DNA of 64,000 bases. It comes from Campylobacteraceae bacterium. GTDB lineage: Bacteria > Campylobacterota > Campylobacteria > Campylobacterales > Sulfurovaceae. The notes beneath the pieces are model-generated. The model saw only the letters and a program-made list of their open reading frames with translations, had not been told where the DNA came from and did no database searches. The stretch lies in the NCBI GenBank assembly GCA_027081405.1, contig JALWKO010000026.1:100-64099 (forward strand), read 5' to 3'. Positions 1 to 64,000 of this stretch are shown here, piece after piece (positions within the stretch are counted from its first letter, which is position 1; the number at the start of each line of letters is the position of its first letter). The position numbers and the translations under genes were made by a program.

Positions 1-1
1 C

Positions 2-307
2 TCCCGGGACGAAAAGGTTCGCGAAGCGGTCGTGGACGAGACGCTCCGGGAGCGCCTCGAGGAAGCCTTCAAGAAAATTTACGATCCCCTCTTTGCGGGG
101 AGTCTGATCCGCTGCGACTTTTTCGTCCGGGAGGGGGAGATCTATCTCAACGAGATCAACCCCATCCCCGGCTCGATGGCCCACTATCTTTTCGACGACT
201 TTCCGGCTCTGATCGAACGGCTTTCTTCCCATCTCCCCGCCGAGGCCCCCATCGGAGTCGACTACCGCTATATCCATTCGATCCAGAAAGCCAAGGGGAA
301 AGCCTGA
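2..307 (+). CDS. ddl: D-alanine--D-alanine ligase, C-terminal fragment (5' end outside window)
   Basis: Frame open from the window edge. C-terminal ATP-grasp motif IYLNEINPIPGSMAHYLF is typical of Ddl. Confidence 0.8.
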   Translation, partial: SRDEKVREAVVDETLRERLEEAFKKIYDPLFAGSLIRCDFFVREGEIYLNEINPIPGSMAHYLFDDFPALIERLSSHLPAEAPIGVDYRYIHSIQKAKGKA

Positions 308-412
308 TCCCCGCCTCTCCGCAATTCGGACCGATTTTCTCTTAATTAAAACTCATCTCCCAATATCACTTCGTTCACTTTCTGTTTAAGTTTTTTTATA
401 GCCGTGCGGGCC

Positions 413-418
413 TATAAT
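413..418 (+). promoter_or_regulatory. candidate -10 box (TATAAT) for the ccoNOQP operon
   Basis: TATAAT about 50 nt upstream of the ccoN ATG, preceded by a T-rich tract in an AT-rich spacer. Confidence 0.3.
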
Positions 419-467
419 ACCCTGTTACTGTTACGCCGTAGTAACAAAAATTCCATAGGAGGCTAAT

Positions 468-1934
468 ATGCAGTCAAGCGCAGCATTGGAATATGACTAT
501 TCCGTTGCCAAACTCTACATGTGGACGACTGTGATCTTCGGGATCGTCGGAATGACGATCGGTGTGTTGATCGCATCGCAACTGGCATGGCCGGAACTCA
601 ACTATCTGTTCGGTGAGTACGGCACCTTCTCCCGCCTGCGCCCGCTTCACACCAACGTGGTGATTTACGGATTTACCGTTAGCGGGATCATGGCTACATT
701 TTATTATGCCGCTCAGCGGGTGTTGAAAGTATCGCTCGCCGAGCTCCCTTTTTTCAATTTCCTGGCGAAATTGGATTTCGTAGCCTATTTGTTTGCTGCG
801 GCAGCGATGGTTGTCAGTGAATTGATGGGGATTACCGCTTCCAAAGAATATGCCCAGATGGAATGGCCTTTGGACGTCGCTATTGTTGTCTATTGGGTCA
901 TTTGGGGAATTGTGATGTTCGGGATGATCGGTGCTCGCCGTGAAAAAGCGCTCTATATCTCCATGTGGTACTACATCGCAACGTTCCTCGGTGTCGCGAT
1001 GCTCTATGTCTTCAACAACATGGAAGTGCCCACCATTTTCTTCTCGGGCGGCGTCGGTGCATGGTACCACTCGGTATCGATGTACGCCGGCACCAACGAC
1101 GCACTGGTCCAGTGGTGGTGGGGACACAACGCGGTGGCGTTCGTCTTTACTGTACCGATCATTGCGATGATTTACTACTTCCTCCCCAAAGAATCGGGTC
1201 AGGCGGTCTACTCTTACAAGCTCTCCCTGCTTTCGTTCTGGGGTCTAATGTTCGTCTACCTCTGGGCCGGCGGACACCACCTGCTCTGGTCGACCGTCCC
1301 CGACTGGATGCAGACGATGGGATCGGTCTTCTCAGTCGTACTGATCCTCCCCTCCTGGGGTTCGGCGATCAACATGCTGCTGACGATGAAGGGTGAGTGG
1401 AACCAGTTGACCGAGAACCCTCTGATCAAATTCATGATCCTCGCTTCTACCTTCTATATGCTTTCGACCCTCGAAGGGCCCATTCAGTCGGTCAAGTCGG
1501 TCAACGCGATCGCACACTTCACCGACTGGATTCCCGGTCACGTCCACGATGGAGTACTGGGATGGGTTGCTTTCATGATCTTCGCGGCGATTATGCATAT
1601 GTCCACCCGCGTCTTCAAGCGGGAGATCTACAGCAAATCGTTGCTGGAAGCCCAGTTTTGGATTCAGACGATCGGTGTCGTCCTCTACTTCACCTCGATG
1701 TGGATCGCCGGTATCACCCAGGGGATGATGTGGCGGGCAGTGGATGAGTACGGAAACCTGATGTACAGCTTCATCGACACCGTTTCGGTACTCCATCCCT
1801 ACTATGCAATCCGGGCGATCGGTGGTCTGCTCTATCTGATCGGTATGTTCATGTTCGCCTATAACTTCATCATGACCGCCACCGCCGGACGCAAACTCGA
1901 GCAGGAGCCCCAGTTCCGCTCCCCCATGGCTTAA
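468..1934 (+). CDS. ccoN: cbb3-type cytochrome c oxidase subunit I
   Basis: 488 aa polytopic membrane protein with heme-copper oxidase His motifs (WWGHNAVAF, WAGGHHLLW, HFTDWIPGHVHDGVLGW). SD aggagg upstream. Confidence 0.97.
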   Translation: MQSSAALEYDYSVAKLYMWTTVIFGIVGMTIGVLIASQLAWPELNYLFGEYGTFSRLRPLHTNVVIYGFTVSGIMATFYYAAQRVLKVSLAELPFFNFLAKLDFVAYLFAAAAMVVSELMGITASKEYAQMEWPLDVAIVVYWVIWGIVMFGMIGARREKALYISMWYYIATFLGVAMLYVFNNMEVPTIFFSGGVGAWYHSVSMYAGTNDALVQWWWGHNAVAFVFTVPIIAMIYYFLPKESGQAVYSYKLSLLSFWGLMFVYLWAGGHHLLWSTVPDWMQTMGSVFSVVLILPSWGSAINMLLTMKGEWNQLTENPLIKFMILASTFYMLSTLEGPIQSVKSVNAIAHFTDWIPGHVHDGVLGWVAFMIFAAIMHMSTRVFKREIYSKSLLEAQFWIQTIGVVLYFTSMWIAGITQGMMWRAVDEYGNLMYSFIDTVSVLHPYYAIRAIGGLLYLIGMFMFAYNFIMTATAGRKLEQEPQFRSPMA

Positions 1935-1948
1935 GAAGGAGGTAAAGA

Positions 1949-2617
1949 ATGTTTCATTGGTTGGAGAAGAACCCCTTCCTCTTCGCGGTCGGGGTGTTCG
2001 TCGTCATCGCGTTTGCGGGTCTCATCGAGATCCTGCCAAACTTCGCCGAAGCATCTCGTCCCGTCAAAGGGCTCAAACCCTATACGGTCCTCGAGCTCGC
2101 CGGTAAAGAGGTCTACAAGAAGGACAACTGCATTGCCTGCCATTCGCAGCTGATCCGTCCGTTCAAGGCCGAAACCGATCGTTACGGACGCTATTCGCTT
2201 TCGGGTGAGTATGCCTATGACCGCCCCTTCCTCTGGGGATCCAAGCGGACCGGTCCCGATCTGCACCGGGTCGGTAACTACCGGACGCCCGAATGGCATG
2301 CCAACCACATGTGGGATCCCAAGTCGGTCGTTCCGGCATCGATCATGCCCGCATACAAGCATCAGTTCACCAACATCGCCGACATCGCAACCGCCTACGC
2401 CGAAGCGGTGACCGTCAAGAAGGTGTTCCATACCCCCTACGGTGACGACATTCAGCCCGGCAAAGCGGCCTATGAGAAATACTACAAAGAGAAGGTCCTC
2501 CCCGAGGCGCTCAAAATCGCCAAGGCGATGAAAAACAAAGACGTGCTCGATATGGTCAAGCAGGGCAAGGTTCCCGAAATCGTCGCCCTGATCGCCTATC
2601 TGGAGCGTCTGAAGTAA
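1949..2617 (+). CDS. ccoO: cbb3-type cytochrome c oxidase subunit II (monoheme)
   Basis: N-terminal TM helix and CIACH heme c motif. Starts 14 nt after ccoN, with SD aaggagg. Confidence 0.95.
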   Translation: MFHWLEKNPFLFAVGVFVVIAFAGLIEILPNFAEASRPVKGLKPYTVLELAGKEVYKKDNCIACHSQLIRPFKAETDRYGRYSLSGEYAYDRPFLWGSKRTGPDLHRVGNYRTPEWHANHMWDPKSVVPASIMPAYKHQFTNIADIATAYAEAVTVKKVFHTPYGDDIQPGKAAYEKYYKEKVLPEALKIAKAMKNKDVLDMVKQGKVPEIVALIAYLERLK

Positions 2618-2626
2618 GGGGCTGCG

Positions 2627-2839
2627 ATGACGATGGCGGAGCTGCAGGGTTATATGATGTTTTTCTTCACGATCTTTCTAGTCGTGATCTTGTACGCCTA
2701 TATCCTGCATCTCTACCGCAGCGAAAAAAAAGGTGAGCGGGATTACGAAAAATACGGCAAGATCGCGATCGAAGACGAGATCGACGACAAGCCGGTGGAA
2801 GTCAATCCCAAAATCTCGAACGAAAAGAAGGAGAAGTAA
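2627..2839 (+). CDS. ccoQ: cbb3-type cytochrome c oxidase small subunit CcoQ
   Basis: 70 aa single-TM protein lying between ccoO and ccoP. Confidence 0.75.
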   Translation: MTMAELQGYMMFFFTIFLVVILYAYILHLYRSEKKGERDYEKYGKIAIEDEIDDKPVEVNPKISNEKKEK

Positions 2840-3727
2840 ATGAGTTCATTTGTTGTCAAAGGACTGGTGCTTGCGGGGGTTCTGATCGTCGCAACGCTGG
2901 TCGTGGTCAAGCAGATGCACATCGACCTGAGCGATCCGGTCAACATGATCACGTTCCTCGGGGCGATTGCGATTGCGGTGCTGTCTTTCGGTGTGGCTGC
3001 CAAATATATGGGGCAGATGAAGACCGATACCGCTACTGGGGAACTGGCCGAAGAGAACTGGGACGGGATCGGTGAGTACAAAAACGAACTTCCCGCCGGA
3101 TGGGCCTATTCGTTCTTGGGGACTATCATCTGGGCGGCATGGTATTGGCTGGCAGGATATCCCCTCAACGCTTACAGCCGGATCGGCGAGTACAACCAGG
3201 AAGTCAAGCAGTATCAGCAGAAATTCCAGGAGAAATGGAAAAACCCCTCTCCCGAAACGCTCAAAGAGATGGGGGAATCGATCTTCCTGGTTCAGTGTGC
3301 CCCCTGTCACGGGGAGACCGGCGACGGGCTCTCGGGCAAGGCGCAGGATTTCACCCATCGGATGAGCAAAGAGCAGGTACTGGCCGTACTCAAGGGCGGT
3401 CAGCATCAGCTTAAATATCCTCTCGGTGCGATGCCTCCGGGGCTGGCCCAAGGCAAAGCTGCCGAAGAAGTGGCTGAGTACGTGGCCAACGGACTGAAGG
3501 GTAAGGCTCCCGCCGCATGGGCGACCTGTGCCGGTTGTCACGGGCAGGACGGCAAAGGGAACGGCGGTTCGGCACCCAACCTGGCCGAATACGACGAAAC
3601 CCTGGTCCAGCATGTGCTCAAAAACGGAAAAACCGGAATCATCGGTACGATGCCTTCTTTCGTCAACCGCTTCACACCGGTTCAGGAAAAAGCGCTGGCT
3701 GCGTATCTGAAAACCCTCAAGCAGTAA
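2840..3727 (+). CDS. ccoP: cbb3-type cytochrome c oxidase subunit III (diheme)
   Basis: N-terminal TM region and two CxxCH motifs (CAPCH, CAGCH). Start abuts the ccoQ stop. Confidence 0.93.
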   Translation: MSSFVVKGLVLAGVLIVATLVVVKQMHIDLSDPVNMITFLGAIAIAVLSFGVAAKYMGQMKTDTATGELAEENWDGIGEYKNELPAGWAYSFLGTIIWAAWYWLAGYPLNAYSRIGEYNQEVKQYQQKFQEKWKNPSPETLKEMGESIFLVQCAPCHGETGDGLSGKAQDFTHRMSKEQVLAVLKGGQHQLKYPLGAMPPGLAQGKAAEEVAEYVANGLKGKAPAAWATCAGCHGQDGKGNGGSAPNLAEYDETLVQHVLKNGKTGIIGTMPSFVNRFTPVQEKALAAYLKTLKQ

Positions 3728-3737
3728 GGAGTGGACA

Positions 3738-3971
3738 ATGGCTGCAACAGAAAATACGAACCGCAATGCATGGGGTATCAATGGGGTCCTTGGTATGCTC
3801 ATCGCTACTGCGCTCTTGTTGAGCATACTGGCATTTCTCGTGTCCAATGCTATCCGTATCGAACGGGCAGAAGTGACGCATCCGTACGACCCGTCTCCGG
3901 TGATCAACAGCCTTGACAATGTCAAGATGATCAGCAAGGACAACGCGAAATACGACATTTCCAATCTCTAA
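3738..3971 (+). CDS. small membrane protein, DUF4006-like (cbb3-associated)
   Basis: 77 aa, one TM helix. Same position after ccoP as the DUF4006 gene in Campylobacter-type clusters. Confidence 0.6.
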   Translation: MAATENTNRNAWGINGVLGMLIATALLLSILAFLVSNAIRIERAEVTHPYDPSPVINSLDNVKMISKDNAKYDISNL

Positions 3972-3985
3972 GCGAGGAGCGCATC

Positions 3986-4087
3986 ATGATCAAGTATATG
4001 GACAAAATCATCACCCTTGGACTGGTGATCCTCGCCGCGATTACCTTCTGGGCTGTTGTGACTCCTAATCACCTCTTCGTAGGCTGA
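3986..4087 (+). CDS. 33 aa single-TM micro-ORF (MIKYMDKIITLGLVILAAITFWAVVTPNHLFVG)
   Basis: Hand-translated; below the ORF-track length cutoff. SD-like gaggag lies 6 nt upstream, and the ORF fills the gap in the cbb3 accessory cluster. Confidence 0.35.
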   Translation: MIKYMDKIITLGLVILAAITFWAVVTPNHLFVG

Positions 4088-4092
4088 TCCGG

Positions 4093-4689
4093 ATGACCGC
4101 CGCAGCGGCAAGGGCCGCCTTGCTGTTGCTCGTATTCTCCTGGGCCGGTTTCGCCGGCTACCTCTACAACGACCACATCCTTTCCCCCAAAGCCTCGGAC
4201 ATCATCGAAAAAATCGGCCTCGAGCTGTACCAAAAAACCGGGATCTCCGAATATGCGATCGTGACGAACGAATCGCTGGGGAGAGGGGTGAGTCTCTACG
4301 ATTACGTCAAAAACGAACATCCCGATCTGAAACGGCCCTATGCGGTGCTGATCCTGGCGCCAAACAGCAAACGGATCGGGATCGTCGTTTCGGATCCTTC
4401 CCTCAAAAACATGTATGACGACGATCGGGTCAAAGGGTACGCGATCCGGATCATCGGAAGTCCCGACAAGAACACGATGCAGTCGAAGTACGACGTAGGG
4501 GTGGTGCAGGCCTATTCGGAACTGGCAGACGAGATTGCGGCAAGCAAGGGGGTCAAACTGAACAATACGATCAAAGACGAGGGACGATGGCTGATCGACG
4601 CGATCACCTGGCTCGTCTATTTAGGTTCGGTTGTGATTTTTTGGATATATTTCGGCCGACCTCTGATCCGAAGGATACGTAATGGCTGA
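4093..4689 (+). CDS. membrane-anchored protein, TPM-domain-like (cbb3 cluster accessory)
   Basis: 198 aa with an N-terminal signal/anchor and a C-terminal TM helix. The central part resembles the TPM/YgcG fold pattern. Family call is tentative. Confidence 0.5.
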   Translation: MTAAAARAALLLLVFSWAGFAGYLYNDHILSPKASDIIEKIGLELYQKTGISEYAIVTNESLGRGVSLYDYVKNEHPDLKRPYAVLILAPNSKRIGIVVSDPSLKNMYDDDRVKGYAIRIIGSPDKNTMQSKYDVGVVQAYSELADEIAASKGVKLNNTIKDEGRWLIDAITWLVYLGSVVIFWIYFGRPLIRRIRNG

Positions 4690-5245
4690 ACAAGCTTCCA
4701 AAAAGACCTACTGGCCTCACATGATCCTGGGCTTTCTGGCGATCGGGATCACTCTGGGATTTTGGACCGTCAAACATGCCATCCAGTTACCCGTACATGA
4801 GTCCAATGAATTCATGATGAAATATCAACAAGCCGATATGGACTACAATCAGATCCAGGAGGCCCAGGCCCGTTTCGATGCACGGTACAAGGTGGCTCTC
4901 GAAGGGATGAGAGATTCCGATTTCAAGCCCAAACACGTCAAACGGCATATCGGTCGCATCGTGGCGTTGCAAAAGGTCAATACCGTTACCTATCGGGTCA
5001 CCGACAAGGCGGGCAATCCTGTCGATGACGCCAACGTCACCCTTCTGTTGACACGTCCATTCACCGAAAAAGAAGATCAACATTTCACCCTCACTCACAC
5101 CGGTAACGGCATCTATCGAGTCGAGAAGGTTTCCATTCCCCATTATGGACGTTACATTTTGCGTGTACGCGTGCAAAAGGGGGATGCGGTAGGTTTCATG
5201 GATACCGAAGGGTATCGCAGACCTCCCGTCGATTCCCCCCACTGA
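4682..5245 (+). CDS. FixH-like protein
   Basis: 187 aa with an N-terminal TM helix followed by a beta-rich domain. Overlaps the upstream gene by 8 nt, in cbb3 maturation context. Confidence 0.55.
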   Translation: MAEQASKKTYWPHMILGFLAIGITLGFWTVKHAIQLPVHESNEFMMKYQQADMDYNQIQEAQARFDARYKVALEGMRDSDFKPKHVKRHIGRIVALQKVNTVTYRVTDKAGNPVDDANVTLLLTRPFTEKEDQHFTLTHTGNGIYRVEKVSIPHYGRYILRVRVQKGDAVGFMDTEGYRRPPVDSPH

Positions 5246-5460
5246 TCGCCCGTCGATTTCCACAATTTCATTTCCCTCCCAAAACATCCATTCACGATAC
5301 ACGTTCGCAGGGTCGGTTGGTGCCGGATGGCGCGGAAGCTTCCATGGATTTCCGAGTGTGAATCCGGCATCTTCACCGTGGTTTTTTGCCGTTCTTTGGG
5401 GGCTTGATAAGAACTTTTGGGTTACAATAAACCGTTCGCAACCCAAAAGAAGGAGCACCC

Positions 5461-6540
5461 ATGGCACGCAAATGGTTCAAACTCACGGCCCTGGTCGGTG
5501 CGGTCGCACTCGCCGCGACCCCCGTAAGCGCCAAGAAGATCCGCTGGAGACTCGCCGAGACTTGGCCCTCCACCCTGACCCCTCTGGCCTCTCCTCCGGC
5601 CAAACTGGCCGCCTGGATGAAAGAGATGAGTGATGGCAAGTTCATCATCAAGGTCGAGGGCAAAGAGAAGCACAAAGCCCCGCTGGGTATCCTCGACATG
5701 GTCAAAAACGGCCAGTATCAGATGGGCCACAGTGGTTCGTACTACTGGAAAGGCAAAGACATCAACACCGTTTGGTTCACGACGGTTCCCTTCGGAATGA
5801 CCCCTTCCGAGCAGTATGCCTGGTTCTACTACGGAAACGGTATGAAATACATGAAGGAGGTCTACAGCAAATTCGGCGTCTACAGCTTCCCCGGCGGAAA
5901 TACCGGCAACCAGATGGGGGGATGGTTCCGCAAACCCATCAAAAGCGTCGACGACCTCAAAGGGCTCAAGATGCGGATCCCCGGACTGGCGGGTGAGGTG
6001 ATGGCAAAACTGGGTGTCAACGTGGTCAATATCCCCGCAGGAGAACTGTATACGGCACTCGATCGGGGAACCATCGACGCACTGGAATGGGTCGGACCCG
6101 GTATGGACATCAAGATGGGATTCTACAAGGTAGCCAAATACTACTACACCGGCTGGCACGAGCCTGCTAGTGAAATGCAGTTCCTGGTCAACAAAAAGGC
6201 CTTCGACAAACTCCCCAAAAAATATCAGACGATGCTGATCGTGGGGATGAAAGCGGCGGCGATGGATATGTATATCGAAAACTTCGCCGAATCGGTAGAT
6301 GCATGGCAGCGGATGAAAAAAGAACATCCCGAAATTCAGGTCAAAACCTTCCCCTTGCCGGTACTCAAAGCGCTCAAAAAGGCGGCAGACGAAGTGTATG
6401 ACGAATATGCAGCCAAGAACCCCAAGTTCAAGGAGATCCGCGACGACTACTTCTCGTATATGAAAAAAGCGCGGCAGTGGTCGATGATGAGTCAGTACTA
6501 CTATCTCCAGATGAGCAAAGAGCTGGGGATCACCAAGTAA
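5461..6540 (+). CDS. TRAP transporter substrate-binding protein (DctP-type family)
   Basis: 359 aa with a signal peptide and SD aaggag. Followed by DctQ and DctM homologues. Confidence 0.9.
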   Translation: MARKWFKLTALVGAVALAATPVSAKKIRWRLAETWPSTLTPLASPPAKLAAWMKEMSDGKFIIKVEGKEKHKAPLGILDMVKNGQYQMGHSGSYYWKGKDINTVWFTTVPFGMTPSEQYAWFYYGNGMKYMKEVYSKFGVYSFPGGNTGNQMGGWFRKPIKSVDDLKGLKMRIPGLAGEVMAKLGVNVVNIPAGELYTALDRGTIDALEWVGPGMDIKMGFYKVAKYYYTGWHEPASEMQFLVNKKAFDKLPKKYQTMLIVGMKAAAMDMYIENFAESVDAWQRMKKEHPEIQVKTFPLPVLKALKKAADEVYDEYAAKNPKFKEIRDDYFSYMKKARQWSMMSQYYYLQMSKELGITK

Positions 6541-6558
6541 CGAATGCTTTGGCGTTCG
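6541..6558 (+). terminator. weak hairpin after the TRAP binding-protein gene (cgaatgc-tttg-gcgttcg)
   Basis: 6 of 7 bp stem directly after the stop codon. Confidence 0.3.
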
Positions 6559-6560
6559 TT

Positions 6561-6660
6561 ACGTCATTGGTCACTGGTCATTGGTCATTGGGGGGGTAAG
6601 GCGTGGAAGCATGCTTCTACTCCATTTTCCCAAATGACCAATGACTAATGACGAATGACC
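6561..6660. repeat. long inverted repeat built of TTGGTCA/CCAATGA heptamer arrays
   Basis: Left arm is gtcattggtcactggtcattggtcattgggg. Right arm is cccaaatgaccaatgactaatgacgaatgac. About 35 nt separates them. Confidence 0.85.
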
Positions 6661-7214
6661 AAAATCCGAAGGGTTTTATCTTGCTGACAAAACTTGAAAA
6701 GGTGACCGACAAGTTCATCGACGGGGTGGGGTATCTCACCGGGATTCTGATGATCTGGCTGATACTTAATGTCGCCTGGGACGTAATGATGCGCTACGTC
6801 TTCCACGATAGTTCCATCGCCATGCAGGAGCTGGAGTGGCATACATTCGCTGTGGTCATGCTCTACGGGACCGGGTACGCTCTGCGTCACAACGCCCACG
6901 TGCGGGTCGATTTCCTCTATGACCGGCTCTCACCCAGGGCACAGGCATGGATCAATATCTTGGGGACGATCTTTTTTCTCCTCCCGGTAGCGGTGCTGGT
7001 GATCTACGGATCGTGGGATTTCGTGATGGATTCGTACACGTCGCACGAGATCAGCGACGATCCGGGAGGGCTCCCTTACCGTTGGGTAATCAAGGCACAG
7101 ATTCCATTGGCTTTTGCTTTTTTGATATTGTGCGCATTTAATTTCATCCTCCATTATGTCAACGTGCTCCGTGGAGTGGAGGATCCCCTGCCGATCGAGG
7201 AGGATGAACTATGA
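6648..7214 (+). CDS. TRAP transporter small permease (DctQ family)
   Basis: 188 aa with 4 predicted TM helices. The first ~5 codons lie in the heptamer array, so the true start may be downstream. Confidence 0.85.
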   Translation: MTNDQNPKGFILLTKLEKVTDKFIDGVGYLTGILMIWLILNVAWDVMMRYVFHDSSIAMQELEWHTFAVVMLYGTGYALRHNAHVRVDFLYDRLSPRAQAWINILGTIFFLLPVAVLVIYGSWDFVMDSYTSHEISDDPGGLPYRWVIKAQIPLAFAFLILCAFNFILHYVNVLRGVEDPLPIEEDEL

Positions 7215-8551
7215 TCGGACTGTGGATGTTTCTTGCGGCGTTGGTAATGCTGGTGATCGGCTATCCGGTCGCATTTACCTTCGGAGCGGTATCGCTCTAC
7301 TTCGGTGCTCTGGCGGCACTTTTTGAGTTATTGCCGGATGGAGGAGTGACACTGGCGGACTGGTGGGACGAATTCAATTCTATGTTCTCTATGATGCCGT
7401 TTCGGATCTACTCCATCATGACCAACAAGATCCTCATGGCGGTTCCGCTCTTCATTTTCATGGGGATCGTCCTACAAAAATCCCAGTTGGCCGAGCGGCT
7501 GCTGGAGAGTATGGGAACTCTGTTCGGGAAAGTCCGGGGAGGATTGGCGATCTCCACGGTGCTCATCGGGGCGTTGTTGGCGGCATCCACGGGGGTCGTG
7601 GGGGCTTCGGTGGTGGCGATGGGGGTGATCAGCCTCCCGATCATGCTCCGCCACGGATACGACAAACCCCTCTCCACCGGAACGATCTGTGCGGCGGGGA
7701 CTCTGGGGCAGATCATCCCCCCTTCGATCGTCTTGATCGTCCTGGCCGACGTGTTCCAGCTTCCGGTCGGAGATCTCTTCAAGGCAGCGATCCTACCGGG
7801 GATGGCGCTGGTAGGGGTCTATATCCTCTATATCCTCGTCCTTTCGTTTCTCAAACCCTCCGTCGCTCCGGCACTCGATCCCGAGGAGGGGGTGCGCTAC
7901 GGGGCGAGCGTCAAACGGGCTCTTGTCGCCATCATCCCCCCGCTGACTCTGATCGTACTGGTTTTGGGTTCGATCTTCGCCGGGATCGCCACCCCCACCG
8001 AATCGGCTTCGTTGGGCGCGTTGGGCAGCCTAGTGCTCGCGGCGTTGTATCGGAAACTCAGTTATGCCATGGTGCGGGATGCGGCACTCGAGACGGTCAA
8101 GACCACATCGATGGTTTTCGCGATTCTGGTAGGGGCGACGGCCTTTTCGATGGTCTTTGTCTACAGCGGTGCCGATGAGATCGTAGAACATTTCATGACC
8201 CAGCTGCCGGGTGAAAAGTGGGGATTCCTCCTTTTGACGATGGGGATCATCTTTTTCCTTGGATTTTTCATCGATTTCTTCGAAATCTCCTATATCGTCG
8301 TGCCGATTCTACTGCCGATCGCCCAGAAAATCGGTCTCGATCCCATGTGGTTCGCGATTCTGATCGCGCTCAATCTCCAAAGCTCTTTCCTCACTCCGCC
8401 CTTCGGGTTCAGCCTCTTCTACCTCAAAGGGGTCGCCCCGCCGGAGGTGAAGACCACCGAGATCTACCGGGGAGTCGTCCCATTCATTCTGCTGCAGATC
8501 CTCGTTTTGGCCTCCATTGTCTTCTTCCCTCACCTCTACGGGTTCAAATAG
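7211..8551 (+). CDS. TRAP transporter large permease (DctM family)
   Basis: 446 aa polytopic membrane protein. ATGA overlap with the DctQ gene. Confidence 0.93.
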   Translation: MIGLWMFLAALVMLVIGYPVAFTFGAVSLYFGALAALFELLPDGGVTLADWWDEFNSMFSMMPFRIYSIMTNKILMAVPLFIFMGIVLQKSQLAERLLESMGTLFGKVRGGLAISTVLIGALLAASTGVVGASVVAMGVISLPIMLRHGYDKPLSTGTICAAGTLGQIIPPSIVLIVLADVFQLPVGDLFKAAILPGMALVGVYILYILVLSFLKPSVAPALDPEEGVRYGASVKRALVAIIPPLTLIVLVLGSIFAGIATPTESASLGALGSLVLAALYRKLSYAMVRDAALETVKTTSMVFAILVGATAFSMVFVYSGADEIVEHFMTQLPGEKWGFLLLTMGIIFFLGFFIDFFEISYIVVPILLPIAQKIGLDPMWFAILIALNLQSSFLTPPFGFSLFYLKGVAPPEVKTTEIYRGVVPFILLQILVLASIVFFPHLYGFK

Positions 8552-8557
8552 CCGGGA

Positions 8558-8886
8558 TTTGAATGAGGAGCGAGGCGTTGGGCGTTAGGAGTGAGGAGTG
8601 AAGGGGCGCCGCGTGGCGGCGCGGTTTGAATGAGAAATGAGAAATGAGTATAGAAATGAGAAATTTTGAGGTGTTGCTGCGCAACGCTTTTGATGACGGA
8701 TTTTGGATTTTGGATGCTGAATTTCGGTGCGTTGCGTTGCAACGCGTATTGTTGGAGCGGGAATAAATTCCCGCACGGCAGAGCTAAAGCCCTACATCCA
8801 ATATACCAATAATGTCGCCGAAGGCGACACCTCTTACGACTATCGACTATCGACTAGTGACTAATGCCGTCGCCGAAGGCGACACC
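8558..8886 (+). repeat. mosaic repeat element, full copy (heptamer arrays plus fixed hairpins)
   Basis: Modules in order: GAATGAG/GAGTGAG/AAATGAG arrays, ggcgccgcgtggcggcgc, gttgctgcgcaacgc, TTGGATT array, gcgttgcgttgcaacgc, gcgggaataaattcccgc, GTCGCCGAAGGCGAC (8814 and 8869), CGACTAT array. Confidence 0.9.
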
Positions 8887-8888
8887 AT

Positions 8889-9338
8889 TCAATTTCCGGA
8901 AAGGGCATCCAGGGGGCTTTTGTCGTAGTGGCGGGCAGGGTTGGACTTTGAACGGGGGGCTTTGCGCAGGGTCCCTTTCCGACGGGCCTCTTCGATTTTC
9001 TTTTGGGCCAGGCGGTAGTTGGCACAGCCGGTGGGATCGCCATAGCTACAGGCTTTGCGCCAATAGCGCATCGCCTTGGTGTAGTCTTGCCGCACGCCCC
9101 CTTCGGCGTCGGCGTAGATGAATGCCGCGCCGTTGCAGGCGGAGGCTTTGCCCAGAGAGCAGGCCCGCTCCAGATATTTGATCGCGGTGTAGCCGTCGAT
9201 CCGGACCCCGTCTCCGGTGATGTAGTGCACTCCCAGGCTTTCGCACGCCGCCGCATCTCCCGCCGCACAGGCGCTTTGATCCGAAGCCGAGAGACTCATC
9301 GCCGCACATGAAAGGAACATCAAAGCAAACCGTTTCAT
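8889..9338 (-). CDS. Sel1-repeat, cysteine-rich secreted protein (Hcp-like)
   Basis: 149 aa with a signal peptide. Repeated C-x-G...A...Y...AC pattern typical of Sel1/Helicobacter cysteine-rich proteins. Confidence 0.8.
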   Translation of the reverse strand: MKRFALMFLSCAAMSLSASDQSACAAGDAAACESLGVHYITGDGVRIDGYTAIKYLERACSLGKASACNGAAFIYADAEGGVRQDYTKAMRYWRKACSYGDPTGCANYRLAQKKIEEARRKGTLRKAPRSKSNPARHYDKSPLDALSGN

Positions 9339-9496
9339 TGTGTCTCCCGTTCAAAAAAACTGAACCAATCTTACCACAATGTTCGTGGATTCCAATCAAT
9401 GGGTGATGTTCCTCCATTTTTGCTCCAACTACCGCAAAAGGTCGTTCTCCTTGTGCTATACTTGAATTTCCAGACCCATCACAAAAGGAGAGAGAA

Positions 9497-10492
9497 ATGA
9501 AAAAAATCCTGCTCGCACTTGGGCTCGGCGCGGCGCTGAGCGTTTCGGCAGTGGCCGCGGAGTATGTCCTTAAGTTCAGCCATGTTGTCAGCCCCAACAC
9601 CCCCAAAGGGAAGGCGGCCGACTTTTTCGCCAAGCGCCTCGAAGAGCTCAGCCACGGTCGGATTGACGTACAGGTCTACCCCAACAGCCAGCTCTACAAG
9701 GACAGTGCGGTCCTCAAGGCGCTGAAACTCAATTCGGTCCAGATGGCCTGCCCCTCTTTCTCCAAGTTCGGCAAGATCGTTCCCCAGTTGGCCCTTTTCG
9801 ACCTCCCGTTCCTCTTCCGTGACCTGGATCATCTCCACCACGTCCAGGACAGCGAAGTGGGACAAAAACTCAAAGACATGGTCACCGCCAAAGGGTACGT
9901 GGCGCTCGATTTCTGGGACAACGCCTTCAAGCAGGTCACCAACTCCAAGCGGCCTTTGATCCATCCGAGCGATTTCAAGGGGCTGAAATTCCGGATCATG
10001 AGTTCCAAGGTCCTCGAAGCCCAGTTCAAGGCGGTCGGAGCGATCCCCCAAGTGATGCCCTTCTCTGAAGTCTATTCGGCCCTCCAGCAGGGGGTCATCG
10101 ACGGAGAGGAGAACACCAACTCCAACATCTACACCAAGAAATTCTACGAAGTGCAGAAATACATGACCGTCAGCAACCACGGCTATCTGGGGTATCTGGT
10201 GGTCATGAGCAAGAAATTCTGGGATTCGCTCCCGGACGATCTCAAAGCGGCGGTGAAACAGGCGATGAAAGAGGCCACCGCCAAAGAGCGGCAGTGGGCG
10301 ATCGAGCTGGATAAAAGCCAGTTCGCCAAGATCGAAGAGTACGCCAAAAAGACCGGAAAACTCCAGATCACCCGGCTGACCCCCGAGCAGGTAGCCGAGT
10401 GGCGCAAGGCGATGGAAGTGATCTACCCCGAGTTCTACGATCCCAAACTCATCGGCAAAGATCTCATCGAAGCGGCGATGAAGACCAAGTAA
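9497..10492 (+). CDS. dctP: TRAP C4-dicarboxylate-type substrate-binding protein
   Basis: 331 aa with a signal peptide. DctP-family N-terminus FSHVVSPNTPKG. SD aaggagag. Confidence 0.93.
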   Translation: MKKILLALGLGAALSVSAVAAEYVLKFSHVVSPNTPKGKAADFFAKRLEELSHGRIDVQVYPNSQLYKDSAVLKALKLNSVQMACPSFSKFGKIVPQLALFDLPFLFRDLDHLHHVQDSEVGQKLKDMVTAKGYVALDFWDNAFKQVTNSKRPLIHPSDFKGLKFRIMSSKVLEAQFKAVGAIPQVMPFSEVYSALQQGVIDGEENTNSNIYTKKFYEVQKYMTVSNHGYLGYLVVMSKKFWDSLPDDLKAAVKQAMKEATAKERQWAIELDKSQFAKIEEYAKKTGKLQITRLTPEQVAEWRKAMEVIYPEFYDPKLIGKDLIEAAMKTK

Positions 10493-10517
10493 TCTTTCGC
10501 GCTTTGGGCGCGAAAGA
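10493..10517 (+). terminator. perfect 10 bp hairpin tctttcgcgc-tttgg-gcgcgaaaga after dctP
   Basis: Begins directly after the stop codon. Likely an intra-operon attenuator or mRNA-stabilising hairpin. Confidence 0.55.
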
Positions 10518-10520
10518 TCG

Positions 10521-10589
10521 TTTACGTGTTAAGTGGCACGTGTCAAGAAGGCCTTTTTACTTAGTACATAACACGTAACACTTAGCACG
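10521..10589. repeat. imperfect long inverted repeat of ACGTGTT/TAACACG-type heptamers
   Basis: Left arm acgtgttaagtggcacgtgtcaag pairs with the reverse complement of the right arm at about 18 of 24 positions. Confidence 0.7.
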
Positions 10590-10603
10590 CAAGAAGGGGA
10601 GCG

Positions 10604-11209
10604 ATGGGGGTTGTCATCAAAACGTTCTTTCGCTGGCTCGGTCGGCTGATCGGCTGGATCAACCAAAGCATCGCCGCGATCGGGATCGCCGGCGGGGTGG
10701 CGCTGGCCTTCGTCAACGTGGTGGGGCGCTACGTCTTTCACGCTTCGTTTACCTGGGCCGGTGAGCTGACGGTCTATCTCTTTCTCTGGAGCGCCTTTTT
10801 CGGAGCGGCGTACTGCTTTCGGGAGGATGCCCATATCGCCGTGACGGTGCTGCTGGATCGTCTCCCCCCCAAGGGGGCCAAAGCGCTGATGCTCCTGGGG
10901 CATGCGATCACTTTCGTCTTTTTGGTCGCGGTGAGCTGGTACGGCTATCAATATCTGCTGCTGGAGATCGATCTGGACGAGCGCTCCATCGATCTGGACA
11001 TCCCCATGTGGATCCCCTATTCGGTGATCCCTCTGGCCTTCGCCTCGGCAGCCTACCGGGTGGCGGAGAAATTCGTCGAGATCCTCCGTACCCCGGCCGA
11101 TGCGGTGGTGCGGCGTAGCGAAGCGGAGATGATCCTGGCCGAGATGGAGGAGACAGCTCCCGAGGAGTTTATCAAGCGGGCAGAGCGCAAGACAGGAGGG
11201 ATGCTATGA
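10604..11209 (+). CDS. dctQ: TRAP transporter small permease
   Basis: 201 aa with 4 TM helices. Lies between dctP and dctM. Confidence 0.85.
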   Translation: MGVVIKTFFRWLGRLIGWINQSIAAIGIAGGVALAFVNVVGRYVFHASFTWAGELTVYLFLWSAFFGAAYCFREDAHIAVTVLLDRLPPKGAKALMLLGHAITFVFLVAVSWYGYQYLLLEIDLDERSIDLDIPMWIPYSVIPLAFASAAYRVAEKFVEILRTPADAVVRRSEAEMILAEMEETAPEEFIKRAERKTGGML

Positions 11210-12489
11210 GCGTGGCGATCCTTTTCGGGCTCTTTTTTCTCCTGCTGCTCATCGGCGTCCCCATCGCCGTGGCCCTGGGGGCTTCAACCTTTTTCACCCT
11301 CGTGACCTTCACCTCCGTTTCGCCGGTGGAGGTCTCCTCGATGCTCTTTGAGAAGGTTACCGGCTATTCGCTGATGGCGATTCCGATGTTCATCCTCGCC
11401 GGCAGCCTCCTCTCCAAAGGTTCCAGTGCTCAGCGGATTATCGAATTCGCCAAGGCGATGGTGGGGCATCTCCCCGGCGGTCTACCGATGGCGGCGATTT
11501 TCGCCAGCATCATCTTCGCCGCCGTGAGCGGCAGCTCTCCCGCGACAGTGGTGGCGATCGGCTCGATCATGTTCGCCGCGATCGAAAAGGCGGGCTATCC
11601 CAAGCGCTACGCCATTGGGACGGTGGCTACGGCGGGGAGTCTGGGGATTTTGATTCCTCCTTCGATCGTGATGATCGTCTACGGAGTGACCGCCGAGGTG
11701 AGCATCGGCAAGCTTTTCATCGCCGGGATCGTCCCGGGGATCATGATCGGAGCTATGATGATGGCGGTCACCTATATTGGGGCCCGGCGTCTGGGGTTCA
11801 AACGGAGCGAACCCCAGTCCTGGGGAGTGCGGTTGAGAAAAATGCGCGAAGCGACCTGGGCGCTGATGACCATCGTCATCGTCATCGGAGGGATCTACGG
11901 CGGGATCTTCACCCCCACCGAAGCGGCGGCGGTTTCGGCGGTTTGGGCCTTTTTCGTGAGTATGTTCATCTATCGGGACATCCGGTGGAAAGAACTCCCC
12001 CGGGTCTTCCTCGACGCGGCCAAAACCTCGGCGATGATCATGTTCATCATCGCCAACGCGATGCTGTTCGCCCATTTCCTGACGCTCGAAAACGTCCCGA
12101 GGATGATCACCGAGTGGCTGGTGGGGCTCCATGTGGGGCCGATGTTGTTCCTTTTGTTCGTCAACATCCTTCTCTTTTTCGCCGGCGATTTCATGGAACC
12201 CAGCGCGATCATCATGATCATGGTGCCGCTCCTGCTGCCGGTAGCCAAAGCGCTGGGGATCGATCCGGTCCATTTCGGTATCGTGGTGACGATCAACATG
12301 GAGCTGGGGATGATCACGCCCCCCATCGGACTCAATCTTTTCGTCACCAGCGGGATCACCGGAGTGAGCCTGAAGGACGTGATCGTCTACGCTCTTCCGT
12401 GGAGCCTGACGATTCTGCTGGGCCTGCTGCTGGTGACTTATATCCCTCAGATCGCTTTGTGGCTGCCGAGTATGATGTACGGGTACTGA
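11206..12489 (+). CDS. dctM: TRAP transporter large permease
   Basis: 427 aa polytopic membrane protein. ATGA overlap with dctQ. Confidence 0.93.
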   Translation: MSVAILFGLFFLLLLIGVPIAVALGASTFFTLVTFTSVSPVEVSSMLFEKVTGYSLMAIPMFILAGSLLSKGSSAQRIIEFAKAMVGHLPGGLPMAAIFASIIFAAVSGSSPATVVAIGSIMFAAIEKAGYPKRYAIGTVATAGSLGILIPPSIVMIVYGVTAEVSIGKLFIAGIVPGIMIGAMMMAVTYIGARRLGFKRSEPQSWGVRLRKMREATWALMTIVIVIGGIYGGIFTPTEAAAVSAVWAFFVSMFIYRDIRWKELPRVFLDAAKTSAMIMFIIANAMLFAHFLTLENVPRMITEWLVGLHVGPMLFLLFVNILLFFAGDFMEPSAIIMIMVPLLLPVAKALGIDPVHFGIVVTINMELGMITPPIGLNLFVTSGITGVSLKDVIVYALPWSLTILLGLLLVTYIPQIALWLPSMMYGY

Positions 12490-12493
12490 CGGG

Positions 12494-13003
12494 GTGGACG
12501 AGCGGAATTTCGAACGGGCCATCGTCGCGGTGTCGCTGCTGATCGTGGGGATCGGCATTTTCCGGGCGTTGCATCATGCTTCGGATCGGAAACATCCCTC
12601 GGCACCTCCTGCCGAAGAGCGAAACGTCTCGGTGGCATTTGTGCATCCTTCCGGGATCCGCCCCGACTCCCCCGAAGGGATCTACCGCTACGTAGTGGAC
12701 GTGATCGAGCACGGTTCGGCCCGCTTCCATTTCCCGGGTGGGACGATGGAAGGGGGATACCTCCCCCCCGCCGAGGCCCGCAAGGTGGCCTGCTACGTGC
12801 TGCAGCTCGGGGGACACCGCTGCCCCGTGCCGCCGTCGCCGGATGCGCAAATGTACTACACCGGCGCCTGTGCCGGATGCCACGGCAGCGATGGCAAGGG
12901 GCTCGGCGGCCGCTATCCCGACCTGACCCGTCCCCGGTTGCTGGGGATCGAGGAGGCGCTGCGGAAGCGCTCACTTTCCAGCGGTGGAAACGGGACGCAG
13001 TAG
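12494..13003 (+). CDS. membrane-anchored monoheme c-type cytochrome
   Basis: 169 aa. GTG start 5 nt after dctM, an N-terminal TM helix and a CAGCH motif. Confidence 0.6.
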   Translation: MDERNFERAIVAVSLLIVGIGIFRALHHASDRKHPSAPPAEERNVSVAFVHPSGIRPDSPEGIYRYVVDVIEHGSARFHFPGGTMEGGYLPPAEARKVACYVLQLGGHRCPVPPSPDAQMYYTGACAGCHGSDGKGLGGRYPDLTRPRLLGIEEALRKRSLSSGGNGTQ

Positions 13004-14431
13004 ATACGAAGGGCCCATATTGACGCTGTGGTAGACCGTCACGCCGTATTTGCGGACGTAGTATCGCAGCAGGAGCCGCTGCAGTGCGGGTTCGACGGAG
13101 GGGATGAACCAGCCGTCGTTGCTGATGGCGACGATCCGTTCGGGTCGGTCGGCATAGAGCCGTTCGCTGGTCGCTTCGTAGCATACCGCCGAACGCCAGC
13201 GTCTGCCTCCGATGGTGAAATCGGTCGGTCGGGACGCGGGGACGTAATCGGGCGCTCCGTCGAAAAAGATCCGGTTGATCCATTTCCCGGCCCAGCGGGG
13301 GAGGGGGTTGGTCTCCCCGAAGGGGACGAGGACGATTTTGTCGGCGACGGTGGCGTTCCCGTCATGGAAAAACCAGGCGGAGTTGCGGTTGACGCCCTTT
13401 TTCGTATCGTAATAGAGCGCCCCCAGGACGATATCGATCCGGTGGGAGCGCCGTTTGATCGCATCCAGAAGGGCGGGGTGGCGATTGAGGAAGAGGGGGA
13501 GGACCGATTCGGGGAGGATCACCAGCGAGGCGTTGCGCTCGATCGCCCGGTCGATCGCACCGAGGACCCCGTCGATCTGTCCGTTGAGGTTCGCGGGATC
13601 CCATTTGGCTTCGACCGGGACGCGGGTCGAGACCAGCTCCACCGCTCCGGTGGGATCGGCAGGGAGTGCCTCCACTTTCTGCGGGTGCCAGGTTGCGGCG
13701 AAAAGGAGCAGGACCAACACCCCTTCCCCCAGCCGATGCCGTGGGGCACGGCGATGGAGGATCATATCGCCCAACAGAAACGAAGCGCCCAGGAAAAGGG
13801 CGAAGCGGAGCTTGTCCACCCCGAAGGGGGTATGCACGAGGATCAGTTCGGGTTTGAACCAGTCGAAGCCGAAAGGGTGGACGTAGCTCATACCCAAAAG
13901 CGCCAGCGCTTTTGGGTATGAGCTACTAATGAGCAGTGAGCAGTGAGCAGTAAGCAGTTTCGGTATGCGTTGCTTTGCAACGCTCCTGTTCAAAGGGATA
14001 ATGTCGCGGACTCTCCCCAATGACCAATGACCAATGACCAATGACTTTTCTCTTGTGACTTGCAACCTGCGACCGAACCGTAGGCACCGACCGCCCAATC
14101 GTTCGGCGAGCCAGGCGAAGAGCCAGAAATAGATGCCGTAGACCAGCGCCACGGCGAGGACGACGAGGGGGATGACCCAGGGGTGGCCGTAGTGCAGGAA
14201 GCTCATCGCGATCCACCAGAACCAGAGCCCCCCGATCCCCAGTCCGAATCCGAACCACACCCTCCGGTCGCAGTGCGGCAGAAGGGCGAATACGGCGACG
14301 GCGGCGAGCGTTTCGAGAATCGGCAGAGGATGTCTCCACCACGCAAGATAGACGAAGAGCGAAGCGGCCAGAGCCAGAAGCCAGCCCGCTGTTATCCTCC
14401 CGGTGCTAAAATAGTGCGAAATTTTTCCCAT
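12971..14431 (-). CDS. lnt: apolipoprotein N-acyltransferase carrying an in-frame repeat insertion
   Basis: Nitrilase-type triad context (ILPESV, KIVLVPFGE, AVCYEAT) and an N-terminal TM domain. Start taken at MGKISHYF (ATG at 14431, SD ggag). The longer track ORF to 14740 overlaps yajC. Confidence 0.85.
   Translation of the reverse strand: MGKISHYFSTGRITAGWLLALAASLFVYLAWWRHPLPILETLAAVAVFALLPHCDRRVWFGFGLGIGGLWFWWIAMSFLHYGHPWVIPLVVLAVALVYGIYFWLFAWLAERLGGRCLRFGRRLQVTREKSLVIGHWSLGRVRDIIPLNRSVAKQRIPKLLTAHCSLLISSSYPKALALLGMSYVHPFGFDWFKPELILVHTPFGVDKLRFALFLGASFLLGDMILHRRAPRHRLGEGVLVLLLFAATWHPQKVEALPADPTGAVELVSTRVPVEAKWDPANLNGQIDGVLGAIDRAIERNASLVILPESVLPLFLNRHPALLDAIKRRSHRIDIVLGALYYDTKKGVNRNSAWFFHDGNATVADKIVLVPFGETNPLPRWAGKWINRIFFDGAPDYVPASRPTDFTIGGRRWRSAVCYEATSERLYADRPERIVAISNDGWFIPSVEPALQRLLLRYYVRKYGVTVYHSVNMGPSYLLRPVSTAGK
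13902..14095 (+). repeat. truncated mosaic repeat copy located inside the lnt coding sequence
   Basis: GCAGTGA array, gcgttgctttgcaacgc hairpin, four CCAATGA units and a gtgacttgcaacctgcgac tail. Borders are approximate. Confidence 0.8.
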
Positions 14432-14446
14432 CGTAAAGGATTCTCC

Positions 14447-14716
14447 ATGGCTCAAGGGGCATTGGCACAGTTTCTGCCGATCATTCTGCTTTTCGTGATT
14501 TTCTACTTTCTCATCATCCGGCCGCAGCAAAAACAGCAAAAGGCCCATCGTGAGATGATCGCGTCGCTCAAAAAAGGGGACCGGGTGGTTACCGCCGGGG
14601 GACTGATCGCCGAAGTGGTCAAGCCCGAGGAGGATTTTATCAAAATCAAACTCTCCGAAAATGTGATCGTCCGCATCGTCCCCACGTCGATCACCCGCAA
14701 ACTCAACGAAGCCTGA
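14447..14716 (+). CDS. yajC: preprotein translocase subunit YajC
   Basis: 89 aa with one TM helix and the motif [10 protein letters not shown]...GDRVVTAGG. Upstream of secD. Confidence 0.9.
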
Positions 14717-14726
14717 GGAAACGGCC

Positions 14727-16295
14727 ATGCGTAGGCTCAACTATCGGGTCGTGATCTTCCTCTTCGCGGCGATTTTCAGCATCGTCTTTTCGATCCCCTC
14801 CCTGACGCAGAGCGAGCACGGCAAAAAGATCACCCTCGGGCTCGACCTGCAGGGGGGTCTGCACATGCTCCTGGGGGTCAAGACCGACGAAGCGATCAAA
14901 TCCCGGCTCAAGTCGATCGCGGGGAGCGTCAAATACATCCTCGACGACAACGACATCGTCATCGACGAGCTAGAGGTAAAAGGGGACGCGGTCCGGTTCA
15001 AGGCACTCGACGAGGACGACATCCCCAAGGTCTCCGAGCTGCTCCAGAAGGAGCTGACGGGGGTGGAGATCACCCACGACAAAGGGGATTTCACGATCCG
15101 GCTCACCCCCAAAGAGATCGCGCGGACCAAAAAGCAGGCGATCGATCAGGCGGTCGATACGATCCGCAACCGTCTGGATCAGTTCGGTCTGGCCGAACCC
15201 ACCGTCGCCAAACAGGGGCAGGACAAAATCCTGGTGGAGGTCCCCGGGGTCAAAACCCCCGCCGACGAACAGCGGATCCGCAAACTCATCGCCCGGGCGG
15301 CCCACTTGCAGCTGATGGCGGTGGACGAGGACCGGGTGGCCCGGGTCTATAGCATGAGCCCCGCCGAGGCACGGAAATACGGGGACGTGATCCTCCCCGA
15401 CGTGAAAAATCCCAAAAAGAAATACCTCCTCAAAGCGATCCCGATCCTGGACGGATCGATGCTCACCGACGCCAAGGTGGGCTTTGATCGGAACAACCAG
15501 CCGGTGATCAATTTCAAACTCAACGGCGAGGGGGCCCGGATTTTCGGAGACTTCTCCGGCAAGAATGTGGGCAAACGGATGGCGATCGTCCTCGACAACA
15601 AGGTCTACTCCGCTCCGGTGATCCGGGAACGGATCGGCGGAGGCTCCGGGCAAATCTCGGGGAATTTCACCCTCAACGAAGCCAACGACATCGCCATCGC
15701 CCTGCGATCCGGGGCGCTGTTGGCCCCGGTTTTCGTGATGGAGAAACGCTCGGTAGGGCCCAGCCTTGGGGCCGACAGCATCCGGCAGAGCACCATCGCG
15801 CTGATCCTGGGCTTCGTCATGGTCGTTCTCTTTATGATCCTCTATTACGGACTGGCCGGGGTGATCGCCGACGTGGCCCTGGTGGTGAACCTCTTTTTGA
15901 TCCTGGCGGTGATGGCGCTGTTTGGGGCGACGCTGACCCTGCCGGGAATGGCGGGGATCGTCCTGACAGTGGGGATGGCGGTGGACGCCAACGTCATCAT
16001 CAACGAGCGGATCCGGGAGTTGCTCCGTGAGGGGGTCTCGGTCCCCAAAGCGATCGAAGAGGGGTACGCCAATGCCTTCACGGCGATCTGGGACGCCAAC
16101 ATCACGACCCTGATTTCGGCGGTGGTCCTCTACGCCTACGGCACCGGCCCCATCAAAGGATTCGCGTTGACGATGAGCATCGGGATCCTGGCGTCGATGC
16201 TGACGGCGATTCTGGGTACCCACGGGATCTATCAGGCCCTGCTGGACAAGATCCGGCGGGAGAGACTCAACCTCTGGTTCGGGATCAAGGGATAG
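14727..16295 (+). CDS. secD: protein translocase subunit SecD
   Basis: 522 aa with a large periplasmic domain and a C-terminal 6-TM bundle. Gene order is yajC-secD-secF. Confidence 0.95.
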
Positions 16296-16303
16296 GAGAG
16301 GGC

Positions 16304-17275
16304 ATGGAACTGTTCAGCTACAAAAAACCGATCAACTTCATGGGGGCGAGCCGGAAATTCGGCCTCCTCTCATTGGTTCTGGTGCTCCTCTCCTGGGGGC
16401 TGATCTTCACCAAAGGATTCAACTACGGGATCGATTTCGCCGGCGGGACGCTGATCCAGCTCCGCTACGAGGGGAAAGCTCCACTGCAAAAAATCCGCGA
16501 GGATCTCAAAAAGACCCCCGCGTTCAAGGATGCCACCGTCACCTTCTTCGGGAGCGAAAACGAAGTGGTGATCCGGACCAAAAGCAGCTCCAAGACGGTG
16601 GGGAAGGACATGGGGGACCGGGTCCGTACTCTCCTGGCTGATACGGGGAAATTCGAGGTGCGACGGGTCGACATGGTGGGCCCCAAGATCGGAAACGAGC
16701 TCAAGGAAAAGGGGCTTACGGCGATGGTGCTGGCGATCCTGGGGATCCTGATCTACGTTTCGGTCCGGTTCGAGTGGCGCTTCGCCCTGGCCTCGGTCCT
16801 GGCGCTGGTGCACGACGTGAGCATCGCCATGGGGGCGATCGTTTTGGCCGGCGTGGAGGTCAACCTCGACATCCTGGCGGCACTGCTGACCCTACTGGGA
16901 TACTCCCTCAACGACACCATCATCGTCTTCGACAGGATCCGGGAAGGCTTGCAGAAGATCAAGAACCCCGATCTGCCCGAGATCATCAACGAGTCGATCA
17001 CCCGGACTCTCTCCCGGACGGTGCTGACCTCGCTGACCACTTTCTTCGTGGTCCTTTCGCTCTTCCTCTTCGGCGGGGAGATCATCTACGGCTTCAGCTT
17101 CACCATGCTGGTGGGGATCATCGTGGGGACCTACTCCTCGATCTTCATCGCTTCGCCGTTGCTGATGTGGCTGGGCTTCGACGTCAAAGCCTGGCGGGCC
17201 AAAGAGGCCGAGAAGCGGAAGCGGGAGAAAGAAAAAGAGAAAATGCGGGCCATGTACGAGCAGGGAACGCTCTAA
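16304..17275 (+). CDS. secF: protein translocase subunit SecF
   Basis: 323 aa with the SecF motif GIDFAGGT and 6 TM helices. Confidence 0.95.
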   Translation: MELFSYKKPINFMGASRKFGLLSLVLVLLSWGLIFTKGFNYGIDFAGGTLIQLRYEGKAPLQKIREDLKKTPAFKDATVTFFGSENEVVIRTKSSSKTVGKDMGDRVRTLLADTGKFEVRRVDMVGPKIGNELKEKGLTAMVLAILGILIYVSVRFEWRFALASVLALVHDVSIAMGAIVLAGVEVNLDILAALLTLLGYSLNDTIIVFDRIREGLQKIKNPDLPEIINESITRTLSRTVLTSLTTFFVVLSLFLFGGEIIYGFSFTMLVGIIVGTYSSIFIASPLLMWLGFDVKAWRAKEAEKRKREKEKEKMRAMYEQGTL

Positions 17276-17276
17276 T

Positions 17277-17307
17277 GGGTGAGGAGTGAGGAGTGAGGAG
17301 TGCGGAG
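17277..17307 (+). repeat. GAGTGAG heptamer array
   Basis: gggtgaggagtgaggagtgaggagtgcggag, directly after the secF stop. Confidence 0.85.
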
Positions 17308-18477
17308 CGGGAAAATTTGCCCTGTTACGTCGATCGCCGGGGGAGCGGATCGAGCAAATGGGATGCCTTGGAGGAGCGTTTCGGGCGGGAGGATCTGATC
17401 CCGCTCTGGGTGGCCGACGGGGATTTCTGTGCTCCCCGGGCCATCCGGGAGGCGATCGCGGCACGGGCCGGGCATCCGGTCTACGGATATACCGAATACG
17501 GTGAGGGGTTCTTCGAAGCGATCGCGAGCTGGTATCGCCGCCGTTTCGGCTGGGAGATCGACCGGGAGTGGATCGTCCCCGAACACGGGGTGGTGATCTC
17601 CCTCAATCTCGCGATCGAAGCCTATACCGATCCCGGGGACGGCGTGATCGTCCAGACCCCTATCTATCCCCCCTTTCTCAAAGGGGTGAAGCGCCACAGG
17701 CGACGGCTCCTGGAAAACCGCCTCGTTGCGGATCCGGAGGGGTACCGGATCGATTTCGAGGATCTGGAGGCCAAGGCGGCCGAGGCGAAGCTCCTGCTGC
17801 TGTGTTCCCCCCACAACCCGAGCACCCGGGCCTGGAGCGAAGAGGAGCTCTCCCGTATCGCCGCCATCGCCGAAGCGCACGATCTGATCGTCGTCTCCGA
17901 CGAGATCCACAGCGACATCGTTTACGACCGGATCCACCGCCCCTTTTCCTCTCTGCCCGGGATGCAAAAGCGCAGCCTGGTGCTCCATGCCCCCTCCAAG
18001 ACCTTCCAGATTGCTGGGCTCAATACCTCCTACGCGATCGTCCCGGACGATTCGCTCCGCCGCCGCTACCGGATCGCGCACGAACGTGCGGGGCTGGACA
18101 ACGGCAACTGCTTCGGAATCGTCGCCCTGGAGGCGGCCTACCGGGAAGGGGAGGCGTGGCTGGAGGCGATGCTGCAAATCTACCGGGAGAATATCGAGTA
18201 CGTAAGCGATTTTCTGCGTAAACATACACCCAAGATCCGTCCTCTCCCCGTGGAGGCGACCTATCTGGTGTGGCTCGATTGCCGGGAGACGGGGCTGAAC
18301 GACGAGGCGTTGCGGAGCTTTTTCGTCGACGAAGCGCGGCTGGCTCTCAATCCCGGAATCGCTTTCGGCGAGGCGGGGAGCGGGTTCATGCGGCTCAATG
18401 TCGCCACCTCCCGTGATCTCCTCCGGGAAGCGATGGAGCGGCTTGAGCGGGCGTATCGCCAAAGGGGATTCGTCTGA
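17293..18477 (+). CDS. PLP-dependent C-S lyase (PatB/MalY-type aminotransferase class I/II)
   Basis: 394 aa with N-terminal SSKWD and WVADGDF motifs. The GTG start lies inside the heptamer array; an alternative TTG is at 17317. Confidence 0.85.
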   Translation: MRSAERENLPCYVDRRGSGSSKWDALEERFGREDLIPLWVADGDFCAPRAIREAIAARAGHPVYGYTEYGEGFFEAIASWYRRRFGWEIDREWIVPEHGVVISLNLAIEAYTDPGDGVIVQTPIYPPFLKGVKRHRRRLLENRLVADPEGYRIDFEDLEAKAAEAKLLLLCSPHNPSTRAWSEEELSRIAAIAEAHDLIVVSDEIHSDIVYDRIHRPFSSLPGMQKRSLVLHAPSKTFQIAGLNTSYAIVPDDSLRRRYRIAHERAGLDNGNCFGIVALEAAYREGEAWLEAMLQIYRENIEYVSDFLRKHTPKIRPLPVEATYLVWLDCRETGLNDEALRSFFVDEARLALNPGIAFGEAGSGFMRLNVATSRDLLREAMERLERAYRQRGFV

Positions 18478-19874
18478 TGCGCCTCGGAGTGCTTCTCGTC
18501 GCCCTCTGGGCGTGGGGGTGGGCACTGGTCCCCGCCGAAGTGGCGCAGTTCCTCCAGAGAGACGGGATCGATCCTTCGCAGGTGAGCCTGATCGTCGCCC
18601 CCACCAAAGGCTCCGAACCTCTGATGGTCCACCTCCCCGACGAACCCCGCCGCCCGGCGTCGGTGATCAAGCTCCTGACCACCTACGCCGCATTGCTGGA
18701 GCTCGGTCCCGATTTCCGCTGGCCGACCCGCTTTTTCGTCACCGGGCGGCTGCGCGGCGGGGTGTTGCGGGGGGATCTGATCGTCAAAGCCTACGGCGAT
18801 CCGACCCTCTCCCGGCGGGATCTGGACCGGATCGCAGAGCGGATCCGCCGGATGGGGATCCGCGAAATCACCGGCGATCTGATCGTCGACGAGAGCTTTT
18901 TCCGTACGGGATCGAAAATCAGTTCGGGGTTTGACAATCATCCCCACAGCGAGTACAACGCCATGCCCGAAGCGTTGATGTTCGAGGACCACCTCAGCAC
19001 CATCGTCGTCGATACCCGCGGCGGTGAGGCACGGGTACACAAAGGGATCCCCGATCCGGGATACCGGCTCCTCAACGAAGTGACGGTACGGAGCGACAAA
19101 CGGTGCCGCGGGCGTTACGGCTGGCCGGCGGTACGCTTCGAAGAAGAGGGGGATACTCCGATCGTCCGCGTGACGGGGACCCTCTCGAGCCGCTGCCGGA
19201 CCCCCCGGGTGATCCGACAGGTGATCGACCACCCCTACACCGCGTTCTACGGAGCCCTCAAAGAAGCGTTCGCAAAGAGAGGGATCGCCTTTTCGGGGCG
19301 CTTGCGGCTGGGGAAGGTTCCCGCCGGGGCCCGTCCTTTGCTGACCCACTACTCCCGCCCTTTGCTGCAGATTGTCGCCAAGACCAACAAGCACTCCAAC
19401 AACCTCTACGCCCGCCACATTTTCCTCCTCCTGGGGGCCAAACGCTACGGAGCTCCGGCCACGGTGGAGAAAGGGCGCAAAGCGGTGCGCGAGATCCTCG
19501 AATCACGCGGGATCCTCGACGATGCGACGGTGCTGGACAACGGGTGCGGACTGAGTCGCCGTACCCGCACCACCGCCCGAACCCTCTACCGGCTCTTAGA
19601 GGACGCCTATCGGCACTTTGCCTGGAGGTGGATGGGAGCCCTTTCGATCGCGGGGATCGACGGGACGCTGCGGCATCGCTTCGTCCGATCGCCGGCCCGC
19701 CGGCACGCCTGGATGAAGACCGGGACCCTCAAAGACGCCAAAAACATCGCCGGATACGTCAAAGGGCGCAGCGGCAGGCTCTATACGGTGGTGATCTTCT
19801 ACAACGGCCTCGCCCGCTGGAAAGGGCGGCAGTTCGAAGATCAGCTCGTCGAGTGGATCGTGAAAAACAAATGA
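18477..19874 (+). CDS. D-alanyl-D-alanine carboxypeptidase/endopeptidase (PBP4, peptidase S13)
   Basis: 465 aa with SxxK (SVIK), SxN (HSNN) and KTG (MKTGT) motifs. Signal peptide present. Confidence 0.85.
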   Translation: MRLGVLLVALWAWGWALVPAEVAQFLQRDGIDPSQVSLIVAPTKGSEPLMVHLPDEPRRPASVIKLLTTYAALLELGPDFRWPTRFFVTGRLRGGVLRGDLIVKAYGDPTLSRRDLDRIAERIRRMGIREITGDLIVDESFFRTGSKISSGFDNHPHSEYNAMPEALMFEDHLSTIVVDTRGGEARVHKGIPDPGYRLLNEVTVRSDKRCRGRYGWPAVRFEEEGDTPIVRVTGTLSSRCRTPRVIRQVIDHPYTAFYGALKEAFAKRGIAFSGRLRLGKVPAGARPLLTHYSRPLLQIVAKTNKHSNNLYARHIFLLLGAKRYGAPATVEKGRKAVREILESRGILDDATVLDNGCGLSRRTRTTARTLYRLLEDAYRHFAWRWMGALSIAGIDGTLRHRFVRSPARRHAWMKTGTLKDAKNIAGYVKGRSGRLYTVVIFYNGLARWKGRQFEDQLVEWIVKNK

Positions 19875-19900
19875 GGAATGAGGAATGAGAAATGAGAAAT
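19868..19900 (+). repeat. AAATGAG/GAATGAG heptamer array
   Basis: caaatgaggaatgaggaatgagaaatgagaaatg. The first unit supplies the PBP4 stop codon. Confidence 0.85.
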
Positions 19901-19949
19901 GTTTGATTTCCTGTTTTGAATTCCCGATTTCCTCCTCTCAAGGGGAGAA

Positions 19950-21080
19950 ATGAATTTCGAAACCTATCCGTTTGAAAAACTGACCCGGCTTCTCGAAGGG
20001 ATCGTGCCAAACGGTGCGTTCGACCCGATGAGCCTCACGATCGGGGAGCCCCAGTTCGAGACGCCGGCGTTCATCCGGCAAGAACTCTGCGACGCCTCGG
20101 CGCAGCTGAACAAATACCCCAAGACGGCGGGGGAAGCGTACCTCAAAGTGGCGATGCTGCGGTATTTGAAGGAACGCTTCTCCCTCGAGCTGACGTCGGA
20201 TCAGCTCATCCCCACCTTCGGAACCCGGGAGCTGCTGTTCAATTTCCCCCAGTTCTATCTCCACGGCAGACCCGATCCGGCGATGGCCTTCCCCAACCCT
20301 TTCTACCAGATCTACGAAGGGGCGGCGATCGCCGCGGGGGCGCGGATCGTCCACCTCGATCTGACCCCCGAAAACGGTTTTCAGCCCCCGATGGACGAAA
20401 CGCTGCTGCGGGAGTGCGATCTGGTGATCCTCAACACCCCCAACAACCCCACCGCGTCGGTGATCCCCTTCGAGCGGATGCAAGAGTGGGTGGAGCTCTC
20501 ACTCAAGTACGATTTTCTGCTGCTCAACGACGAGTGCTACGTCGATTTGTGGATGGACGAGCCGCTCCCTTCCCTTCTGGAGGCGAGCGTCGCCGCGGGC
20601 AACCCCGGGTTCCGCAACGTGGTCGTGGTCAACTCGGTTTCCAAACGCTCCAGCGCCCCGGGGCTGCGCAGCGGGTTCATCGCCGGGGACCGGGAGGTGT
20701 TGCGGGAGTATCTGCGCTACCGCACCTACGTCGGATGCGCCTCCCCGCTCCCTCTGCAGCGGGCCGCGGCGGCGGCCTGGGGTGATCAGGACCACGTGGA
20801 GACTTTCCGCCGGAAATATCGGCGCAATTTCGAGCTGGCGCGTGAGATCCTGGGGGTCGAACCTCCCGAAGCCACCTTCTATGTCTGGCTGGAGGTGGGC
20901 GACGAGCGGACCTTTACCCGGGAGCTCTATCGGCGGTATAATCTCAAAGTCCTCCCCGGTTCTTTCCTGGGGCGAAACGGTGCGGGCGAAGGCTTCGTCC
21001 GCCTGGCACTGGTCTATGAAGAAGAGCCGATGCGGGAGGCGCTGGAGAGGGTGGCGGCTTTTTTGAAAGATTTTGGATGA
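19950..21080 (+). CDS. class I PLP aminotransferase (succinyldiaminopimelate/aspartate aminotransferase-like)
   Basis: 376 aa with a PLP-lysine context NSVSKRSSAPGLRSGF. Confidence 0.85.
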   Translation: MNFETYPFEKLTRLLEGIVPNGAFDPMSLTIGEPQFETPAFIRQELCDASAQLNKYPKTAGEAYLKVAMLRYLKERFSLELTSDQLIPTFGTRELLFNFPQFYLHGRPDPAMAFPNPFYQIYEGAAIAAGARIVHLDLTPENGFQPPMDETLLRECDLVILNTPNNPTASVIPFERMQEWVELSLKYDFLLLNDECYVDLWMDEPLPSLLEASVAAGNPGFRNVVVVNSVSKRSSAPGLRSGFIAGDREVLREYLRYRTYVGCASPLPLQRAAAAAWGDQDHVETFRRKYRRNFELAREILGVEPPEATFYVWLEVGDERTFTRELYRRYNLKVLPGSFLGRNGAGEGFVRLALVYEEEPMREALERVAAFLKDFG

Positions 21081-21114
21081 TGGATTTTGGATTTTGGATT
21101 TTGGATTTTGGATT
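21071..21114 (+). repeat. TTGGATT heptamer array (about 6 units)
   Basis: ttttggatgatggattttggattttggattttggattttggatt. Overlaps the last codons and the stop of the aminotransferase gene. Confidence 0.9.
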
Positions 21115-21152
21115 AAGGGTGTCGCTTCGCGATACTATAGTTGTAAAGGGAA

Positions 21153-21779
21153 ATGATGAATCAAAACAACAGAGAAGAGGCGATCGATCTGGAAGCGCTC
21201 AAAAAAGACCCCCAGTTTCAGGAGAACCTGAAGCGGCTGGAGGGGGAGATGAAAGCCGAGCGCTCCATCGCCAAAGGGTATCAGCTGCTGGATGCGAAGC
21301 TCTTGATGGAGGCGGAGCAGGAGGAGATCAACGAGATCTTCACCTTCATCGTCAATGAAGCCTTCGATCGTCTGGCGGAGCTGCTCAGCCGGGGGGAAAA
21401 ATTCGACATGGCCGATCCGGAGCAGTGGGCCACGGCCCGGGCGGTCTACGAGCACGGGATCCAGCGCTACAGCGAAAACGACCTCAAGGGGGCCAGGGAG
21501 ATCTTTTTGATCCTCTATTACCTCATCACCGAGAAGGAGTTGCGCGACGCAATGATGATCCACTCGGCGGCGGTGGCGGCGGGGCACGACTTTGACAGTT
21601 TCATCGAGAATTTGGCCGACGTGCGGTCGATCAACCCCAACGACGCCACCGCCTTTTTCATCACCAGTTTCGTCCAGCCGCCGGATATTCTGCTGCAGAT
21701 GTTCGCCAAAGAGGTGGCCGAAGGGGAGGCTTTGCTGGCGAAAATGGAGGAGAACAGCAAAGCTTCGAATGAGGAATGA
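21153..21779 (+). CDS. hypothetical acidic helical protein
   Basis: 208 aa with good coding periodicity. No family recognised. The C-terminal SNEE and the stop are encoded by a GAATGAG array. Confidence 0.6.
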   Translation: MMNQNNREEAIDLEALKKDPQFQENLKRLEGEMKAERSIAKGYQLLDAKLLMEAEQEEINEIFTFIVNEAFDRLAELLSRGEKFDMADPEQWATARAVYEHGIQRYSENDLKGAREIFLILYYLITEKELRDAMMIHSAAVAAGHDFDSFIENLADVRSINPNDATAFFITSFVQPPDILLQMFAKEVAEGEALLAKMEENSKASNEE

Positions 21780-21878
21780 GGAATGAGGAATTCGGAATTC
21801 GGGCGTATCGAGGTACGCCGCTTCGATACTATCGACTATCGACTAACGACTAGCGACTGTGCCGCCTCCGGCGGCACC
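21767..21878 (+). repeat. partial mosaic repeat (GAATGAG array, CGACTAT array, gtgccgcc-tcc-ggcggcac hairpin)
   Basis: Read directly between the hypothetical gene and murC. Confidence 0.85.
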
Positions 21879-21889
21879 CGGGAGGCGCT

Positions 21890-23206
21890 ATGAAAATCCA
21901 CTTCATCGGGATCGGGGGGATCGGACTTTCGGCACTGGCGAAATTCCTGGCGGGGCAGGGGCACACCATCAGCGGCAGCGACATGCGCCAAAGCGAGATC
22001 ACCGACGATCTGGCGCTCAACTACGGGGCCAAGATCACGATCCCCCACCACCCCGACGCGGTGGAGGGGGCCGAGAGGGTGATCTATTCGGCGGCGGTGC
22101 GCCCCACCAACGTGGAGTATCAGCGGGCCCGGGAACTGGGGATCGAACTGCTCAGCCGCAAGGAGGCGCTTCGGTTCATCCTGGGAGACAAAGAAGTCTA
22201 CGCCGTGGGCGGGGCCCACGGCAAGAGCACCACCTCGGCGATGCTGGCGGCACTCCTGCCCGATACCAACGCACTCATCGGCGCCATCAGCAAAAGCTTC
22301 GGCTCCAACGTCCGGAGCGCTCCCAACGACAAAGTGGTCTTCGAAGCCGACGAGAGTGACGAGAGTTTCCTCAACTCCAACCCCCGCCTGGCGATCGTCA
22401 CCAACGTCGAGCCCGAGCACATGGAGTATTACGGCTACGATCTGGACCGGTTCTACGGTGCCTACCGGAAATTCCTCGACCTGGCCGAGATCCGGGTGAT
22501 CAACGCCGAAGATCCTTTCCTGGGATCGCTGGAGATCGACGCAGTGCGGCTTTTCCCCAGCCGGGATCTGCGCAACGTGGAGTATTCGCTCGTCGAGGGC
22601 GAGCCCCATACCCGCTTCGAGCTTCGCGATCTGGGGAGCTTCGAGGTTTTCGGCTTCGGAGAACACATCGCCCTGGACACGGCGCTGGCGATCCTGGCGG
22701 CCAGGGAGTTGGGGGAGGATGTGGAGGATCTGCGTGAGCGGCTGCGGGACTACCGGGGGATCAAGAAGCGCTTCGACATCATCCAGAACGACCCTGACTG
22801 CGTCGTCGTGGACGACTACGGCCACCACCCCACCGAGATCGCCGCGACCCTGGAGGCGCTGCGGACGTTCCGGAAGATGCGGGGACTGCCGAAACTCAAA
22901 GTGATCTGGCAGCCGCACAAATACACCCGGACCCTGGACAACCTCAAAGGGTTCGTGGAGTGTTTTTCAGGGGTGGACGAGCTGGTGATCCTCCCCATCT
23001 GGTCCGCCGGGGAGATCGAAATCCCCATCGACCTCAAGGGGGCCTTCAGCCGCTACGAGCCGATCATGGCCGAACGGGTCACCCGGGAAGACGGAGTCGT
23101 CAAGATCCTGGACGAGAAATCGCAGGTGATGCGGGAATTCCGCGAAGGACTCATCGTCGCTTTCGGCGCGGGGGATATCACCTATCAGATACGAGGGATC
23201 AAGTGA
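21890..23206 (+). CDS. murC: UDP-N-acetylmuramate--L-alanine ligase
   Basis: 438 aa with N-terminal IHFIGIGGIGLSALA and the Mur ligase P-loop GAHGKSTT. Confidence 0.95.
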   Translation: MKIHFIGIGGIGLSALAKFLAGQGHTISGSDMRQSEITDDLALNYGAKITIPHHPDAVEGAERVIYSAAVRPTNVEYQRARELGIELLSRKEALRFILGDKEVYAVGGAHGKSTTSAMLAALLPDTNALIGAISKSFGSNVRSAPNDKVVFEADESDESFLNSNPRLAIVTNVEPEHMEYYGYDLDRFYGAYRKFLDLAEIRVINAEDPFLGSLEIDAVRLFPSRDLRNVEYSLVEGEPHTRFELRDLGSFEVFGFGEHIALDTALAILAARELGEDVEDLRERLRDYRGIKKRFDIIQNDPDCVVVDDYGHHPTEIAATLEALRTFRKMRGLPKLKVIWQPHKYTRTLDNLKGFVECFSGVDELVILPIWSAGEIEIPIDLKGAFSRYEPIMAERVTREDGVVKILDEKSQVMREFREGLIVAFGAGDITYQIRGIK

Positions 23207-23460
23207 AGGGGGGAGTGAGAGTCGGTAGTCGTGGCGCCGTTGGCACAGTCATTGGTCATTGGTCATTGGTCATTGGGGGCAGGGCTTCAGCCCTGCATGC
23301 GGGACTAAAGTCCCGCCTCCAAAAGAAAGCGTTGCGAAGCAACACCCCAAAACCATTCCTCATTAAAAAATTGTTATTAGTTGCTGGTTATTCATTACTA
23401 GTTTCCAATCTTCGGTTCCTCATTCCTCATTTCTCATTCCTCACTCCTCACTCGCACGGA
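23207..23460 (-). repeat. mosaic repeat element, full copy in reverse orientation
   Basis: The reverse complement shows the same module order as 8558-8886: AATGAG arrays, gttgcttcgcaacgc, ggaggcgggactttagtcccgc, gcagggctgaagccctgc, four CCAATGA units. Confidence 0.9.
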
Positions 23461-23468
23461 GTGCGAAT

Positions 23469-25676
23469 ATGAGCCGTACACTTCCCGAAAAACTCGATCT
23501 GGGCGGGTATCTGGAGTCGTTCACCTCCTTTTTCGCCCGGCCCAAGCCGGTAGTGATGGAGGGAGACGCCGGGCTGCACCACCGCTTTCTCACCGCTTTG
23601 TCCAACGTACAGATCCCCGAACCTCCACAGGTGCCCACAATGGAGGATCGGCTGATGCGCCTGGGCAAACAGGGGGTGCTGGCTCTGGAGGAGATCTTCG
23701 ATTTCATCCGGATGATCCGCTATTTCAACCGTCTGCGGGCGATGACCCTCCCCGAACCGGCGGGGAGCTGGATCGCCGGGATCGAAGTCCCCGAAGCGGT
23801 GGCCGAGATCGGATCCTATTTCACCGACGAGGGGGAGCTCAGCCCCGAAAAGGAGCCCGAACTGGCCGACATCGCCGAGGCGCTGCGGCGCAACCGCGAA
23901 GCGATCCGCGAATCGCTCTACGCCCTGACCCGCTCCCGGGATCTGGCCGACTATCTGGTCGACACCCAGATCCACCTCCAAAACGGCGAAGAGACGCTGC
24001 TGGTGCGCGGGGGCTTCTCCGCGGTGCTCAAGGCGACGGTAGTGGGGCGCTCTTCGGGGGGATTTTTCTACGTGATCCCCGATCGGGTGCGATCGCTCAA
24101 GGACCGGGAGGCGGAGCTGCTGAGCCGCCGGGAGGCGATTCTATGGCGCTACGCCCGGGAGTTTTCACAGGTGCTGCACCGCTGGGAGCGTTTCCTGCGC
24201 TATCTGGATCGGCAGTTCGATCGGTTCGACCACTACCAGGCTCGGATCCGTTTCGCCAAAAGCCGTGATTACGAATTTGTCCTTCCCCATGACGGCAAAG
24301 AGGTGATCCTGGGGGGATTCGCCCACCCCGCCATCGCCGATCCGGTCCCCGTGGACATCGCGGTCAAACGCCCCATCGTCCTCATCACCGGGGTCAACGC
24401 GGGGGGAAAAACGATGCTGCTCAAATCGATTCTCGCCGCCGTCTGGCTCTCCCGCCATCTCCTTCCGTTCCGCTGCGATCCCCAACGGACGAAAATCGGC
24501 CGGTACAAATCGATCGAAGCGATCGTCGAAGATCCCCAGTCGGTCAAAAACGACATCTCCACCTTCGCCGGGCGGATGGTGGAGTTTTCCCGGCTCTTCC
24601 GGATTCGCGACGCGATCGTGGGGGTGGACGAGATCGAGCTGGGGACCGATGCCGACGAGGCGGCGAGCCTCTTTCGGGTGCTGCTCGAGGAGCTTATGAA
24701 ACGGGAGATCACCTTCGTGGTGACCACCCACCACAAGCGGCTGGCCTCTCTCCTGGCGGGGGAGGAAACGGTGGAACTCGTCGCGGCACTCTACGACGAG
24801 GAGCGCCGCCGCCCCACCTATACCTTCCTGGAGGGGAGCATCGGCAAGAGCTACGCCTTCGAGACCGCCGAGCGCTACGGGATCCCCCGAAATGTGGTCG
24901 AGAAGGCCCGAACCCTCTACGGAGAGGACAAAGAACGCCTCAACGAGCTCATCGAACATTCGACACGGTTAGAGGCGCAGATGCGCGCCCGCCTCGCCGA
25001 GGCGGAGCGGCTCACCGAGGAGCTGCGGCGCAAGGAGGAGCACCTCAAAGAGCTCGAAGAGGCGATGCGCGAAGAGCAGCGCAAGGTGCTGGCCACCCTG
25101 GAGAACCGCTACAACGCGGCGACCAAACGGGCCCTGGCGGCGCTGAAAAAAGCCGAAGACGCCGAAGCGAGACGGCTGCTCAACGAAGCTCACCGCCACA
25201 AAAGCCGGGCCCGGCTTCGGGAGGCGGAGCCCGAGCTGCCACCCCTCAAACCCGGTGACCGGGTCCGATACCGGTCCCATACCGCCGAGATCCTTTCCCT
25301 CAAAGAAAAGGAGGCGATGATCTCCGTGGACGGAATGAAGATCCGGGTCCCCCTCAAGGAGCTCAGACCGGCCCCCGAAACTCCGAAGCCCAAGGCCCCT
25401 CGCCCCAAAAAAAGCACCGACATCCGGGTCGAAAAAAGCGATCGGGCCGCACTGCACATCAAACTGCTCGGGATGCGTGCCGAGGAGGCCGAGGAGGCAC
25501 TCGACGCGTTCCTCTCCGACGCGCTGCTGCACGGAATCTCGGAGGTGGAGATCATCCACGGCACCGGGACGGGGGTCCTGGCCCGGGTGGTCAGCGAATA
25601 CCTCAAACGCCATCCCCGGGTGAAGCGCTTCTATCGGATGCCGGGCAATATGGGGGTGACGGTGGCGGAGTTGTAA
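23469..25676 (+). CDS. mutS2: endonuclease MutS2 (MutS domain V ATPase plus C-terminal Smr)
   Basis: 735 aa with Walker A GVNAGGKT and a C-terminal Smr domain (LHIKLLGMRAEEA...IIHGTGTGVL). Confidence 0.93.
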   Translation: MSRTLPEKLDLGGYLESFTSFFARPKPVVMEGDAGLHHRFLTALSNVQIPEPPQVPTMEDRLMRLGKQGVLALEEIFDFIRMIRYFNRLRAMTLPEPAGSWIAGIEVPEAVAEIGSYFTDEGELSPEKEPELADIAEALRRNREAIRESLYALTRSRDLADYLVDTQIHLQNGEETLLVRGGFSAVLKATVVGRSSGGFFYVIPDRVRSLKDREAELLSRREAILWRYAREFSQVLHRWERFLRYLDRQFDRFDHYQARIRFAKSRDYEFVLPHDGKEVILGGFAHPAIADPVPVDIAVKRPIVLITGVNAGGKTMLLKSILAAVWLSRHLLPFRCDPQRTKIGRYKSIEAIVEDPQSVKNDISTFAGRMVEFSRLFRIRDAIVGVDEIELGTDADEAASLFRVLLEELMKREITFVVTTHHKRLASLLAGEETVELVAALYDEERRRPTYTFLEGSIGKSYAFETAERYGIPRNVVEKARTLYGEDKERLNELIEHSTRLEAQMRARLAEAERLTEELRRKEEHLKELEEAMREEQRKVLATLENRYNAATKRALAALKKAEDAEARRLLNEAHRHKSRARLREAEPELPPLKPGDRVRYRSHTAEILSLKEKEAMISVDGMKIRVPLKELRPAPETPKPKAPRPKKSTDIRVEKSDRAALHIKLLGMRAEEAEEALDAFLSDALLHGISEVEIIHGTGTGVLARVVSEYLKRHPRVKRFYRMPGNMGVTVAEL

Positions 25677-25679
25677 CGG

Positions 25680-25971
25680 AGAATGAGGAACGAGGAGTGA
25701 GGGATCTTTGGGCGCCGTGATACGGCGCGTTTTGAATGAGAAATGAGAAAATAGAAATGAGAAATTTCGGTGCGTAGCGTTCGCTACGCGCTCAATGTTG
25801 GATTTTGGATTCTGGATGTTGGATTGCGGGGTGTTGCGTTGCAACACATATTTTTGGAGGCGGGAATTCATTCCCGCACTGCAGGGCTAATGCCCTGCAT
25901 CCAGTACACCAATGTACCAATAGACCAATGACGTCGCCGAAGGCGACATCACTTGTGACTATTTTTTATCT
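25680..25971 (+). repeat. mosaic repeat element, full copy
   Basis: Same ordered modules, ending in GTCGCCGAAGGCGAC at 25933. Confidence 0.9.
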
Positions 25972-26077
25972 CTTCATTTGTTTTTCTTTGTTCGCGCGAT
26001 AAAGAAAAACGAAACGAAGCAAAGAAAAAGAAAACGCGAGGGACTGGCGTCTTGGTGGAGATGCCATGCGTGGTTGA
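25972..26077 (+). repeat. ~106 nt purine-rich two-hairpin module, copy 1
   Basis: Near-identical to 35144-35249 (cttcatttgtttttctttgttcgcgcgaYaaagaaaaacgaaacgaagcaaagaaaaagaaaacgcgagg...). Confidence 0.85.
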
Positions 26078-26165
26078 TTGAGGAGTGAGGAATTTTGAAG
26101 CGCCATGATAGGGTGCGTTTTGAATGAGAAATGAGAAATTGTGGGGCGTTGCTGTGCAACGCATA
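26078..26165 (+). repeat. partial mosaic repeat (GAGTGAG and AAATGAG arrays, gcgttgctgtgcaacgc hairpin)
   Basis: Read directly. Confidence 0.8.
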
Positions 26166-26225
26166 TTTTGTAAAGATGCGATTTCTGTTTCGCAATCACA
26201 AAGGGGCCTTCAAAGTCGCATTCCA

Positions 26226-26405
26226 GTATAATCCCAAATCATGCAGTAGCCACTACGTCATCTGCATCGATCATCGATGGCATGGGCGACACATCCAAAG
26301 CCTCGACGCACCCTCCGGGTGCGCCTACGTTTTGGCTGTGCACCCCTACACACCGAGCATCGACACATCTGACGCACTTTCTACTGCATGGTTTGGGATA
26401 ATCCC
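26226..26405. mobile_element. MITE-like element with ~22 nt terminal inverted repeats, copy 1 (~180 bp)
   Basis: Left end ataatcccaaatcatgcagtag matches the reverse complement of the right end (attatcccaaaccatgcagtag). The ~70 nt core is identical to 40205-40458. Confidence 0.75.
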
Positions 26406-26449
26406 AACAAAGCGTGTCGTATCGGCGACAATCAGTTCAAGGAGTATCG

Positions 26450-27019
26450 GTGAGCCTGAAAGACGAGATCAACTATGTCAAAGAGGAACTGACCAGCGAC
26501 GAAAAGCTGCTCGAGAGCGCCTTTCGTCTGGAGCGGATCTACAAAAAGCACAAAGTGAAAATCTGGGCGGTGGTGGCCCTGCTGGTGATCGGTTTCGGTG
26601 GCAAGGCCCTGTGGGGAGCGTATCGGGATTATCAACTTTCCAAAGCCAACGACGCCTATCTGACCCTTCAGAAACATCCCGACGACAAAGCGGCGCAGGA
26701 GACGCTCAAAAGCGCCAATCCCCGCCTCTGGGCCCTCTACCTCTACGCCCGTGCGGTCAAAAGCGGCGACGCCAAAGCCCTCGATGCGATCCCCGTCGGT
26801 GACGACGCGCTGCTCAAAGACCTGATCACCTACCACCGTGCCGTCCTGGGGTCCCGTCCGGGCGATTCTCGTTACTATGCCGACCTCTCCCGGGTCGAGA
26901 AGGCTTACGAGGCCCTCAAAGCGGGGCACAAAGACGAGGCGCGCCAACTCCTCTCGGCGATCGCGGAGAACTCCCCCCTCGCGCCGATCGCCCGTCTGCT
27001 CCGCCACGCCACACTGTAG
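26450..27019 (+). CDS. membrane-anchored TPR-like protein (YfgM-like)
   Basis: 189 aa from a GTG with SD aaggag 6 nt upstream. One TM helix followed by a helical repeat domain. Family call is tentative. Confidence 0.55.
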   Translation: MSLKDEINYVKEELTSDEKLLESAFRLERIYKKHKVKIWAVVALLVIGFGGKALWGAYRDYQLSKANDAYLTLQKHPDDKAAQETLKSANPRLWALYLYARAVKSGDAKALDAIPVGDDALLKDLITYHRAVLGSRPGDSRYYADLSRVEKAYEALKAGHKDEARQLLSAIAENSPLAPIARLLRHATL

Positions 27020-27026
27020 GGCCGAG

Positions 27027-27869
27027 ATGGGGGCGGCGGAAGCAAACGGACCCCTGCTGGAGCGCTTCGGAGACTACCTGAGCATCCACAAGGGGCTGGG
27101 TGAACGGAGCGTCGCCTCCTATCTGGGGGATTTGCGCCAGTTCGCCGAAGCCTTCGGCCGGCCGCTGCCGGAGGCCGACAGCGAAGCGGTCCTCGCGTTC
27201 CTCTCCCGTTTCGGGAACAAACGGACCCTCAATCGCAAACTCGCTTCGATCAACGCCTTTTTCGATTTCTGCCACCGACAGTCGCTGGGGGAGAAGCGCT
27301 TTTCGATCCCCGCGGCCCGTATCCCCAAACACCTCCCCCGATATCTCAGCCACGAAGAGATCATGCAGGGGGTTTCCCGGATCGACCGCTCGAGCCCTCT
27401 CGGGCGGCGGGATTACGCGTTGATCTTGTTCCTCTACGCCAGTGGGGCGCGGATCAGCGAAGCGTTGGCCGCGGAACGGAGAGATCTGGTCGACGGGTGG
27501 CTCAAGATCCGCTACGCCAAAGGGGAGAAGGAGCGGATGGTTCCCCTCGCCCCCGTCGCGTTGGAGGCGCTGGAGGAGTACCTGACCCATGCCGACATCA
27601 CCAGCGAGAAGATCTGGCTCAACTATCGGGGGGAACCGCTGAGCCGGGTCAGCGCCTACAAAATCACCAAAAAATATCTGGGGGTCTCCCCCCACGTACT
27701 GCGCCACTCCTTCGCTTCGGCGCTGATCCTGGGGGGAGCCGACCTGCGGGTGGTGCAGGAGCTCCTGGGGCACGCTTCGCTGCTGACGACCCAGATCTAC
27801 ACCCACATCGAACGGGAGCATCTGGAAAACACGGTACGGCGCTACCATCCGATGGGGGAGGGGCGATGA
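27027..27869 (+). CDS. site-specific tyrosine recombinase (XerC/XerD/XerH type)
   Basis: 280 aa with the catalytic region HVLRHSFASALILGGADLRVVQELLGHASLLTTQIYTHI. Start taken at MGAAEANG. Confidence 0.9.
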   Translation: MGAAEANGPLLERFGDYLSIHKGLGERSVASYLGDLRQFAEAFGRPLPEADSEAVLAFLSRFGNKRTLNRKLASINAFFDFCHRQSLGEKRFSIPAARIPKHLPRYLSHEEIMQGVSRIDRSSPLGRRDYALILFLYASGARISEALAAERRDLVDGWLKIRYAKGEKERMVPLAPVALEALEEYLTHADITSEKIWLNYRGEPLSRVSAYKITKKYLGVSPHVLRHSFASALILGGADLRVVQELLGHASLLTTQIYTHIEREHLENTVRRYHPMGEGR

Positions 27870-28198
27870 AGGAACTGGTGGAGCGGCTCGCCCGCCGGGG
27901 GATCGTCTGCCGGCGTCTGGAACCCTATCCCCTGTCCCGACTGGGGAGTCGCAGACGGATCGACCTCTACCTGGGGGTGGGGACCGACGGGTACTACTGC
28001 ACGGTGGTGCATATCGCACGCAAAAGCCGCATTTTGCGCAAGGACGCCCAGATCTTTCAGGATCTCCGCCATGCGATGGAGGAGAAGGAAGGGCACCATA
28101 TTCCCCGGGCCTACACCCTCATCGACGCGCCGCTGTGTTCCAAGGCCAAAACACAGCTGGAAGAGTGGGGGTGGAAGGTAATTATGGGTAACGGATAA
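27866..28198 (+). CDS. hypothetical 110 aa protein, translationally coupled to the recombinase gene
   Basis: ATGA overlap with the recombinase stop. Coding-like composition. No family recognised. Confidence 0.5.
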   Translation: MKELVERLARRGIVCRRLEPYPLSRLGSRRRIDLYLGVGTDGYYCTVVHIARKSRILRKDAQIFQDLRHAMEEKEGHHIPRAYTLIDAPLCSKAKTQLEEWGWKVIMGNG

Positions 28199-28202
28199 CG
28201 AG

Positions 28203-28368
28203 CAACTAGTAACTAGGAATGAGGAATGAGGAATTTTGGGGCGCTGCTGCGCAACGCGTGTTTATGGAGGCGGGACTTCATTCCCGCAAATTGTAGGCTC
28301 AAAGCCCAGCTCCCAATGACCAATGACTAATGACTAGTGACCCATAACGTCGCCGAAGGCGACACTTC
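28203..28368 (+). repeat. mosaic repeat element, compact full copy
   Basis: GAATGAG array, gcgctgctgcgcaacgc, ggaggcgggacttcattcccgc, ggctcaaagccc, CCAATGA array, GTCGCCGAAGGCGAC at 28349. Confidence 0.9.
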
Positions 28369-28599
28369 TTAGCCCTCTTCTTTGGACTTTTTGTACCGCA
28401 GGATCATCATTAGCGCTTCGTCCTTGAGGAGGAGTTTCTCTTTTTTGAGCGTTTCGATCTCCGGATCGCTCATGGCGATTTCACCTTCTTCTGCTTTGCG
28501 GATCGTCTCGTCCAGTTCGTTGTGTTTCTCGAAAATTTTGGTGAAGTGTGCGTCTTTTTGTTTGAGTTCGCTGATTTCATGGCGGTATTCCGAAAGCAT
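28369..28599 (-). CDS. DUF465 (YdcH-like) small coiled-coil protein
   Basis: 76 aa MLSEYRHEISELKQKDAHF... Strong SD aaggagg 5 nt upstream of the ATG at 28599. Confidence 0.7.
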   Translation of the reverse strand: MLSEYRHEISELKQKDAHFTKIFEKHNELDETIRKAEEGEIAMSDPEIETLKKEKLLLKDEALMMILRYKKSKEEG

Positions 28600-28699
28600 C
28601 CGTTCCTCCTTAGTTGCGGTATATGGATATTGTACCACTTTGCCCGAAGTTCCACCCATGGTATCATTGAAGTTCAAAACGTTCAATTGGAGGTAGTTG

Positions 28700-28870
28700 A
28701 TGGAAGAAAAAGTCCTCGAAGTGATGCGAAAAAGCGGCGAACCGATGAAAAGCGGCGACATCGCCAAGATCCTCGGCGTCGATGCCAAAGAGGTGAGCAA
28801 AGCGATCAAGAAGCTCAAGGAAGAGGGGAAGATCGACTCCCCCAAACGGTGCTACTACCAGGCGAAATAA
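28700..28870 (+). CDS. 56 aa winged-helix (MarR-like) DNA-binding protein
   Basis: Hand-translated: MEEKVLEVMRKSGEPMKSGDIAKILGVDAKEVSKAIKKLKEEGKIDSPKRCYYQAK. SD ggagg upstream. Below the ORF-track cutoff. Confidence 0.55.
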   Translation: MEEKVLEVMRKSGEPMKSGDIAKILGVDAKEVSKAIKKLKEEGKIDSPKRCYYQAK

Positions 28871-28880
28871 TCCGAATTTC

Positions 28881-28904
28881 CCGCTTGACAACTTTGTCAA
28901 GCGG
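28881..28904. terminator. perfect 10 bp hairpin ccgcttgaca-actt-tgtcaagcgg between convergent genes
   Basis: Lies between the wHTH gene (+) and argJ (-). Plausible bidirectional terminator. Confidence 0.55.
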
Positions 28905-28910
28905 AGTAAA

Positions 28911-28944
28911 ATTCCTCATTCCTCATTCCTCATTCCTCATTCCC
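28911..28944 (-). repeat. GAATGAG heptamer array (4-5 units, minus-strand sense)
   Basis: attcctcattcctcattcctcattcctcattccc, directly after the argJ stop. Confidence 0.9.
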
Positions 28945-30134
28945 TATGTTCTGTATTCCGCGTTGATTTTCACGTATTCGTAACTCAGATCGCAACCGTA
29001 GGCGGTGAAACTCCCTTTTCCTATCCCCAGATCGCAGCGGATCCGGAACGAATCTTGCTGCATGATTTTGTAGGCCTGCTCCTCCCGCTCGGGATCGAGC
29101 TCCCGGTGCTCGGCGTCGTAGATGAGCAGATCGTCGTAGTGGATCGTCAGCTTCTCCTCGTCGCACTCGATTCCGCTGGCGCCGATGGTGGAGGCGATCC
29201 GGCCCCAGTTGGGATCTTCGCCAAAGAGGGCGGTTTTGACCAGCAGGGAGTTGGAGAGGTTGGTCGCGGCGACGGCGGCCTCTTCGTCGCTGGCGGCACC
29301 GGTCACTTCGAAGGCCACCACCTTGTTGGCGCCTTCTCCGTCTTTGAGGATCAGCATCGCCAGCTCGAAGGTCAGACGCCGGAGAGCTTCGGCGAAGGCT
29401 TCCCGGTCGTAGACGCCGCTGGCGCCGTTGGCCATCAGGTAGACCGTATCGTTGGTGGAGGTGTCGCCGTCGACGCTGATCCGGTTGAACGACTGGGCGA
29501 CCGCCTCTTCGAGGAGATCTTCCATCTCGTCGGCCGGAACCGCGGCGTCGGTGGCGATGAAGCAGAGCATGGTCGCCATGGCGGGGTTGATCATCCCGGC
29601 CCCTTTGGCGATGGCCCCGATGCGGAAACGCTCGCCGTTTTCGAGCTCCACTTCGAAGCAGAGCTCTTTTTTGAAGCTGTCGGTGGTCAGGATCGCCCGG
29701 GCGGCGGCGTCGGAGTTTCTGGCGTTGTAATCGAGCCGGTCAAGGGCGTTGACGATTTTGTCAACCGGCAGGCGGTAGCCGATGACCCCGGTGGAGCTCA
29801 TGACGGGATGGTGGGCCTGCGCATCCTCGGGCAGTGCGGCCAGGATCGTTTCGATATCCCGGATCCCTGCTTCGCCGGTCATGGCGTTGGCGTTTTTGGC
29901 GTTGACGAGGATGAAGTTCCCTTCAAAGGTCTTGCCGTAACGGAGTGCGTGGCGGATGGGGGCGGCCCGGAAACGGTTGGTGGTGTACGTAGCGGCGATA
30001 TGGCAGGGGAGTTCGCTGCGGATGAAGGCCAGATCCCCCTGCTCGGGATCGGGGCGGAGCCCGGCGTTGACGGCGTCGCAGTAGAAGCCCCGGACGTTGG
30101 CCAGGCCGTTTTTGAGGGAGTAGAGGGTAAACAT
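28944..30134 (-). CDS. argJ: bifunctional glutamate N-acetyltransferase/amino-acid acetyltransferase
   Basis: 396 aa from MFTLYSLKNG. Autoproteolysis site context ATMLCFIATDA. SD ggag. Confidence 0.93.
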   Translation of the reverse strand: MFTLYSLKNGLANVRGFYCDAVNAGLRPDPEQGDLAFIRSELPCHIAATYTTNRFRAAPIRHALRYGKTFEGNFILVNAKNANAMTGEAGIRDIETILAALPEDAQAHHPVMSSTGVIGYRLPVDKIVNALDRLDYNARNSDAAARAILTTDSFKKELCFEVELENGERFRIGAIAKGAGMINPAMATMLCFIATDAAVPADEMEDLLEEAVAQSFNRISVDGDTSTNDTVYLMANGASGVYDREAFAEALRRLTFELAMLILKDGEGANKVVAFEVTGAASDEEAAVAATNLSNSLLVKTALFGEDPNWGRIASTIGASGIECDEEKLTIHYDDLLIYDAEHRELDPEREEQAYKIMQQDSFRIRCDLGIGKGSFTAYGCDLSYEYVKINAEYRT

Positions 30135-30322
30135 CGTTCGCTCCTGGATGACGAAGTGGCACGATTGTAGCATGAAGCGTGAGATTTTGTGGTTTGAGGG
30201 GTTCTTAAGTCGAATCGATCCATAATGATAAGGGGAAGGAGGAGAAGATGCTTCATTCGTTTATCGATTCAGTGGACACTGGTCATGAGGCAGGTATCGG
30301 ATCTGAAATCTAAGGATCGGAT

Positions 30323-31204
30323 ATGAAAAGCCTTGCAGTCGTTTGGCTCTTGAACGTCATGCTCCTGGCCGGGGATTGGAGAGCAATTCCCGCGATTTCC
30401 TCACATGAAGCGAAGGGGTATGGCGGTACGCCTGGAACTTCGAGATTGCTGATCCTTCCCAGGAGCTCTACTGCTCCAGTCGTATCGGGGGAACAACATT
30501 GGTATTATTAGGGAAAGACCCAGGACGGGATCTCTTCGACTTTGACAATCAACATCCGTGCAGACGGTTCGCTTGATGGGTTCTACACGCTGGAAGGGAA
30601 ATCCTCACCGCCGGGAAAGCCGTGTTGGGTCAAAGGGAGATTTCACTATTTCGGTCATTTGACCGGTACATTACGTCCGGCTGCCGTAGGGACCTTGGAA
30701 GCTGCGCGTGTATGGTGTCCCGGTAGTCCGCAGGGGTCGGGGATGAATGTTCCCGCCGAGCGTTTCCGGATGTGGTATGAACAGGAAAAGGGGGCCGTCC
30801 TGGATATCGGGGATCGACACTATCGAGTGATTTATCCCGATCCCTCGGTCGATCCGTTCTTCGGTGGAAACAGTGTCGCGTCTACAGGTTCTACGACATT
30901 CCCGGCGGGAAAATGGCAAACCACGTTTGGGACGATGGTCCTGCAGGTGCAAAACGGTCATATTCGTGGTGTCTATACCCATGATAACGGTCGTATCACC
31001 GGTACATTGAATGGTCGTCGCTTGGTATGTCGATGGTTCGAAGCTCCAAGTTATCGCCCCACACACGATGCGGGGGAATGTTATTTCGATTTTTCCAAAA
31101 ACGGCAAGACCTTTACCGGGAAATGGAGATACGGTTTCGGGACCGGAAAATGGGATGGGGAATGGTCCGGTTATCGGATAGATGGTCGTAACGGCGGTCG
31201 CTGA
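30323..31204 (+). pseudogene. secreted protein of unknown function split by one in-frame TAG (30509-30511), or two separate ORFs
   Basis: ORF 30323-30511 (signal peptide) and ORF 30542-31204 are in the same frame. Only one stop codon separates them. Confidence 0.4.
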
Positions 31205-31332
31205 TCATCGTTACAACGGAATGGAGGAAAGGGAATATGATCAAACAGTGGGATTGTCGAGAAACCGAACGATCTTTGCCGGTGAATCCGGTGGAGTGAA
31301 ACGGTACAAAAAACCAAAAAAGGAGGTGAATC

Positions 31333-31542
31333 ATGAAAACACATCGAAAAACTCTTGGAACAGTCATTATGGCGGCAACTTTGTTGGGTATCGGAGCGTT
31401 GCATGCCGTCGGTTTTCGAAGCGGACATTCGTCCACCAAAACGATGTGCTACAAAGCATGTAGCAAACATTATGATCACAATAGTTCTTCGTTCAAAGAC
31501 TGCATGCGTGATTGCATCCATACCGGTGTGGTTAAAGAATAG
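31333..31542 (+). CDS. small secreted protein with twin CX3C motifs
   Basis: 69 aa. Strong SD aaggagg 7 nt upstream. Signal peptide, then CYKAC and CMRDC. Confidence 0.6.
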   Translation: MKTHRKTLGTVIMAATLLGIGALHAVGFRSGHSSTKTMCYKACSKHYDHNSSSFKDCMRDCIHTGVVKE

Positions 31543-31572
31543 AATCACATTGTCGGGATAAAGGGGGGAGAA

Positions 31573-31896
31573 ATGAAGAAAACATTGTTTCTGAGCGTCA
31601 TGACGGTGAGTCTTTTGTTTGGGGATTGTCCGCCCAAGACCTTTGCGCGAGCGCCGGACAAGGTGCTGAAAAAAGCGGGCTGGGAGCTGCGGGCCTGGTT
31701 GACAGGACGGGGGACCCGGAGTCTGGGGATCTGGTACCGCCTCTACCACAACGGCAAAGAGGTCTGCCCCGTCGACGGAAATCGCACGATCGTCACGCCG
31801 CTGGGAAAACTGATCTACAAGGACAATCCCACCCCGTTTGACTGGCACGGATGGACGCCGGTGGACGACAGGAACCACATGTTGTTCATCTATTGA
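31573..31896 (+). CDS. small secreted protein or possible lipoprotein, unknown function
   Basis: 107 aa with SD gggggag and signal peptide MKKTLFLSVMTVSLLFGDC. Confidence 0.6.
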   Translation: MKKTLFLSVMTVSLLFGDCPPKTFARAPDKVLKKAGWELRAWLTGRGTRSLGIWYRLYHNGKEVCPVDGNRTIVTPLGKLIYKDNPTPFDWHGWTPVDDRNHMLFIY

Positions 31897-31963
31897 TAAG
31901 GTGTTATTCGGAAAAAAATCGGGGAAGTGGAGAAGTGTACGCGGCGATCCGGTAGGATCGTCG

Positions 31964-32176
31964 TTAGGCGATGTCGGCCTGCTCTTTGGCCGCTTTTTTG
32001 CGCATGGTGCGGAGGGTGGAAGCGGCGACCTTGATCTTTTTGCGGGTGCCGTCTTCGAGGGTGATCCGTACGGTGCGGAGGTTGGGAAGCTGCCGCTTCT
32101 TGGTCTTGTTGTGCGCGTGGGATACGTTGTATCCGACCAGGGGGCCTTTGCCCGTGATTTGACATCGTCTTGCCAT
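31964..32176 (-). CDS. rpmB: 50S ribosomal protein L28
   Basis: 70 aa [33 protein letters not shown]... Confidence 0.93.
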
Positions 32177-32328
32177 CGTCAAGCCTTTTTGGAATGAAAT
32201 TTCGTTCGTTTCCGCACTCCGCGGGAATTCCCCACGGTGGAAAAAGTCTTGCGATTCTACCGGAGGGACCCTTAATTTTCGGTTAAGTATCCCGCTTTGG
32301 GTGGTATAATCCCTCCAAAAGGAGTCCA

Positions 32329-34689
32329 ATGAACGAATTGATCGTCCTGCCCACTTCCCGGGCAGTCCGGGAAGCGAGCCTTTCGTATTCGGAAGGTGAC
32401 GGGCTGATTCCCCGGATGATGACCCTGGGGGAGTTTTTCTCCCGTCTGGCCTTCGTCCCCGACGCGGCCCGGGTCGACCCGACGGCCCGGGTGCTCTATC
32501 TGCGGGAAGCGGCCGATTTCGAGGAGTTTTCCCGGATCGGGGGACGGCGGGAGCTGCTGCGGTTTTTCACCGAAAGCGACGATTTTTTCCGCTTTTTCGA
32601 AGAGCTGGCCCTGGAGGGGGTCGATCTGGAGACCCTGGCGCGCTGCGACGTCTACGCCGAGTATGCCGAACACATCGCGATCCTGGGGAAACTGCGGGAG
32701 AACTACCGCCGGGTCCTTCGGGAACACGGGTTGAGCGACCGGATGTTTCTCCCCGAAGCGGCCCGGTTCAACGAATCGTTCGTCGCCGGGTTCGAGCGGA
32801 TCACCCTCCATCTGAGCGGATTTCCCAGCCGTTTCGAAATGGAACTGCTCCAAAAGACCGCCGCGCGGACCCGGCTGCTGGTTTCGCTGCGTCTGGGCCC
32901 CTTCAACCGCAAGGTGCGGGAACGCTTCGCCGAAGCGGGGATCGAACTCCCCGACGGGGAGGGGGAGTGCCTCGTCGATATGAGCCGGCGGCACGTCGTG
33001 GAGTTTTCCCCCCGGCCGTTGCGGATCGAGGCGCGGGTCCTCTCGGTTTCGGAACGGCTCGATCAGATCCCGGCGGCGCTGGCGGCGATCGATGAGATGG
33101 TCCGATCGGGGATCGCGCCGGAGCGGATCGCCCTGGTCCTCCCCGACGAGACCTTCGCCGAAGCGTTTGACCGGTACGACCGGTGGGACAATCTGAATTT
33201 TTCGATGGGTTTCGATATCCGGCGGCGGCGGGAATACCGGGTGCTGGAGGCGCTGCAGGATTTTCTGGGAGGGGAGCGGGAACGGGCCGGTGCGCGGCTT
33301 GCGTTGCTGGGGGTCGATCCCGGGACGCTTACGGGATTTTCTCCCGATACGGTGAGCGACGCGGAGGGGTTTTTGGGCCTGCTGCACGGTCGCGCAGGGC
33401 TCCTTCCCGAAGGGGTCCTTTCCCCCGAGCTTCCCATCGAATCCCCCGCAAGGGAGCTGGCGCTGCAGGCGCGGAAGTTCCGGGAACTTTTCCGAAGTGC
33501 TCGCCTTCCGCTCCGGGAGTGGCTGGGGCTGTGGCTGCGGCAGATCGCTTCGGTGCGCATCGACGACGTGCGCGGGGGCAAGGTGACCGTCCTGGGGGTC
33601 CTCGAAACCCGTGGGGTCGATTTCGACGGAGTGGTGATCGTCGATTTCAACGAAGGGATCGTCCCCGCCTCCAGCGGAAAGGACCGCTTCCTCGATTCGC
33701 GGGTGCGGGAGTTCGCCGGACTGCCGAGTCGGCAGGACCGGGAGGCGCTCCAGAAACACTATTACGCCACGCTCTTGGAAAATGCCCAAAGCGCGACCAT
33801 CTGCCATACCGTCACGGAGACGGTGCTGCCGTCGCGATTTCTCTACGAGCTGGGGCTGGGGGAGGGGAAACACACCCCCGTCGATCGGCTATTGCTCTAT
33901 CCCGACTCCCGCCCGATCCACCCCGAAACCGATCCGGTGGTGGAATCGTTCGATCCCACCGCTCAGCGGTGGTCGCCCCGGAAACTGCGTACCTGGCTCG
34001 AATGCCGCCGGAAATTCTATTATCGCTATGTGCGGGGGCTCAGGGAATCGTCCGAGGAGTTCAACGAGGGGCTGGCCCTCCATACGGCGCTGGAGGAGTT
34101 GGGGTGGATCCCCGAGGTTTTCGCCGATGCCGAAGGGGCGCTCCGTGCTCTGGGACGGATCCTGGGGCGTGTTCTCCCGGACGATGCGCACGGGCATTAT
34201 CTCCATGCGCTGTGGCTGCGCCGCTGCCGCCCTTGGATCGAGGCGGAGGTGCGCCGCTACGAAGCGGGGTGGCGGATCGTGAAACTGGAAGAGCAGATCG
34301 ACGGGGAGTTCATGGGGTTTCGGTTCACCGGGCGGATCGACCGGATCGACCGCCGGGGAGAGGAGACGATGATACTCGATTACAAAACCGGCTCCACCGA
34401 CGAAGCGAACCGGAAGCGATCGCTCGAAAACGCCGTCGATTATCAGCTTCCCCTCTACCGGGTTCTGTTGCGACCACGCTACGGTGAGGTCGAAGCCTGT
34501 TTCGTCAAGCCTTTCGAGTTCCGGCCCTACGAGCCGCTGGCCGCACCGGAGGAGAAGGAGGAGCATCTGCGCAGGATCCTGGAGGAACTGGCCGGGCGGG
34601 AGAGCTTCAGAGCCGAGCGGACCGAGACCCTCTCCCGGTGCCGCTACTGCCCCTATCGGCTTCTGTGCGGCAGGGGGGAATACGCTTAA
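32329..34689 (+). CDS. addB: helicase-nuclease complex subunit AddB-like (PD-(D/E)XK nuclease with Fe-S cysteines)
   Basis: 786 aa. Nuclease motif [22 protein letters not shown]. Cysteines at WLECRRKF and [10 protein letters not shown] (C-x2-C-x5-C). Confidence 0.8.
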
Positions 34690-35143
34690 TGATGGGGAAT
34701 GGAGAATTGAGGATGGAGAATTGAGGGGGCGTTCGATGGAGGCGTTTTGAATGAGAAATGAGAAATGAGAAATTTTGGGGCGCCGCAATGCGGCGCGGTT
34801 GGATGTTGGATTGCGGGGCGTTGTTTCACAACGCGTACTTTTGGAGGCGGGACCTCAGTCCCGCAATGCAGGGCTAAGTTGCTCCCAATGACTCTTTTAA
34901 TGAATAGCGAAGAGTGAAGAGTGAAGAATTGCGGTGTGCCGCACGGCGGTGCGATTTGATGGTGGATGTTGAATGTTGAATTTTGGATGATGGATTAAGG
35001 GGCGTTGCTTTGCAACGCGTTTTCAAACGTCAAAGAGGATCGAAGCCCCGTTCAAACGACAAACGACATACCCCCTAATGACCAGTGACCAATGACGTCG
35101 CCGAAGGCGACACTTCTTGCGACTTCCGGCTCAATGTTTTTAC
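34690..35143 (+). repeat. two tandem mosaic repeat copies
   Basis: Same ordered modules appear twice. Exact GTCGCCGAAGGCGAC at 35097. Confidence 0.9.
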
Positions 35144-35249
35144 CTTCATTTGTTTTTCTTTGTTCGCGCGACAAAGAAAAACGAAACGAAGCAAAGAAAA
35201 AGAAAACGCGAGGTACTGGCGTCTTGAAGAAGATGCCATGTGTGGTTGA
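35144..35249 (+). repeat. ~106 nt purine-rich two-hairpin module, copy 2
   Basis: Near-identical to 25972-26077. Most differences fall in a hairpin loop. Confidence 0.85.
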
Positions 35250-35454
35250 ATAAAAGATAGAAATGAGAAATCTCGGTGCGTTGCTGCGCAACGCTTTTTT
35301 TTGGAGGCGGGAATTCAGTCCCAGGATGAAGGGCTAACTTGCTCCCAATGACAAGTGACCAATGACGAATGACAAATATCGTCGCCGAAGGCGACACGTC
35401 TTGCGACTTGCGACGTGAGGCCCGTAGGGCCGTGCTTGCGACTTAAGAGGGAGA
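35250..35454 (+). repeat. mosaic repeat element, third copy in this spacer
   Basis: AAATGAG units, gcgttgctgcgcaacgc, ggaggcgggaattcagtccc, CCAATGA-type array, GTCGCCGAAGGCGAC at 35381, CTTGCGA array. Confidence 0.9.
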
Positions 35455-36408
35455 TCAGGGGATGACCTTGTCTCCCCGGATGGCGTCCACGTCGAGTCCG
35501 AAGGCTTTGAAGTTGCTACGTACACTGTGGTGTTCGTCGAGCACTTTGGAGTTGTAGTATCCCATCTGCTCTTTGGGTAGAAGATGGGCTTTGAGGTCGA
35601 AGTCGGCCCGGGGCTGGGCGTCGATATACAGGGCCATGTCGGCCGCTTCCTGGTCGCTGAGCGTTCCGCCCTGTCCCAGGGGCATGTTGGACTGGATCCA
35701 GGCGGCGGCTTTGTGGAGCTTGCTCATGCCGGCGCCGGTATTGTACGAGAGCCATTTGCCGTCTTTGCCTTTGCCCCAGAGAGGGGGGAAGGTGCCCACT
35801 CCGGCGCCGTCTTTGCCGTGGCAGGAGGCGCATCTGGCTTCGTAGAGTTTCTTGCCGTTGAGGTAGTTTTCGTGGGTCGCTTTCCGGATGATGGCGGCGA
35901 ATTTTTTCTGGGCTTTGGCCCATCGTTCGCTGGTATACGGGCTGCAGGGGCGCTTGGGATCCATTTTCATGGGGATCCCCTGGGAGAGCCAGGTGATGTA
36001 GGCGGCCATGGCGATGCTGGCTTCGGTATCGATGATGGGGCGTTTGCCGTGCATGCTGCGCATGAAGCAGTTGTTGATCCGATCCTGGAGGGTCTGGACC
36101 GCCTGCTCCCGTTTGGAATAGGCGGGGAAAGCCGCCGCGGTGCCGATGAAGGTGCCGATCCCCGGTCCCGTGCCCGGCTTGCCGTCGGCCCCTTTGAGAT
36201 GGCAGTTTTTGCACTGGAGTTTGTTCCCCACCAGATCCTTGGTCAGCGGATGGGTATCGGTCTGGTTCATGATTGCTTCGCCCAGTTTGACCATCCGTCC
36301 CAGTTCTCCCGGGGGATACTCCTGGGGCGCCTGGGGCATGGAGGCGGCCCAGAGGGCACCCAGACCGAGGACCATTCCCGCCGTAACCGTCGCGATTTTC
36401 GATTTCAT
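35455..36408 (-). CDS. tsdA: diheme cytochrome c thiosulfate dehydrogenase (TsdA family)
   Basis: 317 aa from MKSKIATV (SD aaggag). CKNCH followed by Cys 44 residues later in RINNCFMRSMHG (His/Cys heme). CASCH with a downstream SNMPLG (Asn-Met, as in the Campylobacter type). Confidence 0.8.
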   Translation of the reverse strand: MKSKIATVTAGMVLGLGALWAASMPQAPQEYPPGELGRMVKLGEAIMNQTDTHPLTKDLVGNKLQCKNCHLKGADGKPGTGPGIGTFIGTAAAFPAYSKREQAVQTLQDRINNCFMRSMHGKRPIIDTEASIAMAAYITWLSQGIPMKMDPKRPCSPYTSERWAKAQKKFAAIIRKATHENYLNGKKLYEARCASCHGKDGAGVGTFPPLWGKGKDGKWLSYNTGAGMSKLHKAAAWIQSNMPLGQGGTLSDQEAADMALYIDAQPRADFDLKAHLLPKEQMGYYNSKVLDEHHSVRSNFKAFGLDVDAIRGDKVIP

Positions 36409-36521
36409 GGGGCTTCTCCTTTCCTTTCGTCGGTTTTTCAATGCTACTCCCATATTGCTGAATGGAAACTAAGAGTCGAGAAAAGCGTGCGGCTGGTAGA
36501 ATGTCACAAAGGAGTGAAACG

Positions 36522-39251
36522 ATGGGATTTCGTCCGTTTCTGGCCCTCTCCGCTTCGGCGGGGAGCGGCAAAACCTTCGCGCTGACGGTCCGTTACGCGG
36601 CGCTGCTGTTTCTGGGGGAGCCTCCATCTTCGATTCTGGCGGCGACGTTTACCAACAAAGCGGCGGCGGAGATGCGCGCCCGGGTGGTGCGGGCGTTGGA
36701 GAATCTGGAAACGGACGAGGCGTTTACCCGGGAGCTCGCACGACAAAGCGGCCTGAGCCGGGAAGAGATCCTCGAGCGTGCCCCCACGGTACGCCGCCGT
36801 TTCCTCTCGAGCGATCCTTCGATCGTGACGCTGGACAGTTTTTTCCTCTCGATCCTCCGCTCTTCGGCGCTGGATGTGGGGCTCGATTCCGATTTTCGTA
36901 CCCGGGAGAGCGCGCCGGAGGGGCTGGAGGAGAATTTTTTGCTCGAACTGGACCGGGAAGGGCTCCTCTCCACACTGGTAGAGCTGGCACTCGAGATGGA
37001 GACCCGCCGGGTGGAGGGGATGGCCCGGATGCTCGAGGGGTGGTACCGCAACGCTCCGCTCCTTCCGCCGATGCCCGAGGATACCCCCATCGCTCCACTG
37101 GAGAGCAGAATCGAGGCGGTCCGCTCCGAGCTCTACGAGCGGCTGGAGCGGGCCGGTACGCCGGAGCGTTCCCGGGGCGCCTTCGGACCCTCCACCCCCA
37201 AAGAGCTCCTGGGCAAAAAGGTTTTTGAATACGAGAGCCTCTTTGATCATCGAAACTACCGCAAATACGCCGACAAGGACCCCCGCATCGACGCGCTCTT
37301 TTGCGACCTCAGAGAGCTCCTGGCGCGGTGGGCCCAGGCGCGGGAAAGGCGGGTGCTTCACCGCCTCGGGGAGCTTTTCGACCATTACCGAAACGCCCGG
37401 ATCGCCACGATCAAAGCCCGGCGGGAGATGGCCTTCGACGACGTGAGCCTTTTCGTCTATCGGCTTCTGCACGAGGCGCTCAGTCGCGATCTGCTCCTGT
37501 TCCGACTCGACCGGCGCTTTCGCCATATCCTGCTGGACGAATTCCAGGACACCTCCACCCTCCAGTTTCTCCTCCTCAAACCTCTGATCGACGAAATCTT
37601 CGCCGGGGAAGGGCAGGGGGAGATGCGTTCCTTTTTCTACGTGGGGGATCCCAAACAGTCGATCTACCGTTTCCGGGGAGGGGTGGAGGAGCTGTTTGCG
37701 AAGGTGGCCGAATTCTATCCCGTCGAAGTGGAGCCGATGCGGGTCAACTACCGCAGCTCCCGGGCCGTGGTCGAGAGCGTCAACGAATGGTTCGGACCGA
37801 TCATGCCCGGGTATGTGCCTCAGACCCCCCGCGCTTCCCGGATCGGGTACGTCCAGGTGCGCGAAAGCGAAAATCCCGTGGAGGATACGGTATCGCGGAT
37901 CGGGGAGCTTCTGGACGCGGGGGTGGCCGCCGAAGAGATCGCGGTGCTCGTAGTGACCAACGACGATGGGGCGGCGATCCAGGACGCCTGCATCGAAGCG
38001 GGGATCGACACGGTGCTGCTCACTTCCAGTTCGCTGCGTACCTATCCCCCGGCCGCGGCTCTGGCGGAGGCGCTGGAGCATCTGCGTACGGGCGACCTCC
38101 TCAAAGGAGAGGCGATCGTCCGTTACAGCGGCATCGACTGGGAAAAAGCCGGGAGGGGATGGTGGCGGCCCGATCTGAGCAGCGCCGAAACACTCCACCG
38201 TCTCATCGGCGCCTTCGGACTGTTCCGGGAGGATCCCAATCTGCTGCGGCTGCTGGAATTCGCCGCCGAGCATCCCGAAATCAACGACTTTCTCGAGGAG
38301 TTTCCCCTTTCGCGGATCGCCCTGGCGCCCCGCACCGCAAAAGGGGTGCGGATCATGACCGTCCACGGCTCCAAGGGGCTGGAGTTTCCCCACGTGATCC
38401 TCCCCGACCGGCTCAAACGGGAGAGCCCCGATCGGGACGCTCTCATGCCTCGGCTCGACGACACCCTCCGGATCGAGCGGTTTTTCCTCCGGATCTCCAA
38501 ACGGGATCGGGTCGACGCCGAATACGCCCGTTTTCTCGAAGAGCGCGAGAAACAGTCCGACAAAGACCGTTTCAATCTCCTTTACGTGGCCCTCACCCGG
38601 GCGGTGGAGGGGATGACAATTCTGATGAAAAAGGAGAAGTCGGTATTCGAGCCGCTGGGGCTCGTTCCGGGAATGCGGGGGGCGTTCCCGCGAGGCACTG
38701 CGGAGCGACCCGAAGAGAGCGTTCCCGTTCCCCGGGTGACGCTAAGCCGTTACGGAAGCCAGGAGCTCCCCCCCTCCGAAGAGGAAACGGAAGAGGAGGA
38801 ATACGACTACCGGGCGATCCTCCTGGGGAACGCGCTGCACTACGCCCTGGAATCGATGGGGGAGTTCACCCCGATGGCGATGGAGGAGGCGATCGAGGGG
38901 ACCTGCTACCGCTTCGGGGCCGAACTGGGGAGAGTGGGGTGCGATTCGATCCGCCGCCGCGTCGCCGCTTTGCTGGAGGATCCCCGTTTCAACCGGCTGG
39001 TGACCGGCGGTACGGTACTGCGGGAGCAGCCCCTCCGCCACAGAGGGGTGGCCTACCGGATCGACCTGCTCGTGCTTGGCGCAGACGAGACGGTGGTGGT
39101 GGATTACAAAAGTTCCCGGAAATTCGCCCACGAACACCGGATCCAGGTGGAACGGTACCTGGGGACGCTCCGTGCCCTGGGGTACCCGGGGGTGCGGGGG
39201 GTGCTCCTCTATCTCCTCGACGAAGGGGTCGAATGGGAAGATATAGTTTAA
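36522..39251 (+). CDS. addA: UvrD/Rep-family helicase-nuclease AddA/RecB-like
   Basis: 909 aa from MGFRPFLALSASAGSGKTF (Walker A; SD aggag 8 nt upstream). DEFQDT motif. C-terminal nuclease motif VVVDYKSS. Confidence 0.88.
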   Translation: MGFRPFLALSASAGSGKTFALTVRYAALLFLGEPPSSILAATFTNKAAAEMRARVVRALENLETDEAFTRELARQSGLSREEILERAPTVRRRFLSSDPSIVTLDSFFLSILRSSALDVGLDSDFRTRESAPEGLEENFLLELDREGLLSTLVELALEMETRRVEGMARMLEGWYRNAPLLPPMPEDTPIAPLESRIEAVRSELYERLERAGTPERSRGAFGPSTPKELLGKKVFEYESLFDHRNYRKYADKDPRIDALFCDLRELLARWAQARERRVLHRLGELFDHYRNARIATIKARREMAFDDVSLFVYRLLHEALSRDLLLFRLDRRFRHILLDEFQDTSTLQFLLLKPLIDEIFAGEGQGEMRSFFYVGDPKQSIYRFRGGVEELFAKVAEFYPVEVEPMRVNYRSSRAVVESVNEWFGPIMPGYVPQTPRASRIGYVQVRESENPVEDTVSRIGELLDAGVAAEEIAVLVVTNDDGAAIQDACIEAGIDTVLLTSSSLRTYPPAAALAEALEHLRTGDLLKGEAIVRYSGIDWEKAGRGWWRPDLSSAETLHRLIGAFGLFREDPNLLRLLEFAAEHPEINDFLEEFPLSRIALAPRTAKGVRIMTVHGSKGLEFPHVILPDRLKRESPDRDALMPRLDDTLRIERFFLRISKRDRVDAEYARFLEEREKQSDKDRFNLLYVALTRAVEGMTILMKKEKSVFEPLGLVPGMRGAFPRGTAERPEESVPVPRVTLSRYGSQELPPSEEETEEEEYDYRAILLGNALHYALESMGEFTPMAMEEAIEGTCYRFGAELGRVGCDSIRRRVAALLEDPRFNRLVTGGTVLREQPLRHRGVAYRIDLLVLGADETVVVDYKSSRKFAHEHRIQVERYLGTLRALGYPGVRGVLLYLLDEGVEWEDIV

Positions 39252-39348
39252 CTTTTCCTTAATTTCAGCGAATTTTCAGAAAAAGCCCCTATAATCCCCG
39301 GTACAAAACGCCCAACGGGTCGATTTTGAAGAAAACAAAGGAAAGATC

Positions 39349-39774
39349 ATGAAAATGACCAAAGCCGTCAAGCCTCATGAAGTCGAGCGCGATTGGCATC
39401 TGATCGATGCGGAAGGGAAAACCTTCGGGCGGATCCTGACCGAGGCAGCGACCTATCTCCGCGGCAAGCACAAGCCCTCCTTCACCCCCCACGTGGACTG
39501 CGGCGACTACGTGGTGATCATCAACGCCAAAAAAGCCCGCTTCAGCGGAAACAAACTCAACGACAAAGAGTACTTCCGCCACAGCGGATATTTCGGAAGC
39601 ACCAAGAGCACCAAGCTCGCCGACATGCTCGAGAATCACACCGAGAAGCTCTACCGCCTGGCGGTACGAGGCATGCTGCCCAAAAACAAACTGGGCCGTC
39701 AGATGCTCAAGAAGCTCAAAGTCTATGAAGGTCCCGAGCATCCCCACACCGCACAACTGAACAAAGGAAAGTAA
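39349..39774 (+). CDS. rplM: 50S ribosomal protein L13
   Basis: 141 aa, with W-x-x-IDA near the N-terminus. rplM-rpsI gene pair. Confidence 0.97.
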
Positions 39775-39775
39775 G

Positions 39776-40165
39776 ATGGCGAAAGTCTACGCAACCGGCA
39801 AACGGAAAACCGCGGTCGCCAAGGTCTGGCTGACCCCCGGAAACGGCGGCATCACCGTCAACGGCATGACCCTCGACCAGTGGCTCGGCGGCCACGAGAC
39901 CCTCAAGATGAAGGTCCGTCTCCCCCTCGAAGCGACCAAGCAGCTCGAGTCGGTCACGATCAAAGCCACCACCCTCGGCGGCGGATACAGCGCCCAGGCC
40001 GACGCCCTCAAACACGGGATCTCCAAGGCGCTGGTCAACTACGAGCCCGCTTTCCGCGCCATCCTCAAACCCATGGGGCTCCTTACCCGCGACGCCCGCG
40101 TCGTCGAGCGGAAAAAATACGGGAAGAAAAAAGCCCGCCGCAGCCCTCAGTTCTCCAAGCGCTAA
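39776..40165 (+). CDS. rpsI: 30S ribosomal protein S9
   Basis: 129 aa ending ...[12 protein letters not shown]. Confidence 0.97.
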
Positions 40166-40204
40166 TCGCGCGACCGGGATCGGAGCTTCTTCGCTCCGTT
40201 TCGT

Positions 40205-40458
40205 TTACCCCAAACTATGCATTAGCCAGTACGTCATTTGCATCGATCATCGATGGCATGGGCGACACATCCAAAGCCTCGACGCACCCTCCGGGTGCGC
40301 CTACGTTTTGACTTGGCCTACGCGGCTTCGCTACGCTTCGACCGCTTCGGGTTCGAAGCTACAAACAACAAGCAGTTGTTGTTTGCTTGACGCTTCTCCC
40401 CCCTACACACCGAGCATCGACGCATCTGACGCACTTTCTACTGCATAATTTGGTTTAT
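40205..40458. mobile_element. MITE-like element, copy 2 (~255 bp, carries a nested ~85 nt insertion)
   Basis: Same terminal inverted repeats (ccaaactatgcattag / ctactgcataatttgg) and the same core as copy 1. Extra segment at about 40305-40395 includes the palindrome caaacaacaa-gcag-ttgttgtttg. Confidence 0.75.
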
Positions 40459-40497
40459 TCTCCGTTTCTTTTTTCTATTTCTACTTCTTCTATTTCG

Positions 40498-41301
40498 TCA
40501 CGATGGAAGGTCGAAGCGCGCCGCATCGAGGATCCGGATCTCCTCTTCGAGGGTGATTCCGAACGTCTCATGGACCCGTTCTTTGGCCCGCTCGATCAGC
40601 TCGATGGCCTCTTCGTAGTGCCCCTTTCCATAGTTGACGAGAAAATTGGCATGCACTTCGCTCCACCCCATCCCTCCGAGGCGCACCCCTTTGAGCCCCA
40701 CCGCTTCGATGAGGCGGCCGGCGTAGTCGCCGGGGGGATTTTTGAACGCACTTCCGGCGCTGGGTTCTTTGGGCTGGTTGGTGCGCAGAGCGAGGAGTTC
40801 GCGGCGCAGCGCCTCGTCGTACCCCCGGCGGATCGGGAAGCGCGCCGCAGTGGCGATCCCCGGCAGTCGGGTGAAGCGGTAGCCATGTTCGATCGCTCCG
40901 GCGGAGATCCACTCCTTGCCGATCTGGACGCTGTGCAACAGCGGGAAAATCTCGTAGGACTTGACCCCGGCGTTCATCGCGAGCATCCCCCCGAGGGTAC
41001 CGGGGAGTTTGGCGACGAATTCGAATCCGGCCAGATCGTGTTTTTTGGCGAAGCTGAGCAGCTTTCCGGTGGGGGTGGCCGCACCCACTTCGAGAAATTC
41101 CCCTTCGATCCGGCAATAGTCGAAATCCCGGGAGAGCATCATCAGCGGCGGAGGTTCGGGGGAGAGGAGGAGATTGTTGGCCCCTCCGATCAAATAGCGA
41201 TCCGTGGGGATCGGATCCCCCGCCTCGATCATCAGCACCTCCGCCGTGGGGCCAATCCGGATGCTCGAATAGCGGGAAAAATCGATCGTTCTAACAAACA
41301 C
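40498..41301 (-). CDS. murB: UDP-N-acetylenolpyruvoylglucosamine reductase (short type)
   Basis: 267 aa with GGANNLL, GSAFKNP and a C-terminal domain typical of the short epsilonproteobacterial MurB. Confidence 0.9.
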   Translation of the reverse strand: MFVRTIDFSRYSSIRIGPTAEVLMIEAGDPIPTDRYLIGGANNLLLSPEPPPLMMLSRDFDYCRIEGEFLEVGAATPTGKLLSFAKKHDLAGFEFVAKLPGTLGGMLAMNAGVKSYEIFPLLHSVQIGKEWISAGAIEHGYRFTRLPGIATAARFPIRRGYDEALRRELLALRTNQPKEPSAGSAFKNPPGDYAGRLIEAVGLKGVRLGGMGWSEVHANFLVNYGKGHYEEAIELIERAKERVHETFGITLEEEIRILDAARFDLPS

Positions 41302-41318
41302 GGCGCACTCCGGAGGAG

Positions 41319-41396
41319 AGTGAAATGAGGAATGAGGAATGAGTAATGAGTAATGAGTAATGAGTAACGGGCGATGGGTAACGAAGAATGAGAAAT
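41319..41396 (+). repeat. AAATGAG/GAATGAG/TAATGAG heptamer array (about 9 units)
   Basis: gagtgaaatgaggaatgaggaatgagtaatgagtaatgagtaatgagtaac... Confidence 0.9.
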
Positions 41397-41445
41397 TGCG
41401 GATCGCATCGCTTCGAAACGCCGTTTTCCACCCGCTTTATCGAGA

Positions 41446-42306
41446 TCACAGATTCCTCCACCGGTTGTACTCCCTCGGGATCAGATACTCCTCCGTTCGG
41501 ATGGGGCAGTCGTACTCCCCGTGCCGGTAGCCCAGTTCGAAGAGGCGGTCGAGCGCGGCGATCTGACGCGTATCGAGTTCGGCACTCTCTTCGGAGGCGT
41601 ACATCCGCAGATAGCGATCGAGGGCTTCGTCGCCGATGCGCACGAGCCCTTTTTCTTCCAGCAGGGTGCTGAGTTCCTTTTTGCGGGCGTTGGCCACCCG
41701 GACCCCTTCGGTGAGGATCGCTTCGATCTCGATGGCCCGGTTGAGGGGGATGCTGCGCCGCAGGGCCATCCCCCCCAGCGGCAGCGGGAGATCCTCCCTG
41801 GAGAGCTCCCTCCAGACGTCCCAGAGCTCCTTTTCCACCTCGAGGCGGGGGTCGAAGTCGAGGATCGATTCGTGGATCAGGACCCCGGCGTCCACCTCCC
41901 CCTCCGCGACGGCCCGTTCGATCTCCAGAAAATTCATATAGACCGGGCGGGCCTGGGGGTAGTAGAGGCGCACCAGCATGGCGTTGGTGGTGTGGCGCCC
42001 CGAGAGGGCGACCCGGAAGTTGCGCCGGAGCCGTTTCCCTCGGAGTTTGACCAGTTTGGGGCCGTACCCTTCTCCGAAACTCACCGCGGTGCGCAGCAGG
42101 GCGTAGTCCTCCCGGATACGGGGATAGAGGGCGAAGCTGATGGCGCTGACGTCGTAGTATCCCTCGAGCGCCTTTTCGTTGAGGGTTTCGATGTCGAGGG
42201 CTTCGTTGCGGAAACGGTAGTCGCGGGTGTCGACCCAGCCGAAGGCGATGGCATAGTACATGAAAATATCGTCGGCGTCGGGGGAGTGGGCGAGATCGAT
42301 GTTCAC
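41446..42306 (-). CDS. MqnA/MqnD-family menaquinone (futalosine pathway) biosynthesis protein
   Basis: 286 aa from GTG (SD ggagg) with N-terminus NIDLAHSPDADDIFMYYAIAFG. Periplasmic-binding-protein-like fold family. Confidence 0.75.
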   Translation of the reverse strand: MNIDLAHSPDADDIFMYYAIAFGWVDTRDYRFRNEALDIETLNEKALEGYYDVSAISFALYPRIREDYALLRTAVSFGEGYGPKLVKLRGKRLRRNFRVALSGRHTTNAMLVRLYYPQARPVYMNFLEIERAVAEGEVDAGVLIHESILDFDPRLEVEKELWDVWRELSREDLPLPLGGMALRRSIPLNRAIEIEAILTEGVRVANARKKELSTLLEEKGLVRIGDEALDRYLRMYASEESAELDTRQIAALDRLFELGYRHGEYDCPIRTEEYLIPREYNRWRNL

Positions 42307-42443
42307 GGAAACCTCCGGAGAGTTTGCGTTATTGTAACGAAACAGCGGGGAGAAACATGGCGATTTGACCCATTTATTTCCTTTGCCCTCCAATAGTGAT
42401 ACAATCACGAAAAATCTCCGAAGAATCACGAAAGGGTACGACG

Positions 42444-43493
42444 ATGGAAATCGATCCGCAGAAGAAAAAAGCGCTGGAGATGGCGATCAAACAGATCGAC
42501 AAGACCTTCGGCAAAGGGACCCTCATGCGGCTGGGGGACAAGGAGATCGAACCGATCGCTTCGATCAGCACCGGATCGCTGGGGCTCGATATAGCTCTGG
42601 GGATCGGGGGGATCCCCCAGGGGAGGATCATCGAAATCTACGGTCCCGAATCGTCGGGGAAAACGACGCTGGCGCTGCAGACCATCGCCTCGGCGCAAAA
42701 AGAGGGGAAAGTGTGCGCCTTCATCGACGCCGAGCACGCGCTGGACGTCCTCTACGCCAAAAATCTCGGCGTCGATATCGAGAATCTCCTGGTGAGCCAG
42801 CCCGACTTCGGAGAACAGGCGCTGGACATCCTCGAGACGGTGGCCCGCAGCGGTGCGGTCGATCTGGTGGTGGTCGACTCGGTGGCGGCCCTCACCCCCA
42901 AAAGTGAGATCGAGGGGGATATGGGGGATCAGCACGTGGGGCTTCAGGCCCGGCTCATGAGCCAGGCGCTGCGCAAGCTCACCGGGATCCTCCACAAGAT
43001 GAACACCACCGTCATCTTCATCAACCAGATCCGGATGAAGATCGGTACGATGGGATACGGCTCCCCCGAGACCACCACCGGGGGGAACGCGCTGAAGTTC
43101 TACGCTTCGGTTCGGATCGACGTCCGCCGCATCGCCACCCTCAAACAGGGGGAGAATCAGATCGGCAACCGGGTCAAGGCCAAAGTGGTCAAAAACAAGG
43201 TGGCCCCTCCGTTTAGGCAGGCGGAGTTTGACATCATGTTCGGCGAGGGGATCAGCCAGGAGGGGGAGCTGATCGACTACGGCGTCAAACTCGACATCAT
43301 CGACAAATCGGGAGCGTGGTTCAGCTACGGACCCCGAAAACTGGGCCAGGGGAAAGAAAACGCCAAACAGACCCTCAAAGACGAGCCCGAACTCCGGGCC
43401 GAGATCGAGGCCAAGATCAAGGAAGCCCTGGGCTTCGGCGAAGCGCTGGGGATGAGCGAGGAGGAGATCGCCGCCGCCCGGAACGAAGAGTGA
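42444..43493 (+). CDS. recA: recombinase RecA
   Basis: 349 aa from [11 protein letters not shown]. Walker [10 protein letters not shown]. Confidence 0.97.
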
Positions 43494-43556
43494 GTCCGAT
43501 ACTCTTCTCACCCCTTTTTTCTCCCTTTTTCACCATTTCCCCTTACCGACCGCTAA

Positions 43557-45124
<1,568 letters not shown>

Positions 45125-45138
<14 letters not shown>

Positions 45139-46294
45139 ATCCTCTTTTTTCCAAAAGACCACGCCGAAGAACTTTGATCATTCCCATCGAGACGATCACC
45201 TCCAGCAAACTGGCCAAGATCAGTTTGTAATAGGCGATCAATGCGATCATTCCGCTATCATATCCGATCGTGGCGACGGCGATGAGGAGCGTCAGGGGCA
45301 TCGAGAGGGCGAAAGCGCTCATCACCGCTTCCCGTTTGCCGTAGAGGGTGCGCAGGTGCCACGCCGCCAGAAGACGGATGAGGATCATCACCCCGGCGAT
45401 CGCCAGCGCGCCGGTGAAAACCCCCGGAAACAGGAGTGCTTGCAGATCGAAGGAAGTCCCCACATGGATGAAAAAGATCGGCACGAGAAAGCCGAATCCC
45501 AGGGAGGAGAGCTTCTCTTCCAGCCGCACTTCGTGGTGGAAAAACGCCGAGATCGCCACGCCGGCGATGAAGGCTCCGAGTGCAAGCTCCAGATGGAGCG
45601 CAAGCATGACGCTAATAAGGATGAAAAAGAGGGCGATCGCCAGGCGGACGTCCTGTTCGGAGGTGTCGGCCCGGGGGATGAGGATCCTCCGGATTTCCGG
45701 GTACCACCAAAAGAGTATCAGCAGGGCCCGGTAGGCCAGGTAGATCCCCAGCAAAAACAGTCCCAGTAGTCCCAGTTTGATCGCCAGTTCCCATCCAAAC
45801 CCCACCGTGGAAGCCGCGTCGAGGATCGTCAGGGCGGCGATGCTGGCCATCTCTCCCAGGACCCCCACCGTGATCGCCAGACGGAGCCACGCTTCCTGTT
45901 TGCCGTAGAGTTTGGAGAGGGAAGCGACCAGACCGATCGAGATCAGCGGGAGGCTGACGATCTCGATGGGGCCGAGCCCCAGGAGCCACCCCGCCACGAG
46001 CGCGAGACCCCCCAGCGTGAGGACAAAGAGGAGCGCCTTTCGGATGAAGTTGCGGGACTGGCCGAGGATCTCCTTGAGGTCCACTTCGAGCCCGGCGAGG
46101 AACATCAGGTACAAAAATCCGGTCTGGGCGATCAGATCGAAATAGACGCTCTCGTGCAGCAGCCCCGCGGCGGCCAGGAGGGAGCCGGCGACGATCTCCA
46201 CGGGGGGTGTGGGGGTCCGCAGCATCCGGCCAATGTAGGGGGAGACCCACAGCAGCAGCGAGAGGGAGAGGATCAGGGTGACGTTATCGGCCAT
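45125..46294 (-). CDS. cation:proton antiporter (CPA2/Kef-type)
   Basis: 389 aa from MADNVTLILSL. About 12 TM helices. Confidence 0.85.
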
Positions 46295-47135
46295 CACAGC
46301 TCCGAGCGATCGTATAGCCCAACGCTTCGATGGTGCGCCGGTCCCTGTCGGGGGCTTCGCCGGGGGTGGTGAGGTAGTCTCCGATGACGATCGCGTCGGC
46401 GCCCGCGTCGAACATCTCCCGTTCCTTTCCGCCAAAGAGCTGTTCCCTCCCCCCGGCGACCATCAGGCGGGGAGCTTCGCCCAGGAGGGTGCGCATCATA
46501 CGGATCGCCGCGAGGGCTTCGGGGAGATCGACGGTCCGCTCTTTGATCGGAAGGGCGGGGTTGGGGATGTAGAAATTGAGGGGGACGGAAGCGGGGCGGA
46601 GGGAGGCGATGCTCTCCAGCAGGCTTTGGCGGTCTGTGGCACTCTCCCCCAGCCCCAGGATCCCGCCGCAGCACAGCGCCAATCCGGCGGCGTGGACCGC
46701 TTCGCAGGTGGCGTATCGCTCTTCCCAGTCGTGGGTGGTGCAGATCGTGGGGTAGAACTCCCGGGAGGTTTCGAGGTTGTGGTTGTAGCTGGTGACTCCG
46801 TGGGCCTTGAGGTGGCGCAGCTGCTCCATTTCGGCGGTGCCGCAGCAGGCGATGATCCCCAGATCGGGGAATTCTCGCCGCAGTGCCGAGGCGAGACGGG
46901 CGAGTGTTTCGGTCTTGGCGTCGTCGAGCCCCTTGCCCGCGGTGACCAGGCAGTAGCCGATCGCTCCGTTGGCCACGGCTCGCCGCGCTTCGGCCAGGAC
47001 CTGTTCGGGTGATTTGAAGCCGTACCGCTCGATGGGGGCACGGTAACGGGCACTCTGGGCGCAGAAGCGGCAGTCTTCGGGGCAGCTGCCGCTTTGGACA
47101 TTGTTGATGGCACACAGAAAGATCGGCTTTTGCAT
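46284..47135 (-). CDS. bioB: biotin synthase
   Basis: 283 aa with radical-SAM motif CPEDCRFC. Confidence 0.95.
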   Translation of the reverse strand: MQKPIFLCAINNVQSGSCPEDCRFCAQSARYRAPIERYGFKSPEQVLAEARRAVANGAIGYCLVTAGKGLDDAKTETLARLASALRREFPDLGIIACCGTAEMEQLRHLKAHGVTSYNHNLETSREFYPTICTTHDWEERYATCEAVHAAGLALCCGGILGLGESATDRQSLLESIASLRPASVPLNFYIPNPALPIKERTVDLPEALAAIRMMRTLLGEAPRLMVAGGREQLFGGKEREMFDAGADAIVIGDYLTTPGEAPDRDRRTIEALGYTIARSCDGR

Positions 47136-47268
47136 TCTGCCCCCCCTTTTTTGTCGTTGTGGCGATTATACCTGCCCTTGCAAATTTTGGGAAGGCTGGG
47201 GTAAGATTGTGCATGGAGGCCGGAAGTGGCGTGGATACGCGTCTGCCGTATCGATAAGGGGGAAAACG

Positions 47269-47757
47269 GTGGGAAAGTTTGGAATCGGATTCGTAGCGAC
47301 TATCGGAATGTGCACGACGCTGGCGGTAGCATCGGAAATCGCCATTGGAGGATTTTCGGCAGAGTCTCAGGCTCGCCAGTTCCAAGAGCGGATCGTGCAA
47401 GGGTGTGCCGATGAAGGGATCGCACCGCAGGACGTGCGGATCGTGCAGACAGGGGATCTGTGGTTGGTGGCGATTCCGCAGCGCACGGTCCGCCCGCCGC
47501 AAGGCGCGCGGGCGCTTTTGTGTGTCCGGCATCTAAGTGAAGGGATGATTCCGTTTGTTCCGGAGGAGAACTCCCGGACGAGCGAAACCGACTTCCTATT
47601 GCCCCGCAAATACCTCCTCCCCGCAGGAGCGGTACTTCTGCTGATCTTTTTGTTCGCGTTTTTCCGACAACGAAAAACGGTGCGCGCGATCAATGAACTG
47701 CGCAACAAACTGGAGTATCAGTTCGAATCGTTTACGGCGAAAATACATGCGAAGTGA
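47269..47757 (+). CDS. hypothetical membrane protein
   Basis: About 162 aa from a GTG after aggggg. Signal/anchor, a soluble domain and a C-terminal TM helix. The start is uncertain. Confidence 0.4.
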   Translation: MGKFGIGFVATIGMCTTLAVASEIAIGGFSAESQARQFQERIVQGCADEGIAPQDVRIVQTGDLWLVAIPQRTVRPPQGARALLCVRHLSEGMIPFVPEENSRTSETDFLLPRKYLLPAGAVLLLIFLFAFFRQRKTVRAINELRNKLEYQFESFTAKIHAK

Positions 47758-47779
47758 CAAGATGGAAGGATCGGAATCG

Positions 47780-50296
47780 ATGGTGAAAATCTCTCGATAC
47801 AACTTTTCGATATTCGGACGGGTGGCGGCTTTGATCGCGGCTTGTGTCGTTTCGGCCGCGGCTTCGGTGACGCTGATCGCCGACGGTTCGTCCAAAATGG
47901 GTGTCGCCGAAGGGAAACGCAGCGAGATCAATCGCATTCTCCAAAACGATCCGCTCGTATCGGCCCTGAACCGGTCGGTGGGTGCGAAATTCCAGGTGGT
48001 TTCCCAAGGGGGCACCTATACGGTGCAGAGCCAATCGTTGCCCTCAGATACCCATACGGCGGCGCTTTACTGGGTACTGAAACAAAAATACCCCGCCATG
48101 GCAGCACTCTCCGATTCGGCCGATTCGGTTGTCCCTCCGGTCGCGGGCAAGGGGACTTCGCAAGGAGCCAACGAGACCCTTCGGCTTTGGCTGGCCCTTT
48201 TTGCGTTGGCGATCGTGGGGGTTTTGGCTCTATTTGTGAGTTCATTGCAATTGCGCAAGCTCCAAAAAAAATATTGGGAGATGGAGAAAAACAACGAGGA
48301 GATCGAAAAACGCCTCAGCGGATTTTTTAGCACCATGAGTGAAGAGATTTTCTCCAAAAGCAAAGAGGCGAGTCGAGAACTCGATCGGATCATGCACGAT
48401 GTTCCGCAGGTCAAAAACGATCGAAACATCGAAAAAGTGATCGAGTTGGAAAATCAGATTCTCGACAATTCGATGAACCTTCTCAATTTTCTCAAGCTCA
48501 AAGCCAAGAAAATCACGGTAAAAAACGAGCCTTTTGACATCAACAACCTCCTTGACGACGTATTGGGGAGCCTCAAAAGCGAACTTTCCCAGGTGCACAG
48601 CGAATTGATTTTCGAGATCGAAAAGGAAGTCCCCCGCCATCTGATCGGGGATTTTTCCCATCTGAGCGAAATTTTGCGCAACCTTCTCGAACACGCGCTG
48701 TTGCACAATGTGGGAGAAGACGTCCGCTTGCAGATCGGGGCGTATCGCCCCTATTCGGGGGATTCGGAATTGCAGTTTCGGATCTATTTTGACACCGTCT
48801 GCGAAAACGAGCCCGATCCGGATGAGTTTTTCGTCCCGGTACGGGACGAAAATAGCGGGGAGTACCGCCGTTTGGGACTTTTCGTTGCGCGGGAACTGGT
48901 GAAACTCTCCGGCGGACATTTGGGGGTCTATTGTGGACGGAAACGGAGTGAGCGGATCTTCGATCTGACGCTCAATCTGGAAGCGGCCAACAAAAACGAA
49001 GCACGAAAATATCACCTCCCCGATCATCGGATGATCGAAAAAAACATCCTGATCGTCAACCAAAGTTTCGACGCATCGCTAGGGATCAAACGGGCTTTTG
49101 CCTATTTCCGGCACAAGGTCGACATCCTGGACGTGGAGACATTTGAGAGGAAACGCCCCCGCTTCGAAAAGTACGATCTGGTGCTCATCGACGAAGGCCT
49201 CATCGACGAAGCGTTGCTGGACCATTTCCATTCCCTCCGTCAAAAACGGTATCTCAAAGTCGTTGCTTTGCACAACATCTTCACGCCGCCTCGGACGTTC
49301 AAACCCGGGATCATTTCCAAAACCCTCAACAAACCGGTTACTCAGCTTGCGGCATTTACCTTGATTGTGGAACTTTTCTCGCCAGGGGCGTCCGAAACGG
49401 AGCATGAGATCCCCTCCGAAGGCAGATCCCAAACACCGGAAACGGAGACCAAGAGGCCCTTTATCACCGATTATCCCCCCCATCCCGGTACGTCGTTGAG
49501 CGATTTCGCCCGCTTTGGAGGCCATACGCTTCTCGTCGCCGAAGACAATCCGATCAACTACAAAATGCTCGAACGGATCCTTGCCGCTTCGGGGATGGAG
49601 ATCATCCACGCCCAAAACGGCCAAGAAGCGGTGGAGACGATGAAACGTTCCAAACCCGGCAGCGTCGATCTGATCCTCATGGACATCAACATGCCGGTGA
49701 TGGACGGTTATGAAGCGACCCAGGAGATCCGGCAACTTCCCAGTGGGCAGGATCTCCCCATCGTGGCCCTTTCGGCGCTCAATCTCGAGAACGAGATCAA
49801 ACGGATGCAAAGTGCAGGTCTGGACGGTTATCTGCCCAAACCGCTCGATCTGGGGAAACTCTACAGCGCATTCGAGCGCCATCTCCCGCTGCAAAAGACC
49901 AAAACCGCCCGGAACAAGCAGGAAGTCCCGGAATTGACCCTCATCGATCTGGAGAAGGCCAAAGAACGTGCCAACGGAAACGAAGTGTTGATGTACGAGA
50001 TTTTCGAGAGTTTCCTAGATGTATACGGCGATAGCGATCACAAACTCCGGCAATTGGCGATGGAAGGGGATTACGATGCGATGCGTGCGATGTTGTTGGA
50101 CATCCTGGGGATCAGCGGCACGATCGCGTCGGAGCGTTTCTATCAGAGGGTCAAAGAGCTCTACAAAGTGCTGCTTTTAAACAAACTCGATGCGGTCGAT
50201 GCGGCACTGGAAGAATATTCGCAAACGCTCATCGCCCTCAAAAAAGAGCTGCGCCCTTACCTCTACGCTATCGGGCATTTTGGCGACGAAGAGTAG
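47780..50296 (+). CDS. hybrid sensor kinase-like protein (HisKA-like, HATPase-like, pseudo-REC, REC, HPt-like)
   Basis: REC domain intact (LLVAEDNPIN...DLILMDINMP...YLPKP). The kinase and HPt motifs look degenerate (see findings). Start taken at MVKISRY and is uncertain. Confidence 0.8.
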   Translation: MVKISRYNFSIFGRVAALIAACVVSAAASVTLIADGSSKMGVAEGKRSEINRILQNDPLVSALNRSVGAKFQVVSQGGTYTVQSQSLPSDTHTAALYWVLKQKYPAMAALSDSADSVVPPVAGKGTSQGANETLRLWLALFALAIVGVLALFVSSLQLRKLQKKYWEMEKNNEEIEKRLSGFFSTMSEEIFSKSKEASRELDRIMHDVPQVKNDRNIEKVIELENQILDNSMNLLNFLKLKAKKITVKNEPFDINNLLDDVLGSLKSELSQVHSELIFEIEKEVPRHLIGDFSHLSEILRNLLEHALLHNVGEDVRLQIGAYRPYSGDSELQFRIYFDTVCENEPDPDEFFVPVRDENSGEYRRLGLFVARELVKLSGGHLGVYCGRKRSERIFDLTLNLEAANKNEARKYHLPDHRMIEKNILIVNQSFDASLGIKRAFAYFRHKVDILDVETFERKRPRFEKYDLVLIDEGLIDEALLDHFHSLRQKRYLKVVALHNIFTPPRTFKPGIISKTLNKPVTQLAAFTLIVELFSPGASETEHEIPSEGRSQTPETETKRPFITDYPPHPGTSLSDFARFGGHTLLVAEDNPINYKMLERILAASGMEIIHAQNGQEAVETMKRSKPGSVDLILMDINMPVMDGYEATQEIRQLPSGQDLPIVALSALNLENEIKRMQSAGLDGYLPKPLDLGKLYSAFERHLPLQKTKTARNKQEVPELTLIDLEKAKERANGNEVLMYEIFESFLDVYGDSDHKLRQLAMEGDYDAMRAMLLDILGISGTIASERFYQRVKELYKVLLLNKLDAVDAALEEYSQTLIALKKELRPYLYAIGHFGDEE

Positions 50297-50304
50297 TATG
50301 TTTG

Positions 50305-50859
50305 TTACCGATTGACAGAAGATGCGCCGACAGGGGTAGCGGGGATGATGATCTTCTCGACCTTCCACGGTGCATCACTTTCGATCGGACGGGTGTAATG
50401 AGATATTTCCCATCCTTGCGGGCCGTTTTGCAGTAACACCGTATGACACGCTCCACTTTCCCGGCCGCAGATCTCTCCCGGGTTGAGGTAGAGGCTCTCC
50501 CCTTTGGCCTCCCATGCGAAACGGTGGGTGTGGCCGTAGACGATCAGATCGGCGTCGGGGGTGAGATAGTAGGGCAGGTGCATGAGCTTCACCCGCAGCG
50601 GTCCCACCCGGAGATAGCGGGGTTCGCCCCCCAGCCGGTAGGTGTCGCACAGCGGCGCGAGGCTGTGGTCGTTGTTGCCCAATACCGCCGCGTACGGAAG
50701 GCCGCAGGTCTCCAGCTGCCGGAGATTCTCTTCGATGCAGAGATCCCCCGCGTGGAGCAGATGGGTGGCCCCTTCCTCCAGGAGTTTTTCCAGCGCCACG
50801 CGCTGCAGGTCGCTGCGGCGGTGGGGATCGGAGAGGATGCCGATTTTCAGGGGAGCCAT
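50305..50859 (-). CDS. metallophosphoesterase (YfcE/MJ0936 family)
   Basis: 184 aa from MAPLKIGILSDPH, with motifs GDL, GNND and GHTH. Confidence 0.85.
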   Translation of the reverse strand: MAPLKIGILSDPHRRSDLQRVALEKLLEEGATHLLHAGDLCIEENLRQLETCGLPYAAVLGNNDHSLAPLCDTYRLGGEPRYLRVGPLRVKLMHLPYYLTPDADLIVYGHTHRFAWEAKGESLYLNPGEICGRESGACHTVLLQNGPQGWEISHYTRPIESDAPWKVEKIIIPATPVGASSVNR

Positions 50860-50876
50860 TTGCGATCCTTTGGGCC

Positions 50877-50956
50877 GAGTGAGGAGTGAGGAATGAGGAG
50901 TGAGGAACCGATTTTGAAACTCTTCATTCTTTCCTCTTCCCTCTTCACTTTTCACT
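50877..50956. repeat. head-to-head heptamer arrays (GAGTGAG/GAATGAG, then CTCTTCA-type)
   Basis: gagtgaggagtgaggaatgaggagtgaggaa ... ctcttcattctttcctcttccctcttcacttttcac. Confidence 0.8.
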
Positions 50957-50978
50957 TGTAGGCGGAAAACCGCCTACA
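50957..50978 (-). terminator. hairpin tgtaggcgg-aaaa-ccgcctaca overlapping the glcD stop codon
   Basis: Perfect 9 bp stem. Confidence 0.5.
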
Positions 50979-52356
50979 ACCCCATCTTGCCGGGATTGAG
51001 GATCCCGTTGGGGTCGAAGGCGTGTTTGATCTTCCGGAAAAGCTCCAGTTCGGCGGGGGTGAAGGCGATCTCCATGAATTCGGCTTTGCTCAGGCCGATC
51101 CCGTGTTCGCCGCTGAGGGTGCCCCCCATGTCGACCACGAGCCGGAAGATCTCCCGGATCGCCTTGTGGCCGTTTTCGAGCTGTTCGGGGTCGCTGCCGT
51201 CGACCATGACGTTGACGTGGATGTTGCCGTCACCGGCGTGCCCGAAGCAGGGGACCACCAGGCCGTATTTCTCCCCGATGGCGTAGATCCGCTCCAGCGC
51301 TTCGGGGAGTTTGCTCCGGGGGACCGAGATGTCTTCGTTGAGCTTTTTGCTCCCGTACATGGTGATCGAAGGGGAGGCGCCCCGGCGGGCTTTCCAGATC
51401 TCCTCCCGCTCGGCGGGATCTTCGGCGACGCGGAACTCCTGGGCCCCGTTTTCCCGGAAGGATTTTTCGAGGATTTTCAGCTGAAACTCGATCTCTTCGG
51501 GGACGTTACCGTCCACGTCTCCCACCAGCAGGGCGCCCGCCTCTTCGGGGAGGGAGATCCCCAGCTTCTCTTTGACCGCTTTGACCACCAGCGCGTCGAG
51601 GAACTCCATCGCCACGGGGTTGGCGCCGTTTGCCAGCGATTTGAACACGGCGTTCATCGCCGCTTCGACATCGGGGAAGATCCCCATGTAGGATTTGGCG
51701 TAGCGGGGTTTGGGGAGGAGTTTGAGGGTGATTTCGGTGATCACCGCCAAGGTCCCTTCGCTGGCGATGAGGATCCCCGCGACGTTGTATCCGGCCACGT
51801 CCTTGATGGTCCGTTTCCCCGCGCGGATGATCTCTCCATTGGGGAGGACCGCCCGCAGCGCCATGACGAAATCCTTGGTCAGGCCGTATTTGGCCGCCCG
51901 CATCCCTCCGGCGTTTTCGCTGACGTTTCCGCCGATGGTGGAGTACTCCTCGCTGGCCGGATCGGGGGGATAGAACAGCCCCATGGCTTCCACGTGGCGC
52001 TGGAGGTCCTTGTTGATCACGCCGGGCTGGACGACGGCGAGCATGTTTTCCCGGTCGATTTCGAGGATTTGGTTCATGTGCCGCTCGAGCGCCAGGACGA
52101 TCCCCCCGTTCACCGGGAGGGCGCCGCCGGTGAAACCGCTGCCGGCTCCCCGGGGGACGATGGCGATGCGGTGTTCGTCGCAGTAGCGCAGCACGCGGCT
52201 GACGTCTTCTTCGTTCCGGGGGAAGACCACCGCGTCGGGTTCGTAACGCTCTCTCGTGGCGTCGTAGCTGTAGGCGACGCGGTGGGCCTTGTCGGAATGG
52301 ACGTTCTCCTCACCCACGATGGAGGCGAGGGCCTGGATATGCTTGGGATCGATCAC
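50974..52356 (-). CDS. glcD: FAD-linked oxidase (glycolate oxidase GlcD / D-lactate dehydrogenase family)
   Basis: 460 aa with an FAD-binding PCMH domain (IVPRGAGSGFTGG) and the C-terminal motif GTLSGEHGIG. Confidence 0.9.
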   Translation of the reverse strand: MIDPKHIQALASIVGEENVHSDKAHRVAYSYDATRERYEPDAVVFPRNEEDVSRVLRYCDEHRIAIVPRGAGSGFTGGALPVNGGIVLALERHMNQILEIDRENMLAVVQPGVINKDLQRHVEAMGLFYPPDPASEEYSTIGGNVSENAGGMRAAKYGLTKDFVMALRAVLPNGEIIRAGKRTIKDVAGYNVAGILIASEGTLAVITEITLKLLPKPRYAKSYMGIFPDVEAAMNAVFKSLANGANPVAMEFLDALVVKAVKEKLGISLPEEAGALLVGDVDGNVPEEIEFQLKILEKSFRENGAQEFRVAEDPAEREEIWKARRGASPSITMYGSKKLNEDISVPRSKLPEALERIYAIGEKYGLVVPCFGHAGDGNIHVNVMVDGSDPEQLENGHKAIREIFRLVVDMGGTLSGEHGIGLSKAEFMEIAFTPAELELFRKIKHAFDPNGILNPGKMGL

Positions 52357-53033
52357 CGGAACGCTCCTATGGTTTCGTAGTAGTTGCCGCCGCTACCGGA
52401 GAAAAGCCCTCCGGGGATGGAAGAGAAGCGGCTGTAGAAGGGGGATTTGGCTCCGTTTCCTTTGGGGTGGAAGGGGACGCGCTTGATCACCCGGGAACTG
52501 ATCGGATCGAAAAGCACGAGCCGGTCTTTGCCGACGAGGGCCACGAGTCCTACTTGGGCGTCACGGGCGAAGGCGGCCAGGTTGTCGGGGGTGGGGTGGC
52601 TCTCCCCCTCCCGGGCCAGAAACGCGGCGTAAAGATCGGGATGGATCCAGAATTTCCCGCCGCCCTGTGCGATGGCGTTGTAGGTCGCGGCGTTGGGGGC
52701 GATCACCAGGATGTTGGAGTAGAGGTAGCCTCCGATCACCCGATCCCCCGGAGCGATCGTGTGTTTGGGGGAGGGTAGTCCCCGGTGAGGCAGAAGGGTC
52801 CGCCCGATCACCCGGACGGTGCCGGGGCGCTCCTGGACCACGACGGCGGTGATCGCCTGGCGCCCTTTGCCGAAATCGTGGATCACGATCCCGCTCATGC
52901 CGTTGAGGGGGAAAGGGCGTTTGAGCGTCGCTTCGGATCCCGATACCGCGGTGACGACGGTACGGACGGTTCCGGGGAAAATCCCCGCGGCGACGAAAGC
53001 GCTCAACGCGAAAAAAAGAATCCATCGTTTCAT
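52353..53033 (-). CDS. periplasmic protein, PgbA N-terminal-domain-like
   Basis: 226 aa with a signal peptide and SD aagga. The family call is from memory of epsilonproteobacterial PgbA_N proteins and is tentative. Confidence 0.5.
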   Translation of the reverse strand: MKRWILFFALSAFVAAGIFPGTVRTVVTAVSGSEATLKRPFPLNGMSGIVIHDFGKGRQAITAVVVQERPGTVRVIGRTLLPHRGLPSPKHTIAPGDRVIGGYLYSNILVIAPNAATYNAIAQGGGKFWIHPDLYAAFLAREGESHPTPDNLAAFARDAQVGLVALVGKDRLVLFDPISSRVIKRVPFHPKGNGAKSPFYSRFSSIPGGLFSGSGGNYYETIGAFR

Positions 53034-53176
53034 GGCGATCCTTTCGGGAGAATCGTGACCTGACCCACAGGCGAATGTGCTTTGATATAATACACACTTT
53101 TACGACTATAAGCTTCATCGCGGCGTGCAAGCGCGATCTATGCATTCAAACAAAATCCACTACCAAGGGACCGAAA

Positions 53177-54538
53177 GTGATCGGAGCGAAACGGATTGTT
53201 ATGCTGTGGATCGTTTGGGGTATTGCGTGGCTCGGTGCCGCTACGATCCAGCGATCCATCTGGAAACCGGGGGAAACCTTCTCCGAATACCTTCAGCGCA
53301 GAGGAGTTCCCCTCCAGGTGCTTCGCTCCATCTCCCCCGAGGATAGCAAATACCTCTACGAGATTCAAGGGGGGGAGCCGTTTTTTGAATTGATCGACGA
53401 CAATGGAACACTACTGCAATCGCTCATCCCTTTGGGAGAAGAGATGCAAATCGCCCTTTCAAGGCAATGGGGTAGCGGGGCGTACCGTTTCGACATCGTA
53501 CCGATCGTGCACAAGGAGGTCCACGACACGGTGGCCCTCTCGGTACGAAGCAGCTGCTATCGGGACATCGATCGCGTGACGAACAATCCCCGGTTGGGCT
53601 TCATCCTCAAAACGCTTTATAAGCGGCGGGTTGACTTTCGCAAACTCCGAAAAGGGGATCGGATCGTGTTTGCCTATCGCCAAAAAAGTCGCCTGGGAGA
53701 GCCGTGGGGTCAGCCGGTATTTCAAGGGGCGGTGATCCGAACTCGGGGGAAGGACCATTTTATCTTCGTCGATCGGGACGGAAATAGCTGGCTCAAACCG
53801 TACAAAGAGGTCAAGACGGTCCATACCGGGACGAAGACGGTTTATGAGACGGTGACCCGAAAAATCCGTACCCTACGTAACAGAAAGGGATACATCCGCC
53901 CCATTCCCGGGGCGCGGATCACGTCGCCGTTTTCGTACAAGCGCTGGCATCCGATCCTTCATCGGTACCGTCCCCATCTGGGGATCGATTTCGGTGCACG
54001 CAGAGGGACTCCCATCCATGCGGTCAATCGTGGTCGGGTGATCTACGCCGGATGGATGCGGGGCTACGGAAAGGTGGTCAAGATCGATCACGGAGACGGG
54101 TATGTCTCGCTCTATGCCCATCAAAGCCGAATCCGGGTGCATCGGGGGCAATATGTTTCCCGGGGACAGATCATCGGGTATGTGGGGAGTACGGGGCGGA
54201 GTACGGGGCCCCATTTGCATTTCGGTCTCTATCGGCGGGGACGGGCGATCAATCCCCTGCACGTGATCGGAAAAGGGGGAAGCCGGTATGTTGTCACCGA
54301 GGTGACCGAACGGAAAAAACGGATCAAGAAATTTGCGAAAACCGAGATCAAAAAAGTTCCCATTCCGGGAGCCGAGAAACTCAAGAAACGGATGGAAACG
54401 CTTTTGCATAGTTCGAGTGTGAAAGGGTATCGCTGGAGAGAGATCGCGGATCGTTTGATCTACGTGGATCAGATCACGAAGCACAAGGAGGCTTCGAATG
54501 AAACCGGATACGACGATTACGGCCAAACAGACCGGTAA
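53177..54538 (+). CDS. M23 family metallopeptidase
   Basis: HxxxD (HLGIDFGA) and HxH (GPHLHF) motifs with an N-terminal anchor. Start taken at GTG 53177; an alternative ATG is at 53201. Confidence 0.85.
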   Translation: MIGAKRIVMLWIVWGIAWLGAATIQRSIWKPGETFSEYLQRRGVPLQVLRSISPEDSKYLYEIQGGEPFFELIDDNGTLLQSLIPLGEEMQIALSRQWGSGAYRFDIVPIVHKEVHDTVALSVRSSCYRDIDRVTNNPRLGFILKTLYKRRVDFRKLRKGDRIVFAYRQKSRLGEPWGQPVFQGAVIRTRGKDHFIFVDRDGNSWLKPYKEVKTVHTGTKTVYETVTRKIRTLRNRKGYIRPIPGARITSPFSYKRWHPILHRYRPHLGIDFGARRGTPIHAVNRGRVIYAGWMRGYGKVVKIDHGDGYVSLYAHQSRIRVHRGQYVSRGQIIGYVGSTGRSTGPHLHFGLYRRGRAINPLHVIGKGGSRYVVTEVTERKKRIKKFAKTEIKKVPIPGAEKLKKRMETLLHSSSVKGYRWREIADRLIYVDQITKHKEASNETGYDDYGQTDR

Positions 54539-55862
54539 GCGCCTTTTCGAAAACGAAACGCAAATGGAGAATTATCACGCCAGTGAACTGGCTCGGATTC
54601 TGAGGGATCTGTACACAGAGGAGGGGGAAGAAGCGTTTTTGGAACTTCTGCGCCGGATCCCCGAAGATCGTTTGGGCGAAGTGCTGCTGGAGCTTCCGGA
54701 GCACCTCAAGGAGGAAGCCCTCGAAGTCCTTTCGGTGCGGAAACTGGCCGATGCGGTAGACGAGCTCGATAGCGACGACGCGGCCGATCTGATGCAAGAC
54801 ATCGTCGATATCGACGAAGAAAAAGAGCGGCAAGTACTCTCCAATCTCTCGGAGGAGGATGCGCAGCGGATCGAGACGCTGCTGGGATACGGAGAGGATC
54901 AAGCCGGATCGCTGATGCAGACCGAGCTGTTCTCCGCTTCGCTGGACGAACCGATCGGAGAAGCGGTGGAGCGGCTCCGCCGGCTTCGGGAAGAGAAGGG
55001 GCTGGAGAACGTCCATCTGGTTTTTTTGGTGGATCGCTTCGGTTTCTATATCGGCGCGATGCCTCTGGAGGAGGTGATCACCTACGATTTCGGCCGGAGT
55101 TTCCGGGACTACCTCCGGGAAGAGCACAAGCTCTACCCTTCGGTGAAGGCGACCGATCCGGTCGATGCGGTGATTCGGCTTTTCGAGGATTACAACCTGG
55201 TCGTTTTGCCGGTCACTGACGAAAAAGGGAAACTGCTGGGGCGGATCACTTCCGATGACATCGTCGACGTGATCGAAGAGCGGGCCACCGAGCAGATGTA
55301 CAAAATGGCCGGAGTCGACGAAGCCTCCGAGGAGGAGCGCCACATCGGAGTGATCACCCGCAAACGGGCGGTCTGGTTGGGGATCAACCTCGTGACGGCG
55401 ATTCTGGCTTCGGCGGTGATCGGCCTTTTTGACCAGACGATCCAGGCCTATGTGGCGCTGGCGGTCCTCATGCCGATCGTCGCCTCGATGGGGGGCAACG
55501 CCGGAACCCAGTCGCTGACGGTCATGGTGCGTCAGCTGGCCCTGGGTGAACTCACGAGCAAAGAGGCCAAAGGGGCGGTGGTGCGCGAAGTGCTCGTCTC
55601 TCTCCTTAATGGACTAATCTTCGCCCTCGTCATGGGGCTGGTGGCATTTCTGTGGTTCCACGATCCCCGCCTAGGGATCGTCATCGCCCTGGCGATGGTG
55701 ATCAATCTCCTTTTCGCTGGGCTTTTCGGGGCGCTGATCCCCCTGGGGCTTCGCCGGATGGGGATCGATCCGGCGATCGCCTCTTCGGTCTTGCTGACCA
55801 CCGTCACCGATGTAGTGGGCTTTTTCGCCTTTCTGGGGCTGGCCAAATGGATTCTCCTATGA
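54498..55862 (+). CDS. mgtE: magnesium transporter MgtE
   Basis: 454 aa with an N-terminal domain, CBS pair and 5-TM domain (GNAGTQS motif). SD aaggagg. Confidence 0.95.
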   Translation: MKPDTTITAKQTGKRLFENETQMENYHASELARILRDLYTEEGEEAFLELLRRIPEDRLGEVLLELPEHLKEEALEVLSVRKLADAVDELDSDDAADLMQDIVDIDEEKERQVLSNLSEEDAQRIETLLGYGEDQAGSLMQTELFSASLDEPIGEAVERLRRLREEKGLENVHLVFLVDRFGFYIGAMPLEEVITYDFGRSFRDYLREEHKLYPSVKATDPVDAVIRLFEDYNLVVLPVTDEKGKLLGRITSDDIVDVIEERATEQMYKMAGVDEASEEERHIGVITRKRAVWLGINLVTAILASAVIGLFDQTIQAYVALAVLMPIVASMGGNAGTQSLTVMVRQLALGELTSKEAKGAVVREVLVSLLNGLIFALVMGLVAFLWFHDPRLGIVIALAMVINLLFAGLFGALIPLGLRRMGIDPAIASSVLLTTVTDVVGFFAFLGLAKWILL

Positions 55863-56446
55863 AACCGAATATCGAAAATTTCCGGCTCGAACCGTTGCGG
55901 GAGGGGCGATTCGTTCGTCCGTTTCTGGCCCGTTTTTCCATGGACGGGGAAGAGCGAACCTGGGAATTGGTCCGCTCCGGCGATAGCGTGGCGGTGCTGA
56001 TTTGGCATCGGGAGCGGGAACGCTTCGTCCTAGTCCGGCAGTTTCGCCCCGCGGTCTACGTGCACAATTACGAGGGAATGACGGTGGAGCTCTGTGCCGG
56101 GTTGGTGGACAAGGATCTCCCCATCGAGCGGATCGCCGCCGAGGAGGTAGAAGAAGAGTGCGGTTACCGGGTCGATCCCAAGGCGCTTCGGAAGGTGACC
56201 TCCTACTATGCTTCGGTCGGTTTTTCGGGGAGTCGGCAGACCCTGTTCTATGTGGAAGTGGACGAGTCGATGCATATCGGTCCCGGGGGAGGGATCCCCG
56301 GAGAAGAGGCGATCGAAGTGGTGGAACTCAGCCCCGAAGAGGGGCGGAGTTTGCTTTTTGACGAGGAGACGGCGCGAACGCCCGGATTGCTATTTGCCTT
56401 GACGTGGTGGTTCAGTTGCCGCCCGACTTGTCCACCGCTTCGATGA
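55859..56446 (+). CDS. NUDIX hydrolase (ADP-sugar pyrophosphatase-like)
   Basis: 195 aa. ATGA overlap with mgtE. Nudix box AGLVDKD...ERIAAEEVEEECG. Confidence 0.85.
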   Translation: MKPNIENFRLEPLREGRFVRPFLARFSMDGEERTWELVRSGDSVAVLIWHRERERFVLVRQFRPAVYVHNYEGMTVELCAGLVDKDLPIERIAAEEVEEECGYRVDPKALRKVTSYYASVGFSGSRQTLFYVEVDESMHIGPGGGIPGEEAIEVVELSPEEGRSLLFDEETARTPGLLFALTWWFSCRPTCPPLR

Positions 56447-56921
56447 GCGAAGCGTAGTATCGGCTGCCGTCGGAGAAGGTGTTGACGGTGAGTTTGCTAA
56501 ACGCCTCCAGATAGTCCCAGAACTCCCGCTTCGCCTCGGGATCGAGCCCCGTTTCCTCCTCCAGGGCTTCCCGCATCGTCCCGAGCCATTCGATCCGGGC
56601 CTTTTCGTTGATCGAAAACTCGTCGTGGATCCGGATCATGTATTCGTTGAGATCCATTCCGCCCGCCTCTTCGTCGTAGACTTTCGGACCGCCGCAGATC
56701 TGGATGAAAAAGCGGGTGTTTTTCTCTTTGACTTTGGCGAACTCCTCTTCGTCCTGGGGGAAAAAATGGGCGATGTCGCTTTCGTAGATCTCATCGTAAA
56801 AACGATACATCAGCCGCCGCATCCCCTCCTCGCCCCCGATCGCCTCGTAGAAGCGGCGGGTGGGATTGGAGAAGCGGACCTTCCTGCCTTTTTCGACCGG
56901 AGTGATGGGCAGATCGTACAT
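56412..56921 (-). CDS. globin-like (truncated hemoglobin superfamily) protein
   Basis: 169 aa from [10 protein letters not shown]. Pattern FYDEIY...IAHFF...FFIQICGGPKVY...RIHDEF.I...WLGTM. The start overlaps the thiG stop. Confidence 0.65.
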   Translation of the reverse strand: MYDLPITPVEKGRKVRFSNPTRRFYEAIGGEEGMRRLMYRFYDEIYESDIAHFFPQDEEEFAKVKEKNTRFFIQICGGPKVYDEEAGGMDLNEYMIRIHDEFSINEKARIEWLGTMREALEEETGLDPEAKREFWDYLEAFSKLTVNTFSDGSRYYASLIEAVDKSGGN

Positions 56922-57697
56922 CAGAAAATCATCCCGTCCACCGGAGAGCTGGCGGTGGCGAAGGGGCGTTTGGGGATCCGACCGGCTTTGTAGCTCATCC
57001 GCCCGGCGATCACGGCGTGTTTCATCGCCTCGGCCATGAGGATCGGGTTGTCGGCCTGGGCGATGGCAGTGTTGGTGAGCACTCCGTCGGCCCCCAGCTC
57101 CATCGCCGCCGCCGCGTCGCTGGCGCAGCCGATCCCGGCATCCACGATCACCGGGACCGAGACCGCCTCTTTGATGAAGACCACGTTGAAACGGTTCTGG
57201 ATCCCCAGTCCCGATCCGATGGGGGCCGCCAGGGGCATCACCGCCGCGGCACCGGCCTCCTCGAGCCGTTTGGCGACGACGGGGTCGTCGTTGGTGTAGG
57301 CCATGATCGTGAAGCCGTCCTTGGCCAGCACTTCGCAGGCCTTGATCGTTTCGATCACGTCGGGATAGAGGGTTTTGGAGGTGTCGCCGATCACCTCGAG
57401 CTTGATCAGGTCGATCCCGGTGGCCTCGCGGGTGAGGCGGAAAAGGGTGATCGCCTCCTCGGCGGTGGTACACCCCGCGCTGTTGGGGAGGAACTTCACG
57501 TCGGTGTCTTTGAAGTAGTCCATGAGGTTCTCTTCATCGGGGTTGGTAATGTTGACCCGCCGCACCGCTACGGTGATCAGCTCGCTGCCGCTGGCGAGCG
57601 TCGCGTCCCGGGTGGTCTGAAAATCGGGGTATTTGCCGCTCCCGACGATCAGACGGCTGGTGAATTCGTATTTTCCGATTTTTAGGATGTCGCTCAT
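56921..57697 (-). CDS. thiG: thiazole synthase
   Basis: 258 aa from [23 protein letters not shown]. ThiG signature with the Schiff-base Lys in IKLEVIGD. Confidence 0.95.
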
Positions 57698-57797
57698 TTC
57701 GTTTCCTTTTCGCCTTGGGTTGGGGGCGGCCCGCGGATCGTGCCGACACGCCCACAATGAACGCGATCGTTTCGTGAAGGTTATAACGACCCGGAGC

Positions 57798-58355
57798 TTA
57801 ATCGCATGTTAAAACTTCGCAGATCGCTTCGGCCAGCGCCTCTTTTTCGATCCGGCGTATCGCATCGTGATACTCTTCGAAGCTCTCGAACCCCTCCTTT
57901 TCGAGTTCGTACTGCAGGATGATCTCTCCTTCGTCGAGTTCGGAGCTGACCCAGTGGACGCTCACCCCCCCTTCGGGATGTGTGTCTTCCCAGCTTTTCC
58001 GGATCGCTTCGAGCCCCCGGTGCCGGGGAAGGAGGGAGGGGTGGAGGTTGATCGCCCGCACCGCTTCGGTGAAGACCGGGGTGAGGATCCGCATGAACCC
58101 CGCCAGGACCGTCAGATCGGGTGCGTAGCTTTCGATCCGCTCCACCAGTGCCCGGTCGAACGCCTCCCGGTCGGGGAAATCGCGATGGTCGAGCACCTCG
58201 ACCGGTACGTCGTGGGCCCGGGCGATTTCGATTCCCCCCGCTTCGGGGTTGTTGGTGATCGCGGCGGCGACGGTGAGCTTCTTGCCGTGGAGGCGCCGCA
58301 GCAGATACTCCAGATTGCTCCCTACACCGCTGAAGAGAACGACGATCCGTTTCAC
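57798..58355 (-). CDS. purN: phosphoribosylglycinamide formyltransferase (folate-dependent)
   Basis: 185 aa with INLHPSLLP and VHWV..ELDEG motifs. Confidence 0.93.
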
Positions 58356-58418
58356 TCCGTTCCTTTGCCGCCCCGCGTATTGCGGGGAAATCTGGGTCGT
58401 ACTCTAACGCACCGCCCC

Positions 58419-59837
58419 TTAGGATTGCATAGCGGCCAGATTGGGAAGCGTTTCGATCAGGTCGGTGCTGAGCATCGCATAGTCCGCCCCCTCGTAGCGC
58501 TGAGCCGCCAGGGCCAACGCCAGGCTCCCCTGGATCGCTGCGTCCAACGCCTCGTGTCCCTGGGCCAGGAGGGCTACGATCAGGCCGCTGAGCACGTCGC
58601 CGCTGCCCCCTTTGGCCAAGGCCACGGTCCCCAGCGGGTTGACATACAGCTCCCCCAGGTGGGCGATGATGGGGTTGGCCCCCTTGAGCAGGAGCACCGT
58701 CCGGGGGAAGCGGGCGCTGAATCGCCGGGCGTATTCGAATCGGTGCCGCTGGAGCTCCTCCACGGTGATATCCTCTTTGGTCATGATCTTCCACATCCGG
58801 CAAAATTCGGCCGGATGGGGGGTGAGGACGATTTTTCGCTCTTCTTGGTGGAGGATCGCCAGGAGCTCCGCGTCGGCGAAGGCATCGGCGTCCAGAACGA
58901 TCGGGAGGGGGGAGTCGACCACCTGACGATCGAGCAGATCCCGCTCGAAATGGCCTCCGAGTCCCATCCCGATCGCGATGGCGGTGGCTTTGGGGGGTAC
59001 GGTGGTGGAGGTCATCAGATACGGAGGGGCCGAAACCTTCTCGTGGATCACCAGGGTCGCCAATCCCGCACCGAAACGGGACGCGGCACTAGCAGCGATG
59101 ATCCCCGCCCCCGGCTTCTCGCCGCAGAACACCGCCGCGTGTCCGAAGGTCCCCTTGTGGGCGTCGACGCGGGCTCCCCGGACCGGCGGATCGAAATCTT
59201 CCGCCTCCAGCAGACGACTCATACTCTCCTCTTCGTAGAGGATCCGGTCGACCCCCAGATCGACGCAGCGTACCTCCCCTACGCAGGGCTTGGCCGCATC
59301 CAGGTAGAGGGCCTCTTTGAGCGCCCCCATGGTGACCGTGAGATCGGCGTCAAACGCGACCGGAGAGGGCCACCCCTCCCGATCGAGTCCCGTGGGGATG
59401 TCGCAGGCGATCTTGAACCCCTCCAGGGCGTTGAGACGCTCCACCAGCGCGGTGATCTCCCCGTCCAGAGGACGGCTCAGCCCCGCACCGAAGATCGCGT
59501 CGACCACCACCTGGGCATCCTCGATCTCGGAGATCTCGGGAACTCCGACTTTCCGGGCCCGCTCCAGCTGGAGCTTCGCCATCGGGGATTTGGCCCCCAG
59601 GGGAAGCGCCAACCGTACATCAAAGCGCCCCGCCAGAAGTCGGGCGAGGGTGATCCCGTCGGCCCCGTTATTGCCCGGACCCGCGACGATCAGCACCGAA
59701 GCTCCCGGATCGAAACGCTCCCGGATCTCCCGGGCCATCCCCTCCGCCGCGTGCTCCATCAGCAGGTCTTCGGTGAGCCCATACTCCTCGTAACATTTGC
59801 GATCCATGGCGTAACAGTCCCGATAGAGTCGTCGCAT
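58419..59837 (-). CDS. nnr: bifunctional NAD(P)H-hydrate repair enzyme (epimerase/dehydratase)
   Basis: 472 aa with an N-terminal YjeF_N domain (GPGNNGADG) and a C-terminal carbohydrate-kinase domain (GGSGDVLSG). Confidence 0.9.
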   Translation of the reverse strand: MRRLYRDCYAMDRKCYEEYGLTEDLLMEHAAEGMAREIRERFDPGASVLIVAGPGNNGADGITLARLLAGRFDVRLALPLGAKSPMAKLQLERARKVGVPEISEIEDAQVVVDAIFGAGLSRPLDGEITALVERLNALEGFKIACDIPTGLDREGWPSPVAFDADLTVTMGALKEALYLDAAKPCVGEVRCVDLGVDRILYEEESMSRLLEAEDFDPPVRGARVDAHKGTFGHAAVFCGEKPGAGIIAASAASRFGAGLATLVIHEKVSAPPYLMTSTTVPPKATAIAIGMGLGGHFERDLLDRQVVDSPLPIVLDADAFADAELLAILHQEERKIVLTPHPAEFCRMWKIMTKEDITVEELQRHRFEYARRFSARFPRTVLLLKGANPIIAHLGELYVNPLGTVALAKGGSGDVLSGLIVALLAQGHEALDAAIQGSLALALAAQRYEGADYAMLSTDLIETLPNLAAMQS

Positions 59838-60002
59838 CGCATGCTCCTTCGCCCCGGCGTTCGGTGTTTTTCATTCGTGACTTTTATGATAGCGAAACCC
59901 GCCGGTGCGTACCGAATGTTGATCTCATGAAAGTTTCGGTATAATCTCGCCACTTTGTCCGCCGCCGCAAGGCGAAACGGGACATGAAAGGGGGTGATGA
60001 GC

Positions 60003-60215
60003 ATGCCCGGTATCGTCGTATCGCCCCGGGAGACCTTCGAAGAGGCCTACCGGAAGTTCAAGCGGCAGTGCGATCGGAACCTGATCGTCACCGAAGCCCG
60101 CGCACGGCAGCACTACGAGAAGCCGACCGAGCGGCGCAAGAAGGAGAAGATCGCCACCCGCAAAAAGATCCTCAAGAAGCTCTATATGCTTCGCCGCTAC
60201 GAAGCCCGGCTCTGA
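60003..60215 (+). CDS. rpsU: 30S ribosomal protein S21
   Basis: 70 aa [22 protein letters not shown]... Confidence 0.93.
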
Positions 60216-60367
60216 TCCCCGGCGGGGATTTCCCGCGGGATCGTTTCACTTTTTCCCATCCACATTCGACAATCCTTCCTCCACTTTTTTTTCCCGATCC
60301 CGGAATTTTCGCGTCCGTTTGACGATTTACGCTACAATCACCCCAAAAACCAAGCGAGGATCATCCG

Positions 60368-61534
60368 ATGACGTTTCCCGCACCGCTGCAGGAAGGTTCG
60401 ATCAAAATCATGCTGCTCGGCTCGGGCGAGCTGGGCAAAGAGGTGGCCATCGAGGCCCAGCGCCTGGGGCTGGAGGTGATCGCCGTGGATCGGTACGAAC
60501 GGGCTCCCGCCCACCTGGTGGCCCACCGTTCCTACGCGATCGACATGCTCGATCGGGACGCGGTACTGGAACTGATCGAAAAAGAGCGCCCCGACTGGAT
60601 CCTGCCGGAGGTGGAGGCGATCAGCATCGAAGCGCTTTTCGAAGCCGAAAAACGGGGGTTCCGGGTAATCCCCAACGCCGAAGCGGTCAACAAGACGATG
60701 AATCGCAAGAACATCCGGATCTTCGCCGCCGAGGAGTTGGGGTTGGTCACCAGCTCCTACCGTTTCGTCTCCACCCTGGAAGGGCTCCGGGAAGCGGCCG
60801 ATGTGCTGGGGTATCCCTGTGTGGTCAAACCGGTGATGAGCAGCTCGGGACACGGGCAGAGTATCGTCCGCTCCCCCGAGGGGATCGAAGCGGCCTGGGA
60901 GAAGGCCAAGGAGGCCCGGGGCGACGCCAGCGAACTGATCGTCGAGGAGTTCATCCCCTTCGACTACGAAATCACCCTCCTGACCGTGCGCAACGAAACC
61001 GGGACGGTCTTTTGCGAACCGGTCGGGCACATCCAGCAAGACGGTGACTACGTCCTCTCGTGGCAGCCGATGCCCATGCACCCCGACGCGCTGCGCAAAG
61101 CGCAGGAGATGGCCAAGGCGGTCACCGACGGACTGGGGGGACGGGGGATTTTCGGCGTGGAGTTTTTCGTCAAAGGGGATACGGTCTATTTCTCCGAGCT
61201 CTCCCCCCGCCCCCACGATACGGGGATGGTGACGATGATCACCCAGAGCCAGAGTGAGTTCGCCCTGCACGTACGGGCGGTTCTGGGACTGCCGCTGGAG
61301 TTCGCCTTCTACGGACCGGGGGCGAGTGCGGCCTACAAGGCCAAACACGAGAGCAGCAATCCCAAAATCATCGTCCCCGACGACGCTTTCGGCAAGGATA
61401 CCTTCGTGCGGATTTTCGGCAAACCCGAATCCCACGTGGGGCGCCGGATGGCCGTCGCCCTGGCCCTGGGCAACGACGTGGAAGAGGCCAAAGCCAAAGC
61501 CCAGGCGATCGTCGACCGTATGGAGGATGAATGA
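60368..61534 (+). CDS. purT: formate-dependent phosphoribosylglycinamide formyltransferase
   Basis: 388 aa ATP-grasp protein with N-terminus [13 protein letters not shown]. Confidence 0.95.
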
Positions 61535-61647
61535 GCGCCTTTGGCGCGGTTGCAAATCGCAAGCACGACGGCAAAGCCGTCTCAAGACGCAAGTTGGAAA
61601 TAGGAAAGCGGAAAGTTATAGTTTGTAGTTTTGAATTATCAAATAAA

Positions 61648-61706
61648 AGCGTTGTGAAGCAACGCCTACCAAAATTTCTCATTTTTCATTCCTCATTCCT
61701 CATTCG
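61648..61706 (-). repeat. partial mosaic repeat in reverse orientation
   Basis: gcgttgtgaagcaacgc followed by ttctcatttttcattcctcattcctcattc. Confidence 0.8.
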
Positions 61707-61721
61707 AAAAAAGGAGTCGCC

Positions 61722-62582
61722 ATGAGATTCGTCAGTCGCGTCGTACTCCCCGCACTCCTCTTTGTGTACATCGGCTACGAAACCTGGCTCAAACTCCACC
61801 ACCAGAGCCTCTGCTCGGCCACGGGATGCCGTCTGGCCGGAGAGCTGCTCCGCTTCCCCTCGATCTATCTCAATTTCCTCGGGCTTTTCGCGGCGGTCGC
61901 GATCGGAGTGCTGGGAGTCCTCTCGTTGCGCAAGCGCCCCTTCGAGACGCTCTATTTCGTCGCCCTCTACGCGGCACTGGCGTTCGAGACGATCATGATC
62001 AGCTACCAGATCCTGGCCAATCCCGAGCCCTGTCTTTTCTGTTTGGGGGTTTACGGCGGATTGCTGCTGATCGCGTTGACGAGCCGTCCTGCGTGGTTCC
62101 TTTATGCGCTGCCGATTCTGGGAGCGATCGTTTTCGCTCTGAGCGACCTGGCGATCCCCCGAAACGCGGCGCTGATCGGGGGAGACGGGCTCTATCTGAT
62201 CGCTTCGGAACATTGCCCCCACTGCCGGAAGGTCAAACGTTACTTCGCCGATCACCATGTCCGCTACACCCTCCTGGGGGTGGACGATCCCAGTGTGCGC
62301 CATCTGGCCAAAGCCCTAGGGGTGGAAGAGATCCCGATCCTGATCCGCCGGAAGGGTGATTCGATGCGGATCCTGTGGGGAGACACTCCCATCATCGCCT
62401 CGTTTGAACGCTCCGCAGCGTCCAACGCTTCCGAGTCCAACGCTTCCGCGGCGGGGGGGAAGGCTTCTGAAACCGATCGCAATCTCTTCCGTCCCGAGCA
62501 TCAAGGCTGCAGCATCGACGAGCTGAGCGAAAATCCCGAAGCGGGCTGTGCCGACAATACCGACGAGGTGAAACTGCGATGA
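61722..62582 (+). CDS. VKOR/DsbB-like membrane thiol oxidoreductase fused to a glutaredoxin/thioredoxin-like domain
   Basis: 286 aa with 4-5 TM helices. Cysteines at CSATGC and CLFC, then a soluble domain with CPHC. Confidence 0.65.
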   Translation: MRFVSRVVLPALLFVYIGYETWLKLHHQSLCSATGCRLAGELLRFPSIYLNFLGLFAAVAIGVLGVLSLRKRPFETLYFVALYAALAFETIMISYQILANPEPCLFCLGVYGGLLLIALTSRPAWFLYALPILGAIVFALSDLAIPRNAALIGGDGLYLIASEHCPHCRKVKRYFADHHVRYTLLGVDDPSVRHLAKALGVEEIPILIRRKGDSMRILWGDTPIIASFERSAASNASESNASAAGGKASETDRNLFRPEHQGCSIDELSENPEAGCADNTDEVKLR

Positions 62583-62989
62583 CGTTCCAGCGTCTCCTCA
62601 CCCTCCCTCCGATGGGGAGGGGGGTCCATCTGATCACCCCCCGGATCGAAGCGCAGATCAGGGGGATCGAAACGGGGATCGCTCACCTTTTTTTGCAGCA
62701 TACTTCCGCGTCGCTGGCGCTGAACGAAAACTACGATCCCGACGTGCGCGGCGACGTGGAGCGATTTTTGCGTTCCCTCGTCCCCGACGGCTGGGAGGGC
62801 TTCCGCCATACCTTGGAAGGGCCCGACGACATGCCCGCACATATGAAAAACGTCCTCATCGGCTCCAGCCTTACGATCCCCGTGACCGAAGGCCGGCTGG
62901 CTCTGGGTATCTGGCAGGGGATCTATCTGCTGGAGCACCGGGAGGGTGTCCATGCCCGCCGAGTGGTGATCACCTTGATCGGGGAGTGA
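62579..62989 (+). CDS. YjbQ/UPF0047 family protein (secondary thiamine-phosphate synthase)
   Basis: 136 aa with the pattern HTSASL.LNEN.D..V..D and HMK. ATGA overlap with the upstream gene. Confidence 0.88.
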   Translation: MTFQRLLTLPPMGRGVHLITPRIEAQIRGIETGIAHLFLQHTSASLALNENYDPDVRGDVERFLRSLVPDGWEGFRHTLEGPDDMPAHMKNVLIGSSLTIPVTEGRLALGIWQGIYLLEHREGVHARRVVITLIGE

Positions 62990-63020
62990 GCGACCCCGCA
63001 ACTCCCCCGTGCCGTGGCGT

Positions 63021-64000
63021 TTAGACCGCCCCTTCGTCGATCATTGCGTCGGCCACCCGGCGGAATCCGGCGATGTTGGCCCCCAGCAGCAGGTTTCCTT
63101 CTTCTCCGAATTCCCGGGCCGTCTCGTCGGCGGTGGTGAAGATGTCTTTCATGATCCCGAACAATCGGGTATCGATCTCGGCGAAGCTCCAGTGCTGCAT
63201 ACTGGCGTTTTGGGCCATCTCCAGCTGACTGACGGCGACTCCCCCTGCGTTGGCCGCCTTGGCGGGGCCGAAATGGACCCCGTGGGCGCGGAGGTATTCG
63301 TAGGCTTCGAGGGTCGTGGGCATGTTGGCCCCCTCGTTGACCAGAATGCAGCCGTTTTTGACCAGGTTTTTGGCGTCCACGATGGTCAGTTCGTTCTGGG
63401 TGGCGCTGGGGAAGGCCACGTCGCAGGGGATCGACCAGACCGCATGTCCCCCTTCGGGGTAATTGTGTACGGGGATGTAGGTGGCGTCGGGGTGGAGCTG
63501 GGCGTATTTCTCCAGCGATTCCCGCCCCACTTCCTTGATCGCCTTGAGGGTGTTGACGTCGATTCCCGCCGGATGGTAGATGGTCCCCTTGCTGTCGGAG
63601 CAAGTGATGGGGATCGCCCCCATTTTGTGGAGTTTTTCGATGGTGTAGGTGGCGACGTTCCCCGCACCGGAGACGCAGCATTTTTTCCCTTTGAGCTCGT
63701 CGCCGTATTTGTTGAGGATGTGCTCGGCGAAATAGACCGAACCGTATCCGGTGGCCTCCTTGCGCCCCAGCGATCCCCCCCAGCCGACCCCTTTGCCGGT
63801 GAGGCTCCCCTCGAAACGGGCGGTGAGGAGCTTGTACTGTCCGAAAAGGTAGCCGATCTCCCGGGCCCCCACGCCGATGTCTCCGGCGGGGACGTCCCGG
63901 GTCTGGCCGATATGGCGGTAGAGTTCGTTCATGAACGCTTGGCAAAAACGCATCACTTCGTTGTCGCTTTTCCCTTTGGGATCGAAGTTGCTTCCCCCCT
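63021..64000 (-). CDS. gdhA: NADP-specific glutamate dehydrogenase, C-terminal two thirds (5' end outside window)
   Basis: The frame stays open to the window edge. Motif VMRFCQAFMNELYRHIG and Rossmann motif VSGAGNVA. Confidence 0.93.
   Translation of the reverse strand, partial: GGSNFDPKGKSDNEVMRFCQAFMNELYRHIGQTRDVPAGDIGVGAREIGYLFGQYKLLTARFEGSLTGKGVGWGGSLGRKEATGYGSVYFAEHILNKYGDELKGKKCCVSGAGNVATYTIEKLHKMGAIPITCSDSKGTIYHPAGIDVNTLKAIKEVGRESLEKYAQLHPDATYIPVHNYPEGGHAVWSIPCDVAFPSATQNELTIVDAKNLVKNGCILVNEGANMPTTLEAYEYLRAHGVHFGPAKAANAGGVAVSQLEMAQNASMQHWSFAEIDTRLFGIMKDIFTTADETAREFGEEGNLLLGANIAGFRRVADAMIDEGAV

Follow-up and report, generated by a model that had tools for sequence, protein, structure and literature searches.

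The spacer at 8558–8886 is built of tandem heptamers and short GC-rich hairpins, and the same modules recur elsewhere in the window, by which is meant the whole 64-kb stretch of DNA analyzed. This raises the question of whether a single composite element is dispersed among the spacers of this genome, and of what such modules might do there. The answer given here draws on these 64 kb and on ~150 kb of DNA from relatives. Features are on the plus strand unless the minus strand is given.

Heptamer Arrays Exceed Chance

Tandem Repeats Finder (TRF) identifies 35 arrays of period 7 in the window, compared with 0–5 in 20 dinucleotide shuffles, and only 4 each of periods 6 and 8. The 8.9 kb of noncoding DNA contain 29 such arrays (0–2 in shuffles), and 811 of the 987 bases in arrays are noncoding. 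More than 15 different heptamers serve as units. The exact 15-mer GTCGCCGAAGGCGAC occurs six times (8814, 8869, 25933, 28349, 35097, and 35381), where 0.5 occurrences are expected by chance and none of 100 shuffles gives six. When summed, the composite repeats amount to ~2.5 kb, or 4.0% of the window.

The original prediction had placed the repeats at a series of positions, at every one of which the sequence agrees with its description; it had also given the six 15-mer sites, estimated the coverage at roughly 4%, and held that this is not random simple-sequence DNA, and all three points stand. Its statement that the family fills most intergenic spacers was too strong, as arrays are present in 13, and the core described below in 5, of the 29 spacers that reach 50 nt.

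A Composite Cassette with a Three-Hairpin Core

A cassette of ~150–330 nt is present in at least six copies. The purine-rich NAATGAG-type arrays come first, followed by a GCGCCGY/RCGGCGC hairpin, TTGGATT arrays, and a GYGTTGY-nnn-RCAACRC hairpin; then come a TTGGAGGCGGGA..TCCCGC hairpin, a GCAGGGC..GCCCTGC hairpin, CCAATGA arrays, the 15-mer hairpin, and CGACTAT or CTTGCGA arrays. Within it lies a core of ~72 nt with three hairpins, found in six copies (about one per 10 kb) with the modules always in the same order. The core-bearing copies at 8558–8886, 23207–23460 (inverted), 25680–25971, 28203–28368, 34690–34892, and 35250–35454 are co-linear, in agreement with the dispersed family of fixed module order originally proposed, and the order recurs in two other genomes, L128 and L134. 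The six cores score 72–92 bits with a covariance model, which they match by construction because the model was built from them. Pairwise identity among dispersed copies is 62–85%; some have decaying hairpins, and in several some modules are decayed or absent.

The most complete copy (25680–25971; core 92.5 bits at 25829–25900) begins 4 nt past the mutS2 stop and contains all modules, with hairpins at 25712, 25772, 25831, 25860, and 25880 and the 15-mer at 25933. The inverted copy, on the minus strand, fills the spacer between murC and mutS2 (23207–23460; core 87.2 bits at 23277–23347) and shows GTCATTG ×4, hairpins 5, 4, and 3, and TTCCTCA ×5 ending 18 nt before the mutS2 ATG. The copy at 8558–8886 is flanked by two stop codons, that of dctM (8551) and that of a Sel1 gene in convergent orientation (8889). 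It has TGAGGAG/AATGAGA arrays, GCGCCGC-gtg-GCGGCGC (8606–8622), a GGATTTT array, a core of 75.2 bits (8727–8797) with GCGTTGC-gtt-GCAACGC (8729–8745), GCGGGAA-taaa-TTCCCGC (8757–8774), and a decayed hairpin 5, and it ends with the 15-mer hairpins at 8814 and 8869 and a CGACTAT array (8837–8863). A short copy between convergent genes (28203–28368; core 75.2 bits at 28239–28312) lacks the first hairpin and the TTGGATT array, and 5 nt separate the end of its 15-mer at 28349 from the stop of a DUF465 gene (28369); this distance of the 15-mer from the opposing stop is found in two convergent spacers.

The original prediction counted two copies at 34690–35143. The first is a full copy (34690–34892; core 80.3 bits at 34816–34887) that starts 2 nt past the addB stop and has a truncated hairpin 5, but the second (34893–35143) is better described as a variant cassette, with TGAAGAG and GATGTTG arrays, GCGTTGC-ttt-GCAACGC (35002), an AATGACC array, and the 15-mer at 35097. 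In place of hairpins 4 and 5 it has CAAAGAGG..CGAAGCCCCG (the module reads CAAAGAGGATCGAAGCCCCG) plus CAAACGA units, and it is 76% identical to the spacer following mutS2 in a related species, L129. The last copy (35250–35454; core 71.6 bits at 35276–35347) extends to the stop codon (35455) of a cytochrome c gene that converges on it; a T8 run stands behind hairpin 3, decay has affected hairpins 4 and 5, and CTTGCGA units follow the 15-mer at 35381.

Three further features were absent from the original prediction. An AT-rich module of 113 nt with a 12-bp stem (GTTTTTCTTTGT..ACAAAGAAAAAC) follows the composite at 25965–26077, and a second copy at 35137–35249 is 92% identical to it. A partial cassette (26068–26166) has GAGTGAG units, a decayed first hairpin, an AATGAGA array, and GCGTTGC-tgt-GCAACGC followed by a T-run, with a weak covariance-model match at 26144–26224. 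Finally, the spacer between dctP and dctQ contains the inverted arrays GTCATTG ×4 and AATGACC ×4 (6563–6662), which pair into one long stem (−66.7 kcal/mol, z −10.8).

Modules also occur outside the cassette: there are arrays alone, hairpin 3 alone, and hairpins of the 15-mer type with other sequences. The recurrent hairpin families of the spacers are GYGTTGY-nnn-RCAACRC, GCGCCGY-nnn-RCGGCGC, GCGGGA..TCCCGC, GCAGGGC..GCCCTGC, and GTCGCC-gaa-GGCGAC. The idea of one composite element thus holds for the repeated, ordered cassette but not for the modules as a whole, which are also found independently. Since orthologous spacers of related species follow the same rules with other units and other hairpins, the single element becomes a spacer grammar common to the clade plus one amplified cassette.

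Order Follows Gene Direction

Spacers downstream of genes consist of tandem heptamers and GC hairpins of 6–8 bp with 3–4-nt loops, in an order tied to the direction of the gene. The stop codon is followed by purine-rich, Shine-Dalgarno-like heptamers that contain stops, and these by one or more GC hairpins, several with T-runs behind them. Mixed or pyrimidine-rich heptamers come next, then a GC hairpin whose loop is GAA or TTC, and at the end either the ribosome-binding site of the following gene or a convergent gene's stop. In seven loci from six genomes, arrays are present in 37 of 63 co-directional or convergent spacers and in none of 11 divergent ones (Fisher p = 4e-4). Among arrays within 25 nt of a stop, 33 of 39 have >60% purines on the sense strand, whereas among those within 35 nt of a start, 11 of 19 have <40% and only two >60% (Mann-Whitney p = 3e-7 for the difference in purine content). 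The pyrimidine-rich arrays of the latter class lie 13–31 nt upstream of start codons.

The isolated arrays of the window illustrate both classes. The GTGAGGA ×4 array at 17279–17307 spans the whole 17-nt junction between secF and an aminotransferase gene, providing a Shine-Dalgarno-like sequence and a GTG start; an AAATGAG/GAATGAG array (19869–19901) overlaps the stop of an S13 peptidase gene; and GATTTTG ×6.6 (21069–21114) is followed by the hairpin GTGTCGC-ttc-GCGATAC. Upstream of murC, the spacer 21767–21877 follows the same grammar, with GAATGAG ×3.6, the hairpin GGCGTA..TACGCC, ACTATCG ×4.4, and, immediately upstream of the ribosome-binding site of murC, the hairpin GTGCCGCC-tcc-GGCGGCAC. 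At 61649–61705, the hairpin GCGTTG-tgaag-CAACGC precedes ATTCCTC ×4.6, which ends 16 nt before the start at 61722. Genes on the minus strand provide further cases. On the sense strand of argJ (minus), GAGGAAT ×4.7 begins directly after the stop (28911–28943). The array that reads AATGAGT/AATGAGG on the plus strand (41324–41396) is pyrimidine-rich on the sense (minus) strand, where 22 nt separate it from the murB start. The minus-strand genes for an FAD oxidase and a phosphoesterase flank a spacer with GAGTGAG ×4.3 and CTCTTCC ×3.9 (plus strand, 50877–50946), two arrays that are partly complementary. The arrays at 28911, 41324, and 50877 conform to the same rule as those of the plus strand, and array polarity tracks the gene, not the replication strand.

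Four of the five core-bearing spacers are at the ends of co-directional gene runs, three of these between convergent genes. Of about eight independent core copies, two run antisense to their neighbors (23207–23460, and 18720–18938 in L134).

Hairpins and Folding

In the same seven loci, the co-directional spacers contain 26 perfect 7-bp GC-rich hairpins, against 22 in all of the coding sequence, and only 9 spacer hairpins with a single transition mismatch. Compensatory changes, which the original prediction had proposed to look for, are present: five base pairs of the core are changed on both sides, compared with 2.4 in shuffles, and its covariation score is higher than in any of 500 shuffles or any slid control. 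Across species, the hairpin that precedes the ribosome-binding site of murC keeps its structure while its sequence varies (GTGCCGCC, GCCGCC, GCTGCC, and GCTCCCC). To judge from these sequence comparisons, the spacer hairpins are maintained.

T-runs come after hairpins 1 and 3 when the composite is read on its own strand. A loose scan for hairpins with T-tracts (at least 5 T within 8 nt, starting 0–2 nt past the stem) gives 35 sites in the region, compared with 20.0 ± 3.8 in shuffles, and hairpins 1 and 3 pass it. Where a gene run ends in a GC stem-loop with a T-rich tract behind it, as in GCGTTGC-tgc-GCAACGC with T8 at 35278, the arrangement resembles a Rho-independent terminator. However, the stems are of 7 bp with 3-nt loops, and up to six hairpins stand in series between repeat arrays. 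Because the T-runs usually begin 1–4 nt past the stems and are interrupted, the cassette hairpins are not canonical terminators.

G·U pairs were considered as a mark of a functional RNA strand and dropped because no signal emerged, the long stems having 53 G·U vs. 57 A·C and the hairpins 6 vs. 3. Raw folding energies favor the sense strand in several examples, and whole-spacer folding z-scores do not favor it consistently. Pairing between the arrays of a spacer was likewise rejected as a general rule (mean best complementarity 3.9/7 vs. 3.8 when permuted, p = 0.29). A subset of spacers has complementary 5′ and 3′ arrays (6541–6647 in the window, 17795–17927 in L132, and 6512–6606 in L130).

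Conservation and Turnover

The 262-nt composite spacer between murC and mutS2 is 97.7% identical to its counterpart in L129, with no indels and equal numbers of units, whereas codon position 3 of mutS2 is only 62.5% identical between the same two species. Inside mutS2, identity drops to 70–82% within 60–120 nt of the spacer. The spacer upstream of murC (21767–21877) is 91.8% identical to that of L129. A hidden small gene between murC and mutS2 was considered and rejected: the spacer has only an ORF out of murC on the stop-free strand and ORFs of at most 35 aa, none of them convincing.

Turnover is visible at other sites. The array adjacent to argJ (28911–28943) is two units longer in L001, which belongs to the same species and the same population. 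Orthologous spacers in five relatives keep the arrangement with other sequences, the array units at such sites being, for example, AATGAGG, GGAATTA, GCAGGTA, AGAATGG, or AACTAGT, and the core itself is present in some species and absent from others at orthologous spacers.

Inserts within Genes

The repeats at 13902–14095 had been regarded as a truncated copy in a spacer; they are in fact an in-frame insert within the lnt ORF (12971–14431, minus strand). On the plus strand the insert reads TGAGCAG ×4, GCGTTGC-ttt-GCAACGC (13967–13983), and CCAATGA ×4. It is in the orientation that lacks stop codons and adds 49 codons relative to L130. At its beginning, 20 bp of the adjoining coding sequence are perfectly duplicated in inverted orientation (13883–13926), which speaks for an origin by fold-back copying. 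Another in-frame insertion is found in asnB. The cassettes create spurious long ORFs on their stop-free strand, and together with the in-frame cases in lnt and asnB these affect the annotation of genomes of this clade.

Host and Distribution

The host is a Nitratifractor-like metagenome-assembled genome (Campylobacterota) with 59% GC. Its gene set includes a cbb3 oxidase and an AddA of the Campylobacterota type (NF010485), and the best named homologs of MutS2 and AddB are from Nitratifractor spp., consistent with the Campylobacterota-like gene content noted originally. Heptamer arrays are found throughout the high-GC clade, among others in the type strain N. salsuginis DSM 16511 (CP002452.1), and are nearly absent from lower-GC relatives (L131 and Sulfurovum). 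Among the loci examined, the full core is restricted to this species and three close relatives; in 22-kb samples of L130, L132, L136, and N. salsuginis it was not found, whereas all four have arrays.

A metagenome scan with the 15-mer plus ACNTCTT returned four contigs, of which only L128 has the cassette. Metagenome contigs break inside the cassette, which thus breaks assemblies. A scan of a genome collection with TGGAGGCGGGANNNNNTCCCGC gave at least 120 matches, a chance-level result with no relative among the matches listed. There is no Rfam match at the gathering score, and those at E ≤ 1 are at chance level, including two plant miRNA-precursor models on the hairpins of the paired arrays. 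Neither plasmids nor phages give a blastn match, and a literature search found no link between Nitratifractor and tandem repeats. These results are in line with the earlier remark that no equivalent was known. In conclusion, the best reading is that the spacer grammar is specific to high-GC, Nitratifractor-like Campylobacterota, one cassette having been recently amplified within a species group. The cassette is apparently a lineage-specific, so far undescribed variant of known bacterial intergenic repeats.

Relation to Known Repeats

The short tandemly repeated repetitive (STRR) sequences, reportedly described by Mazel and colleagues in 1990, are tandem heptamers of cyanobacteria, and their classes have the units CCCCAGT, TTGGTCA, and CAACAGT. 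As here, they form many short intergenic arrays. Tandem TTGGTCA, which we take to be the same unit as the STRR class, is found in the window, L129, and L134; the original prediction had equated it with CCAATGA, and the sequence bears out that one is a rotation of the reverse complement of the other. However, the host is not a heterocystous cyanobacterium, the units of STRR1 and STRR3 (CCCCAGT and CAACAGT) are absent, and most arrays use other units. The arrays are moreover interleaved with a fixed set of hairpins and polarized between stop and start, neither of which we know to have been reported for STRR. Another cyanobacterial family, the SDR elements of Nostoc, is said to consist of very short hairpin-forming units inside tandem heptamer repeats (Elhai and colleagues, 2008). 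The tiny hairpins within heptamer arrays and the variable presence at orthologous sites are similar, but phylum and sequences differ, and here several hairpins in fixed order make up a larger cassette.

TAACTGA direct repeats are found in marine Beggiatoaceae and in some Cyanobacteria and Bacteroidetes, and a post-transcriptional role has been proposed for them (MacGregor 2015, PMC4679880). They too form abundant intergenic arrays of 2–6 units, contain stop triplets, and occupy transcribed leader or intercistronic positions (PMC4679880). Tandem TAACTGA is absent from the window and six relatives, the nearest unit being TAACTAG in L129. Whereas the arrays of Beggiatoaceae are just upstream of starts, the main class here abuts stops (39 arrays), and the start-adjacent arrays, 13–31 nt upstream, are a separate, pyrimidine-rich class. 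MacGregor (2015, PMC4679880) describes no hairpin mosaic.

REP sequences of enterobacteria and their mosaics (BIMEs) have known roles in mRNA 3′-end stabilization and termination. REPINs are tied to RAYT transposases (Bertels and Rainey 2011, PMC3116915). Extragenic palindromes and conserved linkers arranged as ordered mosaics, in many diverged copies at operon ends and between convergent genes, are shared with the present repeats. The palindromes here are shorter (15–19 nt, perfect), and the linkers are heptamer arrays. REP palindromes have a GTAG/CTAC tetranucleotide at the foot; it occurs in none of the hairpin consensus sequences, and no RAYT gene was found in the sampled DNA.

Function and Origin

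The explanation that we tentatively prefer, although with less than even confidence, is that the modules are punctuation embedded in transcripts, acting in termination, 3′-end stability, and insulation of translation. Hairpins with U-runs would terminate or attenuate transcription and shield 3′ ends, and heptamers with stops in all three frames would halt read-through translation. Purine-rich arrays may hold ribosomes or offer Shine-Dalgarno sites, and pyrimidine-rich arrays may play the same roles for protein S1; where arrays pair, the resulting long stems might in some cases be substrates for processing. The modules would originate from slippage during replication and from copying by fold-back or template switching, and would spread between spacers by recombination, with an amplification like that of BIMEs but no dedicated transposase. 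In favor of this explanation are the location and polarity of the arrays, the maintained hairpins with their terminator-like features, the conserved murC–mutS2 spacer, the arrangement kept in relatives with other sequences, and the duplication at the lnt insert. Against it stand the two antisense core copies, the lack of a G·U signal, the z-scores that do not consistently favor the sense strand, the failure of array pairing as a general rule, the offset and interrupted T-runs, and the DNA-type stability of the triloop mentioned below.

Selfish DNA of the REP/BIME or REPIN kind, with hairpins serving as sites for a single-copy Y1 (RAYT-type) transposase or another nuclease encoded elsewhere and with secondary effects on transcripts, is a somewhat unlikely alternative. 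It would fit the dispersed copies with their moderate identity and decaying hairpins, the variable presence of the core at orthologous spacers, the contigs broken within the cassette, and the in-frame insertions in lnt and asnB. The recurrent triloop C-GAA-G is typical of stable DNA hairpins, its unusual stability being reportedly a property of DNA rather than RNA (Hirao and colleagues, 1994). In a neighboring genus, Sulfurovum NBC37-1 has a Y1_Tnp gene between addB and addA, and its relatives are named RayT by JGI. Yet no transposase gene, of the RAYT/Y1 type or any other, was found in the 64-kb window and ~130 kb of loci from the Nitratifractor clade. The retrieved RayT relative whose amino-acid composition is most like that of high-GC genomes (L138) is flanked by unrelated repeats of ~240 nt without heptamers, and no link from the RayT-like genes to the Nitratifractor repeats emerged. 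Nor do the copies resemble a MITE, because heptamer arrays at a stop codon open them and other arrays close them, with no terminal inverted pair or flanking target-site duplication at the cassette copies, and a GTAG head is missing as well. Spread at the DNA level alone would not be expected to produce strict gene polarity and absence from divergent spacers, and a mobile element leaves the 97.7% identity at an orthologous site unexplained.

The strict period of 7 invites another interpretation, in which the arrays are multivalent RNA platforms for a protein reading this register (HutP-, TRAP-, CsrA-, or S1-like) and constitute a genome-wide post-transcriptional regulon. HutP recognizes NAG triplets every 7 nt and CsrA recognizes GGA motifs; in the stop-adjacent arrays GAG, GGA, or UAG cores recur. 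Pyrimidine-rich arrays at 13–31 nt from starts, and a unit number that is conserved exactly where the spacer is conserved, would also be expected of such platforms. Binding of S1, Csp, or CsrA has been proposed for TAACTGA arrays (MacGregor 2015, PMC4679880). We consider this improbable: units vary greatly from spacer to spacer, and at orthologous sites from species to species, so that one sequence-specific reader could hardly recognize them all; one site is polymorphic in copy number; and no candidate protein was identified. A broader joint claim, for which our expectation is lower still, is that the Nitratifractor clade has a genome-wide, sequence-flexible code of operon punctuation, in which polar arrays in a 7-nt register and GC triloop hairpins would be read by a dedicated factor and written by transposase-independent fold-back copying, even in frame within genes. 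Such a code would set transcript ends, processing, and re-initiation, and its reader might be a protein that binds RNA or ssDNA in a heptad register, or else the ribosome, by way of tandem Shine-Dalgarno/anti-Shine-Dalgarno mimics.

Less credible again is a largely neutral origin, with heptamer slippage and template switching at quasi-palindromes as the source and selection acting only on accidental terminators or ribosome-binding sites. According to the summary of Mrazek et al. 2007 given in PMC4679880, heptanucleotides are the commonest long simple repeats in many bacteria and are ascribed to polymerase slippage. The two-unit polymorphism within a population, the fast turnover of units between species, the decayed hairpins of many core copies, the fold-back duplication at the lnt insert, and the near-absence of arrays from L131 and Sulfurovum are all compatible with such a process. 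Slippage, however, predicts neither absence from divergent spacers nor strong sense-strand polarity, and it does not account for spacers far more conserved than synonymous sites, for the ratio of 26 perfect to 9 singly mismatched hairpins, or for a module order shared by different species. Finally, the core can hardly be a multicopy family of small-RNA genes with their own promoters, independent of flanking genes, for although it is compact, with three covarying hairpins, a hairpin 3 with U-run like an sRNA 3′ end, and an antisense copy that is the best conserved, the scanned region shows no promoter-like site ahead of the cores, the U-run comes after the first and not the last hairpin, hairpins 4 and 5 are broken in several copies, Rfam gives no match, and the cores are always embedded in arrays that start at a stop codon.

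Implications

Heptamers flood the intergenic DNA of cyanobacteria, Beggiatoaceae, some Bacteroidetes, and Chloroflexus and, to our knowledge, have never been explained. The spacers of Nitratifractor add an unrelated phylum to these lineages. With their stop/start polarity, conserved hairpin partners, and one spacer far more conserved than synonymous sites, they are a good system for separating functional from mutational origins. N. salsuginis DSM 16511, which is cultured and completely sequenced, shows this grammar too, so that it can be tested directly.

Repeat Family in the Window

Tandem Repeats Finder identifies 35 period-7 arrays in the window, versus four of period 6 and four of period 8, and dinucleotide-preserving shuffles (n = 20) yield 0–5 period-7 arrays. 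The 8.9 kb of noncoding sequence alone contain 29, versus 0–2 in shuffles. The spacers to which the original prediction assigned a mosaic repeat, including 8558–8886, read as it described, and the 15-mer GTCGCCGAAGGCGAC is found six times without mismatch at exactly the positions it gave; 0.5 occurrences are expected by chance, and six were never reached in 100 shuffles. By repeat finding and alignment, six copies (8558–8886, 25680–25971, 28203–28368, 34690–34892, 35250–35454, and, inverted, 23207–23460) have in common an ~85-nt segment with 62–85% identity, flanked by arrays whose types and succession agree, so that the module order is fixed, as claimed. The stretch 34690–35143 was thought to hold two copies: 34690–34892 is indeed one, with the three-hairpin core (hairpins 3, 4, and 5), but 34893–35143 is a variant cassette, in which CAAAGAGG..CGAAGCCCCG and CAAACGA units stand in place of hairpins 4 and 5. 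A variant of this type also follows mutS2 in a relative (L129). An AT-rich module of 113 nt, with a 12-bp stem and an A-rich tail (25965–26077 and 35137–35249, 92% identical), adjoins the 3′ side of two composite copies, and after each module comes a further partial cassette; a partial copy lies at 26068–26166. Isolated arrays included, the family covers ~2.5 kb, matching the anticipated ~4% of the window. It does not occupy most spacers, as had been proposed, since among the 29 spacers of at least 50 nt in an approximate gene map arrays are present in 13 and the core in five. Two independent metagenome contigs of the same organism (L002 and L003) end inside the post-mutS2 composite, at window position 25826; hence, the cassette breaks assemblies.

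The window also contains a ~180-nt element in two copies (26225–26405 and 40200–40460, 90–94% identical), one preceding a TPR-like gene and one in the rpsI–murB interval. It ends in a canonical-looking terminator (CGCACCC-tcc-GGGTGCG, then a T-run), is conserved in part in L132 (19403–19484), has no match in Rfam, and could be a small RNA. Between argJ and rpmB, 1.8 kb (30174–31963) are of lower GC content (~52%), with ORFs lacking Pfam matches; relatives have nothing at this site, or a potassium-channel gene.

Host and Distribution among Relatives

A MutS2 protein identical to that of the window is found on contigs of the MAG GCA_027023385.1 and of ENA metagenomes labelled JOHN19-1. The best named MutS2 homologues are from Nitratifractor sp. 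(82% and 79%), and AddB best matches Nitratifractor sp. and N. salsuginis (54–50%). These matches and the gene content (cbb3 oxidase, TRAP transporters, SecDF, Campylobacterota-type AddAB, ArgJ, and ribosomal proteins) bear out the Campylobacterota-like host and place its genus-level neighbourhood at Nitratifractor. The window has 59% GC.

Period-7 arrays were counted per locus in the mutS2 or addB neighbourhoods of relatives. There are 19 in 20 kb of L129 (MutS2 84% to the window, 58.7% GC), and 11 in 22 kb in each of L136 (MutS2 82%, 58% GC), L134 (Nitratifractor sp.; MutS2 82%, 57% GC), and L130 (MutS2 79%, 60.5% GC). L132 (MutS2 64%, 58.7% GC) and N. salsuginis DSM 16511 (L133, CP002452.1; AddB 50%, 53.8% GC) have six each in 22 kb, L131 (MutS2 73%, 45% GC) a single minimal array, and Sulfurovum sp. 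NBC37-1 (L135; AddB 42%, 44% GC) one. A covariance model of the core finds full cores only in the window (six), L128, L129, and L134, the very copies from which it was built; L128 is the sole true match of a metagenome scan, and L130, L132, L133, and L136 give no new full core. With arrays across the relatives and full cores in few, the heptamer-plus-hairpin habit is clade-wide, and this particular cassette is young and confined to a species group.

Location and Polarity

In seven loci from six genomes, all 11 divergent spacers are free of arrays, whereas arrays occur in 37 of the 63 that follow the 3′ end of at least one gene (Fisher p = 4e-4). Of 39 arrays adjacent to stop codons (starting −22 to +25 nt from the stop), 33 have a purine-rich sense strand. 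Their usual units (GAATGAG, GAGTGAG, GAGAATG, AATTGAG, and TGAAGAG) are all Shine-Dalgarno–like, and nearly all include a stop triplet; with 7 not divisible by 3, an array of this kind blocks every reading frame. Among the 19 arrays ending 0–35 nt before a start codon, 11 are pyrimidine-rich and two purine-rich (purine content of stop- versus start-adjacent arrays, Mann-Whitney p = 3e-7). The polarity is unchanged at genes on the minus strand; the rule is therefore tied to the direction of transcription and not to that of replication. At very short junctions the array is the entire spacer and provides both ribosome-binding site and start codon (17279–17307; L132 6897 and 9986). Core-bearing spacers lie at the ends of co-directional gene runs in four of five cases, three of them between convergent genes, and in two of these three the palindromic 15-mer is 5 nt from the opposing stop.

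Hairpins and Folding

Perfect GC-rich 7-bp hairpins with 3–4-nt loops number 26 in the co-directional spacers of the seven loci versus 22 in all their coding sequence, and T-runs come after hairpins 1 and 3 on the cassette's own strand. The compensatory changes that the original prediction proposed to look for are present: in the core alignment five base pairs are changed on both sides, versus 2.4 in shuffles (9 of 500 reach five), and the covariation score is higher than in any of the 500 shuffles or the slid controls, support that with ten sequences falls short of proof. Two arrays can form the arms of one long stem, as at 6541–6665 (−66.7 kcal/mol, z −10.8), L132 17770–17912 (z −9.5), and L130 6505–6600 (z −7.8), but array–array complementarity within a spacer is not general (permutation test, p = 0.29).

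Several folds showed a sense-strand advantage, which was lost in symmetric tests. Long stems have 53 G.U versus 57 A.C oppositions, with no RNA-strand signal; hairpins have 6 versus 3, and fold z-scores are inconsistent. Sequence alone thus does not tell a hairpin role as RNA from one as single-stranded DNA.

The dctP–dctQ spacer of the second TRAP system (10492–10603) has an 11-bp perfect hairpin, ATCTTTCGCGC..GCGCGAAAGAT, and a second long imperfect stem of GTGTTAA/GTAACAC-like units (z −4.9 on the + strand, −6.6 on the − strand) that TRF does not call as an array. The 15-mer hairpin with an ACNTCTT tail is also found in unrelated metagenome contigs of 38%, 54%, and 65% GC (L125 12645–12666, L126 857–878, and L127 80–101), one directly 3′ of a tRNA gene and one inside another type of tandem hairpin repeat. 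Possibly the C-GAA-G hairpin has arisen convergently and is in wide use.

Conservation and Turnover

The window and L129 align over 9.8 kb with 79.7% identity. The 262-nt murC–mutS2 spacer, which holds the inverted cassette, is 97.7% identical, without indels and with equal unit numbers in both arrays, whereas mutS2 is 80.3% identical (62.5% at codon position 3) and murC 67.2% at codon position 3. Identity is 98–100% over 23260–23440 and drops to 82%, then 70%, within 120 nt of entering mutS2. The value for the spacer preceding murC is 91.8%; other spacers in this alignment reach only 52–56%, yet are array-built. Within the species, the ATTCCTC array at 28911–28943 is two units (14 nt) longer on another contig, L001 (15443–15456), which differs at only three other places in 16 kb; arrays can therefore slip. 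Across species, orthologous spacers keep the layout and change the letters. The units between the S13 peptidase and aminotransferase genes are AATGAGG, GGAATTA with CTAGTTA, GCAGGTA with TGCTACC, or AATGAGG alone, and the hairpin before the murC ribosome-binding site is GTGCCGCC-tcc-GGCGGCAC, GCCGCC-ttc-GGCGGC, GCTGCC-ttc-GGCAGC, or GCTCCCC-aaa-GGGGAGC.

In-Frame Copies within Genes

What had been taken for a truncated spacer copy (13902–14095) is in fact inside the apolipoprotein N-acyltransferase (lnt) ORF (12971–14431, − strand). The ORF is open throughout the insert (13883–14099), where the protein is 49 residues longer than its L130 counterpart; the insert consists of repeat modules, in frame and oriented such that the reverse strand lacks stop triplets. 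Other heptamer arrays occupy the same site in L130 (548–576) and L132 (651–674). The insert opens with a perfect 20-bp inverted duplication of adjacent native coding sequence (13883–13926), a hallmark of fold-back or template-switch copying.

In L129, the asparagine synthase ORF contains GATGGAA × 4.6 and TCCTCAC × 4.3 arrays (16406–16485), similar to window 50850–50946 (77% identity), and is 22 residues longer than in L131. Since the reverse strand of stop-rich heptamers lacks stop triplets, spurious long ORFs cross repeat spacers, such as one of 170 aa from murC into mutS2 (window 22960–23472, +).

Comparison with Known Systems

The classic intergenic heptamer cases are the cyanobacterial STRR and the TAACTGA arrays of Beggiatoaceae, and the classic ordered mosaics of palindromes are REP/BIME elements. 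The window system shares features with all of them and belongs to none: for STRR the phylum is wrong and the units mostly differ, TAACTGA is absent, and there is neither the GTAG head of REP nor a demonstrated RAYT. Rfam has no match, nor did plasmid and phage searches return one. New is the combination of many unit types, a fixed hairpin set, strict stop/start polarity, an amplified cassette, in-frame gene copies, and occurrence in Campylobacterota, for which the searchable literature yielded nothing comparable. In many bacteria, heptanucleotides form the most frequent class of long simple repeats (Mrazek et al. 2007, as summarised in PMC4679880), and Chloroflexus has (GATAGRA)n repeats (PMC6749651).

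Interpretation

The best-supported reading, put forward tentatively, is that the repeats are punctuation modules embedded in transcripts. Stop-proximal purine arrays would end translation in every frame and offer Shine-Dalgarno–like sites. GC hairpins with U-runs would act as terminators or attenuators of transcription and shield 3′ ends, working in both orientations where genes converge, and start-proximal pyrimidine arrays with the final hairpin would bracket the following ribosome-binding site. The raw material may come from heptamer slippage and fold-back copying, with one cassette copied BIME-like between spacers. The data show where the repeats lie, their polarity, the upkeep of the hairpins, and the conservation, whereas the molecular roles are inferred.

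The main rival, a REP/RAYT-type mobile DNA family with its transposase outside the sampled DNA, seems to us unlikely. Sulfurovum NBC37-1 has a Y1 transposase (Y1_Tnp) gene between addB and addA (L135 12331–12912), with relatives named RayT by JGI, but the window and the Nitratifractor-clade loci read contain no transposase, and the only RayT relative of high-GC–like composition (on L138) is flanked by unrelated repeats. That gene (765–1292, on a 2.1-kb contig) has on both flanks ~240-nt tandem repeats, in which the 3′ end of the gene is itself copied and a GGCGGG..CCCGCC hairpin occurs. A protein binding the repeats in heptad register is quite improbable, and a mostly neutral mutational by-product more doubtful still; both overlap with the punctuation reading. 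A family of sRNA genes is very improbable indeed.

For the Nitratifractor clade, the stop-free reverse strand of the heptamers is a trap for gene callers. The same grammar is present in a cultured type strain, which makes the system experimentally approachable.

Follow-up and report, generated by a model that had tools for sequence, protein, structure and literature searches.

In a Nitratifractor genome, about 50–60 aa of the apolipoprotein N-acyltransferase Lnt are encoded in frame by the intergenic hairpin-and-heptamer repeats of that genome. On translation, the repeat-derived block would yield a basic and largely unstructured linker in the TM4–TM5 loop of the enzyme. Judging from sequence comparison, this loop appears to have long been a hot spot where repeats are tolerated, rather than the site of a one-off insertion, because relatives have smaller versions at exactly the same site. 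The account we consider probable is that of a layered, compound, non-autonomous REP/BIME-like hairpin-plus-heptamer passenger that a functional Lnt accommodates in a permissive loop. Coordinates below refer to the window, that is, the whole 64-kb stretch of DNA that was analyzed.

The lnt gene and its repeat block

The preliminary description reported an uninterrupted lnt ORF that contains repeat modules in frame. Both statements held, with all of the named modules found on the plus strand, and the features are as follows (strand given where assigned).

12971–14431, minus strand: lnt (apolipoprotein N-acyltransferase) ORF, 486 aa, stop-free translation
14102–14182, minus strand: TM4 (residues ~84–110), native sequence upstream of the block, conserved in alignment A1; AF2 helix 84–136
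13913–14098, minus strand: repeat-derived block (residues ~112–173), without counterpart in repeat-free orthologues; predicted cytoplasmic TM4–TM5 loop
14047–14098: tail of CTTGYGA-like units (TTGTGACTTGCAACCTGCGAC) with the basic peptide GGRCLRFGRRLQVTREK; ~66% similar to 35359–35422
14015–14046, plus strand: CCAATGA x4.1 array (array proper at 14017–14045), flanked by CCCC and CT; lnt reads SLVIGHWSLG
13984–14014: spacer, related in degenerate form to the GGCGGGA-hairpin region in intergenic composites; 13958–14011 is 74% similar to 8722–8776 (weak)
13967–13983: hairpin module GCGTTGC-TTT-GCAACGC (GCGTTGCTTTGCAACGC), member of a dispersed family; lnt reads SVAKQR
13927–13958, plus strand: TM5-adjoining heptamer array (TAATGAG, CAGTGAG x2, CAGTAAG), found with TRF; lnt reads KLLTAHCSLLIS
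13883–13926: junction palindrome with perfect 21-bp arms (13883–13903 and 13906–13926) and a 2-nt loop

The Lnt product scored 153 bits against TIGR00546 (cutoff 132.9; E = 1.2e-44) and 409.5 bits against NCBIfam NF008934 (E = 2e-122), narrowly missing the equivalog cutoff of 427 in the latter because of the ~65 extra residues. The catalytic triad E308, K365, and C417 (nitrilase-type Glu-Lys-Cys) was invariant in alignments A1 (31 sequences) and A4 (67 sequences). An AF2 model (mean pLDDT 87, pTM 0.87) comprised a polytopic membrane domain, with seven and not eight TM helices, and a periplasmic CN-hydrolase fold. The 420 residues that remain outside the block were modeled with confidence, and the best Foldseek matches of the model were E. 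coli and P. aeruginosa Lnt (E ~1e-14, TM 0.60–0.68). On this modeling, lnt is here an intact gene predicted to specify a working enzyme. It had been called essential, a label yet to be established in Campylobacterota: lnt is dispensable in H. pylori, the sole member of the phylum tested (PMC7240156).

Quoted in the preliminary description as GGRCLRFG...SSSYPKAL, the block includes, within residues 112–173, the peptides SLVIGHWSLGR and IPKLLTAHCSLLISSSYPK. The tail ...CTTGTGACTTGCAACCTGCGAC was placed at ~14053–14074 on the plus strand, and TRF called the TM5-adjoining array as TGAGCAG x4.1 at 13930–13958, also on the plus strand. Both arrays are intragenic and have ~4 copies of a 7-nt unit, a length not divisible by 3. 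As had been noted, the TGA-rich strand is antisense to lnt: the three frames of the block contain 0, 1, and 2 stops on the lnt strand versus 2, 6, and 5 on the opposite strand. The encoded peptide is strongly basic (13 K+R vs. 2 D+E; net charge ~+11) and follows TM4; the model, traced from the periplasmic nitrilase domain back through TM7–TM5, places it on the cytoplasmic side. A basic cytoplasmic loop had been proposed, together with part of an extra helix. The loop stands, but AF2 predicts no such helix, and instead extends TM4 and continues into a low-confidence loop (pLDDT 49–57 for residues 131–170).

An inverted-repeat search of 13840–14160 returned the junction palindrome (13883–13926) and a 10-nt 90% match of 13889–13898 with 13958–13967; neither encloses the block as terminal inverted repeats would. 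The edges of the block are blurred, with no evident flanking direct repeat in the sequence; its boundaries are not sharp because the structure appears to be layered. The RNA fold has a z-score of −3.6, and Rfam at gathering thresholds gave zero matches in the window. A promoter-like TTGCAA-N16-GATAAT lies at 13975–14002 on the plus strand, with a match of just 9/12. We rejected both a terminator and a programmed-frameshift role for the array-plus-hairpin: no T-tract follows the palindrome on either strand, and the heptamers lack the slippery X XXY YYZ pattern.

The likeness of the block to the intergenic repeats of the window exceeds chance. Positions 14015–14046 are identical to the reverse complement of 23247–23278 (32/32) and 97% identical to that of 6563–6593. 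Allowing up to two mismatches, the GCGTTGC hairpin motif (GCGTTGC-NNN-GCAACGC) has 11 copies in the 64-kb window versus 0.4 expected, a number that none of 100 shuffles reached; GTCGCCGAAGGCGAC and GGCGGGA..TCCCGC hairpins have at least five copies apiece. Intergenic composites are located at 8560–8890, 25680–25965, 28195–28380, and 34690–35420. The modules in lnt are ordered as array, TTT, GCGYTGC hairpin, spacer, CCAATGA array, and CTTGYGA tail, which is the order seen in the composites at 28195–28380, 35250–35420, 25680–25965, and 8560–8890. The similarity of tail and spacer to the intergenic copies is weak (66%–74%). Arrays in the window are associated with hairpins in eight of 21 cases versus 0.8 expected. 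The window has short palindromic units in many copies, mostly extragenic and clustered in mosaics, a REP/BIME trait. Pfam scans of nine low-GC3 ORFs of the 64-kb window identified no transposase or RAYT domain, only DUF465.

The TM4–TM5 loop across orthologues

We compared the loop with 66 diverse Lnt representatives and 85 Sulfurovaceae loci (86 with the window), using alignment-based extraction. The equivalent loop is 40–60 aa shorter in both sets, which agrees with the earlier expectation that the block has no homologous segment in repeat-free orthologues. From E110 to HPF, the window has 78 aa against a mode of 28 aa in the 85 Sulfurovaceae orthologues and is the longest of the 86, and the Y98–F189 span is 92 aa against a median of 32 in the diverse representatives. 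Alignments produced by phmmer stop at ~112–116 and restart at ~165–179.

The shorter loops are themselves varied. Arrays are absent from ~59 of the 86 genes, and ~19 orthologues have a plain 28-aa loop. Twenty-seven of the 86 (the window and 26 other loci, two on one contig) have a heptamer array of ~4 units at the same position; the units are species-specific, and the arrays are near-perfect although the units differ between species. The GCGTTGC hairpin occurs at the same lnt site in ~10 species (L004, L005/22, L014/15, L016, L024, L035, L038, and L042), with a compensatory change, GTATTGC/GCAATAC, in L024. This 22-nt module is 82%–95% identical between genera and the flanking codons are 58%–75% identical; Sulfurovum loci have no copy of the hairpin within 6–20 kb besides that in lnt. 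The preliminary description had taken the block for a single inserted repeat copy, a view at odds with the recurrence of the array and palindrome at the identical site in many Sulfurovaceae, and of the hairpin in ~10 species. The CCAATGA unit was found in no other lnt among the 85 loci, and on this comparison the lineage-specific part would be the CCAATGA array and spacer only (at most ~54 nt). The basic tail peptide GGRCLRFGRRLQVTREK is partly common to other long-loop loci of the Nitratifractor clade: the loop of L006 has the same basic N-terminal part (counterpart EWLGGQLARFLLRQRDKDK), and that of L004 resembles it in part. An NJ tree suggests that the array and palindrome are older than the lineage of the window.

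The distal arm of the junction palindrome consists of lnt codons for ALLGMSY, in conserved TM5, and the proximal arm encodes SSYPKA. Since the distal arm is native TM5 coding sequence, part of the 'insert' is a reverse-complement copy of lnt itself, and the 3' edge SSSYPKAL, previously assigned to the insert, is one arm of a 21-bp palindrome shared with the TM5 codons. Equivalent palindromes of 13–23 bp with compensatory arm changes are found in 18 other species. Arm covariation, tested in sequences that were selected for containing a palindrome, scored 0.249; shuffles gave 0.146 (none of 500 reached the observed score), and sliding gave no more than 0.146. Palindromes of at least 12 bp occur in 15 of 27 array-bearing loops, four of 59 array-free loops, and none of 300 shuffles. 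In the four longest stems, 83 of 83 pairs are Watson–Crick, without G-U, so that a DNA-level mutational process fits better than RNA-level selection.

Changes in array length appear to respect the reading frame. The one between-species difference seen, exactly three CTTCCAT units (21 nt) between the sister species L007 and L008, keeps the frame, and none of the 86 species-level lnt ORFs has a frameshift at the array. Members of ten lnt 90% clusters showed no array-linked length variants, the differences being start-codon calls or contig ends. A metagenome scan for strain variants or empty sites, using a degenerate TM4-end pattern, returned three unrelated matches. Of the heptamer arrays in 565 kb around lnt, 22 of 33 fall in the TM4–TM5 loop of lnt.

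Several short entries were also inspected. The 42–47 aa 'members' of the lnt 90% clusters are unrelated peptides. Three 311–312 aa 'short Lnt' (P0037, P0050, and P0097) were considered as frameshift products and rejected: two stop where their contigs end, at the palindrome, and the third (L090), in which lnt is truncated exactly at the array and hairpin, has unrelated upstream DNA, indicating a rearrangement or chimera. Metagenomic contigs repeatedly terminate at the lnt-loop hairpin.

Origin and persistence of the block

We propose that the block was built in layers. The old layer, common to many Sulfurovaceae, would be a heptamer array of four units directly beside a palindrome that uses the first TM5 codons of lnt as an arm, joined in ~10 species by the GCGTTGC hairpin upstream of the array. 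The young layer would be CCAATGA x4 and the spacer, the CCAATGA array being identical to intergenic arrays of an unusually repeat-rich genome and probably copied in via short-homology recombination or template switching. Arrays may turn over by replication slippage, with survivors keeping frame through changes in multiples of three units, and palindromes may be lengthened and kept perfect through intrastrand template switching. Persistence would be possible only with the pyrimidine-rich, stop-poor strand as sense. Lnt most likely just tolerates the block as a passenger and does not use it as a functional domain.

Some observations fit poorly with pure neutrality: the 22-nt module is conserved above its flanks, one loop holds two-thirds of the surveyed arrays, and the arrays are near-perfect. 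These signs suggest nucleic-acid-level selection, horizontal spread of a cassette, or an active site-specific process. It is possible, if unlikely, that the block grew in situ through an undescribed transposase-independent repeat generator or is a selected cis-element or switch in lnt. Under in situ growth, repeated template switching would have lengthened the native quasi-palindrome AAAGCC..GGCTTT (K-A-L-G-L-L) until it formed a long perfect palindrome, a self-homogenizing heptamer array would have grown alongside it, and dispersed hairpin modules would have been recruited afterwards, so that mosaic repeats grow in place rather than transpose.

More specific readings can be weighed against the same data. 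We regard as unlikely that the block is a selected cis-acting element, whether for REP-like protein binding or DNA topology, mRNA stability, a TM4–TM5 translational pause, or an antisense promoter. Stem nucleotides conserved well above flanking synonymous sites, compensatory changes in both hairpins (the L024 stem and the junction covariation), the z-score of the RNA fold, and the promoter-like sequence all point that way, but the ~59 array-free genes and the ~19 plain loops indicate that such an element is dispensable, G-U-free stems favor a DNA-level process, and the promoter match is incomplete and Rfam silent. Recent insertion of one discrete MITE- or RPE-like mobile element into an empty lnt would account for the 32-nt perfect match, the shared module order, and the exceptional loop length, and in-frame RPE and MITE insertions are on record (PMC10969869). 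We nevertheless think it quite improbable: apart from the junction palindrome there is a single 10-nt inverted match and no bracketing terminal inverted repeats, the TM5-side half (array, palindrome, and GCGTTGC hairpin) lies at the same site and frame in many orthologues, the basic N-terminal loop part is common to L006 and partly L004, at most ~54 nt are lineage-specific, and the low-GC3 ORFs of the window have no transposase domain.

Still more doubtful is a contingency locus, in which slippage by ±1 unit beside a replication-stalling palindrome would toggle lnt and vary tri- versus di-acylation of lipoproteins. Twenty-seven species maintain near-perfect four-unit arrays at a single intragenic site, with concerted change of the unit, which would suit such a switch, as would the dispensability of lnt in H. 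pylori, which has LolF (PMC7240156), and the repeated contig ends at the hairpin. Against it, no lnt ORF of the 86 is frameshifted at the array, the arrays are identical in two near-identical assemblies, the 90% clusters are free of array-attributable length variants, four copies are few for efficient slippage, and long palindromes are expected to end contigs as an assembly artifact. Finally, repeats are classic misassembly sites, and L090 is cut at precisely this point, yet a decaying pseudogene or a misassembled segment is extremely improbable. The ORF is intact with an invariant triad and a confident model of the other 420 residues, the identical protein was found on five contigs, and locus L089 of a second assembly (GCA_054006255.1) matches at 99.945% over 5461 nt, with three SNPs, every one outside lnt, and identical arrays. 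Because this assembly agrees without an indel, the repeat segment is not an assembly artifact, and this reading is effectively refuted.

If the layered passenger is the right account, Lnt illustrates how much selfish or structural repeat DNA a conserved membrane enzyme can take up: where most Lnt have a loop of 2–3 residues, this one has ~65 residues of translated hairpins and microsatellites with fold and triad intact, marking a permissive cytoplasmic insertion site. The 86-species comparison offers a natural time series, from repeat-free through array only and array plus palindrome to the full mosaic, which can be used to study the origin of REP/BIME-like mosaics, the recruitment of coding sequence by palindromes, and the concerted evolution of heptamer arrays under reading-frame constraint. 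It also carries a warning for annotation, as the insert alone pushes the family-model score under the equivalog cutoff.

Relation to known repeat systems

The closest likeness is to REP/BIME repeats, which are short (20–40 bp) GC-rich palindromes in high copy, found in mosaic clusters with other short motifs, mostly at gene 3' ends, where they sometimes give the stop codon, and occasionally within ORFs (PMC3733652). Intragenic REP clusters encode 43–82 aa (PMC3733652), a CGTC-1 REP lies inside Lnt of Sphingopyxis alaskensis (PMC3733652 supplement), and both GTAG and CGTC REPs were reported in Sulfurovum sp. NBC37-1 (PMC3733652). The defining mark of a REP is a terminal tetranucleotide, GTAG or CGTC, that is left unpaired (Di Nocera et al. 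2013, PMC3733652). Such a tag is absent from the GCGTTGC hairpin of lnt (flanks AAAA and ATACC); the base preceding GTCGCCGAAGGCGAC is usually C, giving CGTC, yet this tag overlaps the stem, and the GTAG that begins the junction palindrome is base-paired. The hairpins of lnt and the window further differ from REP/BIME repeats in alternating with tandem heptamer arrays, one lnt palindrome is made of host gene codons, and the same intragenic site is used family-wide. RAYT was not seen in the 64-kb window; CGTC repeats have been reported without a dedicated transposase (PMC3733652). Quasipalindrome template switching, in which imperfect inverted repeats are made perfect by intrastrand switching (PMC7202029), would explain why an unconstrained arm mirrors a constrained coding arm and why the stems are perfectly Watson–Crick. 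The known process consists of point or short-patch events in laboratory reporters (PMC7202029), whereas in lnt it would have acted on 13–23 bp palindromes, repeatedly or persistently across species.

Other tandem-repeat systems share the unit size or the placement. Contingency loci of Haemophilus, Neisseria, Campylobacter, and Helicobacter also have an in-ORF tandem repeat with a unit length not divisible by three, but lnt, which encodes a housekeeping enzyme, has only ~four units, and neither its copy number nor its frame was seen to vary. Rotating GTCATTG gives TTGGTCA, the unit of the cyanobacterial STRR2. Cyanobacterial STRR heptamers and small dispersed hairpin repeats, and the intergenic heptameric SSRs of Xanthomonas and Nostoc, involve tandem heptanucleotides over-represented in intergenic DNA that vary between close relatives, sometimes as inverted pairs (PMC4692102). 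They differ in phylum and unit and are described as intergenic (PMC4692102); they are not reported to occupy a conserved in-frame site inside a gene.

The comparison with Rickettsia palindromic elements drawn in the preliminary description is fair as a functional analogy: RPEs are palindromic, lie in frame in conserved genes, and add a peptide at a permissive place in a host protein that is apparently functional (PMC10969869). They are, however, discrete ~100–150 bp elements of defined families in many genes (Ogata et al. 2000; PMC10969869), whereas the lnt structure is modular, layered, and microsatellite-bearing and recurs in many species at a single site of lnt. With intragenic REPs and RPEs both on record, the lnt loop represents a variation on a known kind.

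The lnt gene and its enlarged loop

The gene carrying the repeat block (ORF 12971-14431, minus strand) encodes 486 aa with no internal stop, and the flagged segment reads exactly as quoted in the preliminary description. The exact protein is recorded in the database as an apolipoprotein N-acyltransferase (Lnt) of a Nitratifractor sp. MAG, and an identical Lnt is found on five contigs. A second assembly (GCA_054006255.1) matches at 99.945% identity over 5.46 kb, with no indels and three SNPs, all outside lnt. These matches indicate that the ORF, rightly described as uninterrupted, and its insert are real. Judged from its sequence, the block is in-frame coding DNA of an intact gene. The epsilon-type Lnt model of NCBIfam (NF008934) matches with E=2e-122, the TIGR00546 score exceeds the model cutoff, and E308, K365, and C417 are invariant in alignments of 31 and 67 Lnt sequences (A1 and A4). 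Residues 4-482 span 409 profile positions of NF008934, implying ∼70 extra residues. The divergent neighbor is yajC-secD-secF, an arrangement common to N. salsuginis and Sulfurovum. At its 3' end, lnt overlaps the 3' end of a convergent ORF (12494-13003) by 33 nt (12971-13003); this ORF is cytochrome-c-like, with a merely faint PF00034 match in the annotation of the second assembly.

No counterpart of the block turned up when phmmer was run against 1.84 billion representatives; Lnt alignments break at query ∼112-116 and resume at ∼165-179. The Y98-F189 distance is 31-33 residues in 55 of 66 diverse representatives (maximum 52) and 92 in the window protein. Across 85 Sulfurovaceae lnt loci (80 from one-per-species genomes), the stretch that runs from the last E of TM4 up to HPF has commonest lengths of 28 aa (∼19 species) and 32 aa, and the window's 78 aa exceeds them all. 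As the preliminary description had anticipated, repeat-free relatives in these two sets carry no homologous segment.

An AlphaFold2 model based on 31 homologues (mean pLDDT 87, pTM 0.87) shows seven TM helices and then the nitrilase domain, with low confidence limited to residues ∼131-170; the best Foldseek matches are E. coli and P. aeruginosa Lnt (TM 0.60-0.68). TM4 extends to residue 136, residues 137-157 form a coil, and helices 158-167 and 171-181 run into TM5. The nitrilase domain of Lnt is periplasmic, and counting back through TM7, TM6, and TM5 therefore places the TM4-TM5 connection in the cytoplasm; a profile alignment with E. coli Lnt (5xhq) assigns the site to the same connection. 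The charge of the block (13 K+R vs. 2 D+E) fits this location. Of the proposed basic cytoplasmic loop with part of an additional helix, the loop thus stands and the helix does not, since no additional TM helix is predicted in the block. The comparisons establish a permissive site, which the model places in the cytoplasm. The AlphaFold2 model of this epsilon-type Lnt ends in the nitrilase domain and has no equivalent of TM8, the C-terminal helix in E. coli Lnt. A second variable region follows TM6 (A1 columns ∼280-305), with 15-25 additional residues in the homologues P0002, P0005, and P0009.

Modules of the block and their intergenic relatives

Modules of the repeat block, in plus-strand order
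13883-13903 / 13906-13926: junction palindrome, perfect 21-bp arms
Plus strand: heptamer array adjoining the palindrome, TAATGAG-CAGTGAG-CAGTGAG-CAGTAAG (TRF: TGAGCAG x4.1)
Plus strand: TTTCGGTAT, between the TGAGCAG array and the GCGTTGC hairpin
13967-13983: hairpin GCGTTGC-TTT-GCAACGC
After the GCGTTGC hairpin: spacer, 31 nt
14017-14045, plus strand: CCAATGA x4.1 array, reading CCCC-(AATGACC)x4
Plus strand: TTTTCTCTTGTGACTTGCAACCTGCGAC, last module, after the CCAATGA array

The resemblance of the block to the intergenic repeats exceeds chance, upholding its identification as the same repeat type. Positions 14015-14046 are complementary to 23247-23278 (32/32) and to 6563-6593 (97%), and the GCGTTGC hairpin motif has 11 copies in the window (two or fewer mismatches) against 0.4 expected, a number reached in none of 100 shuffles. 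The module order (NNNTGAG-type array, TTT, GCGYTGC hairpin, spacer, CCAATGA array, CTTGYGA tail) is that of the intergenic mosaics at 28195-28380, 35250-35420, 25680-25965, and 8560-8890, with spacer and tail resembling the intergenic copies weakly (66%-74%). By frame, the block has 0, 1, and 2 stops on the lnt-sense strand and 2, 6, and 5 on the other, so the stop-rich strand is antisense to lnt, as reported earlier.

The window genome is unusually repeat-rich, with ∼34 period-7 arrays (TRF) in 64 kb versus ∼11 outside lnt in ∼500 kb of other loci. Besides the two in lnt, essentially all are intergenic; the few others lie within low-GC3 ORFs (probably spurious) or at doubtful start codons. 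Arrays adjoin perfect hairpins much more often than expected (8/21 in the whole window vs. 0.8).

Several further features of these repeats were noted. Heptamer arrays at 19869-19901, 21766-21791, 41322-41367, and 17277-17307 contain TGA in all three frames and start at or contain the upstream stop: stop TGAs 19872-19874, 21777-21779, and 41326-41328 lie within the first or second unit, and the secF TAA (17273-17275) lies 2 nt ahead of 17277-17307. Such arrays may be an all-frame stop pad or may merely mark where repeats are tolerated. GTCATTG/CAATGAC arrays at 6563-6593 and 6629-6659 have opposite orientation, forming a 31-nt inverted repeat (90%-97% complementary) that separates two same-strand genes; the stop codon of the upstream gene lies within a small hairpin, GTAACGAA...TTCGTTAC, abutting the first array. 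Two dispersed repeats, 25965-26077 / 35137-35249 (113 nt, 92% identity) and 26233-26337 / 40209-40313 (105 nt, 94% identity), adjoin the largest mosaic clusters, and the ORFs overlapping them are low in GC3 and match no Pfam family. Inside the insert, a promoter-like TTGCAA-N16-GATAAT (13975-14002, plus strand, antisense to lnt; 9/12 matches) takes its -35-like hexamer, TTGCAA, from the GCGTTGC hairpin; 900 nt contained two such sites, versus 0.2 expected.

The same site in other Sulfurovaceae

A heptamer array of about four units occurs in 27 of 86 lnt genes (the window and 26 other loci, two of which are one contig), always at one position, 10-14 nt before the K codon in K-A-L. Units are pyrimidine-rich and differ by species: CTGCTCA in the window, TTCTCAA in N. 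salsuginis, and elsewhere TTCTCCA, CTTCCAT, CAACATC, CTCTTCA, CTACTCC, CTGCTCC, CTCATCA, CTCCTAC, and more. Over 565 kb around lnt in the compared loci, 22 of 33 arrays fall in this one loop. The GCGTTGC-NNN-GCAACGC hairpin is additionally present in ∼10 species, just upstream of the array and in the same frame (N-[KR]-S-V-A-x-Q-R-I-P), and the window's loop begins with a basic N-terminal stretch (ERLGGRCLRFGRRLQVTREK) similar to the one in another locus, L006 (EWLGGQLARFLLRQRDKDK). What sets the window apart is, in essence, the GTCATTG/CCAATGA x4 array with its spacer (∼54 nt), also the part identical to intergenic copies in its own genome. On these comparisons, the block is not the single inserted copy that had been proposed; its structure reads as layered and in part ancient.

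Loop states are patchy on a neighbor-joining protein tree built after masking the loop. Nearly all of the Nitratifractor clade has array and palindrome (one member, L013, has a plain 28-aa loop), and in Sulfurovum array-bearing and array-free species interleave. Array changes preserve the frame: exactly three CTTCCAT units separate L007 from L008, its sister species.

The most unexpected detail is the junction palindrome. One arm, GCGCTTTTGGGTATGAGCTAC, consists of conserved codons of TM5 (A-L-L-G-M-S-Y); its reverse complement, translated as S-S-Y-P-K-A, makes up the other. Eighteen other species have comparable palindromes (13-23 bp), and both arms change together.

Arm pairs of junction palindromes
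N. salsuginis: SSWLKA / LLTMSY
Other species: SSYLKG / LLSMSY
Other species: LTLKA / LLVLS
Other species: LIPKA / LLGLS

In a gapless alignment of 19 sequences, chosen for containing the palindrome and with two out of register, arm covariation was 0.249, against 0.146 when shuffled (0/500 as high) and no more than 0.146 when partners were slid, with 37 double-sided changes versus 18 expected. Palindromes of at least 12 bp occur in 15/27 array-bearing loops, 4/59 array-free loops, and 0/300 shuffles; three of those four array-free loops (L016, L058, L079) exceed 28 aa and contain other hairpins or partial heptamer units. Repeat-free loops have solely a native 7-bp quasi-palindrome, AAAGCCC..GGGCTTT, inherent in K-A-L-G-L-L. 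In the four longest stems, all 83 pairs are Watson-Crick and none is G-T, which points more to a DNA-level process than to selection on RNA structure.

Other loci offer related observations. An intergenic ATTCTCA x4.6 array in N. salsuginis (L001, 2379-2449), 8 kb from lnt, has the unit of its lnt array (TTCTCAA), a hint that, within a genome, arrays inside and between genes have units in common. The 485-aa homologue P0021 ends in an extension, ...RPTTNDQRLTTNAPTAPSTPA, with a 7-residue period, as if translation ran on into a heptamer array beyond the 3' end of lnt. In L090 (JGI Ga0553216_100287, 1200-1290), an N. salsuginis-type lnt starts at an ATG inside the junction palindrome and keeps the TTCTCAA/TTCTCGA array and the palindrome, with an unrelated divergent VTT-domain gene replacing TM1-4 upstream; either the assembly is chimeric or a rearrangement has its breakpoint in the repeat. 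Three more homologues (P0050, P0037, P0125) lie on contigs that also terminate at the junction palindrome.

Origin of the block and comparison with known systems

Overall, the observation of the preliminary description is confirmed and its interpretation partly supported. We propose that arrays turn over by slippage, with cycles of contraction and re-expansion that would spread a changed unit through all copies. Palindromes would be lengthened and kept perfect by intrastrand template switching, a quasipalindrome mechanism known in E. coli and yeast (PMC7202029), with the constrained TM5 arm overwriting the unconstrained arm in the cytoplasmic loop. Further modules may be recruited from the abundant intergenic copies through short-homology recombination, and selection would filter orientation and length such that the frame stays open. 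We consider this whole account, in which the block is a passenger for the enzyme, reasonably probable.

Conservation of the hairpin module is unexplained by the passenger account. Between the window and Sulfurovum species, the 22-nt module is 82%-95% identical, against 58%-75% for the flanking codons and 30%-60% for their third positions; in the Sulfurovum loci the lnt copy is the sole one within 6-20 kb, and L024 has a compensatory version, GTATTGC/GCAATAC. The module could be conserved by selection on a nucleic-acid element or through self-correction of the palindrome, or the loop cassette could have spread horizontally by recombination. A contingency role of the array in phase variation is attractive on paper, as the 7-nt unit adjoins a stalling palindrome and H. 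pylori can do without lnt (PMC7240156), but the data do not support it: no frameshift occurs in any of 86 lnt ORFs, the arrays are identical in the two assemblies, and ten 90% clusters contain no array-linked variants.

Bacterial intergenic DNA is known to be enriched in heptameric SSRs, with Xanthomonas, Nostoc, and Calothrix as examples (PMC4692102); full-text searches found no literature on Sulfurovum heptanucleotide repeats or on Nitratifractor tandem or intergenic repeats. The hairpin modules behave like REPs in BIME-like mosaics. GTAG- and CGTC-tagged REPs are present in Sulfurovum sp. NBC37-1, and REPs sometimes supply the stop codons of flanking genes (Di Nocera et al., PMC3733652). 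The lnt hairpin differs in having no unpaired tag, and its membership in these superfamilies is unproven. Because no terminal inverted repeats bracket the block, it does not qualify as a MITE. Di Nocera et al. (PMC3733652) further describe intragenic REP clusters coding for 43-82 aa (Thauera, R. conorii), class RPE-4 and RPE-6 as CGTC REPs, and report a CGTC-1 REP at aa 152-160 of Lnt itself in Sphingopyxis alaskensis. Palindromic repeats translated in frame are thus already known, and the analogy drawn earlier with Rickettsia palindromic elements is apt. What appears to be new is a mosaic within a gene in which hairpins alternate with heptamer arrays, a single intragenic site occupied across a bacterial family, an in-frame array evolving in concert, and a palindrome with conserved codons of the host gene as one arm. 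Of moderate interest by itself, the block gains more as part of a comparative system, the lnt-loop mosaics, for studying how such mosaics originate.

What the first reader, a model, noticed from the sequence alone, without database searches (positions are those of the whole stretch)
13884..13925. A 20 bp perfect inverted duplication of lnt coding sequence marks one insertion junction
tagctcatacccaaaagcgc (13884-13903) and gcgcttttgggtatgagcta (13906-13925) are perfect reverse complements separated by 2 nt. The left arm is native lnt sequence, encoding ALLGMSY on the minus strand. The right arm is its inverted copy, read through as SSYPKAL, and it abuts the repeat insertion. An inverted rather than direct duplication of flanking target sequence is not the usual transposase footprint. 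It points to a hairpin- or template-switch-type insertion mechanism. It also puts a very stable hairpin inside the lnt mRNA.
Basis: seen in the sequence. Interest (0 to 1): 0.65.

Follow-up and report, generated by a model that had tools for sequence, protein, structure and literature searches.

The report
Flank-copied hairpin beside heptamer repeats
A perfect 44-base hairpin inside an intact lipoprotein-processing gene (lnt) was made by copying the gene's own codons backwards up to the edge of a 7-base tandem repeat. The same pairing of repeat and flank-copied hairpin recurs at this site across a whole bacterial family and in other genes and phyla, which gives a first mechanistic handle on these enigmatic heptamer repeats.

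Summary
The arms are 21 nt (13883-13903 and 13906-13926) with a 2-nt spacer, and this is by far the longest hairpin in the window. It lies in frame in lnt, next to a copy of a composite heptamer/hairpin repeat.

- The gene-downstream arm (LLGMSY) is conserved native sequence. The other arm is its inverted copy and abuts the heptamer array.
- The copy occupies native codon positions (a transmembrane-helix start, K-A core) rather than being extra DNA.
- The hairpin goes with the heptamer array, not with the composite element as a whole.

At the same lnt codons, 20 of 75 Sulfurovaceae orthologues carry their own palindrome (score ≥9, runs of 9-23 nt), including the finished Nitratifractor salsuginis genome. 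There are at least 7 arm sequences, two pairing registers and strictly Watson-Crick pairs. All but two directly abut a heptamer array. Array-less orthologues have only a 4-7-nt core.

Flush flank-derived palindromes also sit beside heptamer arrays in other genes, including in-frame cases in Segatella copri ugd and an HD-domain gene. They are almost always on the 3' side of the pyrimidine-rich strand.

Best explanation: DNA-level fold-back (template-switch) copying that perfects a native quasi-palindrome up to the array edge. I rate it a new variant of a known kind, of moderate to high interest.

The parts
12971..14431 (-). lnt (apolipoprotein N-acyltransferase), 486 aa, intact ORF that reads through the insert and both palindrome arms
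   Evidence: ORF listing. NCBIfam NF008934 scores 409 bits and TIGR00546 scores 153 bits, above its cutoff. The AlphaFold model has pLDDT 84, and its best Foldseek hits are E. coli and P. aeruginosa Lnt structures at TM 0.65-0.68.
13883..13903 (.). Array-distal arm, the native template arm. On the minus strand it encodes A-L-L-G-M-S-Y of the helix just before the HPFGFDW motif.
   Evidence: L178 and S182 are invariant or nearly invariant in the 22-sequence alignment. Residues 171-181 form a confident helix in the model.
13904..13905 (.). 2-nt spacer (CA on the + strand) at the symmetry axis
   Evidence: The axis falls at the same place (pairing register i+j = 65) in 11 orthologues with a perfect run of at least 9 nt.
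13906..13926 (.). Array-proximal arm, an inverted copy of the native arm. It is read as S-S-Y-P-K-A-L. The inner part (K-A) sits on conserved native codons; the outer part overwrites the start of the helix.
13928..13958 (-). Heptamer array, about 4.1 units. It reads CTGCTCA in gene sense and TGAGCAG on the + strand. It is the terminal module of the insert and lies 1 nt from the palindrome.
   Evidence: TRF.
13967..13983 (.). Small hairpin module hp1 (GCGTTGC ttt GCAACGC), translated as part of NRSVAKQRIP
   Evidence: The same module, read in the same frame, occurs in Lnt of several other species.
14017..14045 (-). Second heptamer array, 29 nt. It reads CCAATGA on the + strand and GTCATTG in gene sense, translated as VIGHWSL.
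14052..14072 (-). Three degenerate CTTGCGA-type heptamers (CTTGTGA CTTGCAA CCTGCGA)
   Evidence: Sequence; alignment to elements at 34950 and 35240.
13927..14095 (-). The whole in-frame repeat insert. The E110-to-K174 linker is 63 aa here against 13 aa in minimal orthologues, a net gain of 150 nt. The insert is predicted to be disordered.
   Evidence: pLDDT below 50 at residues 135-168.

Best explanation
The palindrome is a DNA-level product of fold-back (intrastrand template-switch) synthesis.

The lnt helix codons K-A-x-G-L-L are natively a short quasi-palindrome (AAAGCn..nGCTTT). I propose the following sequence of events. A nascent strand that has copied the native LLGMSY codons snaps back on this core. 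It then uses itself as template and re-writes the opposite side as the exact reverse complement, as far as the edge of the adjacent heptamer array. The overwritten codons (now SSYP) are tolerated because they only have to provide the hydrophobic start of a transmembrane helix.

The event is coupled to the heptamer array. It happens on the side from which a polymerase copying the pyrimidine-rich array strand enters the array, and it has recurred many times in Sulfurovaceae lnt and occasionally in other genes.

Shown:
- One arm is native and the other is its copy.
- The copy sits on native positions.
- The palindrome is associated with arrays, lies flush with them, and has a fixed polarity relative to them.
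- It has formed repeatedly, in two pairing registers.
- Pairing is strictly Watson-Crick.

Inferred:
- The fold-back or template-switch chemistry itself.
- That polymerase stalling at the array triggers the event.
For: 1. Native versus copy. The downstream arm encodes conserved LLxMSY, and the upstream arm's amino acids are dictated by it: SSY pairs with GMSY, and SSW with A/TMSY.

2. Array-less orthologues (minimal 53-aa linker) have only the 4-7-nt core. 17 of 28 array-bearing orthologues have palindromes scoring at least 9, against 2 of 47 array-less ones (Fisher p = 8e-8).

3. Long runs occur only in pairing registers 65 and 66. The maximum run in the 14 slid registers is 6.

4. Re-formation after insertion. 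L045 (register 65, K-A) and L023/L025/L065 (register 66, K-S) share the same 72-aa linker with hp1 plus array, yet differ in symmetry axis. Register-66 lineages have A175 changed to S or V, and L008/L011 have K174 changed to R.

5. Compensations run in both directions. Between L025 and L065, a synonymous AGC/AGT difference in the native arm is matched by M/I in the copy. Between the window and L007, a silent CCA/CCC difference in the copy is matched by L/W in the native arm. The window and N. salsuginis differ by 4 compensated pairs.

6. The stems contain 299 Watson-Crick pairs, 1 G.T pair and 6 other mismatches across 20 lineages. This fits DNA templating, not RNA-structure selection.

7. Generality. 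Among 427 arrays, 32 have flush palindromes where 2.2 are expected. Away from lnt there are 17 where 2.0 are expected (p = 8e-11). 29 of the 32 lie on the 3' side of the pyrimidine-rich strand.

8. A second intragenic case shows the same logic. In Segatella copri ugd, native K-E-N before IPxLF became E-K-N, the exact complement of the V-L-F codons, flush with an in-frame 29-nt array.

9. Template switching is a documented way to create perfect hairpins and apparent compensatory changes in one step (PMC8794818).
Against: - No event has been seen in progress, and no closely related pair with an empty and a filled site was found.
- Why a heptamer array should provoke template switching is unexplained; the stall or triplex idea is conjecture.
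- The flush junction, the constant polarity and the discrete ends of the arrays (TCTT...CACT, modal 29 nt) fit an insertion-coupled process equally well.
- In Segatella copri the palindrome is old. One clade carries an uncorrected mismatch, so there is no sign of ongoing re-homogenisation there.
- Only about 3% of (CACTCTT)n arrays have such a palindrome.
- Phylogenetic non-independence inflates the lnt counts.
Confidence: 0.5

Rival explanations
1. Insertion-coupled footprint. The machinery that installs heptamer arrays or composite elements processes the target through a hairpin or self-primed 3' end. Each insertion is therefore born with an inverted copy of its 3' flank, and the copies later decay.
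For: - The proximal arm is flush with the array in nearly every case, and the polarity is constant at 29:3.
- Arrays behave as discrete units with fixed end phases and a modal length of 29 nt, as expected for inserted or templated units rather than local slippage.
- There is no direct target duplication.
- The far arms are unique functional sequence: RBS plus ATG of a pgsA-like gene, a holA-like gene and mutS2, and coding sequence of ugd and an HD-domain gene.
Against: - Most arrays have no palindrome, and outside lnt there is no tail of half-decayed ones. Scores are at most 6 or at least 10.
- In lnt and ugd the 'copy' occupies native codon positions rather than adding length.
- In the 57-aa-linker lnt types the net gain is 12 nt against a roughly 30-nt array.
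- Lineages that inherit one and the same insert have palindromes in different registers.
- The symmetry axis is pinned to the native K-A-x-G-L-L core in all lineages.
Confidence: 0.27
2. A selected structure. The hairpin, as DNA or in the mRNA, has a function and is kept by selection, with true compensatory evolution. Possible functions are as a recognition or anchor structure for the array system, a translational or RNase III control point in lnt, or an SD/AUG-sequestering operator upstream of other genes.
For: - Perfect 15-23-nt stems persist or recur in lineages whose Lnt is only about 40-55% identical.
- Amino-acid changes at near-invariant residues are accepted in favour of pairing: K174R, A175S and L to W.
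- Several array-adjacent hairpins sequester the SD and start codon.
- The mRNA stem is very stable, at -36 kcal/mol.
Against: - There is 1 G.U pair among 300 paired positions, and mismatches are not wobble-biased.
- The two registers are incompatible with descent of one helix.
- Many array-bearing lineages let the stem decay: L010 versus L012, L008, L065, L048 and the S. copri VIF clade.
- The same feature occurs in unrelated coding contexts (lnt, ugd, an HD-domain protein) where no common RNA function is plausible.
- There is no Rfam match.
Confidence: 0.15
3. Pre-existing hairpins are merely the preferred landing sites of the arrays, as REPs or terminators are for some IS elements and group II introns. 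On this view no copying is involved.
For: - Arrays alternate with small hairpins throughout the window.
- Two of the window's flush hairpins (6537-6562 and 50956-50979) resemble element modules or terminator-like stems, so they need not be flank copies.
- The three palindromes on the 5' side look like ordinary terminators.
Against: For lnt and ugd, array-less orthologues lack the long palindrome and carry different codons in the proximal arm. At minimum, a perfecting step is associated with the array.
Confidence: 0.06
4. Chance or an assembly artefact.
For: Perfect palindromes can be produced by chimeric assembly of metagenomes.
Against: - Shuffles expect 0 matches.
- Three independent assemblies agree base for base.
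- A finished isolate genome has the homologous structure.
- The ORF stays in frame in all 75 orthologues examined.
Confidence: 0.01

Closest known systems
Template-switch mutation, also called quasi-palindrome correction (Ripley model; E. coli quasi-palindrome hotspots; Mönttinen & Löytynoja 2022, PMC8794818)
   Same: An imperfect inverted repeat is converted in one step into a perfect one. This produces clustered substitutions in one arm, apparent compensatory changes and strictly Watson-Crick stems.
   Different: Here the event is tied to an adjacent heptamer array, with which it is flush and to which it has a fixed polarity. It recurs at the same codons of a protein-coding gene across a bacterial family, in two registers. 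It overwrites near-invariant residues. No such coupling to tandem heptamers is described in the papers I could read.
Cyanobacterial STRR heptamer arrays with small dispersed hairpin repeats (Mazel 1990 and Elhai 2008, both from memory and not held in the library), and TAACTGA arrays of Beggiatoaceae, Cyanobacteria and Bacteroidetes (PMC4679880)
   Same: Short tandem heptamers (about 3-6 units) occur in many sequence variants. They are mostly intergenic and often lie just upstream of start codons. They are interleaved with small GC-rich hairpins and are occasionally found inside ORFs. Their mechanism of spread is unknown.
   Different: The hosts are different: Campylobacterota (Sulfurovaceae) and Segatella. 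To my knowledge, the palindrome derived from the flank at the array's 3' edge has not been reported for those systems.
Rickettsia palindromic elements (RPE; Ogata et al. 2000, from memory) and other intragenic small mobile repeats (PMC2759123)
   Same: A dispersed repeat is inserted in frame in an otherwise conserved gene. It is translated and tolerated in a loop, and the orthologue alignment shows the extra segment.
   Different: RPEs carry their own palindrome. Here the large palindrome is made from host codons, and the element is built of heptamer arrays.
P nucleotides and hairpin-intermediate transposition (V(D)J recombination, hAT elements)
   Same: An inverted copy of the flanking end lies between the flank and the inserted DNA.
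   Different: P tracts are contiguous with no spacer and are usually 1-4 nt long. Here the arms are 8-23 nt with 0-8-nt unpaired centres fixed on a native core, and the copy replaces native positions. No such enzyme was identified here.
REP/REPIN-RAYT elements (PMC3116915)
   Same: Both are short palindromes associated with dispersed repeats. The arm here happens to begin with GTAG.
   Different: REP arms have the same sequence at all copies. This palindrome is unique in the window and locus-specific in every lineage.

Membership tests
Template-switch / quasi-palindrome correction | The ancestral state is an imperfect inverted repeat at the same place | tested here: met
   Array-less Lnt orthologues carry only AAAGC(n)..(n)GCTTT, 4-7 nt. 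Native ugd K-E-N..x-L-F codons would also be partly complementary, inferred from the protein alignment only.
Template-switch / quasi-palindrome correction | One arm carries clustered changes that equal the reverse complement of the other arm, which is unchanged | tested here: met
   The downstream arm encodes conserved LLxMSY. The upstream arm differs from array-less orthologues at many positions and is the exact complement.
Template-switch / quasi-palindrome correction | Strict Watson-Crick complementarity, with no wobble tolerance | tested here: met
   299 Watson-Crick pairs, 1 G.T pair and 6 other mismatches in 20 lineages.
Template-switch / quasi-palindrome correction | Replacement without a net change in length at the converted tract | tested here: inconclusive
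   The copy arm aligns to native codon positions in lnt and ugd. However, the neighbouring array changes the length, so the tract itself cannot be isolated.
Classical transposon insertion | Direct target-site duplication flanking the element | tested here: not met
   There is no direct repeat bracketing 13927-14095. Only a 6-nt inverted match (CCGAAC/GTTCGG) lies at the far junction.
REP/REPIN-RAYT | The same palindrome sequence at many loci | tested here: not met
   The arm is unique in the window even with 3 mismatches. Arms differ between lineages.
REP/REPIN-RAYT | An associated RAYT (Y1 transposase) gene | not tested
   The window's ORFs were not screened for Y1 transposases.
In-frame intragenic palindromic repeat (RPE-like) | A member of a dispersed repeat family inserted in frame, with the ORF and fold preserved | tested here: met
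   The insert aligns to 4 other window copies. The ORF is intact, the Lnt fold is recovered, and the insert is disordered.
STRR-type heptamer arrays with interleaved hairpins | Tandem 7-nt units of several sequence types alternating with small stem-loops, mostly intergenic | tested here: met
   TRF lists more than 30 period-7 arrays in the window. Hairpins of 6-8 bp sit 0-8 nt from array ends. N. salsuginis shows the same arrangement.
STRR-type heptamer arrays with interleaved hairpins | Cyanobacterial host | tested here: not met
   The best Lnt relatives are Nitratifractor and Sulfurovum. Synteny with N. salsuginis (lnt next to yajC-secD-secF and an aminotransferase gene) was also seen.
Known structured RNA | A match to a curated RNA family | tested here: not met
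   The Rfam E-value scan of 13500-14500 gave only one chance-level hit elsewhere in that stretch.
P-nucleotide / hairpin-opening junction | A palindrome contiguous across the axis, with no spacer and the axis at the broken end | tested here: not met
   Spacers are 2-8 nt in all lineages but one (L006, 0 nt). The axis lies inside conserved codons.

The most novel reading that the evidence does not exclude
The flush, polar, strictly Watson-Crick palindrome copied from the flank is the molecular footprint of how heptamer arrays are installed or replicated. These arrays are discrete STRR-like units of about 29 nt with fixed ends. On this reading, an unknown enzyme or a structure-induced polymerase arrest extends a folded-back 3' end at the array's 3' edge. 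The same process would then be the birth mechanism of the small hairpin modules that alternate with arrays in these composite repeats. It would operate in at least two phyla (Campylobacterota and Bacteroidota) and can rewrite codons of conserved genes.
Probability: 0.25. Interest if true: 0.85.

Novelty: new variant of a known kind. Interest (0 to 1): 0.7.

Why it matters
- Tandem heptamer arrays have been known since 1990 in cyanobacteria, and later in giant sulfur bacteria and Bacteroidetes, but no mechanism of origin or spread is known. A reproducible junction feature with fixed polarity is the kind of scar that can constrain that mechanism. It can be tested in a cultured organism, Nitratifractor salsuginis, and in gut Segatella.
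- It is a natural, repeated example of template-switch-type copying that creates 15-23-bp perfect hairpins inside a conserved membrane-enzyme gene. The copying overrides near-invariant residues. This matters for how 'compensatory' covariation is read: covariation here does not imply a selected RNA structure.
- It shows that Lnt tolerates 4 to 50 extra residues and a rewritten helix start at one cytoplasmic loop.
- Array-adjacent hairpins that bury the SD and AUG of pgsA-, holA- and mutS2-like genes may affect their expression.

Tried and rejected
- The Rfam scan of the region found nothing relevant.
- A sequence search of Lnt against PDB chains found nothing. The fold search was needed instead.
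- A scan of viral contigs for 'array + hp1' gave 0 hits, so there is no sign of a phage vehicle.
- The public runs are held only as contigs, so population heterogeneity (array length, empty sites) could not be read. One 324-nt 'skip' contig and several loose ends belong to other co-occurring species.
- No close relative of the window's lnt exists in the protein collection; the best hit is about 55% identical. A true empty-site comparison was therefore impossible.
- The attempt to get an empty site from Segatella ugd also failed. All 12 orthologues I read out of the 120 best (92-100% identical) carry the array, and nearly all 120 have the array-bearing length. Only distant array-less Ugds could be compared.
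- The other flush hairpins in the window (6537-6562 at the dctP-like stop codon, 50956-50979 at the glcD stop codon, 8543-8563) first looked like further flank copies. They resemble element modules (the GTCGCCgaaGGCGAC and TTGTAGGC..GCC hairpins) or contain element sequence, so I do not count them as evidence.
- I looked for microhomology between the heptamer unit and the outer end of the arm, which would mark a return point for the switching strand. It was inconsistent across lineages.
- I considered that K-rich residues upstream of the arrays might be the displaced native K-A. They are more simply the loop's positive residues.
- Phase variation by 7-nt slippage was considered. All 75 orthologues are in frame, so there is no evidence for it.
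- The Elhai 2008 paper could not be fetched and is cited from memory only.
Full report
**Observation.**
The repeat is one base longer on each side: arms 13883-13903 and 13906-13926, 21 nt, perfect, with a 2-nt spacer. It is the longest short-loop inverted repeat in the 64 kb; the runner-up has 15 nt with a mismatch.

It lies in the minus-strand ORF 12971..14431, which reads ...LLISSSYPKALALLGMSYVHPFGFDWF.... That ORF is lnt. NCBIfam NF008934 scores 409 bits and TIGR00546 scores 153 bits. The AlphaFold model has pLDDT 84, and its best structural matches are E. coli and P. aeruginosa Lnt at TM 0.65-0.68. As a single strand the site folds at -36.4 kcal/mol as RNA and -23.9 kcal/mol as DNA, both more than 8 SD beyond shuffles. 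Contigs from three independent vent metagenome runs cover 13500-13983 or 13500-14041, across both arms, without a single difference.

**Context.**
The window comes from a Nitratifractor/Sulfurovum-like member of the Campylobacterota. The best Lnt hits are about 55% identical, and the gene order matches N. salsuginis.

The window is full of tandem heptamer arrays, more than 30 by TRF. They alternate with 6-8-bp GC-rich stem-loops such as GCGTTGCnnnGCAACGC and GTCGCCgaaGGCGAC. Together these form a composite element of about 170-200 bp present at least five times. The lnt insert 13927-14095 is one copy.

In lnt the insert is in frame and free of stops. It lengthens the linker between E110 and K174 from 13 aa in minimal orthologues to 63 aa, and it is predicted to be disordered. 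The residues encoded by the palindrome (about 168-182) form a confident helix.

**Which arm is native.**
In a 22-sequence alignment, K174, L178 and S182 are invariant or nearly so, as is the following HPFGFDW motif. The + strand left arm (LLGMSY) is therefore native. The right arm encodes SSYP-KAL. Its inner 7 nt fall on the conserved K-A codons, and its outer 14 nt fall where array-less orthologues have other hydrophobic residues, for example PAVFI-KA or QALFI-KA. The 'copy' thus overwrites native positions rather than being added.

**Orthologues.**
I fetched 80 orthologous loci plus the finished N. salsuginis DSM 16511 genome. The site could be anchored in 75 sequences, counting the window.

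- 20 of the 75 have a palindrome scoring at least 9 centred on the same K-A-x-G-L-L codons. Examples are L006 (23 nt, no spacer), N. salsuginis (20 nt), L007 (19 nt), L071 (16 nt) and several with 15 nt.
- There are at least seven different arm sequences. In all but two lineages a heptamer array abuts the upstream arm directly. The array units include ATTCTCA, CATTCTC, CAACATC, CACTCTT, CACTATT, CACTTCT, CACTCAT, ACCTCCT, GCCTCCT and CCCTGCT.
- Orthologues with the minimal 53-aa spacing have no array and no palindrome beyond a 4-7-nt core.
- The 2x2 table is 17/11 versus 2/45, p = 8e-8.

N. salsuginis has array plus palindrome but none of the rest of the composite element. The partner of the palindrome is the heptamer array.

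**Not one conserved helix.**
Long perfect runs occur only in two adjacent pairing registers. Eleven sequences have a run of at least 9 in register i+j = 65, and five in register 66. None of 14 slid registers exceeds 6.

Register-66 lineages have A175 replaced by S or V, and L008/L011 have K174 replaced by R. L045 (register 65) and L023/L025/L065 (register 66) belong to neighbouring clades and share the same 72-aa linker with hp1 plus array. At least one palindrome was therefore re-made after the insert was in place.

Compensations between relatives run both ways. A synonymous AGC/AGT difference in the native arm is matched by M/I in the copy (L025 versus L065). A silent CCA/CCC difference in the copy is matched by L/W in the native arm (window versus L007). 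The window and N. salsuginis differ by four compensated pairs.

Across 20 stems there are 299 Watson-Crick pairs, one G.T pair and six other mismatches. Several lineages show plain decay (L010, L008, L065, L048). This is the signature of DNA-templated copying followed by neutral decay, not of a selected RNA fold. Rfam has no match.

**Beyond lnt.**
A metagenome scan for (CACTCTT)3 returned 120 loci from gut, rumen, marine and vent samples.

The arrays behave as discrete units. 61 of 116 end in ...CACT, 56 begin with TCTT..., and the modal length is 29 nt.

Four of the 116 have a flush palindrome of at least 10 nt on the 3' side.
- In a Sulfurovaceae-like contig (L119), the order is hp1, array, AAGCATTTCTTCTCC gaca GGAGAAGAAATGCTT. 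The far arm is the SD, the ATG and the second codon of a pgsA-like gene.
- In L095, the palindrome lies before a holA-like ATG.
- Two are in frame inside genes: Segatella copri ugd (L150; TGAAAAGAAC atcccg GTTCTTTTCA, read as EKN-IP-VLF) and an HD-domain gene (L184).

Away from lnt there are 17 where 2.0 are expected (p = 8e-11). 29 of the 32 lie on the 3' side of the pyrimidine-rich strand, and the three exceptions look like ordinary terminators.

For ugd, distant array-less orthologues read EGAIK-ENIPxLF, whereas S. copri reads EGAI[GHNGDTKQLDSSLFTLHSSL]EKNIPVLF. Native K-E-N has become E-K-N, the exact complement of the V-L-F codons. This is the same logic as in lnt: an apparently native quasi-palindrome perfected up to the array edge. 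In the S. copri clade with V-I-F the stem has one uncorrected mismatch.

**Mechanism.**
The best-supported reading is fold-back (intrastrand template-switch) synthesis nucleated on a native quasi-palindromic core. It is a documented route to perfect hairpins and one-step 'compensation' (PMC8794818). Here it is coupled to the adjacent heptamer array.

The polarity means that the palindrome lies on the side from which a polymerase using the pyrimidine-rich array strand as template enters the array. A stall at the array edge, followed by snap-back, trimming and re-synthesis, would explain both the flush boundary and the strict complementarity. That last step is inference.

It explains the flush junction, the polarity and the discrete array ends. 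It fits poorly with replacement of native positions, with re-formation in different registers on an inherited insert, and with the absence of palindromes at most arrays. A selected hairpin function is less likely, for the reasons given above. Chance and artefact are excluded.

**Comparison and novelty.**
The parts are individually known: template-switch hairpin creation, in-frame palindromic repeats such as RPEs, and STRR-type heptamer arrays with interleaved hairpins (PMC4679880; Mazel 1990 and Elhai 2008 from memory). I found no description of heptamer arrays in Sulfurovaceae. Nor did I find a description, for any heptamer system, of a polar palindrome derived from the flank at the array edge. 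I therefore class this as a new variant of a known kind.

The less conservative reading is that this is the footprint of the unknown process that makes or moves heptamer arrays. I give that about one chance in four.

Noticed in passing
window, whole; e.g. 6563-6662, 8564-8863, 17279-17307, 19869-19901, 21069-21114, 21767-21858, 23248-23453, 25681-25930, 28197-28342, 28911-28943, 34692-35414, 41320-41396, 50877-50955, 61674-61705: There are more than 30 tandem heptamer arrays of many unit types (GTCATTG, GAATGAG, TGAGGAG, GGATTTT, CGACTAT, CTTGCGA and others). They are typically 29-33 nt long and alternate with 6-8-bp GC-rich hairpins. The same system is present in Nitratifractor salsuginis (L081). 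I found no published description for Sulfurovaceae.
   Followed up: partly
window 13927-14095, 23225-23460 (rc), 28205-28375, 34950-35135, 35240-35450: A composite element of about 170-200 bp with a fixed module order: GAATGAG-type array, GCGTTGCnnnGCAACGC, GGAGGCGGGA..TCCCG hairpin, GGGCT..AGCCC hairpin, CAATGAC array, GTCGCCgaaGGCGAC, CTTGCGA heptamers.
   Followed up: partly
window 21767-21779, 19869-19874, 21069-21080, 61686-61688: Arrays overlap the last codons of long ORFs and appear to supply their stop codons (TGA within GAATGAG-type units). This suggests that insertions clip the 3' ends of genes.
   Followed up: no
Lnt alignment A1; loci L010, L012, L013, L023, L025, L040, L045, L065: The small hairpin module GCGTTGCnnnGCAACGC is translated in the same frame, as N[RKE]S[VI]A[KQT]Q[RLH][IK]P, inside Lnt of several species, including Sulfurovum lithotrophicum (P0048).
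   Followed up: partly
L071 and L073, about 55 nt upstream of the HPF codons: A different small hairpin (GGTGTTGTG gggg CACAACACC, read as WCCGGTTP / WCCQETTP) is inserted in frame in the same lnt loop. It is reminiscent of cyanobacterial small dispersed repeats.
   Followed up: no
L082-L201 (metagenome loci): (CACTCTT)n arrays in gut, rumen, marine and vent contigs have fixed end phases (TCTT...CACT) and a modal length of 29 nt. They are often preceded by ...GCAAAT or ...CTGAT. This points to a discrete templated or mobile unit shared across phyla.
   Followed up: partly
L150, L202-L204 (Segatella copri ugd): A 60-nt in-frame insert (GHNGDTKQLD + SSLFTLHSSL) is present in all 12 orthologues I read from the 120 best (92-100% identical). 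Distant Ugd proteins lack it.
   Followed up: yes
L119 5977-6050 (rc); L081 798-816; L095 1195-1260 and 3261-3300: Array-adjacent hairpins bury the Shine-Dalgarno sequence and/or the start codon of pgsA-like, mutS2 and holA-like genes. In L119 the stem is 16 bp and perfect. They may affect translation.
   Followed up: no
window 25980-26010 and 35149-35185: A second repeated palindrome family (TTTGTTTTTCTTTGT tcgcgcg ACAAAGAAAAACGAA) that is unrelated to the heptamers.
   Followed up: no
window 6563-6662: Two CAATGAC arrays in inverted orientation flank a 12-nt perfect palindrome (GAAGCATGCTTC) between the dctP-like and dctQ-like genes.
   Followed up: no
window 14073-14078 / 14101-14106: At the other junction of the lnt insert, a 6-nt inverted match (CCGAAC / GTTCGG, 22 nt apart) pairs the end of the element with the native A-E-R codons. 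It is too short to judge.
   Followed up: partly
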